Virus record (IMG/VR): IMGVR_UViG_3300017963_000025 | Coordinates: 1-64,000 of that record | DNA: 64,000 nt | Direction: 5' to 3' (one strand) | DNA from: a virus | Part shown: positions 1 through 64,000 of the stretch, piece by piece | Layout: each line of letters begins with the position of its first letter | Numbering within the stretch: the stretch's first letter is position 1 | Program-made: the position numbers and the translations under genes | Notes under the pieces: model-generated | The model's database searches: none | Seen by the model: only the letters and a program-made list of their open reading frames with translations | What the model was told of the DNA's origin: nothing

Positions 1-1
1 C

Positions 2-1036
2 AATGAACCTGATGGGCCAAATGGGAGATTAAGAGGAATTTCTATCACAGACGCCGGTACGGGAACCGGGCATACCCTGACTCCGCAGTTTGTATATGAT
101 AACACTATCTGCATAGGTAACAACTCATTGCCAAATGTTTCTGACTCGGTATACTTCGGCGGTGATCACACAAAGTTCATTGTTGACGGGATGTCAGTTC
201 ATAATTCCATACATACTACGCCTACGGCTATTTCCGGGTATTGGTCCGCCTATTGTAAAACAGACACTAATTTTTATTATCAAGACGGTGCGGGGGCAGA
301 ACATCGGATTTTGTCAGCGGACGATATTCCGGACGGTACGGTGACCGGTGAGATGAAATATTGGAACGACACCAATTGGACCAATACCGGAAGCGGTTTG
401 GTGTGGCAAGACACCGCCGTTCGGTTGGATATTACCGGTACGGGAAACCAGTTTCGAATTTTGTACGACGGATCAAATCATACAACCTTGTCAACTGATG
501 TCGGTGGTAATTTCGTACTCACCGCCACCGGAAACAATATCACGTTGGTTGGTGACGCCGGTGTAATCATTGGAAACGGTGCGGCGGATACGGATTATGC
601 GCTTACATTTGACGGAGAAACAAATGACGGCGTAATTACGTGGTTGGAAGACGAGGCGGAATTTAATATAGACAGTGACACCCGTGTTGCGGCAAAATTC
701 AGGTCTGACGTATTGCGGATTACATCCTATATTACCCCTCCGGCATTGTCCACACATACGGACGACTATGCGCCCACAGGTATCGGCACCACGCAAATCA
801 TCATGTTGTCCTCCACGGCAAATATTGAATTGCGTGGTATCTTGGCGCAAAGCGGACATGTGATAAAATTGATAAACGTGGGGACGAGCGATATTAAATT
901 AAAAGCAGGCGCAACATCGTCATTGGAAGCAAATCGATTTGCCATGGTCGGCGATTTTACATTGCAGGATTATGATGTGGTTACCATATGGCATGATCCG
1001 AGTTTGAATCAGTGGCGATTAATATCGGTTACGTAA
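2..1036 (+). CDS. Tail fibre/virion structural protein, C-terminal part (runs off the left edge)
   Basis: Frame open from position 2 to TAA at 1036; G/T/N/D-rich beta-strand composition; followed by small chaperone-like ORFs. Confidence 0.55.
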   Translation, partial: NEPDGPNGRLRGISITDAGTGTGHTLTPQFVYDNTICIGNNSLPNVSDSVYFGGDHTKFIVDGMSVHNSIHTTPTAISGYWSAYCKTDTNFYYQDGAGAEHRILSADDIPDGTVTGEMKYWNDTNWTNTGSGLVWQDTAVRLDITGTGNQFRILYDGSNHTTLSTDVGGNFVLTATGNNITLVGDAGVIIGNGAADTDYALTFDGETNDGVITWLEDEAEFNIDSDTRVAAKFRSDVLRITSYITPPALSTHTDDYAPTGIGTTQIIMLSSTANIELRGILAQSGHVIKLINVGTSDIKLKAGATSSLEANRFAMVGDFTLQDYDVVTIWHDPSLNQWRLISVT

Positions 1037-1053
1037 AAAGGAGAGATTAAAAA

Positions 1054-1338
1054 ATGGCACTCATTAATGAACAAAAAACACAGTTTATGACGGACATTCG
1101 GGCAATCGCGGATTTGATGGTACTGGTACGTGAACGTGCCAGAGCATTGGATCAAAAATGGAACAGTCTGGCCTTTGGTTCCGGCGGAGCAAACGAATTT
1201 GTTGCGGCAGACCTAACCGGCAGTCTGTTTGATGGTTTGGGTATTACCAACCTGACTAATGTGGTAACCACGTTACAAGCATTCGAAACGTGGTTTAATG
1301 CGGGCCATGATGATAATATTGAGAAAGTGAGGGCATAA
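1054..1338 (+). CDS. Hypothetical protein (tail-associated?)
   Basis: AGGAG RBS; tightly coupled to neighbours. Confidence 0.6.
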   Translation: MALINEQKTQFMTDIRAIADLMVLVRERARALDQKWNSLAFGSGGANEFVAADLTGSLFDGLGITNLTNVVTTLQAFETWFNAGHDDNIEKVRA

Positions 1339-1339
1339 T

Positions 1340-1681
1340 ATGGGTTACCAAGACAGGTCGGAATACGCGGAAAACAATATGGCCTTTAGGACACAGATAC
1401 GGTATGCAATGCAAAATGCCGCACAAATGATTATGGGGGAAGCACCTTCTACCGAGCATCACCAAGAAAGGTGTGATTTTGCGCTTATTGTTATGAGGAA
1501 TGGTTATAACGTGAATTCAATCACGTTGGTCATAACTACCAATGGTACGGTCGGTGCGGCAATTGACGGAACAACGGATCACTCAAATCCGGATGCGCCA
1601 AACGTGGTATCCGATACTGACACACAAAATGCCGTGAATTCCCTGTGGAATCATTGGGCGGGGATAATTACCACGACATAA
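1340..1681 (+). CDS. Hypothetical protein (tail-associated?)
   Basis: ATG 1 nt after the previous stop. Confidence 0.6.
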   Translation: MGYQDRSEYAENNMAFRTQIRYAMQNAAQMIMGEAPSTEHHQERCDFALIVMRNGYNVNSITLVITTNGTVGAAIDGTTDHSNPDAPNVVSDTDTQNAVNSLWNHWAGIITTT

Positions 1682-1762
1682 CCCGGATCGTTGCATGTTT
1701 TCCCAAAACGTGTTAAACAATGATTATGGCAATAAACAGATAACAAAGGACAAGAGGTGTTT

Positions 1763-2068
1763 ATGAACGTTAATTTCAACGTAAAATTAGAAACACTTGA
1801 TGGAGAGCCACTACGGGTGAATGATGAAGATTGTTTTCTGAAAAACATCTGTGTTAGTGTACTGCGGGTAACGGATGAAAAATTGGATGCCTGGGAACAA
1901 ATCCGCCGATACGAACTTATGAAGACGATCCATAAATCGGACGGACCCATTGATGTTTCGATTGAGGATTTGAATTTGATCAAACAATTGGTTACGGATA
2001 TCGAGGGGAAAAAAGATATTATCCTCAATGGACAGGTGCTACACTTGCTTGAACACTCAAACGAGTAA
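1763..2068 (+). CDS. Conserved phage hypothetical protein
   Basis: GAGGTG RBS before ATG 1763. Confidence 0.6.
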   Translation: MNVNFNVKLETLDGEPLRVNDEDCFLKNICVSVLRVTDEKLDAWEQIRRYELMKTIHKSDGPIDVSIEDLNLIKQLVTDIEGKKDIILNGQVLHLLEHSNE

Positions 2069-2086
2069 TCCGCAAACGTTTGCGGA
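2069..2086. repeat. Dispersed 18-bp palindrome, copy 1
   Basis: Exact TCCGCAAACGTTTGCGGA directly after TAA and 2 nt upstream of a TTGACA. Confidence 0.97.
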
Positions 2087-2088
2087 CA

Positions 2089-2117
2089 TTGACACTTGCA
2101 CAATACGGTGTTATCCT
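2089..2117 (+). promoter_or_regulatory. Sigma70-type promoter
   Basis: TTGACA-17 nt-TATCCT with extended TG. Confidence 0.55.
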
Positions 2118-2158
2118 ATCCCCCGTTGGTTAGTCATTTCTTACACGGGGGATTTTTT

Positions 2159-2896
2159 ATGGAAGACACGGAAAAACGAAAACGGATAATCAAAGTCATG
2201 CTGAACACCACCCCGAAAAATTGGAAAACCACATTTGAAAATTTGGAGTGTTTGGATTGGGCAATCGGTATGGGTGTAATCACTGACAAGGGACGGATTA
2301 CCAAGGAGGGAAAGGCGATGCTGGCGGGTGCGAAACAGAGGGCAGACGAACTGTTACGGGGTGTCCTATTAAATGAGCGGTATGTCAAAGACGCACCTCC
2401 GAACAAATGGTATTATGGCGGTTTTACCACAAAAGGCGGAAAAACCGTAAATTGGGTACAATCCGGGGGACTGCTTCTGTTGAAGGACAAAAAAGAAATT
2501 CGGGACCGATTCAGAACGGACAATCTTCGGTTTTTGAAAGCAAAAGAACAGGATATCACCGACAAGCTAAACCGGTATTTAGCCGGGGAATGGCACCGGA
2601 CCACCCCGTTTGTTTGGCAAACGCATTTCCTAAATGAGATTAGTCTGATTTGGATGAAGAGAAACGTGCTTGTATCACCGGATGAGCAAAACGAAACCGA
2701 ACCGGATATTAATCTTATTCCGATTCAATCCGCTTACTACGACACCGTTGTCCGTATGGGTGCCGCCCATTTTGAAACACGGGATAAAAAAGAGGGAGAG
2801 AACATGCGGCTTGTTCGGGCATCAGGCAACGGGGTGTTTGCCATTATTGCCGAATACAGTATTGCCGGTCTTCCGATGCCAACAACGGGGGTGTAA
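2159..2896 (+). CDS. Hypothetical protein
   Basis: 245-aa ORF coupled to the polymerase gene. Confidence 0.6.
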   Translation: MEDTEKRKRIIKVMLNTTPKNWKTTFENLECLDWAIGMGVITDKGRITKEGKAMLAGAKQRADELLRGVLLNERYVKDAPPNKWYYGGFTTKGGKTVNWVQSGGLLLLKDKKEIRDRFRTDNLRFLKAKEQDITDKLNRYLAGEWHRTTPFVWQTHFLNEISLIWMKRNVLVSPDEQNETEPDINLIPIQSAYYDTVVRMGAAHFETRDKKEGENMRLVRASGNGVFAIIAEYSIAGLPMPTTGV

Positions 2897-2899
2897 TCA

Positions 2900-5500
2900 A
2901 TGTGCTTGCAGAGCGAATGCGAACTTTACCCAAACAACCATGTCAAAGTACCGTATATCCGTGGGGATAACGGTATCATTTTTTACGGGGAATATCCGGG
3001 ATTCGAAGAGGAACGCCAACGGCTCCCCTTTGTCGGGGAATCCGGACAAATGGCGGCGGCATGTTTTCACGAGGCGGGATTGGATTGGAACCGAACAGCA
3101 AAGATGAACGCGCTACGGTGCAGAATTGACAAGGGAAAATTTTCGGATGGCCGTCTTACCAAAATGATCAAATGTTGTCGCGCCAACACGACGGAGGCAA
3201 TTGCCGCATTGGCCCCCCGTATCATCATCATGGCCGGAAATCTGGCCCTGAAACAACTGACCGGCCGATCCGGTATTACGGCAAACAAAGGGAAGTGGTT
3301 CCGGTCCAAGGACATCGACAATTGCTGGCTATTCCCGGTGAACAACCCGGCGTACATTTGCCGAAATCCACACTTGAAACCCGCGTACATTACCGCCCTG
3401 AACGTGGTAAGGGCGGCTGTTGAAAACAATTTCCAACCGGTGACGGAAATCACCGGCGCATCCTACCAAGAAATACAAAGTTTGAAATCGGAAACCACAA
3501 TTTTTACCGACACCAATGTTTTGATCGGACTGGATACGGAAACCCAGGGGATCAATTGGAATGATCCGAATTTTGTTCCCATATCCTTCTCGGTATCACC
3601 GGTAACAGGGGTGGGGTATGACATTGTGTTGTTTGAGGAAAACGAACAAAGGAATACGCATCAAATTCTCGAATCACTCCGGGGAAAAGTGAACCGGGCG
3701 GACTATCTTTGGCGAACAATCCGGTGGATGAGAAACGGTGAGCCAACGGACGTGCATGTCCGACCGGCATCCGGTTTCATGAGAAAAGTGACCGAGCTAT
3801 GGGAATTGGTAGAGAGTGACCGGATTAAAAAGGTGTTAATGAATGCGAACTATGACTACCACGTATTTGATACCTTGTTTATGGGCGTGTTCGGAAAAAT
3901 ACCCCGGTATCGCGGCTTTGTGGCGGATGTTCAGGCCAATGCCAACCTGATTGATGAAAATCAGTTTGTCAAACCGAATCTGGTATCCCTCCAACTCTCG
4001 TTCACAGACATCACCTCTGCGTATGATCACGCGTTTTCACAAGATTACGACAAAGCGGACATGCTGGCCGTCCCACGGAAACCTCGTGCCTATTATGCGG
4101 CGGCGGACAGTGACACCACCCGGCGGGTGTTCCTCTCTCAATGGAACGTGTTGAATCGGTATCCAAAGCTAAAAAACTACGCGTTAAAATTTACGGTTCC
4201 CACCCTGAACAGTCTGCGGGTGATGGAACGGAACGGCGCACAGGTGGATACCGATCGGTTGCCACGGATGACGGATCGGATGATCTCCACTATGGAAGCA
4301 TACGCCTCTGACATGCTAAAATTGGTGCCAAAAAAGATAAGAAAGCGCCATGAAAATCAGGAGAAATTCACCCGAAAAAAATTTCTCCTGGATATTATGC
4401 TGAACGGTTTCGGAATTAAGTGGAAAAAGAAGTCTCAGAAAACTGGGGAACCCGCATTTGACAAAGAGGTGCGAAAACTCCTGTTGGACCGGGCCACTGG
4501 GGATTGTCTAGAATTTTTGAATCTGTACGGACAATGGCAGGAAACCCACACCTTTGTTACCAGATACCTGAACGGGTTCAAAAAGGCGATTCACGTGGAC
4601 AATCGTATTCACACCAAATTTTCACTGGCCACCACGGTCACCGGCCGGGTGGCATCCTCTGACCCAAACATGCAGAACATCCCAAAGCGGTCCAAACTGG
4701 CAAAAGAAATCCGGTCCCTTATAATACCCCGTCCCGGCTATGTGCTGATGGCGGCGGACGAGTCACAATCCGAATTGCGGTGGATTACATTCCTGTCCGG
4801 TGATCCGGAAATGCACCGGGTGTATCGGGACGGGGGGGACATCCACCTGGAAACCGCCATGTCGATGGCACGACAAATGGAAAAAGAATGGTCGTCCTTG
4901 TCAGAGGATGAAAAAAAAGACATCCGCACCAAAGCAAAGCCGGTAAATTTCGGAGTGGTGTATCTGATCTCCCCGGAGGGATTGAAAACCGATGCAAAGA
5001 CCTCCTATGGTGCGGATATTTCGTTGGAGGATGCGGAAAGCTATATCCGCGCATTCTTCAATAAGTATCGAAATATTCCGTTATACCATCAGAATATGAT
5101 CGCGTTTGCCCAGAAATACGGATACGTTGAATCGGTATTGGGCCGACGACGACGATTGCCAGACATTCGGTCGGACAATATTCGGTTTCGGTCGGATGCG
5201 GAACGACGCGCGGTCAATTTCCCGATTCAGGGACCATCTTCCGATACGGTGCTGATTGCGTTGAATATGATCGAGGATACCGGGTATGATCCGGACGAAT
5301 TCCGTCCGGTACTGTTTATCCACGACGAACTGGTGGCAGAGGTACGGGAGGATAAAATTGATCATTACGCCCACCTGATGAAATGGGCGCTAACCAACCC
5401 AAACATTGTATTCAAACGGGATTTCGGGTTCGAGATGCCGGTCAAACTTGAATCGGATGTTAAAATCGGGTATAATCTGAGTGAGATGGCAGACCTCTGA
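2900..5500 (+). CDS. polA: Family A DNA polymerase with N-terminal family-4 uracil-DNA-glycosylase-like domain (SPO1 type) and 3'-5' exonuclease
   Basis: UDG motif GEYPGFEE..PFVGESG with Cys ligands; exo DTET; TGRVASSDPNMQNIP; motif A DESQSELR; motif B KPVNFGVVY; motif C IHDEL. Confidence 0.95.
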   Translation: MCLQSECELYPNNHVKVPYIRGDNGIIFYGEYPGFEEERQRLPFVGESGQMAAACFHEAGLDWNRTAKMNALRCRIDKGKFSDGRLTKMIKCCRANTTEAIAALAPRIIIMAGNLALKQLTGRSGITANKGKWFRSKDIDNCWLFPVNNPAYICRNPHLKPAYITALNVVRAAVENNFQPVTEITGASYQEIQSLKSETTIFTDTNVLIGLDTETQGINWNDPNFVPISFSVSPVTGVGYDIVLFEENEQRNTHQILESLRGKVNRADYLWRTIRWMRNGEPTDVHVRPASGFMRKVTELWELVESDRIKKVLMNANYDYHVFDTLFMGVFGKIPRYRGFVADVQANANLIDENQFVKPNLVSLQLSFTDITSAYDHAFSQDYDKADMLAVPRKPRAYYAAADSDTTRRVFLSQWNVLNRYPKLKNYALKFTVPTLNSLRVMERNGAQVDTDRLPRMTDRMISTMEAYASDMLKLVPKKIRKRHENQEKFTRKKFLLDIMLNGFGIKWKKKSQKTGEPAFDKEVRKLLLDRATGDCLEFLNLYGQWQETHTFVTRYLNGFKKAIHVDNRIHTKFSLATTVTGRVASSDPNMQNIPKRSKLAKEIRSLIIPRPGYVLMAADESQSELRWITFLSGDPEMHRVYRDGGDIHLETAMSMARQMEKEWSSLSEDEKKDIRTKAKPVNFGVVYLISPEGLKTDAKTSYGADISLEDAESYIRAFFNKYRNIPLYHQNMIAFAQKYGYVESVLGRRRRLPDIRSDNIRFRSDAERRAVNFPIQGPSSDTVLIALNMIEDTGYDPDEFRPVLFIHDELVAEVREDKIDHYAHLMKWALTNPNIVFKRDFGFEMPVKLESDVKIGYNLSEMADL

Positions 5501-5513
5501 TAGGAGCATACCA

Positions 5514-7283
5514 ATGGACGAAAACACAAAACGCCGCGAGGAAAAAACCAAACGACGGGCACTTACGAAAGCCCTGGTAAAGCAAACACAGAAAGAAATT
5601 TCGGCATACCGGGAAAAAAGAGACGCGGTACTCTCCCAACAGATAGAAGCCGAAGCCCCCGAATTTCCCATGGAACGAGTGGGAAACAATATTTTCCTGA
5701 CACCTCCCTATGATCCCCATGAACTTTACGCATGGGCGATACGCTGTGACATTGTGAAGGCGTGTACGGATGCCATGGTCCAAAATGTGGACGGGTTCGG
5801 ATACAAACTGGTGTATCTTGGGGACGACACCACTGTGGATGAGGATGACCCAGAAAAAGAACGTATCAAAAATATTCTGGACCAAGCGAACGAATACCAA
5901 TCATTCACGACCATCCGCAAACGTTTGCGGACGGACTTGGAGGTAATCGGATACGGCGGGATTGAGGTGGTGCGTTACACCGGGGGAGAAATTTTTCTGT
6001 ATCCGATCAAAGCTGTCAATCTGAGAATGACCCAAAAACTCGCCCCTGAAATCCCGGTAAAAATCAATATTAAGCGGGATGGAAAAATTGTAACACTGAC
6101 TGTGAACCGAAAATTCCGGAAATTCGCCCAGGTACGAAGTGATGGTAAAATACGGTATTTCAAAGAATTTGGTGATCCCCGATACCTGAATAAAACCACC
6201 GGGGAATATTTTGACACACCCATCGCACCGGAACAAAATTCCACGGAAATCTGGTTCTTTCGGCATGACTTCGGGGTCAGTGCTTACGGATGCCCACCAT
6301 GGGTCGCCGCAATACTGGATGTCATGGGTCGGTACAAGTCCAAATATATCAACATGGACCTGATGGATTCACAGGGTATCCCCCCGATGCTGATCACCGT
6401 TTCAAACGGGTCACTGACAGACGAGTCCTATGAGGAATTGCAAATCATCCTAGACGCGTTTCGGGGCTATCAGAATTTCAATCGGATTGCCTGTCTCGAA
6501 TCCGAATTTGCGGATACCAGCATTGACGGCACCTCCGGCAGTGGCAATGCAAAAATCGAATTAAAGAACATGGTGGCCTTTCGACAATCCGATCTGATGT
6601 TCAAGGGCTACCTGAAACAAACCGGGGAGGATATTCGCCACACCCGCCGCATCCCCGATCTTTATCTCGGAATATCAGAATCATATACACATGCCACTTC
6701 GAAAGCTGCCCAAGCGGTGGCCGAAGAGCAGGTGTTCATCCCGGAACGTAAAGAATTTGACGAACGGTTCCATTTGGAATTCACCATACCGGAGTTGAAT
6801 GTGCGAAATTGGAAAATGGTGTCAAAAGGCCCGCAGATTGTCGGTGCCTCCCAGATCACCCAGGGGGTAAACGCGTTCAAAGACGCGCTGACTGTAAACT
6901 CTGCCATTGATTTGGCCAACACCGCATTCGGCACTGAAATGAGCCATTTCAGAGAGGAGTGGGCAAAATACCCCATTTCCCTCGTGATGGAATGGATCAA
7001 GCTCGGCAAGATCGATATGCACAGTAAGGTGGATCAAAGTATCACGGATACGATACCGGATAACACGGAACCTCCCCCGGACATGCCGGAGGATTTGCCG
7101 GACAATCAGCAAGAATTATTGAAAGCACTATATAATATTCGGTGCCGGATGGATGATATCTTTAAAAACGATGGCGAAAATTACGCGGCGGAAGAAATGC
7201 TCCCCGACATAATCAAAAATGCCATGCGGTTTATGGCCGACGTGGGAGAGGAGTTGGCATCCTATGACTCGACCGATATTTAA
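5514..7283 (+). CDS. Portal protein, PBSX family
   Basis: LTPPYDP, NVDGFG, DLEVIG..IEVVR, YFKEFGDPR, YGCPPW motifs; TAGGAG RBS before ATG 5514. Confidence 0.88.
   Translation: MDENTKRREEKTKRRALTKALVKQTQKEISAYREKRDAVLSQQIEAEAPEFPMERVGNNIFLTPPYDPHELYAWAIRCDIVKACTDAMVQNVDGFGYKLVYLGDDTTVDEDDPEKERIKNILDQANEYQSFTTIRKRLRTDLEVIGYGGIEVVRYTGGEIFLYPIKAVNLRMTQKLAPEIPVKINIKRDGKIVTLTVNRKFRKFAQVRSDGKIRYFKEFGDPRYLNKTTGEYFDTPIAPEQNSTEIWFFRHDFGVSAYGCPPWVAAILDVMGRYKSKYINMDLMDSQGIPPMLITVSNGSLTDESYEELQIILDAFRGYQNFNRIACLESEFADTSIDGTSGSGNAKIELKNMVAFRQSDLMFKGYLKQTGEDIRHTRRIPDLYLGISESYTHATSKAAQAVAEEQVFIPERKEFDERFHLEFTIPELNVRNWKMVSKGPQIVGASQITQGVNAFKDALTVNSAIDLANTAFGTEMSHFREEWAKYPISLVMEWIKLGKIDMHSKVDQSITDTIPDNTEPPPDMPEDLPDNQQELLKALYNIRCRMDDIFKNDGENYAAEEMLPDIIKNAMRFMADVGEELASYDSTDI
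5914..5931. repeat. 18-bp palindrome, copy 2 (inside portal, IRKRLRT)
   Basis: Exact match. Confidence 0.97.
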
Positions 7284-8154
7284 AGCGGATGTAAGGACCG
7301 AACGGTGGGGTGCCACTACTATGGCATTGTTTGCAAATCTCCGCAAAATTTGGCGGGAGCATTACATCAAACCGGTGGGCCGAATTACCAACGCGTTTGA
7401 CTTCAACCCGAATACCGGACGATACAATGTGGACGAAGAGGCCATTCGAAAAAATATGGCGCAAATCCGGAACAAATCCGCCATGGTATGGAATGCGTCC
7501 GCGCCCTATGTCAAAAAAGCATTTGGGAACGCCACCAAAAAGGGACTGAAACATTTTACAGACCAACAGGCCAAAACCAAATCCGTGTTCGTGTCAAAAC
7601 TGAACCAGGCGGATTGGGACCGGTTGGTGGAAACATCGCTCACGAATCATATGGAATTATTTACCCGCGAATTTCCCGACCGAATTTTGGGTCCGGAGGT
7701 GGAGCGGTTGGTCAATCTGTTTGTCAGTCGGGCGGAAACGGATATTGCGGCAATTGCCACGGTACAGGAACGTATCCGACGACTGGACCAAATGCTGTCC
7801 GGTTATCTTTACGACCTGACCGACGTTACCGTTGGAAGGGCGTGGAACTTCGCAGGGATCAACATGGCCTATGATACCGGCGTGGTTCGCGCGATGATCG
7901 TGGCAATACTGGACGCACTGACGTGTCAGGTGTGCGTCCGGTTACATGGAAAACGGATAGACGTGGCCGCCATGTACAACCGGGCCAACGCGTTTCTGAA
8001 CGCGGACTACGCCAACGCCACCGACGTGGCCAGTGGGTGGCCGTTTCCGCGTATTGCCGACGTGGACAACGTATCCCCCCGAATTATTGAGGCAAGGGGA
8101 TACCTTCCCATGTTTCACAACAAATGCCGGTGTGACATTGTTTTTTTATGGTAA
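7264..8154 (+). CDS. Head morphogenesis protein (Mu gpF/SPP1 gp7-like)
   Basis: C-terminal DALTCQVC..LHGK and PMFHNKCRC motifs; directly downstream of portal. Confidence 0.8.
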   Translation: MTRPIFKADVRTERWGATTMALFANLRKIWREHYIKPVGRITNAFDFNPNTGRYNVDEEAIRKNMAQIRNKSAMVWNASAPYVKKAFGNATKKGLKHFTDQQAKTKSVFVSKLNQADWDRLVETSLTNHMELFTREFPDRILGPEVERLVNLFVSRAETDIAAIATVQERIRRLDQMLSGYLYDLTDVTVGRAWNFAGINMAYDTGVVRAMIVAILDALTCQVCVRLHGKRIDVAAMYNRANAFLNADYANATDVASGWPFPRIADVDNVSPRIIEARGYLPMFHNKCRCDIVFLW

Positions 8155-8155
8155 A

Positions 8156-8173
8156 TCCGCAAACGTTTGCGGA
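8156..8173. repeat. 18-bp palindrome, copy 3
   Basis: Exact match, 1 nt after TAA. Confidence 0.97.
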
Positions 8174-8186
8174 GAGAGGGGGAATT

Positions 8187-8354
8187 GTGGAATTGTCCAA
8201 ACAAAAAATACTGACACCGCAAGAGAAACAATGCCCCTATTGCGGACAGATCATCCAGTATTCGAAAAATCCGTTCAGGCTCATTCGCACCGGAAATTGC
8301 GTTCATTATTACTATGACCCGTTTGGTGGTGACATCGTATTCAAAGAAGGGTAG
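8187..8354 (+). CDS. Small zinc-ribbon hypothetical protein
   Basis: CPYC..CVH; GAGGGG RBS before GTG. Confidence 0.45.
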   Translation: MELSKQKILTPQEKQCPYCGQIIQYSKNPFRLIRTGNCVHYYYDPFGGDIVFKEG

Positions 8355-8359
8355 ACCAA

Positions 8360-8719
8360 ATGTCGTTACAATATTTCAGTATCAACGAATTTCGATGCAA
8401 ATGCGGATGTGGAATGAATCGTATCAGCATGGATTTTGTCACCCGCTTGGATTGCGCCAGAAAACTGGCCGGGGTGCCGTTCGTCATCACCTCCGGATGC
8501 CGATGTCCGACGCATAATCGTGCGGTGGGCGGATCCGCATATTCGTCCCACATGAGGGGGTTGGCGGCGGATATCCGATGTCGGGGAGACGCGGATCGGT
8601 TTCATATTCTAAACGGTCTGATCCGTGCCGGATTTACCCGTATCGGTGTCGGGTCTGACTTTATCCATGTAGATGCCGACACGCGAAAACGGGACGAAAT
8701 TATCTGGGTGTATCGGTAA
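8360..8719 (+). CDS. Peptidase M15A (endolysin-like)
   Basis: FRCKCGCG, ITSGCRC..HN.AVGG..SSHMRGLAADI, FIHVD. Confidence 0.9.
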   Translation: MSLQYFSINEFRCKCGCGMNRISMDFVTRLDCARKLAGVPFVITSGCRCPTHNRAVGGSAYSSHMRGLAADIRCRGDADRFHILNGLIRAGFTRIGVGSDFIHVDADTRKRDEIIWVYR

Positions 8720-8729
8720 CCAATCTTAT

Positions 8730-8801
8730 CGCGGCGTGGGGGAGTGGTCACCCTGCAAGGCTCATGCCCTTGCGACGCAGGTTCGAATCCTGCCGCCGCC
8801 A
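8730..8801 (+). tRNA. tRNA-Met(CAT), initiator type, no encoded CCA
   Basis: Cloverleaf: acceptor CGCGGCG/CGCCGCC with 1:72 mismatch, D arm GGGG/CCCT, anticodon stem CAAGG/CCTTG with loop CTCATGC, T arm GCAGG-TTCGAAT-CCTGC, discriminator A. Confidence 0.85.
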
Positions 8802-8825
8802 TCAAACTTAAAAAGAGGTGTGACA

Positions 8826-9140
8826 ATGGAATTTGGCACGGCATCGGAGGCAGTTGACTTTGTGGACAGACAATTCCGAACCGCGACGGCGCGGGGCGTG
8901 AGTCATTGGGGAACCGGCGGGTGGCCGGAGTGGTCTGTAAAATTTAATCATTTCATCAATAAAAAAATCGAAACCGAGGGAGCGGATTCCGCGTGGTATT
9001 ACGTGCGCCTGTATTGGCAAAACACCACACACAAGCTCGGAAAAGACAAACTGGAACGAAAACCTTTCAATATCCGATTACGCCAGTTGAAAAGTGATAT
9101 CCGTAACTTGACAAAAAACAAAACCTGTGATAGTAAATAG
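8826..9140 (+). CDS. Hypothetical protein
   Basis: GAGGTG RBS. Confidence 0.55.
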   Translation: MEFGTASEAVDFVDRQFRTATARGVSHWGTGGWPEWSVKFNHFINKKIETEGADSAWYYVRLYWQNTTHKLGKDKLERKPFNIRLRQLKSDIRNLTKNKTCDSK

Positions 9141-9176
9141 GGTATCAATCACTTACAACGTAATCGGGAAAAGAAA

Positions 9177-9728
9177 ATGACACATAAGTACTCAGTCCGT
9201 GAGGGAACCTATCGCGGAAGAAATGGCATGCTCCAAAAATTGCGACTGTTCTTTATTGTGGGAGGGAAGGAAATACCACAATATAATATCTTACGGGAAG
9301 GATTAGTCAGACACGCCGATTGTCACAAAACCAGTCCACCCGCACACGACCTTGCATCAGAAATAAACAGGCTTGCAATCCGCGTCAGGTCATCCGTGTA
9401 TTTTGAAACCGAACTGGAGTACTGCAAAGTTTTCGTTTCACAGGAAGGACAGTTCAAACAATTCTATTCCTTTTATCTGCAATTTGTCCAACCCCCGAAA
9501 AAAATCGTTACCATTCGTCCGTTTGATCCTGATTCCCCCCTGATGTTCCGAGGTTCAGTTAGATTCCTAACTAAGGCCGAGGTAATGCAACTAATTGACC
9601 CGACAAGTACGTCGGCAACATTTTATCTGGCACAATCCACACTGCCAAGAAAAGTACTAGAAAACATGATTACTGTGCAAGAAAAAACGATTCGCGGGCA
9701 ACGGAAAATCCGTATCATCGCAAATTAG
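9177..9728 (+). CDS. Hypothetical protein carrying an inverted 60-nt dnaB-derived insert (9338-9397)
   Basis: 183-aa ORF; insert matches the reverse complement of 14612-14671. Confidence 0.6.
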   Translation: MTHKYSVREGTYRGRNGMLQKLRLFFIVGGKEIPQYNILREGLVRHADCHKTSPPAHDLASEINRLAIRVRSSVYFETELEYCKVFVSQEGQFKQFYSFYLQFVQPPKKIVTIRPFDPDSPLMFRGSVRFLTKAEVMQLIDPTSTSATFYLAQSTLPRKVLENMITVQEKTIRGQRKIRIIAN

Positions 9729-9756
9729 AAACAACAATTAGAAAAGGAGAATTAGT

Positions 9757-10131
9757 ATGTCTTTTTGGGCAACATCAAAAGTACCTATTGAAAGTATGCC
9801 ACTATTCTCATCACTTGCGGAAATAAGAGGAATTACAGTGGTAAAAATGGAACATGCCGAAGCTATAAGAAACGGATTAAAAAAAACGCATCGGCTTATG
9901 ATTGCCGATAAAGCAGAGGCATGGGTGGTGAGAGACAAATCCGGCAAATCGTTTCTGTACTGCGATACGGATCGGTCTTATAGCAAATTTGCCCGTAAAC
10001 AGATAAGAGACGGGATGACAATAATGCAGGAGTACACCCTCTGCAAATTGAAAAGTGCAATGGCCGGAAGAACCCTGCGAATCCAAGCGCAGAACGTGGT
10101 TGACAACCGACTGATATTGAAGGTGGCCTGA
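9757..10131 (+). CDS. DUF1257/Ycf35-like protein
   Basis: N-terminal MS-W-T-K-I pattern, C-terminal MQEY..K..A....I motif; lies beside a DUF2997-like gene. Confidence 0.5.
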   Translation: MSFWATSKVPIESMPLFSSLAEIRGITVVKMEHAEAIRNGLKKTHRLMIADKAEAWVVRDKSGKSFLYCDTDRSYSKFARKQIRDGMTIMQEYTLCKLKSAMAGRTLRIQAQNVVDNRLILKVA

Positions 10132-10134
10132 TAT

Positions 10135-10332
10135 ATGAGAGTATGCGAGAAATGTGCGACAGAGAATCACCCGGAATTCACCGAATTCAACACGCGCCTT
10201 GCACGATGCGCAAAGTGCGGAGATATGACATTGTGCATTTTGGAAAAAAATTTGCCACCCCCAAAATCCGTTCCGGTTCTGCCGACTGATAACGGGTACG
10301 ACTATATTTTTGGTAATAGCGAATGGTGGTAG
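10135..10332 (+). CDS. Small zinc-ribbon protein
   Basis: CEKC and CAKC pairs. Confidence 0.5.
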   Translation: MRVCEKCATENHPEFTEFNTRLARCAKCGDMTLCILEKNLPPPKSVPVLPTDNGYDYIFGNSEWW

Positions 10333-10345
10333 AAAGGAGGAATAA

Positions 10346-10528
10346 ATGCAATACACCATAACGGTTGAGGAAGATGGTTCCGTAAGAGTCGAAGGCAACG
10401 GATTTCAGGGAACGGAGTGTGTCAAACACAAAGATATTGACACGTTGCTAAAGGCCATTGGCACGGACAAACGAAATGTCACCATGAAAACCGCACAAAC
10501 CGCTGTTGGTATTCGTCTTCAAACATGA
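10346..10528 (+). CDS. DUF2997-like protein
   Basis: ITVEEDGSVRVEGNGFQGTEC signature; AAGGAGG RBS. Confidence 0.75.
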   Translation: MQYTITVEEDGSVRVEGNGFQGTECVKHKDIDTLLKAIGTDKRNVTMKTAQTAVGIRLQT

Positions 10529-10710
10529 TGAATAAGAGATATATACCGATCAATGATCCAAGATTGTATGCATGCTGTTCCAATGCCACCAGAAAAAAAT
10601 TTCGTGAAAGGATTTTGGAATTGAGAAATAAGGCAATAGCGAAAGGTATGCAACTTTTGGATGAGGACGACGTGCTTGATGAAGTAAAACGACGGAGGGA
10701 CGGAACATGA
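10525..10710 (+). CDS. Hypothetical protein
   Basis: ATGA overlaps at both ends. Confidence 0.5.
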   Translation: MMNKRYIPINDPRLYACCSNATRKKFRERILELRNKAIAKGMQLLDEDDVLDEVKRRRDGT

Positions 10711-10964
10711 TTATAACCATCACGCCGGACGGCAGCATTGAAATGGTTTATAACGATCTAATGGCGGACATACTGAATGACCTGGGAAACCTGTCTTGCC
10801 GACGTGCGTCAAATGTCGTTTTTAACGACACAACCAAAAAATGGGATGTTGTCACAACGAACGGCGATCCCATTCTGTCAGAAAAACGTCGGACAGATGC
10901 TATCAGAAGAGAAATTGATTATCTGGAGTGGTTATTGGAAAACGGGTGGGGGCCACCGAAATAA
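10707..10964 (+). CDS. Conserved small protein usually found with DUF1257/DUF2997
   Basis: ITPDGSI..VY.D....LG.L...RASNV......W pattern. Confidence 0.55.
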   Translation: MIITITPDGSIEMVYNDLMADILNDLGNLSCRRASNVVFNDTTKKWDVVTTNGDPILSEKRRTDAIRREIDYLEWLLENGWGPPK

Positions 10965-11073
10965 TCACAATGGCGGGATCATTTCAACCCCCACCCGCCC
11001 GCTTGCAGAGGTGCAATTGTGGACATCGGATATCCGTGTTATATGAAATTATTCCCGCCACGTCAAGCAAAAA

Positions 11074-11322
11074 ATGAGAGGAATCGAAATGTTTCAGCAT
11101 GAAATGGAATTCCGTGAAGATACGGAAATGATTGATTATGTGTTTGAATTTTTGGGGGTAACCCCCAGGGGCGCAATTATTGTAACGGATGAGAATAACC
11201 GCAAATTATTCCTGCCCCCGGATCATGTCGAACCCGACGAACCTCCGGAAGAACTCGAACCCGGAGAAACCGTGCTAATCCAAATACCCGTGTGGCTGGC
11301 GAAAAAGGAGGGACTTATCTGA
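11074..11322 (+). CDS. Hypothetical protein
   Basis: C-terminal IPVWLAKKEGLI, typical of a small phage family. Confidence 0.55.
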   Translation: MRGIEMFQHEMEFREDTEMIDYVFEFLGVTPRGAIIVTDENNRKLFLPPDHVEPDEPPEELEPGETVLIQIPVWLAKKEGLI

Positions 11323-11690
11323 TGGAGGGACCAAAAATAACGTATAAATGCAAAGTGTGTGGAGAAAAATTGACCGATTTCGAACAATTGCGGAAGCACT
11401 GTCCCCAAGATGAGCGGTTTGAAGATTGGATCAAACCGTTTGAACTTTGTCATTATACTGACGGTTTGTTTTGCAAAGAATGCCGTCAGAAAATAATTGA
11501 CAAACGTATCGCCGAGTTTGACGGGGACACGAAATACACAGATGAAATGATTTGCCCGCATTGCGGCTATGAATACTCGGACAGTTGGGAATTGCAAAGC
11601 GAATCCGACGAAATAATATGTGACGATTGCGGAAACGAATTTAGATATGAAAGAATCGTAACAGCGGAGTATATAACGAGTAAAATCTGA
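11322..11690 (+). CDS. Zinc-finger protein carrying a 23-aa segment identical to the SSB protein
   Basis: Four CxxC pairs; 11373-11441 matches 17977-18045. Confidence 0.65.
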   Translation: MEGPKITYKCKVCGEKLTDFEQLRKHCPQDERFEDWIKPFELCHYTDGLFCKECRQKIIDKRIAEFDGDTKYTDEMICPHCGYEYSDSWELQSESDEIICDDCGNEFRYERIVTAEYITSKI

Positions 11691-11710
11691 AATGAGGAGG
11701 GACTCATCTT

Positions 11711-11947
11711 ATGGCGACAAAAAAATCATTTGTAAAAAATATTTCATGGAACAACCACCCGCCTACTGAGAAGGACTTTCCAATTCTGATTCTTATTTAT
11801 TCGATGGGATCCGAAAAGATATATACGGACATTCTCAGTGCGGATATTATTAAGACGGATTCGCGACCGAATTTCAGCCAAATCACGTTCGGAACGGAAT
11901 ACGTGTGGAAAAGCCTGTTTGATCTGATGGTCCGACATGAAATCTAA
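11711..11947 (+). CDS. Hypothetical protein
   Basis: GAGGAGG RBS. Confidence 0.45.
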   Translation: MATKKSFVKNISWNNHPPTEKDFPILILIYSMGSEKIYTDILSADIIKTDSRPNFSQITFGTEYVWKSLFDLMVRHEI

Positions 11948-12043
11948 AGGAGTAGGAAAATATGTAAATTGTTAAAAGACTTGTATGTGGACCAACGTGA
12001 GTTTATTGGTGGACAAGAAATCAAGTGAGAAAGGAAAAGTGCA

Positions 12044-12274
12044 ATGAGTAAAGCCATTTCATATGAAGATTACCATGCATACGGATGTCCTGCATGTGAG
12101 TCAGGAAACAAAAAGGTTGCCATCCATATCCAGACACCTGTTGACGCATTGCTAATATGTTCGGAGTGCGGAATGGGTTTTATTGTGGCGTTTGACGGTG
12201 CGAAGGAAACACCAAACGGAACCGTTGTCGATCATCCGTTGAAAAAACAGACATGCTTAACGGAGTTGGGATAA
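12044..12274 (+). CDS. Zinc-ribbon hypothetical protein
   Basis: CPAC and CSEC pairs. Confidence 0.5.
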   Translation: MSKAISYEDYHAYGCPACESGNKKVAIHIQTPVDALLICSECGMGFIVAFDGAKETPNGTVVDHPLKKQTCLTELG

Positions 12275-12292
12275 TCCGCAAACGTTTGCGGA
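12275..12292. repeat. 18-bp palindrome, copy 4 (extends to 24 bp, 12272-12295)
   Basis: Exact match directly after TAA. Confidence 0.97.
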
Positions 12293-12368
12293 TTAAAAAT
12301 CATTACATTGTGATACTTTACTCGTCCAAAACAATATCACAATGTAATGATTTGACAGCTACCGTAAA

Positions 12369-12545
12369 ATCCAACCCATGGGAAAATATGGCCTTTTTTT
12401 CCCACCAGCGGGAATATGCGTCCCATGGGCGGGAATATGCGTCCCGCTGGTTGGATGAGTATATAAATATAAGAAATAAGATATAAGAAATAATAAGTGA
12501 ATAATAGCGAAATGAATTCCGCTGCTAGCAATTTTTTTATTTTTT
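12369..12545. other. Candidate replication origin (iterons plus AT-rich tract)
   Basis: GCGGGAATATGCGTCCC at 12408 and 12429 (21-bp period) inside nested inverted repeats, then ATATAAGAAATAAG-type AT-rich repeats; upstream of the initiator gene. Confidence 0.6.
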
Positions 12546-12656
12546 TGGGAAGGTGGATTTCCAGAGGGGAATCCAAAAGTTTGTATCAGCGCTACATTCA
12601 GATAGGATATAGGCGCGGCCAAAAGGTTTTACTTTTTTCAACCCGGAGGTGACAAA

Positions 12657-13544
12657 ATGACCACATTTCGAAAAAACAAATACCAGATTTCGTACCTGAC
12701 CCGCAAATCCGCCACGTTATTTTGTGGAAATACGGATCGGGAAATTGTTTGCCACATCATTGACCGCACATTGTCATGGGGGAAAATAGCCGAATTTATT
12801 CCGTATTCCGAGTTGGTTGAAGGATTCCCGGTATTGTGCTATTTTCCCCGTATATCCAGATCAGCCGCATATCGTTCCGTTTCAAATCTGCTTGACAATG
12901 GCATCATCGGAAGGCATCGGGAAACGCGATGCGTATATTCTGTGAATATTCCGGAATTCTACAAATTGTGGCATCGCATGTTTCACGACGCGCAAGACAA
13001 CAAATTGTGGAATACGGTGAAATCCGTGGAATCCGATATTCTGGACCAATACAACCGGTCGGATATTCGATTTGAACCCCTTACGCTGAGCAGCGAGGCC
13101 ACTATGAATATTGAAACCGCCATCCGTTTTGCCCAACGGAAATCCGTTGCGGCCCGAAAACGCAATGCCGAAAAACCGGTAAAAAATTCAAAACATCTCA
13201 TTTGTCTGATTCGCTATCTGGCGGACGACATGAAGGTGTATATCAACGAATATGTCACCGACAAAGTCCGGGGGCAGATGAACCATTTTATCAAATCCTA
13301 TTGCCCGTCGATCAAAAAAACGCCGGAGTGGTTCGTGCGCGAATCCATGGAGGAGTGGCCCCGGATGTTCAATGAAAAAATTGTGCTGAACCGCATGTTT
13401 TGCTTTGATGAGATGTACCGACGTAAGAACAAAATTTTTGAGCATCTGGTCCGGGACGAGTTGGACGATGCCGAATTCGGACGACCGAATGAACCGAGAG
13501 AAATCCGGATTATTGATTTGCGAACCAAAAAACAGTTGGCCTGA
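12657..13544 (+). CDS. Replication initiator, lambda O-like N-terminal winged HTH
   Basis: IIDRTLSWGK..FIPYSEL...ISRSAAYRSVSNLLDNGII resembles Phage_rep_O; heads the replication operon. Confidence 0.6.
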   Translation: MTTFRKNKYQISYLTRKSATLFCGNTDREIVCHIIDRTLSWGKIAEFIPYSELVEGFPVLCYFPRISRSAAYRSVSNLLDNGIIGRHRETRCVYSVNIPEFYKLWHRMFHDAQDNKLWNTVKSVESDILDQYNRSDIRFEPLTLSSEATMNIETAIRFAQRKSVAARKRNAEKPVKNSKHLICLIRYLADDMKVYINEYVTDKVRGQMNHFIKSYCPSIKKTPEWFVRESMEEWPRMFNEKIVLNRMFCFDEMYRRKNKIFEHLVRDELDDAEFGRPNEPREIRIIDLRTKKQLA

Positions 13545-13553
13545 CCGCGCAGA

Positions 13554-14279
13554 TTGCCGTATTTTCGATCTTTTCATGGCAACCCATATCTGACTATCAA
13601 AAAACAAACAAATGCCGAAATTCGGCAAATGAGAGGCTTTTACGCAATGACAATCACATACCCCTGGTCCGACACCTCCCATATCGAGCCGGACTTGCTG
13701 AAACTGGTAATGACGCATCTTCAAACGAATGTTGCCCGCCAACACGAAATTGACGAAAAAGAACGCATTGAAAAACTTACACTGACGATTCTCAGACAAT
13801 TGGAATCTGCCGAATCGCGCATGCTTTTGGTGGTGTCCGGTGATATCCGCCTCTTGCGAGATTTGTGGGTGGTGCCGGCCACGTACACGCTGACCGTGCG
13901 CCATGACGGAGAAATACCGGAGAGTCGGATCACTGATGCGAATCGTATCGGGGAATGCTACCGCTACCCGACACAACCGGTTCAAAAGGAAATTGATGTA
14001 ATCACCCGCACCGGATTTCTATTGTGGGAAAACATTGGCACCCCGTATTATCTGGCGAAAAGCCGAACGGCGGAAATCGAGGGGGTGTTGTCCGAACGGA
14101 TACGCCTGAAATTGCCCACCGTGTTCAGCCATTTTTCAACGCATTCGGACAACCGCGTTTTTCGGGAAATAAGCGTGTCCGTGGGAACGAAGATTGCCAC
14201 GATTTTGGAACAATGCGCGGATGTGCTGGTGGCCGAGTCCGGCAAGTCCGCTGGAACCGTGACGAAAGTGAGGATGTGA
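13554..14279 (+). CDS. Degenerate DnaC/IstB-like helicase loader
   Basis: FLLWENIG...VLSERIRLKLPTVFS resembles the DnaC C-terminal half; no intact Walker A; lies between initiator and DnaB. Confidence 0.45.
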   Translation: MPYFRSFHGNPYLTIKKQTNAEIRQMRGFYAMTITYPWSDTSHIEPDLLKLVMTHLQTNVARQHEIDEKERIEKLTLTILRQLESAESRMLLVVSGDIRLLRDLWVVPATYTLTVRHDGEIPESRITDANRIGECYRYPTQPVQKEIDVITRTGFLLWENIGTPYYLAKSRTAEIEGVLSERIRLKLPTVFSHFSTHSDNRVFREISVSVGTKIATILEQCADVLVAESGKSAGTVTKVRM

Positions 14280-15556
14280 TGTCGGTGGGCATAGGGCTGA
14301 TTAAGTCGTTGTGTGACCAAAACGTTCGCGCATCCGTTGTGTATGACCATGGGATCGGGGATCATCTGTTTACGCCGGACGAACGCGCCGCGTGGGATTT
14401 TGTTCGGGATTTTTGCACGACCCACGGACGCTATCCGTCTGTTGACACCGTAGTGGGCCATTATCCCGAATTGTCCGTCCGCTTTGACAATATGCCGGAC
14501 GAACCGTTTACCTATTGGGCCGACTTGGGCAAAAAAAGGCGGGTGACCAATCTGGCCAGGGAAATGGCGGACACGGTGCATCGGAGGATGTCCGCAGGTG
14601 CGAATATTGACACGGACGACCTGACGCGAATTGCAAGCCGGTTTATATCGGACGCGCGATCCTGCACAGGGTCAAAAATAGTATCACTAAGTGATATCAC
14701 TGAAGAATTGTTGCGGATGCATGACCACCGCCAACTGGCAACGGGCATTTCCGGTATTCCCACCGGGTTCCCGTTTTTTGACCGGGTGTTTGACGGATTA
14801 CAGACCGGGGACGTGCTGAGTCTGGTGGGGAAGACCGGCATGGGAAAGTCGTTTGTCATGGCGAAGATGTGGAACGCCGCATACGACAACGGGTACAGCC
14901 CGTTCGTGGCATCCATGGAAATGCCAATACCCCAACAGGCACGGCGCACATTGGCCCTGCGCTCACGACTTCCGGGAACGGCGATTCGCGTGGGCCGGTT
15001 GGACTTTGCCGGTCGGGAGTTATTGGGGCATACGGCGGAAGCGGTACGGGAAAACCGACAACAAATCTGGTTTACGGATCATGTCAAATCCGTGGACGAG
15101 ATTGCCGCCGTCGCACGTGACCTTGGGGCAAACCCGATATTTATTGACGGCGCGTATATTATTGACGAAAATGATCGCGGTGCGGTGTGGGAACGTGTGG
15201 GCAAGGTGGCCCAGAATATCCGGGATATGGCGATGAGCCTGGGGGTTAGCGTGGTGAGCAGCTATCAGTTCAACAATTCCGGGGAGGGGTTGCATAATAT
15301 CCATTTTAGCCCGAATATCAAATACCTTGCCAGTATTGTTTTGGGGCTGAGACAGGAGGAACCCCGCCCCGGCGTGGGGCGTGTGCTGAGCACCACCGAA
15401 CGGAAAATATTGGAAATCCTCAAAGGCCGGGAGGGGGAGTATGGGGCTATCGAGGTGGAATGGGATATGCGGCGGACCAATATCTGCCAACGGCGCGTGC
15501 TATGGTCACGGGCGGATGATGACGAATCCGACGGAGGGGACGAATGGAACGAATAA
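14279..15556 (+). CDS. dnaB: DnaB-like replicative helicase
   Basis: GIPTGF..FD....GLQ.GD, GKTGMGKS, SMEM, IFIDG, YQFN, KGREGE. Confidence 0.9.
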   Translation: MSVGIGLIKSLCDQNVRASVVYDHGIGDHLFTPDERAAWDFVRDFCTTHGRYPSVDTVVGHYPELSVRFDNMPDEPFTYWADLGKKRRVTNLAREMADTVHRRMSAGANIDTDDLTRIASRFISDARSCTGSKIVSLSDITEELLRMHDHRQLATGISGIPTGFPFFDRVFDGLQTGDVLSLVGKTGMGKSFVMAKMWNAAYDNGYSPFVASMEMPIPQQARRTLALRSRLPGTAIRVGRLDFAGRELLGHTAEAVRENRQQIWFTDHVKSVDEIAAVARDLGANPIFIDGAYIIDENDRGAVWERVGKVAQNIRDMAMSLGVSVVSSYQFNNSGEGLHNIHFSPNIKYLASIVLGLRQEEPRPGVGRVLSTTERKILEILKGREGEYGAIEVEWDMRRTNICQRRVLWSRADDDESDGGDEWNE

Positions 15557-16143
15557 ACATTGTAGGGTTGGAACAAGAGCGACGGATTATGGAAATCGCG
15601 GTCACCGGGAATCACGGGGCCATGCTGATTGGTCGAAAGAACAGTGGCAAACGGCTCATGATGAGGGAATTTCTAAACATAATCGGTTATCCTGATTCCG
15701 TACTGACCCATGCGTCCAACAAATATGTGGGACCGGATGACAGTTGTCTGGTGTTTGACCCGGCGTATTGCCACAACGGGAGTGTGCTGGCGAACAAACG
15801 ACACGGACGGGTGGGATGGAAAGACGTGGCCGGAAATCCGAAACAGGAATCTATGATTCACGTGGCAAAGCGTGTTTTTTTAGCGCGTTATTTTTTGTAT
15901 GAGAAGCCGTTCGATTATGATGCAATCCGAAAAAAATCGGACGGCGTTACATTGAAACTGATTGAGGAGGCATACGACCGGTTGTCACTGAATTCCGGGG
16001 ATGTCGTGGATTTGATGAACGTGGCCTACACGATTTTTATTTTGTCCCGTGAAAAAAAATTGGGTGTCGGACATGTTGCGGAGGCAATCGCCTACTGCCC
16101 ACAAAAATTGGATCATGAGCATGAAAAAAGAAACGATCCTTAG
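15544..16143 (+). CDS. Truncated ComM/YifB (Mg-chelatase-like AAA+) homologue
   Basis: IVGLEQERRIMEIAVTGNHGAMLIGRKNSGK matches the ComM AAA start; EAYDRLSL....MNVAYTI..L....HVAEAIAY matches the ComM C-terminus; middle missing. Confidence 0.65.
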   Translation: MERINIVGLEQERRIMEIAVTGNHGAMLIGRKNSGKRLMMREFLNIIGYPDSVLTHASNKYVGPDDSCLVFDPAYCHNGSVLANKRHGRVGWKDVAGNPKQESMIHVAKRVFLARYFLYEKPFDYDAIRKKSDGVTLKLIEEAYDRLSLNSGDVVDLMNVAYTIFILSREKKLGVGHVAEAIAYCPQKLDHEHEKRNDP

Positions 16144-17119
16144 ATTTCTGAACGCATTGGGCGCGGACATGACGCGGATGCGTATTCGGGGGGACTGGAT
16201 GAACGTGCGGTGTCCGTTGGCACATATTACCCACACCAACGGGGATGCGCATCCGAGTTGCGGAATTCTGATATCCGATGACGGACCGGCAATATACCAT
16301 TGTTTCGGGTGTTCCGGGGGCAAACCGGAGTCGTTGTCGTGGATGGTCCACACGATGTGGGTTGCCACGGGACGATACCCGACAGATGCGGCAAAGATAC
16401 TGGCCAGTGAAAATTTTGTATCAGAGAGTGACGCTCCGGTATTTGATTGGGACATCCGCAAACGTTTGCGGATGACACCCCTGGATGCCGACGTGTTGAA
16501 GCAATATCCGCCATTGTCCGACAGCGTATCGTGCCTGACCGCCATGGTGGTCCGGAACTGGCTTACGGAATGCAGGGGGTTGGCTCCAAGCATAATTGAC
16601 ACGCACGGGTTGCGGTATTCCCCAGAGAATTGTACCGTGGTGTTTCCGCTGACAGATCATGCCGGGAACATTTTTGTGTTGCAAGAGCGGATGATTGGTA
16701 CGAAAAAAATGTGGACCGTAAATGAAAACACGTCCGGTGTGCATGTTGACTACCCCACAATTCGCCATGCGGGGTGTTGGATGAATCTTAAAAACGCGGA
16801 TTGGGGTCGCCCCGTGATGCTGGTGGAAAGCGGATTTGACGCGGGCCGGATTGCGTCTCTCGGGTTTGACAATGTGATTGCGTCCGGGGGTACGGGTGTT
16901 ACTCCCGCGCAAATCGGGGCGTTGGCCGGTCACACGTATATTTTGGGATATGACAATGATCGGGCAGGTCAACAGGCAATGGCAAGAATTGCCCGTATGT
17001 TGGGGAATCATACGGTGTATGTGGCGGATTGGGGCGTGGTGGGGGTTAAGGACGGTGGTGATTTGGTTAATGCGGAACAATTAAAAAAAGTTTTGACGAA
17101 TACACGCCGCATGACTTGA
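16121..17119 (+). CDS. DNA primase (zinc-binding domain plus TOPRIM)
   Basis: CPL..H...HPS, CFGC; VESGFDA, YDNDRAG, KDGGD. Confidence 0.85.
   Translation: MKKETILRFLNALGADMTRMRIRGDWMNVRCPLAHITHTNGDAHPSCGILISDDGPAIYHCFGCSGGKPESLSWMVHTMWVATGRYPTDAAKILASENFVSESDAPVFDWDIRKRLRMTPLDADVLKQYPPLSDSVSCLTAMVVRNWLTECRGLAPSIIDTHGLRYSPENCTVVFPLTDHAGNIFVLQERMIGTKKMWTVNENTSGVHVDYPTIRHAGCWMNLKNADWGRPVMLVESGFDAGRIASLGFDNVIASGGTGVTPAQIGALAGHTYILGYDNDRAGQQAMARIARMLGNHTVYVADWGVVGVKDGGDLVNAEQLKKVLTNTRRMT
16455..16472. repeat. 18-bp palindrome, copy 5 (inside primase)
   Basis: Exact match; extends to 22 bp. Confidence 0.97.
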
Positions 17120-17178
17120 CTACCGATGAAAAAAACGGTATCTTTTAGTAATTTCAACAAAAAAAGGGGAAAAAATAA

Positions 17179-17409
17179 ATGAGTGAAAAATTGGTTAAAT
17201 TGTTGCTTAGACAGTACATTACCCAACTGAACGAAATTCAACAGGAAATTTTGGGATCACTGCCAGACGAATGTTTAAACAATACGGACAACGAAGGAAA
17301 CAAGTTTTCACCTCCGTGTATTGGAAGAGAAATACTCCACTATCCGATTCTGGACGGATTGGGCGATTTTATTAGTCGGATGCAGATGGACGAGGATTTG
17401 CTCGAATAA
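17179..17409 (+). CDS. Hypothetical protein
   Basis: ORF between primase and SSB. Confidence 0.45.
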   Translation: MSEKLVKLLLRQYITQLNEIQQEILGSLPDECLNNTDNEGNKFSPPCIGREILHYPILDGLGDFISRMQMDEDLLE

Positions 17410-17460
17410 AAAAATAATTACAAGGACAAAACAAAGAAACAAAAGAACGGAGAGGAAAAA

Positions 17461-18297
17461 ATGAATGATTGGTGCATTACCGGTGAAAAAGGATGGGATA
17501 TTGCGGAACAAGACGCGAAAGACAGACAACAGAGGTATGAAGAAAACAAGAAAATCAAATACCGATTTCGGATTCCGCCGAACAGTGAGGCCACGGTGCT
17601 GTGGTTGGACAACCTTTGGTATTTTCTGTATGAACATTCGGTCAGGTTGAACGGGTATTTTAGCCGGATGACCTGTATTCAGTCCAAGGAGGATTGTCCG
17701 GAATGTTTGCGCGGAGGAAGGCGCATATTCGGTGTGGCGTCTACAATTATTCGCCTGACGCCCTATGTTACGAGAAAAGGAGAACAACGAAATTATATGA
17801 AGTGTCCCGTGGTGTTCAGCGGGAAAGCGTTGGAAAATATCAAAACCCAACACCAAAATATGGATAAGAATATGATCGGATTGGTGTACCGGTTCAGACG
17901 CGGGTCCGACTCCAAAAGTTGTGCCACCGGGGAGGATTTCACCCCCATAATGCAAAACGGATCGGTGATCCGAATCACCGATTTTGAACAATTGCGGAAG
18001 CATTGTCCGCAGGATGAGCGATTTGAAGACTGGATCAAACCGTTTGATTATACCGAACAATTCCCGTTTTATCCGGCGGATGTGATGCGTCGAAAGCTCG
18101 GTATCCCGGACCCGATGGGCGCGGCGCAGCCCCACGGAACGGAAAGCACCGATTTGAATTCCATATTCGGAACGAATGCCGTGTCCGTCGCACCGACACC
18201 CGATTCTGGCGCACCTGCCAATATTGATGATTTGTTTGCAGGCGGGGGGTCACAACAAACAGAAACAGTGCCACCGGACGATGACATACCATTTTGA
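17461..18297 (+). CDS. ssb: Single-stranded DNA-binding protein (gp32-like, zinc-binding)
   Basis: RFRIP, EH..C...CPEC, acidic tail ending DDDIPF. Confidence 0.8.
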   Translation: MNDWCITGEKGWDIAEQDAKDRQQRYEENKKIKYRFRIPPNSEATVLWLDNLWYFLYEHSVRLNGYFSRMTCIQSKEDCPECLRGGRRIFGVASTIIRLTPYVTRKGEQRNYMKCPVVFSGKALENIKTQHQNMDKNMIGLVYRFRRGSDSKSCATGEDFTPIMQNGSVIRITDFEQLRKHCPQDERFEDWIKPFDYTEQFPFYPADVMRRKLGIPDPMGAAQPHGTESTDLNSIFGTNAVSVAPTPDSGAPANIDDLFAGGGSQQTETVPPDDDIPF

Positions 18298-19679
18298 TGA
18301 AATTCAGCGAGGCCACAGTCAGTACCCATGTGTTCGTTCCGAAGCATGAGGTAGATCCGGATTTGTTGGATGATTACGTCATCGAATCCGCATTTGAGGA
18401 TAATCGGCACGTAATCCGGACCTATGCGGAAACCGGTCGGCATATCGGATTCCCACGGAATTGTTTGCCACCGGGTTTTCGGGCAGAAAAGGTCTATGAC
18501 TTGCGTGTCACCGGCCCGAAAACCTACGGCACATTCACTTCCGAACTAAGACCGGACCAGTCCGACATTGTAAGGCGCACATTGGCAATATTACGCACCG
18601 AGGGCGGTGTGGTGATTCATGCTGATCCTGCTTACGGAAAAACCGTGTGTATTTTGAATATTCTGACCGAATTAAAGCGGCGGGCCATAGTTTTGGTACA
18701 CAAGAGGGATTTGGTATGGCAATGGGTGGAAAGAATCATACAACACACCACCATACCCCGGTCCCAGGTTGCGGTTGCGATGGACGGTGAAGTTGGTGCG
18801 TTGGACGGAAAAAATATTCTTGTCGGGTTGGTACATACTATCGGAAAAAATTGTTGGGGAGAGACACTTACGCACTGGCCGGGGGTGGTGGTGTTCGACG
18901 AAGTTCATAGCAGTGTGCCTCCGCAAACGTTTGCGGACGTGGCGGCAATGTTTCCAGCCAAATACCGAATCGGGGCTACTGCCACTCCACGGAGACAAGA
19001 CCGGATGCACCGGGTGTTTGAGCACCATATTGCAAGTTCGCGTCATCATGTCCGGGCGGTGGCTCCAACCCAAAACAAATCCGTGATCGTAATACATCGC
19101 TATTATGACCGTCATAAAATGCCGATTGAAGCGAAAAGCGTTCATGCAATTCGCGCACAGCTTTTTTATATCTTGATGAGTGACCCCGTGCGGAACCAAC
19201 TGATTGTCAACTATGTGTCATCGTTTGTGTCCGGGGGTCGCCGGGTGATTGTCGTATCAGATCGCATCTATCATTTGGCGGTGTTGGCGGCGATGACCCG
19301 GAAGAAACATCCGGACAAACAAGTCGGATTTTATACGAATCAGGTTGCGGTGCTGGACGAATACTGGACAGAGATTCGACGTACCACAAACACCAAAGCC
19401 GATCTTGATCTTACGGCCAAATATGCGGATGTGATATTCGCCACTTACAAAATGTTGGGGGAGGGGACCGATTTGGAAAATGTATCCGGAATGATTTATG
19501 CGATGCCCCGGACGGAGGTGGAGCAGTCCAAGGGTCGTATCGAGGGGCCGCGATCCGGCGGAAAAAAGCCCGTGGTAGTGGATATTTGGGACATGGTGTA
19601 CCCAACGGCCACGGGTTATGCAAAAAAGCGGATGTCGCATTATCAGTCGGTGGGTGCGTCCGTACATTACAGGGGGTAG
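18297..19679 (+). CDS. Superfamily 2 DEAD/H helicase
   Basis: AYGKT, DEVH, TATP, EGTD, QSKGRI. Confidence 0.9.
   Translation: MKFSEATVSTHVFVPKHEVDPDLLDDYVIESAFEDNRHVIRTYAETGRHIGFPRNCLPPGFRAEKVYDLRVTGPKTYGTFTSELRPDQSDIVRRTLAILRTEGGVVIHADPAYGKTVCILNILTELKRRAIVLVHKRDLVWQWVERIIQHTTIPRSQVAVAMDGEVGALDGKNILVGLVHTIGKNCWGETLTHWPGVVVFDEVHSSVPPQTFADVAAMFPAKYRIGATATPRRQDRMHRVFEHHIASSRHHVRAVAPTQNKSVIVIHRYYDRHKMPIEAKSVHAIRAQLFYILMSDPVRNQLIVNYVSSFVSGGRRVIVVSDRIYHLAVLAAMTRKKHPDKQVGFYTNQVAVLDEYWTEIRRTTNTKADLDLTAKYADVIFATYKMLGEGTDLENVSGMIYAMPRTEVEQSKGRIEGPRSGGKKPVVVDIWDMVYPTATGYAKKRMSHYQSVGASVHYRG
18920..18937. repeat. 18-bp palindrome, copy 6 (inside helicase, just after DEVH)
   Basis: Exact match. Confidence 0.97.
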
Positions 19680-19681
19680 AC

Positions 19682-20125
19682 ATGGCATCGTCATCGGACT
19701 ATCAAAAAGAATATTACCGGAGAAACCGGGAAGAAATTTTAAAGCAGAGAAAGAAACGATACCAGGAGGATAAGGATTATCGGGAGGGGTTGAAGACAAA
19801 GGCATTACAGAAGCACCATGCCAACAAACCCCCGAAAAAAAACAGGCTGGTGGTGAATGCGGATGGGAAAACTTTTTACACCACCGGTTACTTGTCAAAG
19901 ATGACCGGAATTAATATGATGACGATTCATTATTACATCCGGCACGGGATTATCCCGAACGCAAAAATTGTCCGTTGCGGATGGAAAATTTACACTGAGG
20001 AACAGATCGAAATTATCCGAGACGCGTTTGCGCCGTATGGCACCAAACGGAAGTCCGGTGAGGATTTGGAGCAAATCAAATTGAAAATACAAAAAGGATT
20101 CAACGCATGCCAAAAAAGAAAATAA
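19682..20125 (+). CDS. MerR-type HTH DNA-binding protein
   Basis: YTTGYLSKMTGI...TIHYY...GIIP......GWKIYTEEQI. Confidence 0.7.
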   Translation: MASSSDYQKEYYRRNREEILKQRKKRYQEDKDYREGLKTKALQKHHANKPPKKNRLVVNADGKTFYTTGYLSKMTGINMMTIHYYIRHGIIPNAKIVRCGWKIYTEEQIEIIRDAFAPYGTKRKSGEDLEQIKLKIQKGFNACQKRK

Positions 20126-20439
20126 CCGAAAAAACAGGAACCATTGAAGTGGAGAGTACCGTATTTCATTACGGGCAGGAAGTGGTTGGGGATCGGCAGA
20201 ACAAAAAGATTGAGGTTCGTCCGTTTGAAACGGACACCGCCACCGTGTCCGTGAAGATGGGTATGACTATTCCCACCCAACCCTATGCGTCCGTTCGTAT
20301 TGATGTGATGCTGTCCACACCATGTTATGTCGAGGAGATGGAGGGGGTATACAATGATCTCCGGACAATGACACAAATGATTGTCACCGAGGAAAAACGG
20401 CGGATTGATGAGTGGATCGAAAAGAAAAAGGCACTGTGA
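20107..20439 (+). CDS. Hypothetical protein
   Basis: Coupled ORF. Confidence 0.55.
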   Translation: MPKKKITEKTGTIEVESTVFHYGQEVVGDRQNKKIEVRPFETDTATVSVKMGMTIPTQPYASVRIDVMLSTPCYVEEMEGVYNDLRTMTQMIVTEEKRRIDEWIEKKKAL

Positions 20440-20441
20440 TC

Positions 20442-20600
20442 ATGACCAAATATCTGATTATTGCAAATGTCGTAATTTTCATTTTCCTTATGCTGGCACT
20501 GATTTGGGGGGCCGGGTACGGGATTATCAAGATATGTTTTTCCATGAATCTGGTACTGGCGGCGGCCATCGTTTGCGTGGTGGTGATGCGGAGGGGATAA
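20442..20600 (+). CDS. Small two-TM membrane protein
   Basis: Two hydrophobic stretches. Confidence 0.45.
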   Translation: MTKYLIIANVVIFIFLMLALIWGAGYGIIKICFSMNLVLAAAIVCVVVMRRG

Positions 20601-20606
20601 CATATC

Positions 20607-21734
20607 ATGCCTAATCTTGACGCCATCATCAAGGGCCACAACCGGTCTTACGGGGACGGGACCATTCGGAGCGGTCGCCAATTGCCCCGCGATCCCAAAC
20701 GGATACCCACCGGTGTGTTTGTCGCGGATTATATTTCCGGGGGCGGATTGCCGTTATGGGGGACAACCTGTTTTTGGGGAGGTGAGTCCGGGGGTAAAAC
20801 CACGTTGGCGCTCAATACGGTAAAATCCGCACAGTTGCTTTGTTGGAGATGCTTTGAATACCATTGGTTTTGCAAATGCGAAGATGGCCCACTCCGGAAG
20901 AAAGTGTATTTCGGGGAGGTGGAGAACACGACGGATACCGAGTGGGCGGAAGCGGTCGGAGTGGACCCGGACCAATGGGTGATTGGACAGGGAGAAACCG
21001 GCGAGGAGCACATGAATATTGCCAAAGCGGTGATCCAGGCCGACGATGTGGGACTGATTATCATCGATTCGGTGGCCGCACTTACGCCGGGGGCTGAAAT
21101 GGACACGGATTTTGAGGATTTGGGAAAACTGATGGCGAAACAAGCCATATTAATGACCAAAGCCACACGGATTTTGAAACAACAAATGATTCGTGAGATG
21201 CGAAGAGGCCACCCGGTGGCATTGTTATGCACCAACCAGTTACGAACAAAAATAGGGCAGTTATACGGCAGCCCGGAAACGATGTCAGGCGGGCATGGGA
21301 TGCGTCACGAATTCTCCTTATTGCTGCGGTGTGGAAAGATTAGTTTGAAAGATGGCACACCGGACAAACTTTATAAGAATAAAAAGGACAAATGGGGGAA
21401 TGAGCTTGCATCCCGACACAACCTGTCCGTAAAAAAATCCAAGGTGCTGACCCTGGGCGGTCAGGCCGAATATCTCCGGGTGAAACAGGAAATTCCGGAA
21501 CGTCGTATCCGGCGCGGGGGCATCGACGATGTTGACCTGATTATGAAAGAGGCGAGAGCGGCGGGAATCATTACGGATGAAAAATCAAAGGGGTGGAAAT
21601 TTTGCGGGGAGCACATCAAAACGTTGGACGTTATATACGAGTTGTTGGCATCGAACGATCAATACCGACTGAAAACCCAGTGCGATATCATTAAGTTCAG
21701 AAAAGACGAATTGAAAGCCGGGGTGACCGATTGA
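20607..21734 (+). CDS. recA: RecA/UvsX-like recombinase
   Basis: RIPTG..D...GGGLP, GGESGGKT, IIDSVAAL, NQLR.KIG..YGSPET.SGG. Confidence 0.92.
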   Translation: MPNLDAIIKGHNRSYGDGTIRSGRQLPRDPKRIPTGVFVADYISGGGLPLWGTTCFWGGESGGKTTLALNTVKSAQLLCWRCFEYHWFCKCEDGPLRKKVYFGEVENTTDTEWAEAVGVDPDQWVIGQGETGEEHMNIAKAVIQADDVGLIIIDSVAALTPGAEMDTDFEDLGKLMAKQAILMTKATRILKQQMIREMRRGHPVALLCTNQLRTKIGQLYGSPETMSGGHGMRHEFSLLLRCGKISLKDGTPDKLYKNKKDKWGNELASRHNLSVKKSKVLTLGGQAEYLRVKQEIPERRIRRGGIDDVDLIMKEARAAGIITDEKSKGWKFCGEHIKTLDVIYELLASNDQYRLKTQCDIIKFRKDELKAGVTD

Positions 21735-22204
21735 GATTATTTTGCAAAGAATGCGGGGGCGTGTTATACGGCTATCCACGACATTTTCATAAGGGCATGG
21801 ATACTCTGTGCTCCCTCCGGTGTATGTGGAAGTGGGGGAAAACAAAACGAGTGGTGCCGGATATTCGTGTGCATCATTCCCAGGAATTTGCCGAATTCCG
21901 TAGCCGATTTGAGATTATGTTTGCGGAATGGCTGACCGTCAACGGATTCCCTGTGATTTACGAACAGTATTTATTCAGGCTTGGGGATCACGGATCATAT
22001 ACCCCGGATTTTTTTATCCCGGACGCGGGATTTGTGGAAGTCAAAGGCGTGTGGCATCCTGGGCAGCGTAAGAAAATGGACCGATTTATGGCGGAATATC
22101 CGGAAATTCCCATTGTATTGTTGCCGTGGCCGGTGAACATCCAACTATGTCCGCAAACGTTTGCGGACGACGGAGACGTGTCCGATGTACGCAGAATTTT
22201 ATGA
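21731..22204 (+). CDS. PD-(D/E)xK endonuclease (T7 endonuclease I-like)
   Basis: FRSRFE, YE, YTPDF, VEVKG. Confidence 0.75.
   Translation: MRLFCKECGGVLYGYPRHFHKGMDTLCSLRCMWKWGKTKRVVPDIRVHHSQEFAEFRSRFEIMFAEWLTVNGFPVIYEQYLFRLGDHGSYTPDFFIPDAGFVEVKGVWHPGQRKKMDRFMAEYPEIPIVLLPWPVNIQLCPQTFADDGDVSDVRRIL
22150..22167. repeat. 18-bp palindrome, copy 7
   Basis: Exact match in the 3' end of the endonuclease gene. Confidence 0.97.
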
Positions 22205-23156
22205 TATGCTTGCTGACTGGCGATTGGGCCGTATCCCCGTTACGGAAGAGAGCAACACGATTGTTCCAAAAAATCCGACAAGTCCGGATGCTCTTGCGGC
22301 GGATCGGACACGCCTGTTGGGTCTGGGACCGGACAATGATCAGGAATACGTCGGATTTCCACGGGCAAGCAGTATCCACGATACCTGTATTCGCCATCAT
22401 GTGATCGGATATAGGCACCGTATCCTCCGTTCGAATCGAAGTATCGGGTCAAATCTGAAACTGACATTTTTACAGGGGAGCGCCATCCACAAACTGGCGC
22501 AAAATACGAATGCGTTTTTCGGAGAGGATGAAAAAATCGGTAAGTGGAAATGTTTGGCGTGTGGGAAGACGCACCCGTTTGGGACGCACCCAGGCCAGTG
22601 TGATTATTGCGAAGCCGAAAAACCCGCAGTGACATACAAAGAGAATTACACCAAAATTGACCGACCCGGAAAATTTCAGGCCACCACCCACCAGGATATG
22701 TTTATTCGGGATACGGACGGGGCCATACGGGTGGTGGAATTTAAAACGATGGCCACGTCCACATTTCGGGATTTGGTGTCTCCGCTGGCGGCACATGAAT
22801 GGCAGGTCATATTGACATCGACCATGGCGGCGGCGGACCTTGAATTGAGGAAGATTGAGCCGGTTTCCTGTGACTACGCCTATATCCTGTACATTTCCAA
22901 GGGGCATCTGAAAGGCACGTTTCCATTGAAAATGTTTCGGGTGGACCGAACGGAAAAATTGTGGAGCAGGATTCGGGAAAAAGTCAGGCTGTTTGCTACC
23001 CATACGGCGGAAAAGACCCTGCCGGAACCACATCCGGAGTGTGTGTCATCCGGTTTTGACGCATGGCGGACCCGGATGTGTCCGTGCAAAAAAATGTGCC
23101 AAACATACAGAAATTACAATGATGGTGAAATTCCTGAGTGGGAGGGCGATACATGA
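22185..23156 (+). CDS. Cas4-like PD-(D/E)xK exonuclease
   Basis: RASSI..C.R, G.AIH, D, VEFKT, Q, C-terminal Cys cluster. Confidence 0.7.
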   Translation: MYAEFYDMLADWRLGRIPVTEESNTIVPKNPTSPDALAADRTRLLGLGPDNDQEYVGFPRASSIHDTCIRHHVIGYRHRILRSNRSIGSNLKLTFLQGSAIHKLAQNTNAFFGEDEKIGKWKCLACGKTHPFGTHPGQCDYCEAEKPAVTYKENYTKIDRPGKFQATTHQDMFIRDTDGAIRVVEFKTMATSTFRDLVSPLAAHEWQVILTSTMAAADLELRKIEPVSCDYAYILYISKGHLKGTFPLKMFRVDRTEKLWSRIREKVRLFATHTAEKTLPEPHPECVSSGFDAWRTRMCPCKKMCQTYRNYNDGEIPEWEGDT

Positions 23157-23638
23157 TCTTGATTGGAGTTGATCCCGGTCTTGACGGGGCTATGGCTGTT
23201 TTGGCAGATGGAAAAGTTGTTTTTTTTGACACTCCCACCATCAACACAAAAAGCGGGAAAAGAAATAAGCGTGAATATAACATTGCTGAGATGGCACAGC
23301 GTCTTCGGAAACTGGACGATCCGGATATTAAAGTTTTAATCGCAATAGAAAAAATTCATGCAATGCCAAAGCAGGGAGTTTCATCCATGTTTAGCATGGG
23401 GTTCGGGTTTGGTATTTGGCAAGGAATACTTGCCGCGTATCAAATTCCCTATACGCTGGTTCCGCCGAAAATATGGAAAAATAAAATTGTCGGTGTGGGG
23501 AAAGACAAGGAAGCATCTCGGCTAAAAGCAATTCAGTTGTTTCCGAAATGTGCCGAACAATTAAAGCGAAAAAAAGACCATAATCGGGCCGAAGCCCTTT
23601 TAATTGCGGAATACACGCGACAAACACATCAATTATGA
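23153..23638 (+). CDS. RuvC-like Holliday junction resolvase
   Basis: IGVDPG..GA, IEK, QGVSSMFS.G...G, P..WK, RAEALLIA. Confidence 0.88.
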   Translation: MILIGVDPGLDGAMAVLADGKVVFFDTPTINTKSGKRNKREYNIAEMAQRLRKLDDPDIKVLIAIEKIHAMPKQGVSSMFSMGFGFGIWQGILAAYQIPYTLVPPKIWKNKIVGVGKDKEASRLKAIQLFPKCAEQLKRKKDHNRAEALLIAEYTRQTHQL

Positions 23639-23639
23639 A

Positions 23640-23657
23640 TCCGCAAACGTTTTCGGA
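23640..23657. repeat. 18-bp palindrome, copy 8 (1 mismatch)
   Basis: TCCGCAAACGTTTTCGGA after TGA, 7 nt upstream of a TTGACA. Confidence 0.9.
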
Positions 23658-23664
23658 TTTTCCA

Positions 23665-23693
23665 TTGACAATTTCCCAAATAGGATGTATTAT
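23665..23693 (+). promoter_or_regulatory. Sigma70-type promoter
   Basis: TTGACA-17 nt-TATTAT. Confidence 0.7.
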
Positions 23694-23736
23694 AACAAAT
23701 GTTTTTTTTCAATAATATATTTACGGGGGAATGGGA

Positions 23737-25368
23737 ATGAACCAAGTATCATTGGCACAATATTTGGCTGCGGGATATTCCGGTATTCATCTGAGAACGG
23801 ATGATATTCATGAAGCACGGTGCTTCATCATCAATTCGCTAAAATCGGTCGAACTGGCCGAAGGTGACCGAAAGGTCACAATGCTGGACCGAATGACGAT
23901 TTATGAGTGGGAACCCCGTTTTGGGGGTGGAAGACTTGCCGAAATACCAAATGATTATGCAGACGGGGTGTATGACGATGATGAATGGGAATCCGAGTCC
24001 AAAACAATTGACGATATGTTTATCGCTATGGAAGAGAAGGACCATGCCCTGTGTATCGTTAGGAATTCACGATCCTATTTGGAGGAAAGTCCGACCAATA
24101 CCGCAACCAATGCTACGACTATTGCGGCGGCAACGGACGCACTGATTATGGCCAAAGATCGGGGGAGCGCGTTTGTATTTCTGGGCAGCATATTCAAACC
24201 AGCCCAAGAGATAGATTACCTGATTACCGTGGTGGATTCGCCCTACCCCACCCGTCGTGATATCCGAGACAAAGCGCGGGCCATGGCGGAAAGCGCGGAA
24301 ATTGTCCCTGACAAAAGAGACAAACAGTACGCGACTTTTGAACGTAGCATTGCCGATGCCGCTATTGCCGGTTCCGGTATGAGTCACATGGCGGTTGAAA
24401 ACGCACTGTCATTGTCCATTGCATTGACGGGGGCATTTGATCATCGTATCATCATGAACGAAAAATCCGCCGAAATCCGGAAATCCGACGTATTAGAATA
24501 TTTTCCGGTGGATGAGGGATTGAAATATGTTGGTGGGATGGATTTGTTGAAAATGTATCTTTCGAAACGAAAAAACGCATTGGGAGAGGATGCGGAAAAA
24601 TTCGGTATCCTTCCCCCGAAAGGCATTTTGTTGGCGGGTATTCCCGGCACCGGAAAAAGTTTGGTGGCGAAGGCCGTATCATGTGAGTTTGGATGGCCAT
24701 GCCTTCGGTTGGATATGGGGAAAGTGTTCCGGTCCTATGTCGGGCAATCCGAAGCGGCTATCCGAAATGCGCTACAAGTGGCAGAGGCGGTGTCTCCGTG
24801 TGTGTTGTTTATTGACGAAATTGAGAAATCCGTTGCCGGGGCCGGATCGGATACGGATTCCGGTACGAGTTCACGGGTGGTTTCCACGTTGCTCACATGG
24901 AGACAGGAAACCACGAAACCCGTTTTTCTGGCGTGTACGGCAAACAAGGTGAGCGCAATCCCCCCGGAATTGATGCGGCATGGCAGGTTGGATGCTGTGT
25001 TTTTCACAGACACGCCAAACTATGCGGAGCGAGCGGAGATATTCAGAATTCATTTGGAAAAAAAACGGCGCGACCCTGACATGTTCGACATTGCGGAATT
25101 GGCGGAACAATCGGCAGAGTTTATCGGGTCGGAGATTGAGCAATGCATTATGGATGCGTTATATTCGGCGTTCGACCAGAAAACCGAAATAACCACGGAC
25201 CATATTCTCCGGGAAATCCTACAGACCAAACCCCTGTCTGTCAGGAATGCAGAGGAAGTCCGGTACATTCGGGAGTGGGGTATGTCGCGTGCAAGGCCCG
25301 TGAGTTCGAAATATGACGGGGATAGATCAAGGAAAAAGGGGCGTGTGCTCCGAACAATAAAAAATTAA
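23737..25368 (+). CDS. AAA+ ATPase, Ycf46-like
   Basis: VGGMDLLK, PKGILL.GIPGTGKSL.AKA, FIDEIEK, TAN....PPEL.R.GRLD, PLS. Confidence 0.9.
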   Translation: MNQVSLAQYLAAGYSGIHLRTDDIHEARCFIINSLKSVELAEGDRKVTMLDRMTIYEWEPRFGGGRLAEIPNDYADGVYDDDEWESESKTIDDMFIAMEEKDHALCIVRNSRSYLEESPTNTATNATTIAAATDALIMAKDRGSAFVFLGSIFKPAQEIDYLITVVDSPYPTRRDIRDKARAMAESAEIVPDKRDKQYATFERSIADAAIAGSGMSHMAVENALSLSIALTGAFDHRIIMNEKSAEIRKSDVLEYFPVDEGLKYVGGMDLLKMYLSKRKNALGEDAEKFGILPPKGILLAGIPGTGKSLVAKAVSCEFGWPCLRLDMGKVFRSYVGQSEAAIRNALQVAEAVSPCVLFIDEIEKSVAGAGSDTDSGTSSRVVSTLLTWRQETTKPVFLACTANKVSAIPPELMRHGRLDAVFFTDTPNYAERAEIFRIHLEKKRRDPDMFDIAELAEQSAEFIGSEIEQCIMDALYSAFDQKTEITTDHILREILQTKPLSVRNAEEVRYIREWGMSRARPVSSKYDGDRSRKKGRVLRTIKN

Positions 25369-25386
25369 CAAGAGAGGAATAATTCC

Positions 25387-26349
25387 ATGGCAAAAGCAAA
25401 ACTTGAAACAAAAACGAATGTGGGGCAGAGTACGATCAGCAAAACCGCGAGATCCCTGTACGATGCGATTATTAGTGCGGACAGTGTGATTGATGATTCG
25501 TTTGTGTCTTTGGCAGAAAATCTCCACAAGTTCAGTTCGATGGAATACTACCAACAATTCGGGTATTCCAGATTCACAGAGTTTGCGGAGAAAGAGGTAC
25601 GGATCGGTTCCCGGAAATCCGAATACATGGTGAAAATATGGAATTTCGTCAAGGATTGTGGTATTCCTACGAAAGAAGTAAAAAAACTCGGATGGTCAAA
25701 GATGAAAGAGGTGGCGCGGGTGGCATCCGTTGAAACCGCAAAGGCGTGGATGGAAAAAGCAAAAATGATGTCCACGCGGGATTTAATCGCGGAGGTGAAA
25801 AAACACAAAAATCCGTCAAAACCGGGAGATGAAAACGGAAGCACGACCGAGTTTAAATTCACTGTGGACACGGACGAATCCACCATTGTCACGGATGCCA
25901 CTAATTTGGCGAAGACACTCGGAGCGAAAACGGATGCGGATGCCATGCTGGTGATTTGTCAAGAGTGGATGGAGTTCAAGGGGGAAAGTCCGGTCATCAC
26001 GCCACTGGATACAATGCTTAAATACATGGCAGCTAATTACGGCGTGATCCTGACGGTTGCGGAACAACCTGAATCTGCGGAGGTGGCGGCGGAAAAAGAA
26101 TCAAAAGAATCGGCAAAGAGAAAAGAAACAAAAAAGAAAACAAAACCGGATGCAAAGCCGAAAAAATCCAGAAAAATCGTGAAGACCGTTCCACCGCCGG
26201 ATACAAGCTATAGCCCGGAAAGGGAACTGGACCGTATTATCGGAACCGAACCTCCTCCCCCGGAATTTGATTCGTTGGAATCAATTATGGCTGGTAGTGC
26301 GAAGGAAAAAGGAACGGATGATTTCGATTTGGACGCATTTCTGGGGTAA
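25387..26349 (+). CDS. Hypothetical protein (possible DNA-binding)
   Basis: GAGG RBS; GWSK motif, Lys-rich then acidic tail. Confidence 0.6.
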   Translation: MAKAKLETKTNVGQSTISKTARSLYDAIISADSVIDDSFVSLAENLHKFSSMEYYQQFGYSRFTEFAEKEVRIGSRKSEYMVKIWNFVKDCGIPTKEVKKLGWSKMKEVARVASVETAKAWMEKAKMMSTRDLIAEVKKHKNPSKPGDENGSTTEFKFTVDTDESTIVTDATNLAKTLGAKTDADAMLVICQEWMEFKGESPVITPLDTMLKYMAANYGVILTVAEQPESAEVAAEKESKESAKRKETKKKTKPDAKPKKSRKIVKTVPPPDTSYSPERELDRIIGTEPPPPEFDSLESIMAGSAKEKGTDDFDLDAFLG

Positions 26350-26352
26350 TTA

Positions 26353-27267
26353 ATGGATACGATTCCGTTTGAAAAAATGCCTGTTTGGTTGGTGAGGAAT
26401 GGTGTCCGCACCGGATTAAGATATGCAATTCGTCAATCGGATTGGACCTTGGCGCGGACCTGCCTCGAAAAAATATTGCCAGATGATGGTATGTCATGGC
26501 TACAATGGAATATTCCCATTGCCATTGCCCATGATGCTTGTCATCTCATTCCGTTGATTGCCAAAGTTGATCATGCGGACGCAGATACATTTAGAAAATT
26601 GGTGGCAACGATTACGTTGTCCCCAAAAAATCAGGATGCCTATTCCCTGTCCGTGAGCAGCCCGTTTGAAGAACAGATGCCAATTGAAACTGAGCAAACC
26701 CTGTATTGGATTAGCCGGGGCTATTTTGTACATGAAAGATTGCGAGAGTGGGCAGTTGGGAAAGGGTGTGCCGAGGATGTTCTTGACCCGATCAATCGTC
26801 GTGTGGCTATGGGCGGACGCGCTGAGGACACCAAGACGTTTGTGGCGTGTCATGTGATTCTGGCAAACCGGGAGGTTGAGTCTCCCCGACTTGGTAAACC
26901 AGTGGTTTACCAATTATCTGATGAGTTGCCCTTGGTTTGTTTTGGCCCTGAAGGTCAGGTCGGCCGAGATATTGAGCGTCGGTTCGAGAAAACGTGTCTG
27001 TATAAATACGATATGGATATGATTCATATAATTCGGCTATGGCGTGAATTCATGTATGAGAGGGTACCATTAACGAAACTGCATCCGGATAGCCGCTACT
27101 ATAGGAAACGGCTTGAAACGAACACAATATATCAGGATTATTCGGCCCATGATATGTGGGCGTTATGGAAAAAATCATTAAAACATGATATAACAGAGTG
27201 TATTCGATATGTAATTGAAGAGGAGATAAGACAATGGAATTTGTCGGTCCCGTCGCAAAGGCCCTAA
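26353..27267 (+). CDS. Hypothetical protein
   Basis: 304-aa coupled ORF. Confidence 0.6.
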   Translation: MDTIPFEKMPVWLVRNGVRTGLRYAIRQSDWTLARTCLEKILPDDGMSWLQWNIPIAIAHDACHLIPLIAKVDHADADTFRKLVATITLSPKNQDAYSLSVSSPFEEQMPIETEQTLYWISRGYFVHERLREWAVGKGCAEDVLDPINRRVAMGGRAEDTKTFVACHVILANREVESPRLGKPVVYQLSDELPLVCFGPEGQVGRDIERRFEKTCLYKYDMDMIHIIRLWREFMYERVPLTKLHPDSRYYRKRLETNTIYQDYSAHDMWALWKKSLKHDITECIRYVIEEEIRQWNLSVPSQRP

Positions 27268-28178
27268 AGAAGGACAACGGAAAAGTGTTCCCCGGTATTC
27301 GGTGGGAACACCAGGAGCAAGTCAAATTGCCAATCCGGTTGCTATACTATAATGGTTGGAACCCAAATGAAATGACTGAAAGCGAGTTTAACGCGCTATC
27401 CGGAAACGTGGACGAAGTGGCTATGCTTGACCCCGTGTTGGTCGTGCCGTGGACTACTACCGAACAACAGGTAGAAATCGAGGATCGTCTTTATACAGCG
27501 GATCATGGGCAGGTGGTGACAGACTGTGGAGAGGTGGTGTTCCGTGTCGTGGACGGGGAACACCGAACCGAACAGCAACGGATTGCGGATGCGGAGTATA
27601 TTCCCTGTATCATCGGACATCCGGAACGGTTGGACGAATTCATGCAGAAAAAACAGACCATGCGTATGAACATGATCCGGGGAAAACTGAACCGGAAAAA
27701 GTTCAATGCCCTGGTTGAGGATTTCATAAACAACTACGGGACGGACATGGATGCGTTGCCGGATGAACTTGGGTTTTCGGATTCAAAGGAATTCTATCGC
27801 ATGATTGACGTGGCGCGGGAATCCCTGCCGGAAGACCTTCAGAAAGAATTTGACCGGGTGAAGGACGGTATCACAAACATTGATGATCTGGGTGCGGTGA
27901 TCAATCGGTTGTTTTCCGAGTTTGGTGACACCGTACCTGCGAACTATATGATTTTGGATTTCGGAGGCAAGGACCATATCTGGGTCAAAATATCAGTGGG
28001 GAAGTTTGACACCATGCGCCGGGTGGCGGATGACATTCGAAAGCACGGGCATACGTTTGATTCCATGATCTGTCATATTTTGGAACATCTGAATATCGAA
28101 AAATATGTCGAGCGTTATGGGGGTCAGTTGGAATTGATCGAATCACATCCGCAAACGTTTGCGGACGAGGAGGATTGA
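27234..28178 (+). CDS. ParB/Srx N-terminal domain protein
   Basis: WNPNEM....F.AL...V.....LDPVLV, VVDGEHR, IPCII, MN.IRG. Confidence 0.8.
   Translation: MEFVGPVAKALKKDNGKVFPGIRWEHQEQVKLPIRLLYYNGWNPNEMTESEFNALSGNVDEVAMLDPVLVVPWTTTEQQVEIEDRLYTADHGQVVTDCGEVVFRVVDGEHRTEQQRIADAEYIPCIIGHPERLDEFMQKKQTMRMNMIRGKLNRKKFNALVEDFINNYGTDMDALPDELGFSDSKEFYRMIDVARESLPEDLQKEFDRVKDGITNIDDLGAVINRLFSEFGDTVPANYMILDFGGKDHIWVKISVGKFDTMRRVADDIRKHGHTFDSMICHILEHLNIEKYVERYGGQLELIESHPQTFADEED
28148..28165. repeat. 18-bp palindrome, copy 9 (3' end of ParB-like gene)
   Basis: Exact match. Confidence 0.97.
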
Positions 28179-28550
28179 CTATGGCGTGGGTCGTGAAATG
28201 GAAGAGCAAAAAAACAAATATGTCCGGTTCCGCAGGGACATTTCAAGAAAAAGCGGCGGCAAATGATCACGCAAAAAATTTGAATCGGGATCATAAAGAA
28301 TTCCACCATTGGGTGGAAAAAATTAAAAAATAACACAAGCGGAGGGGAAACGTGATTGATTTTGGAATAGGTGATAAAAAGAAAGTGTCAAGAATATGCT
28401 CCGGGTGCGGCTTGCCCATTGAGGAGAGCAAACAGATTAAGGGGTTGCCGAGAAACAAGTGTTTTGTGTGCCAATCATTCGAATCATACAGCGGACACGA
28501 AAAACCACCGTTTTCGTTCAAAATCCCCCGTTTTTGGAAGAGCGAAAAAG

Positions 28551-29276
28551 ATGAAATTAAATGAGAAATCCGCCACCATGTCCGGCAGCAAGGGGGTCAT
28601 GAAACAACTACGGGAGTACGTATCCCCGGCTGGAAAGAAAGCGTCATGGATGCGTCACCTGAATGACCGGCAGTTGGCGGAAGTATACCATCGCCTGAAA
28701 ATGGGACAATCCCCCTATCGGATTGCGAGGATTGTACAGGATGATTGGGGAATGTGTACAAAGTCGGAAGCCCGATCTGTTGCGCGGACAATCACCAAAT
28801 TTAAGCATGACATCATCGGTGATATTTCATGTGTCAAAGACCCGAAGACCAAGGAGTGCAAGGATAGTCGCAATGTTAAAATTCGTGCCAAGCGGGTGGT
28901 TGAAAAGCTGGATACGGTCGGACGCCTCCGCTGGCTTACCGAGGTGCAGACAGACCGGGTGGAAATGTGGGTGGAAAAAGAGAAGATCACCGGCATCCCC
29001 TTGGCACGAACGGACGAGGCAGTAAGAACCTTGGCCGGGTTATTACGGGATTTGAATGATCTGCAAATCAAGTTGGGGTTGTTGGATGCCCGTGAACCCC
29101 AGATCGGGGTTCATATCCAACAGGTGTTCAACAATGTACTTCCCACCGAGACGGCGGAAAGCCTGGGAATGATCAATGCTACCAACAAATTCATTGACAT
29201 GCTGAAATCGGATGATTCCGTGATTGACATACCTGTGGAAGATATCAAGACAACCAGTAATGCGGAGGGGGAGTAA
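28551..29276 (+). CDS. Putative terminase small subunit
   Basis: HTH-like N-terminus, helical core; directly upstream of TerL. Confidence 0.5.
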   Translation: MKLNEKSATMSGSKGVMKQLREYVSPAGKKASWMRHLNDRQLAEVYHRLKMGQSPYRIARIVQDDWGMCTKSEARSVARTITKFKHDIIGDISCVKDPKTKECKDSRNVKIRAKRVVEKLDTVGRLRWLTEVQTDRVEMWVEKEKITGIPLARTDEAVRTLAGLLRDLNDLQIKLGLLDAREPQIGVHIQQVFNNVLPTETAESLGMINATNKFIDMLKSDDSVIDIPVEDIKTTSNAEGE

Positions 29277-29279
29277 TCG

Positions 29280-31328
29280 GTGGAATTGATCCAACGGAAC
29301 CGGTGTATTGATATGATTCGGAACATGGGGACGGATGCGGGGCTGTCCCCCCGAAACATGATTATCCTTACGTCCATGGTGGAATCCGTGCCGTTTGTTA
29401 AGCATGACAGTGAGGAGTACTGCCAGTTAAACGATATCATGAGCTTCGCACAGAATTTCCGGGATGCGGTTAAACATAGTGATTCCAGCTTTCTCCACCG
29501 GAAACGTGGATTGAAATACAAGATCGTTGATTTTGAGGAGTTTGCCGAATCACGGGAATACCTTGACCAAAAGGCAAGCATCCGACCGCGTATCAAACAA
29601 GAATTGATGCGGTTGTTTAATCCCGCCAATGATTTTATTGAGGTGGTGCTCGGCGGGGCCATTGGGGTGGGGAAAAACTATTTTAACGATTTGGCAATGG
29701 CCTACATGCTGTACAGGCTCAGTTGTTACCACGACCCGCAACTTGAATTCGGCTTGGCCCCCGGTTCCTCCATGATTTTTATCATGCAGTCGAAAAGTGA
29801 AAAGCTGGCGAAGAAGGTCATTTTTGATCAGTTTGCAAGCAAATTGGCACGGTCCCCCTATTTCACCAAGCTGTTTCCGTATGACAAAAATGTCAAATCC
29901 GAAATGCGGTTTCCGAATCAGATATCCGTGCTCCCTGTCGGAGGTAACGAAACCGCCGCGCTCGGGATGAATGTTTGGAGCGCGTCCATTGACGAAATGA
30001 ATTTCATGACACGCACCACGGACAGTATGCATGTACGGTTTAGCAATGAGAGTGAATATGACCAAGCGCAAGTGTTGTACAACCACCTGATCCGGCGAAT
30101 GTACGCACGGTTCCAGGAATTCGGAAAAATACCCGGAAAGCTGATTCTGATTTCTTCCACCAATTACGAGGGGGATTTCATTTCCCGAAAAATCGAGGAA
30201 GCGCAAACCGACGATAGTATTTTTGTGATGAGTCTGGCGCAATGGGAATCGGTTCCCGCCGAAAAGTATTGCGGTGAAAAGTTCTTGGTGGAGGTTGGGA
30301 ATACCCGAAAACGAACCCGCATTGTCAATTCCAAGGAGGAAGCAGTGGACCCGGACGACGTGGTGGAGGTGCCGGTGGAATACCGGAAACAATTCGAAAC
30401 CGATCCGGAAGGGTCCATGCGTGACCTGGGGGGTCGTGCGGTGGCGGGAAAAAACAAATTCATCCCATTCCGTGAACAGATTGAGGAGTGTTTTCAAAAA
30501 TACGAGGAAGCGACCGGGGGTCGCACGTTGTTCCGGTATCCCATCGTGGACTTTTCTCAGATATTGGACATGGACCGACCGGATTTTTCGGAGATTGTGG
30601 ATTTGGAATACATTCGTGATTTTATCCTTGATCCCGCCCAGGTATTCGCAATCCATGGCGACCCCGGACTGACGGGGGATGTGTTCGGCCTCAGTGTGGG
30701 GCGGATTGTCGGATATGTATTTAGTCAATTCAGTGCTCCTCCATATGAATTCGAACCCCATGAACAAGAATTGGCGGAAATGCATCAGCGTATCACATCC
30801 GGCCAACCTATCCGATTACCTATTTTTATGATTGACGGATTGATGGGGATTGCCGCGCCACACAACGACGAAGTGGACTTTGACACCGTGCGTGATCTGG
30901 TGTTGTTCCTGAAACGGCATGTTAATATTCAGTGGGCCACTGCGGATACTTATCAAAGCGCGAATATGATTCAGGGGTTTAGGCGGGCGGGGATTCGATC
31001 CGGTCCCCTCTCCGTAGACGGAACAAAGGGAGCGGTGAAATATTTGGATTTGAAATACGCGCTGAAAGATACACGGGTGTGGCTGCCGCGTATTCCGTTG
31101 GTACAAAAAGAACTGACCGAACTGATTCGAAAACCGGACGGGAGTATTGACCATCCCCGTGGCGGTTCGAAGGATTTGGCGGATGGCGTATGTGGTACGA
31201 CCCATATTCTATTCCGAAAAGAGGCGGTCAAGGATATGAGACAACGACGACCACGGGGAAACCGACCGATTTCGCGCCGACCCACGCGTAAGTTAAGGGG
31301 TCGGCGGAAAATCAGACGTATTCTATAG
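29280..31328 (+). CDS. terL: Terminase large subunit
   Basis: Walker A GAIGVGK, IDEMNF, ISS motif, nuclease HGDPG...D, TAD.YQS, DHP.GGSKDLAD. Confidence 0.88.
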   Translation: MELIQRNRCIDMIRNMGTDAGLSPRNMIILTSMVESVPFVKHDSEEYCQLNDIMSFAQNFRDAVKHSDSSFLHRKRGLKYKIVDFEEFAESREYLDQKASIRPRIKQELMRLFNPANDFIEVVLGGAIGVGKNYFNDLAMAYMLYRLSCYHDPQLEFGLAPGSSMIFIMQSKSEKLAKKVIFDQFASKLARSPYFTKLFPYDKNVKSEMRFPNQISVLPVGGNETAALGMNVWSASIDEMNFMTRTTDSMHVRFSNESEYDQAQVLYNHLIRRMYARFQEFGKIPGKLILISSTNYEGDFISRKIEEAQTDDSIFVMSLAQWESVPAEKYCGEKFLVEVGNTRKRTRIVNSKEEAVDPDDVVEVPVEYRKQFETDPEGSMRDLGGRAVAGKNKFIPFREQIEECFQKYEEATGGRTLFRYPIVDFSQILDMDRPDFSEIVDLEYIRDFILDPAQVFAIHGDPGLTGDVFGLSVGRIVGYVFSQFSAPPYEFEPHEQELAEMHQRITSGQPIRLPIFMIDGLMGIAAPHNDEVDFDTVRDLVLFLKRHVNIQWATADTYQSANMIQGFRRAGIRSGPLSVDGTKGAVKYLDLKYALKDTRVWLPRIPLVQKELTELIRKPDGSIDHPRGGSKDLADGVCGTTHILFRKEAVKDMRQRRPRGNRPISRRPTRKLRGRRKIRRIL

Positions 31329-31364
31329 TGGACAGACGAAACGTAGGTGAAAGGAATTAGAACA

Positions 31365-31763
31365 ATGACACTGAGGGATATTGTGAAAGCATGTGAGTGG
31401 AAAAGAAGGATGATCCATGACCATCCTGAGCCATACCAGATGGTAGTAACAGGATTGCAAGTTGGAAATACGAAAGGGAATATTGTTTGGGAAAAATACG
31501 TCGGATACGTTGTTCAAGTCAGAAAAAAAGCCGGGGCGTTCGGGTCGGATATGGTGTTTATTCGCCATCCGGACGGGTCTTTGACGACTCATGAAAACCA
31601 ATCCTACTGTGGCTTGTCACCAGAAATTATCGAAGAAATAAAGAAACTGTATCCGGATGGAATGATAGAAGAGGATATGGAATACGACGGGCCGTATTCC
31701 ATAAACGGAAAACACCCAAGAGTTGGAAAAATTATTGAGCCGGAAAATGGGTATTATACATAA
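31365..31763 (+). CDS. Conserved phage hypothetical protein
   Basis: GYVVQVRK..G.FGSD...RHPDGSL..HENQ pattern. Confidence 0.6.
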   Translation: MTLRDIVKACEWKRRMIHDHPEPYQMVVTGLQVGNTKGNIVWEKYVGYVVQVRKKAGAFGSDMVFIRHPDGSLTTHENQSYCGLSPEIIEEIKKLYPDGMIEEDMEYDGPYSINGKHPRVGKIIEPENGYYT

Positions 31764-32078
31764 GAACGTTGTTTGACAACCTTTCACATTCTTTGCACCT
31801 ATTCTCAATCGTAGGTGCTTCGGAATAATCAAAAAAGAAGATACAAGAAAGTGGGCGATAATGAATAATACGGAACCATTTGATCCGAAAGACATCTTTG
31901 ACATAGAAGAGGCATTGGAAAAGGGGGAGATACTTGAGATTCCGGTGGAAGAATACCGAAATTTTAAAGACGCCTGTGCGATTACGGGAGCCGATCTGAG
32001 TGATTGCCAAGCATACCCGGACCCATATAATATGACCGTGGTAATCGTCCCAACAAAATGAAGGAGAGATGTGCTTTG

Positions 32079-32507
32079 ATGAAAAAAAACATAATGAATG
32101 TCTGTATCGTGGTTATCTTGCTGTTTGGTCTGTCCGCTTGTACCACACGAAGTGGCGCATTGGGGGTATCGGCGGGATTGTGGCGGACCAACGAACGTAC
32201 CACTCAAGTGAAATGCGGAGAGGGAGACAACACGACAAAAATGCAGACCAGTGTGGCCGTGACCAATGATGCCCTTAAATCCTCATTGGAAGTGTTGGCG
32301 GCGGCACGGGTGGCCGTGGACAGTATGCGGTCGATTCTGAGCTATGACGGAAAGAGTTTGGCCCCGAACACCTACCGAAGCAACAATTTGCCCGTGAATT
32401 TCGATGTCTGGCAAGAGGGAGAGGATGTGTTAATCCGGACCCACCATGGGATTTATCGGATTACACAGGATGGGAAGGTCAAAAAAGACAAGGGGAGCGT
32501 GTGGTAA
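32079..32507 (+). CDS. Predicted lipoprotein
   Basis: MKK plus hydrophobic stretch plus LSAC lipobox. Confidence 0.6.
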   Translation: MKKNIMNVCIVVILLFGLSACTTRSGALGVSAGLWRTNERTTQVKCGEGDNTTKMQTSVAVTNDALKSSLEVLAAARVAVDSMRSILSYDGKSLAPNTYRSNNLPVNFDVWQEGEDVLIRTHHGIYRITQDGKVKKDKGSVW

Positions 32508-32510
32508 CCG

Positions 32511-32528
32511 TCCGCAAACGTTTGCGGA
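32511..32528. repeat. 18-bp palindrome, copy 10
   Basis: Exact match, 3 nt after TAA. Confidence 0.97.
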
Positions 32529-32758
32529 TTCGCAATTATTAAACCGTCCAAAAATGTATGAAACGGACTAAGGGGCATGTGGTGAGAATATTAGAAAAAT
32601 TTATTGACAAGGCGATTTCCTCTTTCTATTGCAGTCGCATCAAAGTCAAACACCAAATATCCCATGACCTTTTTTGCAATTCCGAACAATTTTCAAAACA
32701 GGTGGGCATGCCCTTTTCCAAACAAAACAGGTGAATTTGACAGAGAGGAGCGTAAAAA

Positions 32759-33244
32759 ATGAAAAAAATGTTGGCAGTGGTATTGGTGGTAATCGTGCTT
32801 GGGTCATTTGTGGCCTATGCGGCAACGGATACGGACATATCTGGCATGGTATCCGAACAGGCCGGGGATTTGCAAGGATTGATGGGGCTGATAGCAAAAA
32901 TTATTGTTGCGGTGGCATCCCCGTTGGCGGCGTTGGCGATTGCCACCTATCTGGTGATGCGGTTCCATAACTTTATAAGACGACGTATTGGACAATCCGC
33001 CTATAGAAGGATGGGTTTGGGGGTGAAGTCCACCTTGCGGATTGGCACAGCCACGGGTAGTGTGCTGGCACGAATTCACCGGGAAAATTTGGACGGATTT
33101 TTTGCCTATGTGTTGCCTGACGGGGATGCTACGGCTACCGTGGACGAGGAAATATTTTTCAGTTGGATCGGGTGGGAGTGCGCCCAGGTGAACATTATCC
33201 GAAACATTGATTTGAAAGAAGAACCCAAAAAGGAGGCATCATGA
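32759..33244 (+). CDS. Membrane protein (signal peptide plus TM helix)
   Basis: MKKMLAVVLVV..AYA signal, second hydrophobic helix; AGGAG RBS. Confidence 0.6.
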   Translation: MKKMLAVVLVVIVLGSFVAYAATDTDISGMVSEQAGDLQGLMGLIAKIIVAVASPLAALAIATYLVMRFHNFIRRRIGQSAYRRMGLGVKSTLRIGTATGSVLARIHRENLDGFFAYVLPDGDATATVDEEIFFSWIGWECAQVNIIRNIDLKEEPKKEAS

Positions 33245-33561
33245 AAAACGAGGATATCAGAAAAGCAGTCGAAGCCTATGAAGGTATCGGAGATTTGCTC
33301 GACTCAATCAAAGGGATTGACGGGAGCAACGGCCTGATTGCCCGTATTGCGGATGTGTGGCGGGTGACCGAATTGGTGGTTAGGGCAGTGGAGGAACAAT
33401 CCGACACGAATACCTCCGATGAAAAACTTAATGCCGCAGTGGAGACGTTGGACGCATTGTGCGAATTTGATAATTTTTGGTTGGAATTGGCTGACGGTAT
33501 TCTGTTCAAGATGTTGATTAGCGCAACCGTTCATGTGATGAATTCCAGGGAAGAGTGGTAA
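33241..33561 (+). CDS. Hypothetical protein
   Basis: AGGAGG RBS, ATGA overlap. Confidence 0.6.
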   Translation: MKNEDIRKAVEAYEGIGDLLDSIKGIDGSNGLIARIADVWRVTELVVRAVEEQSDTNTSDEKLNAAVETLDALCEFDNFWLELADGILFKMLISATVHVMNSREEW

Positions 33562-33755
33562 ATCGCGGTCAGTTAGACACCCATCAAAAACGAGTGATAC
33601 ACAAACCTAATCGGAGGGATATGTGGGAATCATAAGAAAAGGCATTGTGTACGGCAAAACAATCACAAGCTACAAAAACCCTCTCCGCAAATTGTGGAAC
33701 ATCCGCAAACGGCGGGGGGAGTCCAAAGAAAAGAAATGGGAAAAGGAAAACAAAC

Positions 33756-34070
33756 ATGCCAACGAACAAACATAACCGACCAGGGTATAACGGCCTGTTG
33801 ACCCGCGTGGCGCATGAAATATCCCAAATCGCCGGAAAAAGTGGTAAGACGTTGCTGGCGGGGATGGATAATAAAAACGAATTGGACTTGTACCACTGCA
33901 AATCCAAGGAGGATTTGGCGAGCATGGCGGATACCTACGCCAAAAGCATGGGGGTGGAATTCCCGAAAGACGCGGATTTTCGCATATTGTCCATCCTTGC
34001 CGGTCTGCGACACATTGCCAGTTTGGACGAAGCCACCTATGGAAAAATTATGTCCGGAAAGCTGATGTAA
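33756..34070 (+). CDS. Hypothetical protein
   Basis: AAGGA RBS before ATG 33756. Confidence 0.5.
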   Translation: MPTNKHNRPGYNGLLTRVAHEISQIAGKSGKTLLAGMDNKNELDLYHCKSKEDLASMADTYAKSMGVEFPKDADFRILSILAGLRHIASLDEATYGKIMSGKLM

Positions 34071-34072
34071 CC

Positions 34073-34456
34073 ATGAAAAAACATGATATTATGCTATGTA
34101 TTGTGGATGAGGATAGTGGTGCCATTGTCAGCGATATTGTATTGGGGTTGTGGGACGGAACGGAAATACTCGCATCTGAGAACAACGGTTATGTTTATTT
34201 TGATGATATTCCGGTCGGTGTCCACCGTATCTATACCATGTGTGATGTGTTTCGGATAAGCGTGAAATGTTCCGGAACCGGCAAAATATGGAAAAAGGGA
34301 TTTAGCTATCCGCAGAAGTACGGGACCATATTGGGCGAAATGACGAGTTATGCCGTGGGTACCTCTGTTATTTCATCCATATTCAAACAACCTGATGTTG
34401 GGAAGGCATGGGAAAATTATAAACGCGACCAACTAAAATTATGTCCGGGAAATTGA
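34073..34456 (+). CDS. Hypothetical protein
   Basis: Coupled ORF; its 5' region is duplicated at about 34435-34509. Confidence 0.5.
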   Translation: MKKHDIMLCIVDEDSGAIVSDIVLGLWDGTEILASENNGYVYFDDIPVGVHRIYTMCDVFRISVKCSGTGKIWKKGFSYPQKYGTILGEMTSYAVGTSVISSIFKQPDVGKAWENYKRDQLKLCPGN

Positions 34457-34894
34457 TGTAACCGTGAAAAAACATGACATTCTTCTACGCATTGTGGATG
34501 AGGATAGTGATAAATTCCAGGGAAGAATGGTAAATCGTGGTCAGTGAGTCACCCAATTAAATACAAGTGAGATGAGGGGTAAAGTGATAAAGTGGGCAGA
34601 GGTGCGAATCGGCAAAATTATACTGCGATGGAAGTATACCGATTATGACAGTTTACGAAGCGGCGGAATATTTCTACAGGGATGGGTGTGTCAGTAAAAG
34701 GTTGTGGGATTTTATCAAGGATGACGTTTCGGATTTTATTCGCATGGTTAATCCGGATCGACATCGTTGTTTTTTTGTTTTTTTTATTAGCGAATCTGAC
34801 AGGAGGGATATGTGGGGATCGTAATAAAAGAATGGTGTAATAATCTGTTGTATCAAAATTGGGAGTGTAACGCATTAATGAAAGGTTAGGAGAT

Positions 34895-35245
34895 GTGGCC
34901 ATGGCGTATGAGTATGATGGTTCAGTCAAAATGGAAATGTATATCATAACGGAAATGCATGCGTATGGATTGGGGTCGGAAGAAATTGACAGAATTGTTA
35001 ACTATACACAATGCACTCGGTGTTCCCTGTATGAGGTGTGGGACCATTACAAAACAATTATTGCCATGGGGAACACGATACTATCCGATGTTACCGCCCG
35101 TGCGTCAGTTACGGACATAGGAACTGTCAAAGATATGATATCCATGGAGATTAAACGAAGAAAGCCCGAAAAGCCGCCAATCTGCAAACCGGTAAAATCG
35201 GATTTCCCGATCCGGCGTAAAATACTCTTGACAAATTCACTATAA
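34895..35245 (+). CDS. Hypothetical protein
   Basis: AGGAG RBS. Confidence 0.5.
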   Translation: MAMAYEYDGSVKMEMYIITEMHAYGLGSEEIDRIVNYTQCTRCSLYEVWDHYKTIIAMGNTILSDVTARASVTDIGTVKDMISMEIKRRKPEKPPICKPVKSDFPIRRKILLTNSL

Positions 35246-35256
35246 GGCAGTAATAT
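35228..35256 (+). promoter_or_regulatory. Sigma70-type promoter
   Basis: TTGACA-17 nt-TAATAT. Confidence 0.6.
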
Positions 35257-35439
35257 GATCATATATATCATATAACGTTAACATGAACAAAAGGGGTGCG
35301 TCGTGTGACTACTATTTTGCCGGATGGTCATCTGGTACGGTCAATAGGTGAGTTATAAAATTCAGAATTCAGGGTTTCGCGTAAAGGGGGGGGGCGGGTT
35401 GTCTCGTTCCCCTTTGCTTTCAATTGCAGAGGGGTGCAT

Positions 35440-35778
35440 ATGCATGATGATATCAGCAACATGGCTTCGACAACGGAATTGGTGGCATTGCACGACAAGT
35501 CCAAAACATGGTTTGCCAAAAATGCCAAAAAAGGAAAACTGCACAGAATAAAAGTCGGCCGACAATGGTTCTATGATCCATACGAAGTACTGGAACTGAT
35601 CAAAAGTGAAATCAGCCACGGGGAACGGAAATGGGATTGCGTATCCTATGGGAATTGCGTGTTTTCGTGGGCAAAGCGAAATATCCATCGGAACGACAAT
35701 CCGTGTCGGACGTGTTCCAATTATCGGTCAAACGGGGGAATTGAAAATGAGATCAAAAGTATCTATGACGTTTCTTGA
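35440..35778 (+). CDS. Excisionase-like HTH protein with Cys-rich C-terminus
   Basis: AKKGKL..IKVGRQWFYD..EV. Confidence 0.55.
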   Translation: MHDDISNMASTTELVALHDKSKTWFAKNAKKGKLHRIKVGRQWFYDPYEVLELIKSEISHGERKWDCVSYGNCVFSWAKRNIHRNDNPCRTCSNYRSNGGIENEIKSIYDVS

Positions 35779-36019
35779 ATGGCGAACGGAGGCAGAAAGG
35801 CTGTTCGGTGGGAATCCGGATGCGTGGTCATTCGAATGTCCGGTATGCGGACATGTTGCACGTACGGATGACTGGCGGAAAATCGGCAAAGGTGGTATGG
35901 CCGGTTACGGATGTATCGAATGCTTGCATACTGATGTGGAAAAGAACCCTGTCAGGGTGGTGCATACTGACGGTACGGTTATAAACATGTTTGATTTTGC
36001 AGAGGATTGTGGAAAATGA
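35747..36019 (+). CDS. VVA0879-like protein
   Basis: EW..EA.RLFG.....W.FECPVCGHV, C-terminal FDFA. Confidence 0.6.
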   Translation: MRSKVSMTFLEWRTEAERLFGGNPDAWSFECPVCGHVARTDDWRKIGKGGMAGYGCIECLHTDVEKNPVRVVHTDGTVINMFDFAEDCGK

Positions 36020-36204
36020 GCGACATTATCATGATGGTGGGGAATATTTGTAGCGGAAAGTCCGTATTGGCGAGAAAGTTTGCCAATCGTGGGTATGCGG
36101 TTATTAGTATGGATGCGATTCAGACGGGTGTTGCCGGAGGCTTGTACGACAGATACGATCCGAAAAAGAATACGGCTTTCCAAGGATGGGCGCCGGAGGG
36201 GTAA
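36016..36204 (+). pseudogene. N-terminal fragment of a P-loop kinase (AAA_33/PNK-like)
   Basis: IMMVGNICSGKS...VISMD, truncated after about 60 aa. Confidence 0.6.
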
Positions 36205-36599
36205 ACGCACTCGGATTTATAATCAAGCAATTAAAAAACCCGAGGCTTGCAATCATTGACACACTGGCGAAGTTCCGGCCGGCGCAGAACGGGAAGGATA
36301 ATAATATATATGATCGGGATTACGAGCACATAGCGAAATTGAAGGAATTGGCGGACTATTTCGGAATATCGTTGCTTGTCATTCATCACGTAAGAAAGAG
36401 CTACGCCGAGGACATTGTTGATTCGGTTTCAGGGACTGCCGGCATAACAGGCGCGGCGGACGGTTGGCTTATCATGGAGAAAACACAGACAGGAGCCACG
36501 CTGCATGTTGACGGTCGTGATGTGGAGAGAAAAAAGCAGATCGGAAATCATTCAGAGAGGACGAAGCGAAAGCGATGTCCACTTACACTCTTGACCTGA
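36186..36599 (+). pseudogene. Internal fragment of a RepA/AAA_25 helicase
   Basis: IIDTL, IHHVRK, SGT.G.TGAAD; no Walker A. Confidence 0.65.
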
Positions 36600-36625
36600 T
36601 AAGCAAGGATTTATGAGGAGGTAGC

Positions 36626-36820
36626 ATGTATATAGTAAGACTGGAAGATGGAGGAAGTTTGTCAAATGGTGTATGGCTTGCTCAATGGGAAGGCGATCCC
36701 GGTCGAACGCTGAGAAAACACAACGCTGAACGATTTAAAGATATTGGAAGTGCCGAAAAGGCTCTGACAAAAGCCAGAGAATACAGACAGTTTAAAAATG
36801 CAAGAATCGAAGAATTATGA
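36626..36820 (+). CDS. Hypothetical protein
   Basis: GAGGAGG RBS; GDPGRT motif. Confidence 0.55.
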   Translation: MYIVRLEDGGSLSNGVWLAQWEGDPGRTLRKHNAERFKDIGSAEKALTKAREYRQFKNARIEEL

Positions 36821-37191
36821 TGAGCACCATGCACACCAACCGTACACACCACTCACCCGGCGCTACCCGTGCCGTCCACCACACCGGAAGGCCTTGCTCG
36901 AAGTGTGGGAAACGGACAATGAGCGTGAACAGAATATGTGATTCATGTTCAACAGGCGTTGGCGGAGACATTGAAAAGCTGTATCATTCAAGGGAGTGGA
37001 AACGTGTATCAAGGCATGTCATGCTACGCGACATGTATAAGTGTCAGCAATGCGCCGGATTGGCACGTATCGTGCATCACATATTGCCAACACGGACCAA
37101 CCCGGAAAGGTTTTTTGACAGCGGAAACTGCATTGCTCTGTGTGTTGAGTGTCACGACGTGATACATGGGAGGAAGAAAGAATGCGAATGA
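36817..37191 (+). CDS. HNH endonuclease
   Basis: Y.SREW..., RD...CQQC...VHHI...N..ALC..CH...H. Confidence 0.85.
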   Translation: MMSTMHTNRTHHSPGATRAVHHTGRPCSKCGKRTMSVNRICDSCSTGVGGDIEKLYHSREWKRVSRHVMLRDMYKCQQCAGLARIVHHILPTRTNPERFFDSGNCIALCVECHDVIHGRKKECE

Positions 37192-37811
37192 ATCACTCGT
37201 GTAAAGGCTTGATTGTCGCGGCTTCGCGTATGGGGGCGGTTGTAATCGCTATGGTATCAAGCTTTGGCGAGAGTTCGGGGAAATGGAGAGACGCAGAAAC
37301 AATTTCGACAACATAGAAAAAGAACATGATGTGTTGATTGTCTGTGATGAAATCAACCTATGTGTCGAAAATGTTCCCATCTGCGTGAAGCTGTGGCAAA
37401 AGCGTGTCTGTGGCACGAACAAGACGCGATTGTAAAAAGTGATGATGACGGGAAATGCCCGATATGCGGAGGTCCTGTAAAAATTGTGAATGTGTGTGTG
37501 GGAATATGAACATCTCGAAAATATGCCCACGATGCGGACGCACCTTTCCGAATATGAAAGCGCACATCCGCTGTTCATGCGGTTCAGTGATAGGTGATTG
37601 TTTCAGGTGCGGGCGGGCTATGGAAATTATTGACCATAGTCCGCTGTGCGAAAACTGCTTACAAGAAAGGGATGAAAATGGACATTGTGAAAATCGTAGT
37701 GGCAATCTGGCAAGCGCTCCCCGATAATTCCCGTCGGGAAATTATCGAAAATCTTGAAGAGGATATTGGAAAATTATTGTCGGAAATTTTCCGACTGATA
37801 TTGGAGGACAG

Positions 37812-37949
37812 ATGAGCTTCGAAATCGCAAAATATTATGCGGCAAGCGATATTGTTCCGGCACATTTCAGAAAGCCGGAAAACGCGTTCATCGCGTTACA
37901 GATGGCAGAACGCATGAATATTGACCCCTTCATGCTAATGCAGAATTGA
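37812..37949 (+). pseudogene. N-terminal fragment of a RecT-like recombinase
   Basis: Hand translation MSFEIAKYYAASDIVPAHFRKPENAFIALQMAERMNIDPFMLMQN*; GGAGG RBS. Confidence 0.6.
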
Positions 37950-37950
37950 A

Positions 37951-38286
37951 GCCCCGGATATATCAGAGGGATTTTCGGAAATCCGTACCCCTCCGGTACG
38001 GTATCGGGTACATGCCGCAGACTTTGACGGATGGTTGGCAGAGAATGACTATCCTGATATTGGTGACCCCATCACTGAAAATGTGCGCAAAATAAAGGAA
38101 TTATATGAAGATTTGTCCAATTTTGTTATCATTTGGACCTGTCGGCACGGGGATACGTTGAATCAGGCACGGTGGTGGTTACGTCAAAATGACATTCCGT
38201 TTGACGCAATCAATTAGAATCCATTGTTTGAAACGGGAAGCCGCAAAATATTTGCACATATGTATTTTGACGACCGGAACGGGTAG
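37951..38286 (+). pseudogene. HAD-family phosphatase with in-frame TAG and no start codon
   Basis: ADFDG...YPDIG, IIWTCR, FDAIN*N (TAG 38215-38217), RKIFAHMYFDDR. Confidence 0.7.
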
Positions 38287-38830
38287 TGTACAATAAGCAG
38301 AGGAGGGTATTGTGTTTTGGGGGAAAGGAAAAAAAGTAATGTGTGGTGTATGCCATAAATGGGTGGAAAAGTCGAAACTAAAAAAATTGTGGCATACGGA
38401 CATCGTGACGGATTCGGACAATTCGCAACGGGCCGAGGGTCCGTTCCAACCTATTCTGATTTGCAATGAATGCATGAAAATGAAGGTGAATACCTAACAG
38501 GGGGGAGAGTGAAACGTATCAAACTTATATTTGTCGTGGTGGTTATAACATTCCTGTGTGGTTGTGTCAGTGGGGAGAAAAAGCCAATGAATGACAATAT
38601 CGACCCAATCCGCCAACAACATGAGCTAAAAAGGAATATTGATCTTGATGCTTGACAATATCCCTATGTATGTGCTAATCTGGGATATCAGGAAACAGGA
38701 AGAACAAAGCATAATCGTCAATGGCTTGGCTTGACAATAACAATTTTTTCCTTGTTCCGACTGTTTCCCTATTCCCTCGGTGGCGGGGGGCCGGGTGGCT
38801 CCCCGCTTTTTTATATTAGGAGGGGTGTGT

Positions 38831-39517
38831 ATGATACCGAACTTTGAACTTAGACACATGAAGCCGACAAGCGCAAAACTTTTTATGCGTCGATGGCATT
38901 ATACGCATACGTGCGGAAATATTGTTTGTGCGCACGGATTTTATGTGGAAAACCGACTATCCGCGATTGTTTCCTATACGCCTCCCGTGGGGCGGCACCT
39001 CCCAAACAGCATTTTGGAAAACGGGATTTACTCGGAATTTTTGGAATTGCAGAGATTGTTTACACATGACCGATTGCCGAAAAACAGTGAATCCAAGTGC
39101 GTGTCAATGAGTTTGAAGCGATTGAAACAGGATTATCCGAAGGTGGTTGTGGTCGTATCCTATGCGGATTCCGGGGCGGGTCATGTGGGATACGTATATC
39201 AGGCGACTAACTGGATTTATACTGGGAAAGCGTCCAACGAGCTTAAGATATTTATCGACGGAAAACGGGTTCACCGACGATCTTTGGTGGCAAGATACGG
39301 GACATCCGGGGTGCAAAAATTAAAATCCATGGGTCTGGATATTCGTGTGAGTGACGAACGGTTCCACAAACACCGCTATATTTTTGTTTTGGCCTCGTCA
39401 AAACGGGAACGGAAGCGAACGGTGCGACGGTTGAAGGTGACCCCGCTTCCGTACCCAAAGGGAAATATTCGGTATTACGATTGCGGGGCGAGTTGCTTTG
39501 ACAAGATAGAAGGATAA
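38831..39517 (+). CDS. Mom-like adenine-modification protein (GNAT fold)
   Basis: WHY, ELQRL....PKNSES, VSYAD...GHVGYVYQATNW.YTG, HKHRY. Confidence 0.75.
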   Translation: MIPNFELRHMKPTSAKLFMRRWHYTHTCGNIVCAHGFYVENRLSAIVSYTPPVGRHLPNSILENGIYSEFLELQRLFTHDRLPKNSESKCVSMSLKRLKQDYPKVVVVVSYADSGAGHVGYVYQATNWIYTGKASNELKIFIDGKRVHRRSLVARYGTSGVQKLKSMGLDIRVSDERFHKHRYIFVLASSKRERKRTVRRLKVTPLPYPKGNIRYYDCGASCFDKIEG

Positions 39518-39735
39518 TTGTTATGACACGTGCATGGTCGTGGAAGTGTAAGAAATGCGGGATGACACACTCATTCATCCTTTTTAACCCCAGGCCCCCC
39601 GGACGGTATAAAAAATGTGACAATACCGAATGCGGAGGATTGATGGAACGGTATGAATTGGGGGAGCAATTTTATACTATGATATATGCTTCGAGATCAG
39701 CAGGAACCGGCCAAATTCAGCGGCGGGCTTGAAGG

Positions 39736-40314
39736 ATGAGAGAGCTTTCGCTTTTCACGGGGGCCGGCGGCGGGCTGCTTGCTGGCATGAAGCTCGGATG
39801 GGAGCCAGTAGGTTATGTCGAAAACAACGACTATCGGCAGCGAGTTATCAGGCAAAGGATTATTGACGGTTTCTTGCCAAAGGCACCGATCTTCGGTGAT
39901 ATCAAAGCATTCGTTAGTGAAGGGTACGCCGCAAGCTATCAGGGAATGGTTGATATCATTAGCGGCGGATTCCCCTGCCAGGACATCTCCGTTGCCGGAA
40001 AAGGCAAAGGTATTACCGGTAAAAAATCATCTCTCTGGTTTGCAATGGCCGATGCCATACGCATCATTCGACCCCGATACGTATTCATTGAAAACAGCCC
40101 AATGCTCCTTACTCGCGGATTCGAGTACGTCCTTGGTTCGCTTTTCGAAATGGGGTATGATGCGACGTGGGGTATTATATCCGCTGCCGACGTTGGCGCG
40201 TGGCATATCAGGAAAAGAATCTGGATTTTTGCTTCCCACACCGACGGTAAACGGCAACTACAACCGAAAAGGCGCGTCCAAACATTCGGGGGACGGATTG
40301 GCCACGGCAATTAA
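39736..40314 (+). CDS. C5 cytosine methyltransferase, N-terminal chain (motifs I-VIII)
   Basis: LFTGAGG, GGFPCQD.S, ENS, H.RKRIW. Confidence 0.88.
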   Translation: MRELSLFTGAGGGLLAGMKLGWEPVGYVENNDYRQRVIRQRIIDGFLPKAPIFGDIKAFVSEGYAASYQGMVDIISGGFPCQDISVAGKGKGITGKKSSLWFAMADAIRIIRPRYVFIENSPMLLTRGFEYVLGSLFEMGYDATWGIISAADVGAWHIRKRIWIFASHTDGKRQLQPKRRVQTFGGRIGHGN

Positions 40315-40669
40315 ACGACTGCTCCACACATCGACGGTACAGGATGCAAAAAATAATGCTTCGGGAAGTCATGCGAATCCGAAACACACCGGTTTTCTAA
40401 ATCCCGACTGGGTGGAATGGTTCATGGGATGGCCGGTGGGATGGTCCGATGTCAGAACGCTGAATAAACTTGTGTGGCTCCCGATAAACATGTGGCCTAA
40501 TATTAAGCCAATCACGTACAAAAAAGAAAACAGAAGAAATCGCGTCAAAGCTATCGGTGACGGGCAGGTTCCGCAGGCGGCGATTCTGGCATGGAATATC
40601 TTGTCTGGTCCGCAAACGTTTGCGGACTTAATCCAGTGTTTTACCCCCGGTTTGACCGGGGGTAAGTAA
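39815..40669 (+). CDS. C5 cytosine methyltransferase second chain (TRD plus motifs IX-X) in an overlapping frame; start uncertain
   Basis: DSPARTS, WGMM..G, LPTP, LNPDWVEWFMGWP.GW, RVKAIGDGQVPQ. Confidence 0.75.
   Translation: MSKTTTIGSELSGKGLLTVSCQRHRSSVISKHSLVKGTPQAIREWLISLAADSPARTSPLPEKAKVLPVKNHLSGLQWPMPYASFDPDTYSLKTAQCSLLADSSTSLVRFSKWGMMRRGVLYPLPTLARGISGKESGFLLPTPTVNGNYNRKGASKHSGDGLATAIKRLLHTSTVQDAKNNASGSHANPKHTGFLNPDWVEWFMGWPVGWSDVRTLNKLVWLPINMWPNIKPITYKKENRRNRVKAIGDGQVPQAAILAWNILSGPQTFADLIQCFTPGLTGGK
40609..40626. repeat. 18-bp palindrome, copy 11
   Basis: Exact match. Confidence 0.97.
40641..40665. terminator. Hairpin between convergent transcription units
   Basis: TTACCCCCGG-TTTGA-CCGGGGGTAA. 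Confidence 0.65.
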
Positions 40670-40701
40670 TACTGCTATTCGCTTTTAAATTGGTATTTGG
40701 T

Positions 40702-40908
40702 TTATTTCACCATTAACCGTATCAAAAATAGAAGATCATTTCCTTCTTCCAAATCATGCCATGGCACCTTCCTCGAATACTCTTCGTTCGGAACCTGTAT
40801 GACAGCATGTTCCTCACAAGCCCCTATAATCTGACCTTGTATGTCATTTTTAATCATAACAACTGAATTTTGTTTAATTGTTCCATCCAAAATGTCTTGA
40901 TAAGTCAT
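40702..40908 (-). CDS. Hypothetical early protein
   Basis: AAGGAG RBS on the minus strand. Confidence 0.55.
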   Translation of the reverse strand: MTYQDILDGTIKQNSVVMIKNDIQGQIIGACEEHAVIQVPNEEYSRKVPWHDLEEGNDLLFLIRLMVK

Positions 40909-41022
40909 TTGTTAATCTCCTTTTTATGATACACAGTAAAGTCGGTTTTGCCGTTCAATCGCCACGCTGTTTCATTTTTTTCCTTTTTGTTTTTCATGCT
41001 CTTGCAGTCTCTTTCGTTGTTA

Positions 41023-41214
41023 TTATAGTAAATCACATTCAGAATCGAACACGATTCTCTCATCCTCGTAGCCATAATTTTCGACCACAGTGCCGCCGTT
41101 TGTAATGCAGCATCTTTCAGCTTCCTCCTGTTCTTCCCATATCATGGCGTCAGGATATTCACTAACAAACTTATTCCCGTCAAAAAATTTTTCCTCGTAT
41201 TTTATTATAAACAT
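41023..41214 (-). CDS. Hypothetical early protein
   Basis: AAGGGG RBS; truncated paralogue at 42002-42079. Confidence 0.6.
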   Translation of the reverse strand: MFIIKYEEKFFDGNKFVSEYPDAMIWEEQEEAERCCITNGGTVVENYGYEDERIVFDSECDLL

Positions 41215-41324
41215 TTGTTTCCCCTTTCTTTTGCGTATTCTGCTTCATAATGGCATTGCGTCAAACACATATTCTTTTCGTTGCATGCCCGCCGAAGCGG
41301 GCTGGTTGCGGACGTTTGATTGTA

Positions 41325-41858
41325 CTATATTAGGACCATGTTATTTCCAGCAATATTTGTTTCAATATGTGTGGGTTTTGAATCAACAGGCTTGCCCATA
41401 TTTTCCTTGTAAATGAAATCCGAAACATGGTATGCGTTTACAAACTCTTGCGGGTACACATCATTGACTGGCATGTCCAACTTAATGCTGCCGTCCCGTG
41501 ACCTTCCAACCAACCAACGTTCACCCTCAATCGACACACGTACCATTTCATCCTCTTCGGCATTAGCCGTGCCATTTCGGATAATATCAAGATATTTGCA
41601 ACTTGCCTCATCCTGCAATTCGTCAGAAAGACGAACTTGGACAAATGTGTTTGCTCCGTAGCGTAGTACGTCGCCAGTTGCATGGTCACGTTTGAGTACT
41701 TCAAAATTAGTTGCGAATTCTTCCACATCCCTGAAATTTACAGCTCTGTCACGAACCGTAAACAGGATCAGTCCATCCATGTCTCTGACGCTAACTTGCT
41801 TTGTATTGTATCCCAATGTTTGTTTCATTTCTTTTCTGATTTGCTTCGTTGTTGTCAT
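41325..41858 (-). CDS. Conserved phage early protein
   Basis: AAGGAG RBS before ATG 41858, downstream of the repeated promoter. Confidence 0.65.
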   Translation of the reverse strand: MTTTKQIRKEMKQTLGYNTKQVSVRDMDGLILFTVRDRAVNFRDVEEFATNFEVLKRDHATGDVLRYGANTFVQVRLSDELQDEASCKYLDIIRNGTANAEEDEMVRVSIEGERWLVGRSRDGSIKLDMPVNDVYPQEFVNAYHVSDFIYKENMGKPVDSKPTHIETNIAGNNMVLI

Positions 41859-41880
41859 GGCTTGGCTCCTTTTTGGTTTG

Positions 41881-41976
41881 GGTTTCTCTCGCTGTCTGGA
41901 ATATATAATAATTCCTTTTAAGGCAATTGTCAAGTATTATTTTTCATATTTTTATTTTTTTTACACGGATGTACAC
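41881..41976 (-). promoter_or_regulatory. Repeated strong early promoter (96-bp exact inverted copy of 46280-46375)
   Basis: A-tract UP element plus TTGACA-17 nt-TATTAT. Confidence 0.85.
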
Positions 41977-42001
41977 TAATGAGTACCTGTTTTTATTTTG
42001 G

Positions 42002-42079
42002 TTATTTCGTCCATTCCGGATACTCATCCGTCCATCGATTTCCGTCGAAAAATTTTTCACTGTGCTTTATTATGAACAT
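42002..42079 (-). pseudogene. 25-aa truncated paralogue of 41023-41214
   Basis: MFIIKHSEKFFDGNRWTDEYPEWTK* versus MFIIKYEEKFFDGNKFVSEYPD. Confidence 0.6.
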
Positions 42080-42119
42080 CTTTCCCTCTATTGCTTTAGT
42101 GTTTTCCCCGTTACTGATT

Positions 42120-42193
42120 AATATCAGTAATGCCTTATAAGGAAATTGTCAAGCATTATTTTCACATCGAACAAACTTTACACGGATGTACAC
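42120..42193 (-). promoter_or_regulatory. Diverged copy of the repeated promoter
   Basis: GTGTACATCCGTGTAAA box, then AAAATAATGCTTGACAATTTCCTTA. Confidence 0.65.
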
Positions 42194-42333
42194 TGTCGGA
42201 TAATACCACACCCTGGCCATGCCACTTTCGGCACGATGTGGGGCATACGTGTAACACGGAAGGCACACGGCACAGGCAATCTGCAACTGTAGTTGCAGAT
42301 ATGTGTAACGTATTGATATCACAAGGATTGTTA

Positions 42334-42351
42334 TCCGCAAACGTTTGCGGA
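42334..42351. repeat. 18-bp palindrome, copy 12
   Basis: Exact match in the non-coding region. Confidence 0.97.
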
Positions 42352-42888
42352 CATGTGGGAAGTCTGGAAACGCTATGCACAATCCGATTTGTGTGTGCGG
42401 ATACCATGCTTGTCCGATGTCCGTTGGTGCGGAACCAGGATGTGGCGGGCAGAAACAGAATCATGGTTGGCCGAGATAAAATCGTGGGGGGTCGAAATCC
42501 GGAATTAGAAATCCATACGTAAGCAAAGGAAATAACGATATACATAGTATGAGCATGAGTAATAATGCATAATCGTGGCAGGGAGACAAGCGTAACACCA
42601 GCAATACAAGCATAGCGCAGTAATAACGTAAGCATCAATGCTGTGGTCGTGGGAGTCGGGAAACTAACAGACAACAGGTAATAAGAAGAACAATAAGAAA
42701 TCGTGGGGTCGATAACAACAACTGGCAATTACACACATCCTTTACAAATTCACAGAACATATATTATATACGGAACAATAGCAACAAGCAACAGACAGTA
42801 TGTAATCACGGGATCGATCCACCATACAGCATAGCGGGAACCGACTGTATGTCGTGGAACATCTGTTTCACATTGAGCATTAAACATT

Positions 42889-42950
42889 GAAACATTTGTA
42901 AACATTTGTTGAAACATTTGTTGAAACATTTGTTGAAACATTTGTTGAAA
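42889..42950 (+). repeat. Tandem repeat, 12-bp unit AAACATTTGTTG x4 plus degenerate copies
   Basis: Directly visible. Confidence 0.9.
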
Positions 42951-43935
42951 AAAGCCTTACCGCTCAAACCTAGAGTATCAAGGGTTTACGTTAGCCAACC
43001 TAGCTTAGCCAACCTGGAAGAACATGCGAATCGTGTACAAAATAACCGAAAACAACCCAATATGATTATATTGGGTTATATTTTACACAAATGTACACGT
43101 AAAATGACGCGCTTTAGCGTGAAATCGTGCTTGCGTCATGCGTTTTAAGGCAATTGCGTCATGGATCACGATGCGAAAATCTCAGGCATACCCGGTGTTG
43201 CCAGCCCAGTGTAGTATACTTTCAATTGTGATGTCAATATGTTACGATTTATGGCAATCTTCAAGTTGACAATCTTTCAATTGCGGTATCCGTATGCGGT
43301 GGCGGGGTATTGCCCTTCCCGGAATTGACGCAATCATCCCATTTTTTCCGTATGGTTTCCGCCTGAAACCGGGAAAATCGCTTGTGTCATTTTGCGTCAT
43401 GAACTTGATCTTGGCACTAATTTTTACAATTCTCGTAACTGACTGATATAATTGCAGATCGAAAATTTCTGAGACGCAGGGAAGGTCGTCTTGCTTTCTG
43501 CCATATTTTGCTGTTTTGCGTCATAAATCGGGGGAAATCGGGGTGTTTTTTCGCATTTTTTGGCTGATTTTGCCGGATTTTCTTGCTATTTTCCCTATCT
43601 CCGCCGGTTATTTCCTTATTTTTCCATTGGAATATTGGGAATTGATCCATACCCTATTTGGTATTGCTCCTGCTTTTCACTTATTCAGTAATATCAATGG
43701 GTTACGAATTCGAGTACATGGTGAAATCCCGTTGTTTTGCGTCATATTGCGTCAAAACCCGCTACTTTTTTCAAGTTATGGCTAACTTCCAGAACGTATT
43801 GATATGATTACAAATCGAAAATTTTGAGTCTACAGGGGTTGTCGCAAAATCACCTTGTGGTAACCCGCTGTTTTGCGTCATTTTTTACCTGATTTCGGAG
43901 TGAATTGGAAACGGGAAACACGGGAGAAATGGGAA

Positions 43936-44047
43936 CCGAACATTATTCTGCCAATGACTGGTTTAACAGAACAATGTTCGGCAAATTGCATTATACATAC
44001 GCAGAATAATATTCGGTATTGTTCTTGAATTGCCGAATATTATTCTG
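43936..44047. repeat. Four 15-bp CAGAAYAATRTTCGG boxes forming two inverted pairs
   Basis: 43936(-), 43967(+), 44002(+), 44033(-). Confidence 0.8.
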
Positions 44048-44460
44048 TGCTTAGATCGCTTTCAGATAACCATCCGCTTTCATCTCCGTTATCGTACCTG
44101 ATTTTATATTTTTCCCAAATGATTGGTTTTTTAAAAGCTGGTAGCGATCTGTTCTGTATGCATATTATTGTTGCCCCCATATTTTTATTCAACCCAGAAG
44201 CCATGTGTGCCGGTGACAAAATATCATGCCAAGTTTTTTATCCTGCGACCACGATCTTAGAAGATCGTTGTCTTCCCCGATGGTATCCCCGCATCCGTCC
44301 GCGCTACAGGTAAATTTTCTGACGAAACACGGATCTGTGTGGTTGAGGGAAAAGCATCCGGAATCACAATAGTAGTGGTCAAATCGACAACACCGATAAT
44401 CCGGTGTCCTTATCCTATTATTTATATTATCACAAAAGAAGACTATTAAAAAGTTAAAAA

Positions 44461-44733
44461 TTACGCTTTCAAATGTTCTTTTATTATTTCAGCAAATTGT
44501 TCTTCAAGCTCATCAATTTCCTTTTCGATATTTAATGGGAACAATATTCTAAATGTGTGATAAATACGGCTTGGAAAGTCAAAATATCCATTATCACAAT
44601 GTTTGTCTATTTCGATATCAAATTCGTCTTCTTTCACTCCGATGTTTTCCGCAACGTTGGCGAGAACGGGATCGTCCGAAATTTCTTCCGCTGCAAAATA
44701 GCTGTAGCCCAATTTTGTGAATTCGTATCTCAT
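44461..44733 (-). CDS. Hypothetical acidic early protein
   Basis: AAGGAGGT RBS. Confidence 0.6.
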   Translation of the reverse strand: MRYEFTKLGYSYFAAEEISDDPVLANVAENIGVKEDEFDIEIDKHCDNGYFDFPSRIYHTFRILFPLNIEKEIDELEEQFAEIIKEHLKA

Positions 44734-44772
44734 GATACCTCCTTTTCTGTCAGGGTAAATCCAAGGGTGTCA

Positions 44773-44790
44773 TCCGCAAACGTTTGCGGA
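44773..44790. repeat. 18-bp palindrome, copy 13
   Basis: Exact match, intergenic. Confidence 0.97.
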
Positions 44791-44851
44791 TTTTTCTGTT
44801 GATTCGCTGAGACATTCCGCCCAGCTTGCCCGTCTGGCCATGACGGCAAAA

Positions 44852-45178
44852 TTATACTCTGCCAAACAAAATGTCAATCGGGTTAACACCGGTCATATCC
44901 TGTCTTTCCTCCAAATCTTCCTTGTCCAAGGTGATTTCATACCCTGCCAATTCATTTCTGTGAAAATCAAGGCTGTGCTGCGTGTTTCGTATGATAGATG
45001 CCTTGGTCTGGCCAATTACTCCGGGGAACAAGTGACCAAACTTTGCCACTGCTTCTTTGGCCGACATTTTTTTAACTTCGGCAAGTCTGCTTTCCAGGGT
45101 GTTGATGATTTCTCTCAATCTCAGGGTTTCTTCAAAATTTTCTATCCCGTAGATTTTTGTTTCGGTTGCGTTTGTCAT
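44852..45178 (-). CDS. Hypothetical early protein
   Basis: AAGGGGGT RBS downstream of a repeated promoter. Confidence 0.6.
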   Translation of the reverse strand: MTNATETKIYGIENFEETLRLREIINTLESRLAEVKKMSAKEAVAKFGHLFPGVIGQTKASIIRNTQHSLDFHRNELAGYEITLDKEDLEERQDMTGVNPIDILFGRV

Positions 45179-45218
45179 GTCGACCCCCTTTTTGGTTAGT
45201 GTGTTTCCCCGTTACTGA

Positions 45219-45283
45219 AATATATAATAATTCCTTTTAAGGAAATTGTCAAGCATTATTTTTCATATTTTTTATTTTTTTTA
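45219..45283 (-). promoter_or_regulatory. Repeated strong early promoter
   Basis: TTGACA (45247-45252 on minus)-17 nt-TATTAT with A-tract. Confidence 0.85.
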
Positions 45284-45374
45284 CATGATAACCGTCCAAG
45301 GCCATCCTGGCCACACGGTCAGGGGGCCATTCCGACAGAAATTCGTTCCAGCCCGCTCGAAGCGGGCTACTTTG

Positions 45375-45392
45375 TCCGCAAACGTTTGCGGG
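45375..45392. repeat. Palindrome, copy 14 (16-bp core perfect, last base G)
   Basis: TCCGCAAACGTTTGCGGG. Confidence 0.93.
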
Positions 45393-45465
45393 GTTATATT
45401 GACATGTGTTTTATCTGTTCGGCAAGTATGGCGCATCGCTCTCTTATTTTTATATATCCAATGCG

Positions 45466-45876
45466 CTATTCTCCCCCGATAGTATGCCCGCATCCGTCCA
45501 CGCCACAGGTGAGTTTTCTGGCAAAACACGGATATGTGTGGTCAAGAGAAAAGCATCTGTAATGGCAATAGTGTTGAAAAAAATTACACCAGTAATCCGG
45601 TGCAAGGTTTGCACACATTTTTTTGCTCAGAAATTTTTCAACAGCATCAACGTCACTATGAGCCATAAAAAATGAGAATTTTTCATGACCAAACTGATAA
45701 TCGAAAAGCATGTAATCGTATATTTCAGGTGGTTTGATTGTCAAGCCTTGGGGGAAACGCAATGAAAATTCCGTATCAGGCCATGCGGCTACAAAAAATC
45801 GCCCTATTACCGTAATCTTTTCTCCGTGCTTCGGTCCTCCGATACAATACGCCGTTACTTTTTGGGCATTTTCCAT
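45466..45876 (-). CDS. Hypothetical protein; 3' part duplicated near 44285-44406
   Basis: AAGGAG RBS; IGGP.HG motif. Confidence 0.5.
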   Translation of the reverse strand: MENAQKVTAYCIGGPKHGEKITVIGRFFVAAWPDTEFSLRFPQGLTIKPPEIYDYMLFDYQFGHEKFSFFMAHSDVDAVEKFLSKKMCANLAPDYWCNFFQHYCHYRCFSLDHTYPCFARKLTCGVDGCGHTIGGE

Positions 45877-45893
45877 TTGACTCTCCTTTTTTG

Positions 45894-46154
45894 TCAGAAT
45901 TCAAGCCAACCCGTGCGGCGGGATTTTTTGTATTGATTTGCAGCTCCGCCCCATTCCAATAGCCACCCAAATTCCCGATCAAATACCCGCCCGCACCTGG
46001 TTTCAAATAATTCCCTTTCTTCCCCTTCGCACAACGAGAAAAATGATCTTTTTACAATTGCCGAATTTCGAGAATATAAACCACTCCCACATTTTAGATA
46101 ATATGCTATTTTTTTCCCGTTATATATTTTCACAGCTTTACCTCCCATGTCCAT
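45894..46154 (-). CDS. Hypothetical early protein
   Basis: Downstream of a repeated promoter. Confidence 0.45.
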   Translation of the reverse strand: MDMGGKAVKIYNGKKIAYYLKCGSGLYSRNSAIVKRSFFSLCEGEERELFETRCGRVFDREFGWLLEWGGAANQYKKSRRTGWLEF

Positions 46155-46197
46155 GTGTCGGCCCCCTTGTGGTTAAGTGTTTTCCCCATGTTCTGAG

Positions 46198-46245
46198 TAT
46201 ATAATAATTCCTTTTAAGGCAATTGTCAAGTATTATTTTTCATAT
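46198..46245 (-). promoter_or_regulatory. Repeated strong early promoter (leftward half of a divergent pair)
   Basis: TTGACA 46224-46229 on minus, same 17-nt spacer, TATTAT. Confidence 0.85.
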
Positions 46246-46279
46246 AACCGAATATTTGCGAGAGAGCGTTATTTTGATG

Positions 46280-46375
46280 GTGTACATCCGTGTAAAAAAA
46301 ATAAAAATATGAAAAATAATACTTGACAATTGCCTTAAAAGGAATTATTATATATTCCAGACAGCGAGAGAAACC
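46280..46375 (+). promoter_or_regulatory. Repeated strong early promoter (rightward)
   Basis: TTGACA 46323-46328, TATTAT 46346-46351, UP element. Confidence 0.88.
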
Positions 46376-46396
46376 GACAACCACGGGAGAAAGACA

Positions 46397-46840
46397 ATGA
46401 AAAAGCAATCCGCTATTGGAAAAATTCTGAGGGACATCCATACAAGTTATGTTACCGGAAAACCTCTTGATATGCGTCGTCATCCGGCCCATGTTAAAAC
46501 CAGGGTCATAGATTTTGGTTGGATGATCCATAGTGACACCGGACGATGGTACGGGAATCTTGTTCGGGATTGTTACCAACGTCTTTCCACTGCGGAATTG
46601 TATGAAATATTTTTGGATATGGTCCGTGATCTGGGACCGGAATATGTCGGCGGGATGATAAGAACATCCGACATATGGGATAGCGTTCTTAACGTATCCG
46701 CAGACAAAGCAAATAGGCGGTTGGATATCATGCAATATCTTGAAAGGCTTGACCGTAACGGGTATATCGTATTCCAATATGCCGGAGACGTATGGTCAAT
46801 AACCATTATTAGGGAGGGGAAAATCAATGACCATATTTGA
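46397..46840 (+). CDS. Hypothetical early protein
   Basis: GGAG RBS after the promoter. Confidence 0.6.
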   Translation: MKKQSAIGKILRDIHTSYVTGKPLDMRRHPAHVKTRVIDFGWMIHSDTGRWYGNLVRDCYQRLSTAELYEIFLDMVRDLGPEYVGGMIRTSDIWDSVLNVSADKANRRLDIMQYLERLDRNGYIVFQYAGDVWSITIIREGKINDHI

Positions 46841-48098
46841 GGAAAGCGGATACATACTGGAAAACAGATTGGCTGATTTCCAAAAGTCAGTCAAAACCCT
46901 GAATAGGCGATTCACCAAAAAGGGAATATCAACGGTCAAAATCGAAGTTGGCGAGGTTGAAACAAGTGAAATCAATCTTCCCACAAGTGATGACGGGGAT
47001 GATCATACCGCTATCCGTGAATTCGTTACGATCCGTGAAGTGTTCGTGAAAATTACGTGGGAAGCCGAACTGTGTATTTCCGGTTATAAATTGGTTTCGG
47101 CGTTGGAAAATGTCGAGGACAAAATTTTTGCAAACAACGTCCCCAAAGAAGCACTCCTGGAAATGCCGGCAAAGATTGTTTGTGACCATTGCGGCACCAA
47201 CCGCCGCCGCCGCCGCTATGCCTATGTGTTGGAAAATACGGAAACCGGAAAGCAGATTATGGTAGGCAAACAATGTCTCCGGGATTTCCTTGGACACGAT
47301 CCCGCGCTGCTAATCGAGGCAGCGGCGTTCAAGTTTGATCTTCGTGACTTTGGTTTGCCCGATGACGATGATTACGGATCATCTTACAACCGAGGTGATG
47401 TCTCTTTCGGTCTTATAAAATATTTGTCGGTTTCATTCGGCGTAATCGACAAATACGGCTATGTCAGGGCATCGGACCCCGACAAAAGGCCGACACGAGA
47501 CAGGGTAAACAGTCATATCGGCCAATCATTGGACAGACGCGGAACGACAGAACAGGAAAGGTCCGAGTTTTCCGATATCTCTGAAAGAGCAAAGAAATAC
47601 TCGGACAAAATTGATACGGTGATTGGTTATTTTGAATCAATCACCGAGGACGCGAATAACAGCTACCTTCATAATATCAGAAATATTCTGGAAATGGGCA
47701 GTGTGCCGAAAAAATATTCAGGATATGTGGTTTCCATGCCAAGTGTGTGGCTTCGGCATGAGGAAAAAATGAGGGCGGAATCGGACAATACTTCCGAATT
47801 TGTGGGCAAACCAAAAGAACGGCTAAGAGATTTGCAACTGATGGTTAAAGGTGTAAGGGCTTTTGACGGTGCATACGGCCCCACCTATCTTTACACATTT
47901 TCGGATGAAACCGGAAACCTGTTTAAGTGGTTTTCGAGTAAATACGCCGGGTTGGAAACAGAAGACGAGGTGACCCTTGACGGCACCGTAAGGAATCATG
48001 TCACAGACAGGTATATGAACAACCAACACGTAACCGTGCTGACTCGGTGCAAACTTTACGAATCAAACCAGAGAAAGGGGGGATGCCATGCAACATAA
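46827..48098 (+). CDS. Conserved phage protein with zinc finger and C-terminal OB-fold-like region
   Basis: CDHCG.NR.R, VGKQCL.DFLG; SEFVG...ER, D..GN...WF.S, GTV..H, TVLTRCK. Confidence 0.65.
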   Translation: MTIFEESGYILENRLADFQKSVKTLNRRFTKKGISTVKIEVGEVETSEINLPTSDDGDDHTAIREFVTIREVFVKITWEAELCISGYKLVSALENVEDKIFANNVPKEALLEMPAKIVCDHCGTNRRRRRYAYVLENTETGKQIMVGKQCLRDFLGHDPALLIEAAAFKFDLRDFGLPDDDDYGSSYNRGDVSFGLIKYLSVSFGVIDKYGYVRASDPDKRPTRDRVNSHIGQSLDRRGTTEQERSEFSDISERAKKYSDKIDTVIGYFESITEDANNSYLHNIRNILEMGSVPKKYSGYVVSMPSVWLRHEEKMRAESDNTSEFVGKPKERLRDLQLMVKGVRAFDGAYGPTYLYTFSDETGNLFKWFSSKYAGLETEDEVTLDGTVRNHVTDRYMNNQHVTVLTRCKLYESNQRKGGCHAT

Positions 48099-48376
48099 AT
48101 AACGGCAAGACCGGGGAAATTTAAAACCAAACTCGGACGAACCCAAACTGTTCACGCAAAACAGTCCCCGGTCGAACCGTGATGTCAAAAACGTATTTGT
48201 CACACGGTGAGGAGAAAAGAATGGTCGAAAACTTTTTGCTTGTCACACGAAAAGCGGATATTACATTCCTTACCATATTTTCACCATGTATTCGGATTTT
48301 TCATGTCCCCCCTACCAAACGGGGACTAAAATTATATGATATTTTGAATCGATTTTTCCTGTTGGGAGATAGCGCT

Positions 48377-49948
48377 GTGAATAAACAAAAGTATGAATTT
48401 GAGGACGAACCTATCAGGGGATATCCTGAACTCAGATGGCAGGGGAAACGTCCTTTCCGGTCCACCCAGTTTTACCCGGCTCAGTTGAAGGAAACGTACG
48501 GGAAACCTGTGGACGGATGGCTTAACAGGATATATTGGGGAGACAATCATCAAGTTATGAGTCACCTAATGAAGGAATTCAGGGGAAAAGTGCAGTTGAT
48601 TTATATAGATCCTCCGTTTAACAGCAAGGCGGAGTATAAAAAGAAAGTGATTTTGAAAGGAAAGCACCATTCGGTATTTGAAGAGAAACAATATACTGAT
48701 ATCTGGACAAACGATGATTATTTGCAGTTCATGTATGAACGATTGATATTATGCCGAGAATTGCTATCTGATCAAGGAAGCATATATATTCATTTAGGCC
48801 CAAATATAAGCCATTATGTAAAAACAATAGTCGATGGAGTTTTCGGCCCTTCAAATTTTTTAAATGAATTAATTTGGAAAAGAGCTTTCGGTCATAGTGA
48901 TTCAGGAAAATTTGGAGCTATTCATGATATAATTTTATTTTATGGAAAAAACAAACAAAGGATATGGAATAAACTTTTCCAGAAACCTGATAAAGAATAT
49001 ATTAACCGTTTCTTTGATAGTTATGACAAAGAAAGAAACGAGAGATACCAGCGGCTTAGTCTCTCGGCAGGGGGATTGACAGGAGGAGGTTATGACTATG
49101 AGTACAAGGGAGTACGAACAAACTGGCGATGTCCACTTTCCACTTTAAAAAAGCATGATAAAGAAAAAAGGCTGCATTGGCCAAAAAATGGCGGTGTACC
49201 ACGCTTGAAGAAATATGAAAGCGAATACAAAGGGATGCCTATACAAGACTTATGGCTCGACATTAGTAAGATTCATAATCAGTCTCCAGAACTATACGGT
49301 TATCCTACTCAAAAGCCAGAAGCTCTTCTCGAACGTATAATCATGGCCTCTTCCAACCCAAGTGATCTTGTCTTGGATTGTTTCATGGGGTCCGGAACAA
49401 CACAAGCCGTTGCAATGAAACTCGGTCGCCGCTTTATCGGAGCCGACATCAATCTCGGCGCTATTCAGATAACCACAAAGCGCCTCCTGTCCGTGGCCGC
49501 CAATCTGAAACAGCAAAACGCCCAGGTCCAAATCGATACCGATTCAGATGATGATTTGATCCATTACACCGGCTTTTCCGTGTACAACGTGGAAATTCTC
49601 CGGGATGAAGCAAATCTCGAATTCAAGCGGGACTCTGAGGCGAAAGTCATTGTGAGCAATGGTAAACTGGTCATTGAACAGTTTTATCCCATGAATCTTC
49701 TACAAAAACTAAGTCTGTTCGAAGAAAATGTCGAAGACTGGCGAGAACTTACGGAATCCGTCATGGTCGACTGGAATTATGACGGTGATGTATTGCGGCC
49801 GGAAATCACCGACATTCCGGGAAAGAACAAACTGGTCAAAGGCGAGTACAAAATCCCGAAAAAGTATAGCAGAATAAGAGTTAAGATAACTGATATGCTG
49901 TCGGAACACTGGGAAGGCGATGTGTCAATGGCTATGCGCGGTCAATAG
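48377..49948 (+). CDS. N6-adenine methyltransferase, type III R-M Mod-like
   Basis: WGDN..M, LIYIDPPF, YPTQKPE.LLERII, VLDCFMGSGTT. Confidence 0.88.
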   Translation: MNKQKYEFEDEPIRGYPELRWQGKRPFRSTQFYPAQLKETYGKPVDGWLNRIYWGDNHQVMSHLMKEFRGKVQLIYIDPPFNSKAEYKKKVILKGKHHSVFEEKQYTDIWTNDDYLQFMYERLILCRELLSDQGSIYIHLGPNISHYVKTIVDGVFGPSNFLNELIWKRAFGHSDSGKFGAIHDIILFYGKNKQRIWNKLFQKPDKEYINRFFDSYDKERNERYQRLSLSAGGLTGGGYDYEYKGVRTNWRCPLSTLKKHDKEKRLHWPKNGGVPRLKKYESEYKGMPIQDLWLDISKIHNQSPELYGYPTQKPEALLERIIMASSNPSDLVLDCFMGSGTTQAVAMKLGRRFIGADINLGAIQITTKRLLSVAANLKQQNAQVQIDTDSDDDLIHYTGFSVYNVEILRDEANLEFKRDSEAKVIVSNGKLVIEQFYPMNLLQKLSLFEENVEDWRELTESVMVDWNYDGDVLRPEITDIPGKNKLVKGEYKIPKKYSRIRVKITDMLSEHWEGDVSMAMRGQ

Positions 49949-50057
49949 GAATGAGTGTGAATCGAATTGATGCGAATATTGTGAATTGAAAGAAACGGAC
50001 AAGGGAAGGTATGTCCTTCTGTCCTCTTCACTTTCCCAATTCTTTTGAAAAAAACTA

Positions 50058-50131
50058 AAAAAATATGAAAAATAATGCTTGACAATTGCCTTAAAAGGAA
50101 TTATTATATATTTCAGACAGCGAGAGAAACC
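50058..50131 (+). promoter_or_regulatory. Repeated strong early promoter
   Basis: TTGACA 50079-50084, TATTAT 50102-50107, same leader CAGACAGCGAGAGAAACC. Confidence 0.88.
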
Positions 50132-50149
50132 CAAAACAAAAAGGATATG

Positions 50150-50167
50150 TCCGCAAACGTTTGCGGA
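50150..50167. repeat. 18-bp palindrome, copy 15 (5' leader, just before the RBS)
   Basis: Exact match; extends to 22 bp. Confidence 0.97.
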
Positions 50168-50184
50168 CAGAAAAGGAGGGTCAA

Positions 50185-50481
50185 ATGAATAGGTTAAAAA
50201 AAATTTATTCGGATTGTAAAGTCTTGGGTTTGAGTCAAATGATAGTGGATGGTTCCAAATGGTATGATACACAGGTGACTGATTTTAATGATATTATGAT
50301 TATTGCCGAACGAGGCTGTGATGGCCTCGGGCGCAAAATTCGCAAAATGGCATTGTCTTTACAAGACATTGATGGCTGCCAAAAACTTGTTGATTTTGAC
50401 CCGGAAGAAATTTTGCTTATTTACGGTGATCAAATAAAAAAAAGAGAGAATTCGGATACCGACGTATGGAGGGAAATATGA
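50185..50481 (+). CDS. Hypothetical protein
   Basis: AAGGAGG RBS. Confidence 0.55.
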   Translation: MNRLKKIYSDCKVLGLSQMIVDGSKWYDTQVTDFNDIMIIAERGCDGLGRKIRKMALSLQDIDGCQKLVDFDPEEILLIYGDQIKKRENSDTDVWREI

Positions 50482-50750
50482 TGATCTGCTATGCACTCAT
50501 TAACAAACAGAAACGATATGCCAGTCGGGTACAGTGTGACCGTTCGTTTGTCGAATCCGTAATGTTGAACCATGATGTGCTTCGCGGGATGTGCAAAATA
50601 GAATTCGGCGCTCATCCGGTAATATTCGATTCCTTAACGGAAGTGAAGAAAATTGCCACACATAAAGGATTGCGCGTGGTCACGCTGAAAAAATGGTTTA
50701 CCGACTTTATAGAGGGAAAATCAAAGCAGATTTTAAGTGAGTCAACGTGA
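50478..50750 (+). CDS. Hypothetical protein
   Basis: GGAGG RBS, ATGA overlap. Confidence 0.5.
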   Translation: MMICYALINKQKRYASRVQCDRSFVESVMLNHDVLRGMCKIEFGAHPVIFDSLTEVKKIATHKGLRVVTLKKWFTDFIEGKSKQILSEST

Positions 50751-50841
50751 GATGAGAAAACCAAACTTTATGAGTCACCCATATTAGATAAGTGAGGCCG
50801 AAATCTTAAAGACGCCGTAAGCAAACGGAGGAATATTACAT

Positions 50842-51297
50842 ATGAAGTATGACAAAGAATTGTTTCGTGCGGCAATCGCCATTGCCAGGGACCGCAAAAT
50901 CAATGATTATACGCACATCAAACTGATTTATGATAATTTGCATGATACATTCAAAGGAACATCCGAACAGTCTCAACGCACAACGGATAAAACAGATGGT
51001 ATACCGAAACTACCGACAGATATCAATCCGATCATTGTCGTTCGAAGAACTGCTAATTTTGATAATGCCTGTGACACGGCAAACCGATTAGTGGCAGAAT
51101 TACTAAAACGTGATGGGGGCGGGGATTATGATGCTATGCCGGAGTTTGATAGTGTGTGGCATGCCCTCCGTATTTCACTGGTAACATATTATATGTATAC
51201 CCATATAACCCGCCTTATTCATGTTTACGAGTTTGAGGTATCCGTAACCTGTCAGAAGAAAGATGATGTTTATGTGAAAGAATTAGCGGAAACTTAA
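50842..51297 (+). CDS. Hypothetical protein
   Basis: GGAGG RBS. Confidence 0.55.
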   Translation: MKYDKELFRAAIAIARDRKINDYTHIKLIYDNLHDTFKGTSEQSQRTTDKTDGIPKLPTDINPIIVVRRTANFDNACDTANRLVAELLKRDGGGDYDAMPEFDSVWHALRISLVTYYMYTHITRLIHVYEFEVSVTCQKKDDVYVKELAET

Positions 51298-51373
51298 CAT
51301 CGCAGTAAAGATTGAATCCCGGTTATATTTTATATTCATCACGCAAAATACATCCAAATGAAAGAGGTGTAAC

Positions 51374-51610
51374 ATGGAAATAAAACCACTGGTAAGAGGT
51401 TGTTATGATGTTCAAAAACTGCGCATCCAATTTGGAAACCGGATATGCACCGCGTTCAAGACCAAAATTGGAATCAAACCGCGGAGGCAAACGACAACCA
51501 TTAGCGTCATTAATTATAAGACAACCAAAGAAGTAAATAAAGAGATGATGGCGGCAGAGACATTGAACAATAACAATAGAAGGAGGGAATGGGAAAATGA
51601 CCAAATTTGA
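51374..51610 (+). pseudogene. N-terminal fragment of a phage IS110/Nop-domain (Tas-like) protein
   Basis: LVRGCYDVQKLRIQFGNRI..FK.KIG..P resembles the start of phage IS110-related proteins (from memory); resemblance ends after about 36 aa. Confidence 0.5.
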
Positions 51611-51770
51611 AGCGGATACCAAGATGCGGGATATTGTTCTGGAAACCCGCAGGGATGTGGAGTCCATAAAGTTCTACAGAGAAAACGGTCATACGGCGGC
51701 ATGTGCCAAACGTATGGTATTTGAAGGAAAAAACTGTAATTGTGGTGTTAAGGAAAAAACGGAATAACCG

Positions 51771-51788
51771 TCCGCAAACGTTTGCGGA
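51771..51788. repeat. 18-bp palindrome, copy 16
   Basis: Exact match; shares the TAACCG flank with copy 10. Confidence 0.97.
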
Positions 51789-51811
51789 TGAAAAAAGGGA
51801 GGAAACAAATT

Positions 51812-52159
51812 ATGAAACTGATCAACCTGACTCCGCATCCGGTGGTTATTATTGGTGATGATGCTGAAATTGCTATTGAAATCCCACCAGAAAAGAAATC
51901 GGCACGACTGGCGGAGAGCACGGTGCCATTGTCCCCCGTTGAATGCGACGGCGTAACGATTCCGATGCTAAAAAAGACTTATGTGACAGCGGAAAATTTA
52001 CCAGATGAACAACCCGACACACGGTATATTGTATCCGTGCTGGTGTTGCTGGCCCTAAGGGATATCCGCCATGATTTGGTCTGCCCGGATACCGGCCCAG
52101 GTAGCGTGGTTCGGGATGCGGACGGGAATATTATCGGTATCAGACGGTTGCAAAAATAG
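51812..52159 (+). CDS. Conserved hypothetical protein (NLTPH family)
   Basis: INLTPH, LP......YIVS, R.DL..P, VRD..G.IIG. Confidence 0.65.
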   Translation: MKLINLTPHPVVIIGDDAEIAIEIPPEKKSARLAESTVPLSPVECDGVTIPMLKKTYVTAENLPDEQPDTRYIVSVLVLLALRDIRHDLVCPDTGPGSVVRDADGNIIGIRRLQK

Positions 52160-53799
52160 GGAGAAACATGTTCAAAATCACCCGACTCACCAAAAATCTG
52201 GAGATTACCGCGAGGATTGTCAAAGCTTATGCCAAATCATTGGGCGGAGGGTGTGACATAGACCTGACAGACAAGGACAATCCCATATTTTTGGGCGGGG
52301 ATCATGTGTTGGAAGACGCCTGTTACAAAGAGGCGTTGAAACATATTTCACAACAAAACATGGAGGAAGAAGATGAACACCTATGAATACGAATTACGCA
52401 GATTGAAGCATTATACGAAACCAAAAGAGGACCGGGAAAAATTGGAATATCCGGTAACGGGGGGTGACTCGGAATATAAATGGGTATGTTCCCTATGTGG
52501 CAATTTACATACGCCAAACACCCCATGCCAATGTACAAGATAAATGGGAGGGTACAATGACTACACGATGTTCGACATATAAGAAAATTATTGTCATACG
52601 TCGCCGTACTTTGAACGGAAGATTTTAATGAATAATTTATTAAGAGGAGGAAACCATGTTTGAATTTTTGAAACCGCTGAATTGTTGTTCCCGATGTATC
52701 GGGGAAAGTACGTCTGACAATTGCGACGGGTGTCTTGGCACACCGTGCGGACTTTGCTATTGGTGCAAAAAGACCAAAAATGAAACGATTGATTTGTCAT
52801 CGGTTACGGATGACAAGCATTCCTACCAACCCAAAAAACCGGAGTAACCACATGCCTAAAAAGTGGCCGATATGGAAGACGAAAAGTGAGAAAGTAGTAA
52901 TCAAAAAAAAGACTTCTTCCGGAAATACGTGTCAGACCAAATGCCCGTTGTGCGGGCATTTACAGAAAATTAGTATTACCAATTGGACATGCAAGAAATG
53001 CCATGGAAACATGGTGCCAAACGGAGGTTAGTATGGAAAAAAAGAAAAAAACAATTCCACATACCCAGGGGATGCACAAGTTTGTCTGCGTGGTGTGTAA
53101 AACCGAGTTCAGTACCAAAAATACCCGTTGGCGGGGGGTCACCACGCACGGCCCCGGCGAGAATGACAAGATTTATCATATCTGTGAGGATTGCCGGGGT
53201 CCGCTTGACGAACTAATTGAAAACGGATTTGTAAAGAAGTGTAACTGCTGGGAGTGGCGGTGCCGGAGGGATCATGGGGAATAGCAGATTATATCAAGTA
53301 AAGTTTGCCGGACAGGAAGATACGTTCGTTGCCGATGCGGACGAAATGGACATCACCGGCAACGGGGATCTGGTGTTGTTCAGCGGGAAGCGGGCGTGGC
53401 TTGCCGTCGCCAAAGGTGCGTGGGTGTGGTGCAAGCGAACGGACGAATCCCCGGAGAAAAAGAAACGGAAGTGGTCACTATAAATAACGAGCGGGTTTGG
53501 GCGTAGACGCGGATCGATAGGAAACCATGCCATGGCGGCTTGCCGAGCGACAGGTGAAATAACTGTGAACAGAAAGAGAGGTGCGGTATGAAATGGAAAA
53601 CATTTAGTGTGAGGGATATCCATACCCTGTGTCGTTTTCAAAAACAGGCAAGTGATGAAAATCGGATATTTGTGTCATCCACGAAAACGAACGGGTTCGT
53701 TTTCCACGTCGGTGATGACGATAGCAGTTTTTCGTTTCGTTCGGAGGTGGAGACAGACATTCGGTACGGAAACGCGAAAGAGAGAAAGGGAGGTGTCGG

Positions 53800-54048
53800 A
53801 TGAAAAATTACACAGCGGTATTAAATTTTGAAAAAAAAGGCGTATCCTTGGAATTTGCGGACTTTCCGGGATGTGCGTTGGTGGGAAACAATGCGAATTG
53901 GGTAAAAGAAAACGCACCCTCCACATTGGCAGAGCATGTATGGCGGATGAGAAGCAGCGGGCATTATATACCCGATCCCGCACCATACTGGAAGGTAGTA
54001 TCAGACAACACCGATGCCCACGGATTTTTTTCCGTGGTGATTGATTAA
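53800..54048 (+). CDS. HicB-like antitoxin (orphan)
   Basis: Y.AV......V.LEF.DFPGC...G....L..H.......IP.P. Confidence 0.6.
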   Translation: MKNYTAVLNFEKKGVSLEFADFPGCALVGNNANWVKENAPSTLAEHVWRMRSSGHYIPDPAPYWKVVSDNTDAHGFFSVVID

Positions 54049-54472
54049 TCAGGAGGTCGTATGGGAACATTATATCCGAAAGATGCAATTGACCAATTGG
54101 TTTCGTACCCGACACAATCAAACCGGAATGTTCTTCTTTCCGTTATTCGGTGTTACTTGTCCGACGTGCGTGAAGCATATGAGGAATATGTGGAAAAAAT
54201 TTCGAGCATTCCTCCGGATTTGAGGCCGAGTTTGCAAGAAATTATCGACGAATACGAATATGCGCAGATGATCTGTGAAGACTATGGGGGATAATATGAT
54301 TCCGGTGGTGAAACCAAAAAAACTGTACTGTGAAAAGTGCGGGGTGCCGAAGCCGGAGCATCCGAACGACAATGGGTGGATGATGTCCTTTGTCCGTGTG
54401 CTGTGTCCGCATTGTCGCAACACGGACAAGGAGGATTCCACCTATCCGGATCGGGATAAACCATAGCAAGTC

Positions 54473-54502
54473 AAACCGGTCCTCTTCGGGCCGGTTTTTT
54501 TA
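54473..54502 (+). terminator. Rho-independent terminator
   Basis: AAACCGGTCC-TCTTC-GGGCCGGTTT plus T tract. Confidence 0.8.
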
Positions 54503-54573
54503 TTTGACAAATCCCCGCTTCCTTTTGTATGTTGGAAATAATTCCATACCAAACATACGGGAGGACAACCCAC

Positions 54574-55089
54574 ATGAAAAAAGAATTCCTTGACGCAATG
54601 AATGTCCATATGCTGGCAGAATTGCAATCATCCTATGTGTATATGTCCATGGCAGCATGGTTGGATTTTTCCAACCGTCCGGGGATGGCGAAATGGATGA
54701 TGAAACAGGCTGCGGAGGAGCACGAACACGCGCTCATGTTCTACCGGCATATTACTGACCGGGGCGGACGGGCCGTATGGCCAAACTTGCCCCAATTGAA
54801 AATCAATTGGAAAAACTGTACGGAGCTGTGGACCGACACATACAACCACGAAAAGGAGATTACCCAAAAAATCCAAAATCTGTTGGCACTGGCCCGAAAG
54901 AGCGGGGAACACCCCTCCGAATATTTCCTCATCGAATTTTTGGCGGAACAAATCGAGGAGGAAAAGATGACGCATGATATCCTGATGAAGATCAAATCTG
55001 TGGAGGGGGACGCATCCGGTATGATCTTTATGGATGACAAATTGGGAAAACGATCTGGGACCGAACCAATGCCAAAATTGGCCGACTGA
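54574..55089 (+). CDS. ftnA: Non-haem ferritin
   Basis: E..SS.VY.SMA.W, EE..HA..F, HEK.IT..I..L, FL.EQ.EEE; GGAGG RBS. Confidence 0.92.
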   Translation: MKKEFLDAMNVHMLAELQSSYVYMSMAAWLDFSNRPGMAKWMMKQAAEEHEHALMFYRHITDRGGRAVWPNLPQLKINWKNCTELWTDTYNHEKEITQKIQNLLALARKSGEHPSEYFLIEFLAEQIEEEKMTHDILMKIKSVEGDASGMIFMDDKLGKRSGTEPMPKLAD

Positions 55090-55107
55090 TACCCAAAAAA
55101 TCGAATA

Positions 55108-55125
55108 TCCGCAACCGTTTGCGGA
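55108..55125. repeat. 18-bp palindrome, copy 17 (1 mismatch)
   Basis: TCCGCAACCGTTTGCGGA. Confidence 0.9.
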
Positions 55126-55245
55126 GTTGGTTGGTGTGCCACGGTGCAAAATTGACGTCTATTTTTCATCCTGTCATAGTATCCTTATCTGCTAACGTGA
55201 TCACAATGGCCATGTGACAAACGATGATAAGGGGGAATCATTCCA

Positions 55246-55899
55246 ATGGAAGAAAATCATAACTATGACAAGGAGAATACCATGCAAAACAACAGTGGCG
55301 TAGGATTCACGGATGCGGGGGTGTTGGCGCTTTTGGCGGATACCGCGAGAGCCGGGAGAGGCGGAGGCTATTGGGGCGGAGAGGGTTACGGACCGGGAGG
55401 TTACGGACCGTTTTCGTCTCCGAGTTCTACCGCCGTCCGACTGGAACGGAATGCCAAAGCAACCGAGGATGAGGCGGATTGTACCCGTCAATTGTTCGGA
55501 CAGGCATTCTCGTCAATTCGGGATGCTTTTGAAAATCAGACGCGTTCCGGTCAGTTCAACGATCTGTGCCAAAGAATTTCTCAGAATGATGTACGGGTTA
55601 CGGACAACCAATTCCGTGCGGAGCTGCGAAATTCGGACAGAATCGCGGCACTACAACAAATGGTCAATGATTTTCGTGCCGAAGCTGCAAAGTGCTGTTG
55701 CGACAACAGATTAGAACTGTGTCAGGTCGAAAGCCGGTTGTCTGCAAAGATGGAAGCACTGTCCAAAGAAAGCGTATTGCGTGATCTGAACCGGGCCGAA
55801 CGGCAGTTGCAGACGCAGACAATTATTAGCACCTGTGGCTGCGGGTGCCAGGGCGGTGTCCGGCCATGCCCGCCCCATCCGCATCCACACCCTCACTAG
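55246..55899 (+). CDS. Gly-rich, coiled-coil, CCC-containing phage protein
   Basis: GGGYWGG, KCCCD, CGCGC, PH repeats. Confidence 0.6.
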   Translation: MEENHNYDKENTMQNNSGVGFTDAGVLALLADTARAGRGGGYWGGEGYGPGGYGPFSSPSSTAVRLERNAKATEDEADCTRQLFGQAFSSIRDAFENQTRSGQFNDLCQRISQNDVRVTDNQFRAELRNSDRIAALQQMVNDFRAEAAKCCCDNRLELCQVESRLSAKMEALSKESVLRDLNRAERQLQTQTIISTCGCGCQGGVRPCPPHPHPHPH

Positions 55900-56303
55900 G
55901 CCCCGGACATCCGTGTCCCGAAGGTATTCTGGCGTTGTATGAGGAATTTCTTCAACGCCAGAAACAGGCGCAGGGCCAGGGGCAGTTCAGCGATGATGAT
56001 GTGAACATTAACATCAATGTGGACCAAACCGCCGACGCAACCGGCGGTGAGGGAGGTTCGGGGCAGAACGACAACGGGGATAGAAAAGTTGAAATCTGCC
56101 ACGACGGGCAAACACTCGAAGTATCTGTAAACGCATTACCCGCACATTATGGTCACGGCGATACATTGGGGCCATGCCCCCCGGTGATTGACGCGGGGGT
56201 CACCACGGCAACACCGCCAACGGAAGCAAAGACAAACGGATCATCTGGCCTTCCCAACGGGATTGGGCTGAAAAACGGAAACGGTACTACGCCGGACGCA
56301 TAA
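55845..56303 (+). CDS. Probable frameshifted continuation of the previous gene, with a KVxICH...AH..HGD..GPC domain
   Basis: No good start or RBS; GPGHPCP continues the PHPHPH tract. Confidence 0.45.
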   Translation: MPGRCPAMPAPSASTPSLGPGHPCPEGILALYEEFLQRQKQAQGQGQFSDDDVNININVDQTADATGGEGGSGQNDNGDRKVEICHDGQTLEVSVNALPAHYGHGDTLGPCPPVIDAGVTTATPPTEAKTNGSSGLPNGIGLKNGNGTTPDA

Positions 56304-56327
56304 ACGCGGGACGGCATGACAATTATC

Positions 56328-56373
56328 GGGCGGATATTCCGATTTAAAATCGGGGTGTCCGCCTTTTGTTTTT
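56328..56373 (+). terminator. Rho-independent terminator
   Basis: GGCGGATATTCCGATT/AATCGGGGTGTCCGCC plus T tract. Confidence 0.75.
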
Positions 56374-56416
56374 GGTCGAACGATACTTGACAATTGCCCT
56401 ATAGGGTGTTAGTATA

Positions 56417-56986
56417 ATGGGAGCTGACAGGGTGACAACAGATGAACAGGTCAGGAGAGGATTGAAAAAAATGCGGGTGGGCAATGCCTACCGGGTAAAA
56501 TTACCGGATGATTTGTCCGCTGATGAACTGAATGAATTGAATATTGTGCGCGGGGATAGTATTGTGGTTCATGTGGTGGCCCATGTGGAGTGTCAACTTG
56601 TGGTACGCTATTGGCTGAAACAACGGCGGGTATGGCGGTATTCGGTGGAATCTCCCGCACTGTTCTTGTCAGATGACATTGCATGGGTGTCGAAAGCCAC
56701 GGATATCCGACGATGTGCCAAACCAAGGTTTGGTTACGGGCCGTGCGGGTTCAGAAAAGAGGCCGAATGGCGGATATTATTGGTTATTTGGCAAATGTAT
56801 AGGGATAAAATCCCGTCCGGGAAGATTGCCGATGCGCTCAATCATGCGGGATACCGGGATAGCCGATCCAAATCCGTATCCGGGTTATGGACATCGTCCC
56901 GTGTCAATCGGATGATTCGCGCCATCAAAACGGACGGATGTTACAATGAAATCAAAACAGGAGGGAATAATAATGTGGCCGTTTAA
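56417..56986 (+). CDS. Protein with a C-terminal serine-recombinase-type DNA-binding (Recombinase) domain and no catalytic domain
   Basis: FGYG.....E....I..MY....S..IADALN..G.......W....V..MI. Confidence 0.5.
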   Translation: MGADRVTTDEQVRRGLKKMRVGNAYRVKLPDDLSADELNELNIVRGDSIVVHVVAHVECQLVVRYWLKQRRVWRYSVESPALFLSDDIAWVSKATDIRRCAKPRFGYGPCGFRKEAEWRILLVIWQMYRDKIPSGKIADALNHAGYRDSRSKSVSGLWTSSRVNRMIRAIKTDGCYNEIKTGGNNNVAV

Positions 56987-57176
56987 AAAAGCCGGAAGCA
57001 ACCGTCCAACAGACCAGATGGAGGACCGCATCAGGGAACTGTATGCGATCAAAGCGGAACGCGGGCATTTGACAAAATCGGAACAAGCTGAATTCGACAC
57101 ATTGGAAACCGCATGGTTTAACAAAAACCAAGAAAAACTACGGTCTATGGCCGAACGTCCGTGCTACAAAATAAAC

Positions 57177-57205
57177 TTGACAAATTCCGAATAAGGTGTT
57201 ATTCT
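57177..57205 (+). promoter_or_regulatory. Sigma70-type promoter
   Basis: TTGACA-17 nt-TATTCT with TG extension. Confidence 0.6.
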
Positions 57206-57245
57206 ATATTTTGATAAAATATAATTGAAGGAGGAATAACACCGC

Positions 57246-57566
57246 ATGGAAAAGCAAAGGAATATTATCGCTGTCGGCAAAATCGCAGATCAGATGGGAG
57301 TATCCGTTCGGACAGTCCGTGGATGGACGGATATACTGATTAAAAACGGACACGCACGGAGAATCGGAGGGGGTGCGGTTCGTGGCCGCTATATCTATTA
57401 TAGTACGTCAATTCCGTTCCTTCGGATACGAAACGCAATACCAATCACCGTTCGCGAAAATGCCACTTACGTAAACGGGCGTGGTTGGTATGTCGGTGAG
57501 GAAAAAATAGGAAAAAATATGAATGATGCCTATGACTACCTGATTCGGGAGGGTATCGTTCAATAA
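57246..57566 (+). CDS. HTH DNA-binding protein
   Basis: IADQMGVSVRTVRGW; AAGGAGG RBS. Confidence 0.65.
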   Translation: MEKQRNIIAVGKIADQMGVSVRTVRGWTDILIKNGHARRIGGGAVRGRYIYYSTSIPFLRIRNAIPITVRENATYVNGRGWYVGEEKIGKNMNDAYDYLIREGIVQ

Positions 57567-57585
57567 CAAAACGGGGTATCGGAAA

Positions 57586-58107
57586 ATGAAATTAATCAGA
57601 ATTATTTTTGCGGGAATCGTGTTGTCTTTTTTCGGGTGTGACGTATTGGATGACGACGATAACGGGGAGCCGGAACCGGCAGAGGTTACGGACGTATCCG
57701 ACCGGTGGGTATCCTCCGAGTTTATCCGCGTGGCGGGAATCCGCGACTATTTGTATGCGGATATTGTGTTTTTGTCCGGCTCGAATTCCTTCCGGGGGTA
57801 CGTGGCCGAGTACTCCACCTGTGTGGAGCATACAGAGGAGGTTGCGTTTTGCATGGACAAGCGGGATGCGACGGACCCCGTGTCCGGGTTATGGTCCCCG
57901 GAAAATGACGTGGGGTATCTTACAATCAACGGGATTGATTACGCCCTGTCCAAAACTTCCGAAGACGCGTATCACATTGAGTGGGTGTTGGTATCAGAGG
58001 AAAACCGATATAATAATTGGTATGTCCTTATGTATAAACAGCTTATCACAAAAAGTTACAAGGATAATGGTCAGGATTGTCAGCATCCTGATTCATGGTA
58101 TTGCTAG
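57586..58107 (+). CDS. Predicted lipoprotein
   Basis: Hydrophobic signal plus FFGC lipobox, acidic linker. Confidence 0.6.
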   Translation: MKLIRIIFAGIVLSFFGCDVLDDDDNGEPEPAEVTDVSDRWVSSEFIRVAGIRDYLYADIVFLSGSNSFRGYVAEYSTCVEHTEEVAFCMDKRDATDPVSGLWSPENDVGYLTINGIDYALSKTSEDAYHIEWVLVSEENRYNNWYVLMYKQLITKSYKDNGQDCQHPDSWYC

Positions 58108-58338
58108 TTTCCCTGCTGATGTTCCGGAGCGGAGACATTTGACCACGATTTTGACGTGGGAGTCATAGAGGCGTTTGACGGAACGGGTGACTTGTGGGTG
58201 GAATAGTAACCCTCTTAAAACCGATAACTTAGTGGGAAACCCCGGAGTGGTCACATGATACAAAATGGCCGGAATCAGCGAGAAGGATTTTGCACTATAA
58301 TATGCGCAAGAAATCAATTAATCGTCGTAGGAGACAAT

Positions 58339-58842
58339 ATGATGCAACAAAAAGAATCCGAAGCGCGGACGCATTGCAGTGATCATGGCGGTATTGATTT
58401 TGAGCTGGAAAGCGATGAGCGAGCGCTTCCCGAGCTTGTCGTTGAAATAAATCAGGCGGCTTTCAAGCAATTCAAAAACAAGAGTTTTCACCTGGATACG
58501 TATTGTTTCGATTCGAAGCCTGAAATGCGGTTTTTTGACATCATTCTCAGAAGCGATGATGTCCGTAAAGTTTATTTCACGGGCATGCTGACGCATGGCC
58601 AAAGCGATTTCTATATTCATTACATTGATCCGGAGGTATCGGGGGTGCGGACATACTATCCGGATTTTTTGATCGAAAAAAAGGACGGTTCATATGTGAT
58701 CGTTGAGATCAAGGGAGAGCACAAGCTGGACGATCCGGTTGTCGAATCCAAAAAGAAGTTTGCGGAACAAATGGCAACGGACAATCGCGGAAAAAGAACA
58801 CGAAAGAGATTGACTTATTTCCTTCCCGATTTATCGTCCTGA
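58339..58842 (+). pseudogene. C-terminal nuclease-domain fragment of a type III restriction (Res) subunit
   Basis: FDS.PE, F.I.Y, YYPDFL, IVEIKG. Confidence 0.7.
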
Positions 58843-58852
58843 AAGTGTCAAA

Positions 58853-58870
58853 ACCGCAAACGTTTGCGGA
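58853..58870. repeat. Palindrome, copy 18 (16-bp core perfect, first base A)
   Basis: ACCGCAAACGTTTGCGGA. Confidence 0.93.
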
Positions 58871-58893
58871 TAGAAAGAAAGGGGGGAATAATA

Positions 58894-59271
58894 TTGGATT
58901 TGTATTGTGAACAATGCGGCGAATACCTGTGCCGGTTGGTGATGGAAAACGGCCAACCCATGGCGCTAAACAATGAAAACATGGAGGGCGATCCCTATGT
59001 CTACGCATCCGGAAAAATGGAAATAGGTGTGTGCGGGAATTGCCTGAAAGAAACGCGGAAATCCGCAAACTCGGATTTGTGTGACGCGCTGAATGATCAA
59101 ATTGACGACACCCTGATGCCATTCGAAGCGCGGTTTGTTGAGTTGTCAGAGGAAATTCTGAATGAGGACATATCAAATAGGGACGCATCGAACAAAATAT
59201 CAGAATTGTGGAAAGATATTGATCGCGCCTTGTCAAAATTGGACGAGGCAATACCGGAGGAGGACGAATGA
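58894..59271 (+). CDS. Zinc-binding/coiled-coil hypothetical protein
   Basis: CEQC, CGNC. Confidence 0.5.
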   Translation: MDLYCEQCGEYLCRLVMENGQPMALNNENMEGDPYVYASGKMEIGVCGNCLKETRKSANSDLCDALNDQIDDTLMPFEARFVELSEEILNEDISNRDASNKISELWKDIDRALSKLDEAIPEEDE

Positions 59272-59506
59272 CACCCGAACACAAAAAAGAAATTCACACC
59301 GCCATGGTCGAACGTGACAAACTTCGGTTGGAGACTACGGCATCATACAGAAACCTTGTTTACGGGAAGGCGACTTCTTCCCAATATTCGACAATCGCCA
59401 CTCAGCTAAGACGCGCCCACATGCGTGTCTTGGATTTGTTGGACGAATACGGTATCGATATTTCCATGGCAGAGGACACACGTGCGTTTGCCGATGTTGA
59501 TCTGCC

Positions 59507-59938
59507 ATGCGTGACCCACACCTATCAGTGAACACCAACCCGTTTGACATTGGGTATCTCACCGTGGCATTATGGGATATCGACCATTGCTTTTACGGGC
59601 GGGGGTATCGTCATCTTACGGACGGACGGGAATTTTCGGTGGCGGTCGAAATCCGGACCCATTATGAGTATGTGGAAGTATTGCCCAAACATATGTGGGG
59701 TACGCTGATGCTGACCAGCATCCCAAACACCATCTTTCAAAAACTGTTGTTTGGCCATGCCAGAAAATTCGGATATCGGTTGCGTCGTATCGGGTTGCTG
59801 AAAAGCCAGGAGTACATTACCGGCAGTACGCCGGAAGCCGTGTTCCATATCCTCGGATTACACCCCGTGCCGCATTGGGAATGGGTAGCCGGATACGGTG
59901 ACTATTTACAAACGGAGAAAACCAAATGGAGAAAATGA
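59507..59938 (+). CDS. PolX/Pol-beta thumb-domain-like protein
   Basis: WG..ML......F...L...ARK.GYRL...GL........T.E.VF..LGL..VP. Confidence 0.55.
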   Translation: MRDPHLSVNTNPFDIGYLTVALWDIDHCFYGRGYRHLTDGREFSVAVEIRTHYEYVEVLPKHMWGTLMLTSIPNTIFQKLLFGHARKFGYRLRRIGLLKSQEYITGSTPEAVFHILGLHPVPHWEWVAGYGDYLQTEKTKWRK

Positions 59939-59970
59939 AATTGCTTGATCTTTTTTGCGGTGCGGGGTGA
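59935..59970 (+). pseudogene. 11-aa stub of a C5 methyltransferase (MKLLDLFCGAG*)
   Basis: Exact motif I followed by TGA. Confidence 0.55.
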
Positions 59971-60515
59971 CGGATATTACTGCGTTACGGGTTACGGTGG
60001 TAGTATAAAAGGGGCCGGTGGGAAAAGAGTTAAAAATCCGGCCACCGGCCTATACCGAATATATTGGAAAATATCTGATAGTGGCGGCGGGTTCCTTTAT
60101 TGAAAATCATAATGTGTGTCATGGAGGAGAAATGATACGAGTATTCCCAAAGCGAACGAAGAAACGATGCTGTACGGAATGCAGTCTTCGAAACTTGGAG
60201 GGTGTGTGTGAGGAATGCGGAGGGGAACCATGTCAGAATTGCATCTATTGTAGGAGCGTTAGGAATCAGACGCGGGATGACATGAAAAGACGAGACAGTA
60301 TAAAGAAATGGACAAAAAAGGAATAACATGTCAAAGGTAATCTGGCTGAGAGGTGCGGACACCAAGAAACACGCATTTGTTGACAAATACGCGACCAGTG
60401 CTTTGTGTGGCAAACAACGGGAGGCAAAAAACTGGATCATTTTAAGGCATCGCACGAAGAAATGCCCGCGCTGCATGAAAATTATGAAAGACTATGACAA
60501 CTGCGGAGGAACCGA

Positions 60516-61189
60516 ATGAAAGCACCGTTCCCCTACTTCGGCGGAAAAAGCAAGGTGGCATCGTTTGTCTGGGCCGCGCTCGGTGACCCGGAACACTACA
60601 TGGAGCCATTTTTCGGGTCCGCGGTGTTGCTGAACCGTCCCAGATGGACACCGGATCGAAATTACAGCGAAACCGTGTGCGACAAAGACGGATTTCTTGC
60701 CAATGTGTGGCGGGGAATACAAATACACCCGGAGGAAGTGGCAAAGTGGTGTGACTGGCCGATAAACGATTACGCCACGTCCGTGTGGTATGCGGGGACT
60801 TTGAGCGAATTCTCGGCGGGAATTGGCAAGACAAATCCTGGAAATCCGTGGGGATTTTCTTTGACCCGCCCTACGGGGACCCTGACAGAGAGGCTGGTCT
60901 GTATGAGGAAGACGGGTTCGACATTGCGGAACGGGTGGAGGCATGGTGCCTGAAACGATACAAGAAAAAATCACACCGAATCGTGGTCGCCGGGTATGAC
61001 ACCAAATACGAAAAGCTGGTTGATGCCGGGTGGAGACGGGTTCGGTGGTCCGCCCAAGGCGGGTATGCAAGTACGGGAAAATCGGAAAGGGGAAAAACAA
61101 ACCGACACCGGGAAATGCTGTTTGTTTCTCCCCATTGTAAAATCACTCCCATATTAAGAATGATAAGAAAGGGGAATGTGAGTCAATGA
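60516..61189 (+). pseudogene. Dam-like (D12 class) adenine methyltransferase split by an internal deletion/frameshift
   Basis: PFPYFGGKS, Y.EPFFGS in one frame; FDPPY and C-terminus in another frame from about 60785. Confidence 0.75.
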
Positions 61190-61644
61190 AAAAGACGTTT
61201 GAAGAGGTGATCAATTGGATCGGTACGCAGAATAAAACGGACAAACATAATCTGGAAAAAATGGCGGATTACGGATACCAACTGAGCAGAATGAAAGACA
61301 CCGTGTCCAAAGCATGGGAAAAATGGCGTAGAAAAATGATCGACTATGCGGACGGAACAAACACAACGATTGGCACGGAAAACGGAATTACCGTGCGCAT
61401 TGCGCATGGAAACCGCTACGAGTATGGCACCCCCGCAGAACTTATAAAATTGCTTGAAAAAGAGGGAAAGACCCACCTGTTGGACCATCTACTGAAAGTG
61501 AACACCGGGAAACTAAAAGCAATGTTGGGTGAGGAAACTCTGCGTGAATATGATTTTGTTCAAACATTTCCGCAGGAGGGGGCACCGACCATTCGGTTTT
61601 CGAAACATCCGAACCAAGGGATCGCGGAATCAGTGACAGAATAA
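61186..61644 (+). CDS. Hypothetical protein
   Basis: ATGA overlap; followed by a terminator. Confidence 0.55.
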   Translation: MKKTFEEVINWIGTQNKTDKHNLEKMADYGYQLSRMKDTVSKAWEKWRRKMIDYADGTNTTIGTENGITVRIAHGNRYEYGTPAELIKLLEKEGKTHLLDHLLKVNTGKLKAMLGEETLREYDFVQTFPQEGAPTIRFSKHPNQGIAESVTE

Positions 61645-61673
61645 CGGTCCCAAACACCGTCGGGTTTCCCAGT

Positions 61674-61714
61674 AAAACCGTGCATTTGTGCCTGTCACAT
61701 TGCACGGTTTTTTT
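61674..61714 (+). terminator. Rho-independent terminator
   Basis: AAAACCGTGCA...TGCACGGTTTT plus T tract. Confidence 0.7.
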
Positions 61715-61916
61715 ATTTACATATTTGAAATTCGTATAATTCTCACACAATGTGATAGCACATATCCCCCCAATTTTCCCCCAAATTTATTTAATTTGTC
61801 TAACACTCCGTATTTCCTATAAAATTCTATCACCTTCCGTCGCTCAGTTTGAAATGAGTTGACAAAGTATTGTATATGTCAATTGATACTATTGATATTT
61901 TCGATACGAGTCGGAG

Positions 61917-62498
61917 GTGGACGTGATTAAAAATTACCGATTGAAATCCGAAGAAAAACGGTTGGTCGTTTCCGAGGTGTATGTTCCCGGCGATGTGGAT
62001 TTGCAGGGGGATATGATGAGCGTTGAACAAGTGGAAAAAATGGCCTTCGAATTTATGAAAAACCAGCGCACCGGCAATGTGGACGTGAATCATGACTTCA
62101 CCCCATCCGGTGCGTTTGTTGTTGAATCATGGATTGCCCGCCCCAACGATCCGGACGGGTTCAGGGAAGGGGCATGGGCCGTAACAATCCATATTCCGGA
62201 TGACACCCTGTGGGCCAAGGTAAAATCCGGCGACCTGAATGCCCTTTCCATGGCTGGTAAGACCAAAACCGAATCCGGAAAACAGGTGGTGTCCCTCATT
62301 ACCGGGCTGGACGGATTTACCGAAAAATCCGCCTGTCCGGGGTTACCAGAACATCGGCATCCGGTCAGTGTGGCATGGAAGGACGGCGAAATCGGTGGAA
62401 AAACCGAAATCGCGTTTGATCACGACCACGACATCATTTCACTATCCGCCACCGGGGAAACACTCGGACATGCCCACCGGTTGGTGGTGGAGGATTAG
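61917..62498 (+). CDS. XkdF-like prohead serine protease
   Basis: V..EVYVP...D.QGD, A.EFM, DVNHD, VVESWIA, GAW, W.KVKSG.L.A.S. Confidence 0.85.
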   Translation: MDVIKNYRLKSEEKRLVVSEVYVPGDVDLQGDMMSVEQVEKMAFEFMKNQRTGNVDVNHDFTPSGAFVVESWIARPNDPDGFREGAWAVTIHIPDDTLWAKVKSGDLNALSMAGKTKTESGKQVVSLITGLDGFTEKSACPGLPEHRHPVSVAWKDGEIGGKTEIAFDHDHDIISLSATGETLGHAHRLVVED

Positions 62499-62500
62499 CC

Positions 62501-63478
62501 ATGCCAGTCAGAGCGTCCAAAATACAAAAAGAGGAAGATGTGACTATGTTGGCAGACATGGACGTGCGATACATTTCTTTGGTGCCGCACGGTGCGAACG
62601 GTCGCAGTTTCCGCGTTGTCAAAAAATACGAAAAGGAGTCATTGACTATGAAATCAATTCACCGAATTATTTCTCATGGGAAAACACCCTATGCGGATAT
62701 TGTTAAAAACAATCCGTGGCTGCAATCCCTTGGGGGGGATGTCGTAAAAACGGATAATGGGTGGTACGTCGAGCATTTGCCACAAGACCAGTTTGCGGAA
62801 AAATCCTGGCAGATTCAAAAAATCACGGAGGATGTGTTTATCCTGTCCGGTGAACTCACCACGGACAGGGCGGATGCAGTGATCCCGCCGGACACTACGA
62901 AATCCATTGGCGTGGCCGCCATGGATGCCCAGGTAAAAACAGGGGAGACGAAAAAAAGCGAACTCACCAGACCGTTCGGGGAGATGGTCGGAACGGAAAC
63001 TGACGCGTTGCTCGGCGTGGTATTTGGCGCACTGAAGCAAACGGCGGGGAACGGGAAAAGCCGAAAGAAAACCGTGCTGAACGCGATTGATGCCTATCGG
63101 GAATTCATGGATTCCGGATTGGACATGATCGGTGCGGAGGCATTGGAATTGTCCTACCCGGCCACACCGGCCCCGGAAGACACTTCGGATGTTGTGCAAA
63201 CGGAATTTGTTGAAATCACCAACCCCACGGATGACGTGGTGAAGCTGGTGGAAACCCTGAAAGGCGCGGGGGTATTCCCCAAACTACCGGAAGAAAATCC
63301 GGAGGTGGCCGAACTGAAAACCACGATTGCCGAACTGACGGAAAGGGTGAAAAATTTGTCTGGGCAACCCACTGCGATATCGGCATCTGTCGAGGATGAC
63401 GATGTAACAGCAGGCACGTCCGCAACCACAACCGAACCGGACCCGGATGAAAAACTTTTCAGTGGGGTACTGGTTTAA
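62501..63478 (+). CDS. Head maturation/scaffold protein
   Basis: L.D.DV..ISLV..GAN...F..VK, acidic coiled-coil tail; directly upstream of the capsid gene. Confidence 0.6.
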   Translation: MPVRASKIQKEEDVTMLADMDVRYISLVPHGANGRSFRVVKKYEKESLTMKSIHRIISHGKTPYADIVKNNPWLQSLGGDVVKTDNGWYVEHLPQDQFAEKSWQIQKITEDVFILSGELTTDRADAVIPPDTTKSIGVAAMDAQVKTGETKKSELTRPFGEMVGTETDALLGVVFGALKQTAGNGKSRKKTVLNAIDAYREFMDSGLDMIGAEALELSYPATPAPEDTSDVVQTEFVEITNPTDDVVKLVETLKGAGVFPKLPEENPEVAELKTTIAELTERVKNLSGQPTAISASVEDDDVTAGTSATTTEPDPDEKLFSGVLV

Positions 63479-63496
63479 TCCGCAAACGTTTGCGGA
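63479..63496. repeat. 18-bp palindrome, copy 19
   Basis: Exact match directly after TAA, upstream of the capsid RBS. Confidence 0.97.
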
Positions 63497-63529
63497 TGAC
63501 CCAAAAAAATTCGACGGAGGATATATATT

Positions 63530-64000
63530 ATGAAAGGTTCGAAAATTGTTGAAAAAGCGGACATCGCAGTCAGCAATCTGATTAGCGACGGCGGATATCT
63601 CAACCCGGAACAGTCTGACCGGTTCATCCAAATGCTGCAAGACCAGCCCACCATTCTCAGGGCTGTACGTACCGTACGTATGAACGCGCCACAACGGAAA
63701 ATTGAGAAAATCGGATTCGGTTCTCGTATTCTACGGGCCGCGCCGGCCAGTGGCACCGCGCTTGCCGCAGGGGACCGAAGTGCGCCCACTACGGATATGG
63801 TAACACTCACCACCAAAGAGGTGATTGCCCAGGTCAATCTGCCCTATGACGTGCTCGAAGACAATATCGAGCGGGGCAACCTGAATTCAACCATCATGAG
63901 CATGATGGCTGAACGGGTGGCACTGGACAGTGAGGAGTGGTTGCTTTTGGCGGACACCGGGTCAGGGGATGCGTTTCTGGCGCTGGCGGACGGTGCCATT
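63530..64000 (+). CDS. Major capsid protein (XkdG/PBSX-like), partial
   Basis: GGAGG RBS; hand translation MKGSKIVEKADIAVSNLISDGGYLNPEQSDRFIQ...KIGFGSRILRAA...LPYDVLEDNIE; open to the window end. Confidence 0.88.
   Translation, partial: MKGSKIVEKADIAVSNLISDGGYLNPEQSDRFIQMLQDQPTILRAVRTVRMNAPQRKIEKIGFGSRILRAAPASGTALAAGDRSAPTTDMVTLTTKEVIAQVNLPYDVLEDNIERGNLNSTIMSMMAERVALDSEEWLLLADTGSGDAFLALADGAI

Follow-up and report, generated by a model that had tools for sequence, protein, structure and literature searches.

How did 23 residues of a single-stranded DNA-binding protein (SSB) come to be encoded in the middle of an unrelated zinc-ribbon gene of the same phage, and from which ssb allele did they come? 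The peptide TDFEQLRKHCPQDERFEDWIKPF occurs twice in the record of an uncultured phage of 85,381 bp, which carries a 123-bp terminal direct repeat (found by repeat search and self-BLAST) and has a CheckV completeness of 100%. The window that we analyzed is the initial 64 kb of this record. An earlier note on the window had read one copy as a 69-nt piece of a foreign ssb allele inserted in frame into a zinc-finger gene, had set beside it a second insert taken from dnaB, and had offered either a fragment-capture mechanism or an SSB mimic as the explanation. The features concerned at the two ends of the ssb repeat are as follows.

11322..11690, plus strand: recipient gene, encoding a 122-aa zinc-ribbon protein (ATG at 11322 overlaps the upstream stop; GGAGG upstream)
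11373..11441, plus strand: in-frame insert encoding TDFEQLRKHCPQDERFEDWIKPF (11373-11443 is 65/71 identical to 17977-18047, the identity extending 2 bases beyond the insert, to 11443)
11415..11438, plus strand: 8-bp inverted repeat with an 8-nt loop, near the right end of the insert, including the near-palindrome CAAACCGTTTG
11442..11443, plus strand: GA common to donor end and recipient; no other microhomology in the junction comparison
17461..18297, plus strand: ssb gene, encoding a 278-aa T4 gp32-like SSB that ends in DDDIPF (phrog, tblastn, structure model, and Foldseek)
17977..18045, plus strand: the insert's counterpart in the resident ssb, encoding SSB residues 173-195 (base comparison; conserved in the SSB family)

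A piece of ssb lies in frame within a zinc-ribbon gene

The two copies form a direct repeat of 71 nt at 92% (11373-11443 versus 17977-18047, family D11 of the repeat search), with 65 of 71 bases identical in a base-by-base comparison and E = 2.7e-19 when the complete genome of 85,381 bp was searched against itself by BLAST. Sixty-nine of these nucleotides are in frame in both genes and encode 23 identical residues, and the flanks of the two copies have no similarity over 60 nt on each side. As the earlier note had reported, all six differences (C/T, C/T, C/G, A/G, G/A, and T/C) fall at codon position 3 and are synonymous. Random encodings of the same peptide drawn from this genome's codon usage differ at a mean of 12.8 nt, and six or fewer differences are reached with P = 0.004. 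With only six differing nucleotides against the 12.8 expected, common descent is thus still visible at the DNA level.

The record is a metagenome assembly, and an assembly chimera or a strain mix-up has to be weighed as a source of the repeat. The junctions are intact in single Logan contigs from two runs (X1 and X2) that span window positions 9000-18500 with 0 differences at a word depth of ∼22-23. These contigs are equal in length and may be the source data of the record, so they show re-assembly and not independent occurrence; they come from another assembler and agree over 9000-18500, which excludes an assembler quirk. Two further runs (X3 and X4) gave only chance-like matches of 33-39 nt, without cover of the 9000-18500 region, and speak neither for nor against the repeat. 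No alternative contig was seen, the same gene flanks the insert on both sides, the insert is exactly in frame, and it differs from the resident ssb copy at six sites. Each of these points argues against a chimera or mix-up, which we regard as hardly credible. The exact zinc-ribbon protein and the exact SSB protein are each recorded on three contigs.

The recipient protein combines a conserved C-terminal zinc ribbon (residues 70-121, matching phrog_6504) with variable N-terminal zinc knuckles. Seven relatives were found in a set of 5.8 billion proteins, in addition to two IMG/VR loci (L002 and L003). Two further zinc-ribbon relatives are without the N-terminal region altogether; the comparison set consists of the six that cover the N-terminal site. 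None of these six (0/6) contains the 23-residue piece. Against a profile of the six relatives, the protein scores 116.1 bits without the piece, in a gapless alignment over profile positions 20-109, versus 105.5 bits with it. Once the piece is removed, YKCKVCGEKL followed directly by ELCHYTDGLFCKEC aligns to hykcedcGtredlctyreavlcdkc, and the gapless CGxxxxLC spacing is back. The gapless fit after removal, together with the 0/6 relatives that carry the piece, shows that the piece was inserted into the zinc-ribbon gene. Both the in-frame insertion and the compact finger left on its removal, as described in the earlier note, are borne out. As judged from this alignment, the insertion site is between the two knuckles of a CxxC...CxxC unit. 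When the full protein is aligned by HMMER, CKVC is paired instead with the first knuckle of the relatives; under that alignment, ∼22 residues (the end of the first knuckle and the second CxxC) would have been replaced by 25, which we think the less economical history, and we prefer a pure insertion.

A Pfam zf-C2H2 (PF00096) match covers residues 8-26 of the recipient at 29.4 bits, against a cut-off of 25.2, and runs across the insertion junction. It takes in profile positions 1-19 of 23 and has no second His at +3 to +5, H26 being followed directly by C27. A C2H2 finger at the recipient N-terminus was rejected on these grounds (second His missing, 19/23 positions, a match that straddles the junction), and we read the match as a chance chimera. 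The structure model of the recipient, with a mean pLDDT of 59.7, is too poor for placing the insert: residues 24-48 have pLDDT below 50, and the insert is mostly a low-confidence loop. The model contains a beta-beta-alpha arrangement (strands 8-9 and 16-17, helix 20-24).

The gene at the other end of the repeat matches phrog_17226. Its product has distant tblastn matches in six phage records, 5/6 of which are annotated as ssDNA-binding protein, and 319 relatives among 1.84 billion representatives, the nearest being 37% identical. The AlphaFold model is confident (mean pLDDT 85.2), and a Foldseek search of the PDB with this model returns T4 and RB69 gp32 as the top six matches (probability 0.99-1.00, TM 0.38-0.47). 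The phage SSB fold therefore matches the T4 and RB69 gp32 cores, although the protein is only 14-17% identical to the gp32 and RB69 chains in the Foldseek alignments. The likeness to T4 gp32, which includes an OB-fold core with a His/Cys3 zinc site, extends to a conserved His/Cys cluster, in which H59, C79, and C82 are invariant across 41 SSB sequences and C72 is at least 90% conserved, and to an acidic C-terminal tail. Taken together, the phrog, the tblastn matches, the relatives, the fold matches, and the acidic tail identify the product of 17461-18297 as a gp32-like SSB, with ssDNA binding predicted. It differs from T4 gp32 in ending in DDDIPF, the C-terminal tip of bacterial SSBs; the tail suggests that the phage SSB may use the host's SSB-interacting partners.

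The ssb region that corresponds to the piece is present in 40/40 aligned SSB relatives, and the conserved stretch of the family reads L.K..P.G....EWLKPFDY. Among 41 SSBs, P183 is kept in 37, W/Y/F at position 191 in 38, P194 in 38, D196 in 35, and Y197 in 40; a relative that is 29% identical retains CPEDEKFEDWIKPFDY. Neither H181 nor C182 is conserved. The SSB model places two short helices, 175-181 and 188-192, in this segment (residues 173-195), which has pLDDT ∼94-96 and belongs to the folded core, not to a flexible tail. The piece ends at F195, inside the conserved KPFDY motif, between KPF and DY. Native to all 40 SSB relatives and foreign to 6/6 zinc-ribbon relatives, the piece was, on this comparison of the two families, transferred from ssb to the zinc-ribbon gene, in agreement with the earlier proposal that ssb is the source.

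Which ssb allele was copied

Nei-Gojobori counting over the 23 codons gives S = 12 and N = 57, with Sd = 6 and Nd = 0 (pS 0.50, Jukes-Cantor dS ∼0.82, Fisher p = 7.7e-6). The simplest origin would be an old duplication of the phage's present ssb, a template only 6.6 kb off on the same molecule, followed by neutral decay of the insert. With one constrained and one neutral copy, ∼70% of the differences are expected to be non-synonymous, whereas 0/6 are (P = 7e-4). This result rejects neutral decay in place, and we consider a duplication of the present ssb highly improbable. We favor as template a diverged ssb allele, kept under purifying selection, of which the insert is a young copy; the alternative is strict selection on the peptide itself. 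The diverged allele proposed in the earlier note is thus supported, and a second scrap bears on the choice.

9345..9399, minus strand: second scrap, an inverted 55-nt dnaB piece within ORF 9177-9728 (repeat search and self-searches)
14610..14664, plus strand: resident dnaB counterpart, DnaB residues ∼196-214, within the phrog_19 match to residues 85-482 (self-searches)

The segments 9345-9399 and 14610-14664 are inverted relative to each other and match at 82% over 55 nt. Read in the DnaB frame, the scrap has Sd = 10 and Nd = 2 (pS 0.68), a level similar to that of the ssb piece. Read in the frame of ORF 9177-9728, it has Sd = 7 and Nd = 3, again mostly silent, as the two frames share their wobble positions; third-position differences in this scrap are silent on both strands. 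A search for relatives of ORF 9177-9728 in the 5.8-billion-protein set passed 1/46 candidates, the ORF itself. The second piece of the earlier note exists, with the same kind of synonymous bias; lying in an ORF without homologues, it is a candidate insertion, and its history is probably similar to that of the ssb piece. One donor lineage would explain both scraps, whereas selection would be needed twice, once on a peptide read antisense, which favors the diverged donor.

Two candidate donors fit these data equally: the ssb of a relative in a mixed infection, and an earlier ssb of this lineage that has since been replaced. A donor allele of the kind pictured in the earlier note was sought in protein sets and in viral, metagenome, and genome contigs and was found in none of these collections, nor did they yield an insert-free close relative. 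The SSB search of viral contigs returned one locus, 29% identical and not a donor, and the degenerate pattern CP.DE.FEDWIKPF led to the contig of that same relative only. The pattern FEDWIKPF gave 10 loci in metagenome contigs, comprising one distant SSB relative (46/71 nt) and nine unrelated genes, and seven loci in genome contigs, none of them an SSB. From 217 SSB candidates in the 5.8-billion-protein set, only the SSB itself passed. The helicase gene has no relative in the viral contigs. Codon usage was tried as a pointer to the foreign copy and rejected, the six differing codons being uninformative (summed log ratio -0.69).

Junctions, enzymes, and the routes to the insert

In the junction analysis that the earlier note had suggested, the right junction of the insert shares 2 nt (GA) with the resident ssb and the left one 0 nt; values against the flanks of the true donor may differ. 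Repeat search and base comparison found neither repeats flanking the insert nor a target-site duplication. A mobile element, an intein, and a CRISPR-type acquisition were each rejected, given the lack of flanking repeats and 0 Rfam matches in 9000-19000. A diversity-generating retroelement was likewise rejected, because the differences are not confined to template adenines and RVT_1 has 0 matches in the genome.

The 8-bp inverted repeat within the piece is perfect in the insert and has one mismatch in the resident ssb copy, and this single difference within the internal stem is uncompensated. RNA folding of the whole pieces is not significant (z -0.92 and -0.81; further z -1.10 and -1.98), and a search of 9000-19000 against Rfam gave no family at E up to 0.1. 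We rejected an RNA-element reading of the insert on these results. No promoter-like or terminator-like sites were found within the insert. Both genomic occurrences of CAAACNGTTTG fall at the right ends of the copies of the ssb piece.

The same is true of CAAACCGTTTG (11432-11442 and 18036-18046), found nowhere else in the genome, which consists of the core of a dispersed palindrome plus one extra central base. Its place at the ends of the piece may be fortuitous, these bases coding for the conserved KPF, or may be a hint to the fragment end. The dispersed palindrome, TCCGCAAACGTTTGCGGA, is a perfect 18-nt sequence scattered about every 4 kb from 2069 to 63509 in the window and beyond (for example at 12275-12292, 16455-16472, and 18920-18937), and its core, CAAACGTTTG, has 20 copies in the 85-kb genome, some within the primase and helicase ORFs. 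The genome holds other repeats as well. A family of ∼96 nt occurs in both orientations (41856-41976, 45178-45285, 46152-46381, and 50046-50145), one pair being 100% identical over 96 nt; its members contain TTGACA...TATAAT-like boxes and the palindrome TAATTCCTTTTAAGG and are probably strong divergent promoter-operator regions. Tandem paralogous small genes lie at 33.5-34.9 kb of the window, and outside the window, at genome positions 82,629-84,149, there is a long, internally repetitive coding region with units ∼60-70% identical. Other genes of the window include a Mom-like DNA-modification gene (38780-39514; PF25680, E = 3.7e-46) and a ferritin-like gene (54529-55086; PF00210, E = 2.4e-32).

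Searches of the complete genome gave 0 matches each for Ku (PF02735), ATP-dependent ligase (PF01068), PolX palm (PF14792), and reverse transcriptase (RVT_1). The same holds for 5'-3' exonuclease (PF02739) and RNase H (PF00075), and no FEN-type domain was found in the genome either; JP1 and TM16, two related phages introduced below, annotate an RNase H. Flap processing is a lead only, the lack of PF02739 and PF00075 being judged from the phage genome alone. Residues 23-165 of the family-A polymerase (window 2900-5497) form an N-terminal domain of the uracil-DNA-glycosylase superfamily; the enzyme also has a 3'-5' exonuclease domain and lacks one of the 5'-3' type. The recombination set of the phage consists of RecA/UvsX-like, endonuclease I-like, Cas4-like, and RuvC-like genes. 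These stand in a replication module (DnaB, primase, SSB, helicase, HTH regulator, RecA-like, endonuclease, Cas4-like, RuvC-like) that is syntenic with Rhodobacter phage RcTiptonus and Agrobacterium phage JP1. The order of the module is also kept in Rhizobium phage TM16, whose annotation gives names only to the helicases, primase, recombinase, and RuvC-type resolvase and lists the SSB hit as "hypothetical". Cas4-like, RecA-like, and resolvase genes are annotated in RcTiptonus and JP1 too, TM16 naming just the recombinase and RuvC-type resolvase.

Whole-genome DNA and six-frame self-searches, which the earlier note had suggested for finding more diverged duplicates, gave three short matches between unrelated ORFs (71, 55, and 27 nt), that is, two besides the ssb piece: the dnaB scrap and a perfect 27-nt match. 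The latter is inverted (25615-25641 versus 48273-48299) and joins gene 25387-26346 (phrog_17202, residues 77-85) to the 5' part of the DNA methyltransferase ORF 48179-49945. The copy at 48273-48299 lies upstream of the conserved methyltransferase domain, maybe in the leader of the gene, and the match may be a third scrap. Self-BLAST of 50-kb stretches of RcTiptonus, JP1, and TM16 returned 0, 0, and 0 matches between unrelated genes more than 2 kb apart, the five hits of TM16 all falling within one repetitive gene. The same recombination genes are thus present in phages whose 50-kb stretches hold 0 scraps, so those genes do not explain the scraps. Capture by way of the Cas4-like nuclease or a PolX, as the earlier note had conjectured, is left unsupported: Ku, ligase, PolX, and reverse transcriptase are all lacking from the genome, and the module is also annotated in the phages with scrap-free stretches.

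On balance, we think it probable that the insert is a tolerated scar of illegitimate repair or replication from a diverged ssb allele. In the course of break repair or recombination-dependent replication, perhaps while two phages shared a cell, a template switch or the capture of a short single-stranded fragment would have brought 69-71 nt of an ssb gene into the zinc-ribbon gene, in the loop that separates its two CxxC knuckles. The template would have been a diverged allele and not today's resident ssb, and an earlier resident ssb may have been lost in a recombinational exchange of the dnaB-ssb module. A similar history would hold for the inverted dnaB scrap, which lies 2 kb upstream. The insert would persist because it is in frame, contains no stop codon, and occupies a tolerant loop. 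An end inside the KPFDY motif of the donor and a low-confidence loop in the recipient model are as expected for an arbitrary fragment. The size of the piece and the phage's genes for recombination-dependent repair and replication are in line with such an event. The insert is most likely a passenger loop, and a functional motif within it is possible but unsupported.

The main rival is one of function, in which the 23 residues were captured long ago and have been kept by selection in the zinc-ribbon protein. Such a co-opted motif might dock on the contacts of the SSB surface, or it might complete a C2H2-like finger with the CKVC knuckle. The 0 non-synonymous versus 6 synonymous differences would be seen just as well if the peptide were under selection in the zinc-ribbon protein, and the zf-C2H2 match across the junction (residues 8-26, 29.4 versus 25.2 bits) and the beta-beta-alpha arrangement of the model point the same way. 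A diverged-allele donor, however, gives the same pattern without selection, and the dnaB scrap, read as a different peptide, has the same wobble-only bias, so that selection would be needed twice. The classic second His at +3 to +5 is missing, and the recipient model is poor just there, with pLDDT below 50 for residues 24-48. The piece comes from the confidently folded core of the SSB model, not from a free tail, and is cut within the KPFDY motif. We therefore judge selective retention unlikely, and the SSB mimic of the earlier note, weakened by the folded core (pLDDT ∼94-96) and the cut inside the motif, is unlikely as well. In a bolder form, both larger scraps (ssb in sense, dnaB in antisense) would be kept pieces of a competitor's or predecessor's module, with the SSB-core peptide carried on a zinc-knuckle scaffold as a decoy or adaptor for an SSB partner or for SSB. 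We think this quite unlikely; if it were true, a protein motif would have moved between unrelated phage genes as sub-genic DNA and been fixed by selection.

A dedicated process, of the phage or of its host, could also insert 25-70-nt pieces of the replication genes of co-infecting relatives into early genes. One 85-kb genome holds three matches between unrelated ORFs (71, 55, and 27 nt), against none in the 50-kb stretches of RcTiptonus, JP1, and TM16, distant relatives that share its replication module, and three coding scraps versus 0 in three such controls could be more systematic than accident. Both larger pieces derive from the dnaB-ssb module, lie no more than 2 kb apart, and are alike in pS. 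Against such a process, the genome encodes no Ku, ATP-dependent ligase, PolX, or reverse transcriptase, the insert has no flanking repeats or target duplications, the orientation is inconsistent (one direct, two inverted), and the comparison is of three cases with three control stretches only. We find a dedicated process distinctly improbable and continue to favor a tolerated scar.

Comparison with known systems

The ssb piece matches an identifiable template gene elsewhere in the genome (65/71 nt, E = 2.7e-19), as a templated insertion does, and its 69-71 nt is in the size range of the distant templated insertions that arise at breaks in yeast rad27, which are nearly all <100 bp with a median of 88 bp and were linked to unprocessed flaps (PMC11724301). 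The likeness to such insertions (yeast Break-Ins data, PMC11724301) and to microhomology-mediated template switching of the MMBIR/FoSTeS type (MMB-TI, PMC8421209) lies in a short (<100 bp) copy of a distant sequence whose donor gene stays intact, in the occurrence of both direct and inverted orientations, and in events that can cluster. The present case differs in that it concerns a phage genome, that the template was a diverged allele and not the resident copy, and that the event has been fixed in frame inside a gene. The junction microhomology is only 2 nt and 0 nt against the resident allele, and the eukaryotic enzymes (Pol delta, NHEJ factors) are inapplicable, the phage having no Ku or ligase.

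We found no description of sub-genic templated insertions in phage genomes in the open-access literature that we searched. A single event without its donor in hand is a modest finding. Sub-genic in-frame scraps of this kind would be phage illegitimate recombination at its smallest scale, and the spelling of the piece records an ssb allele that is now gone from, or was never in, this genome, that is, a fossil of a mixed infection or of a replaced module. If such scraps are common in uncultured phages, they could trace recombination partners and would illustrate a route by which small early proteins gain new loops and motifs.

Phage mosaicism, by illegitimate or homeologous recombination among co-infecting relatives (PMC2327257, PMC3945230, PMC8136500), offers the other comparison. 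It too brings the DNA of a diverged relative into a genome, and this phage has a recombinase of its own. Classical mosaic joints, however, swap whole genes or modules at corresponding positions, whereas here a sub-genic piece of 69 nt lies ectopically inside an unrelated gene. Set among templated insertions and fragment captures, the distinctive feature of this one is its diverged donor.
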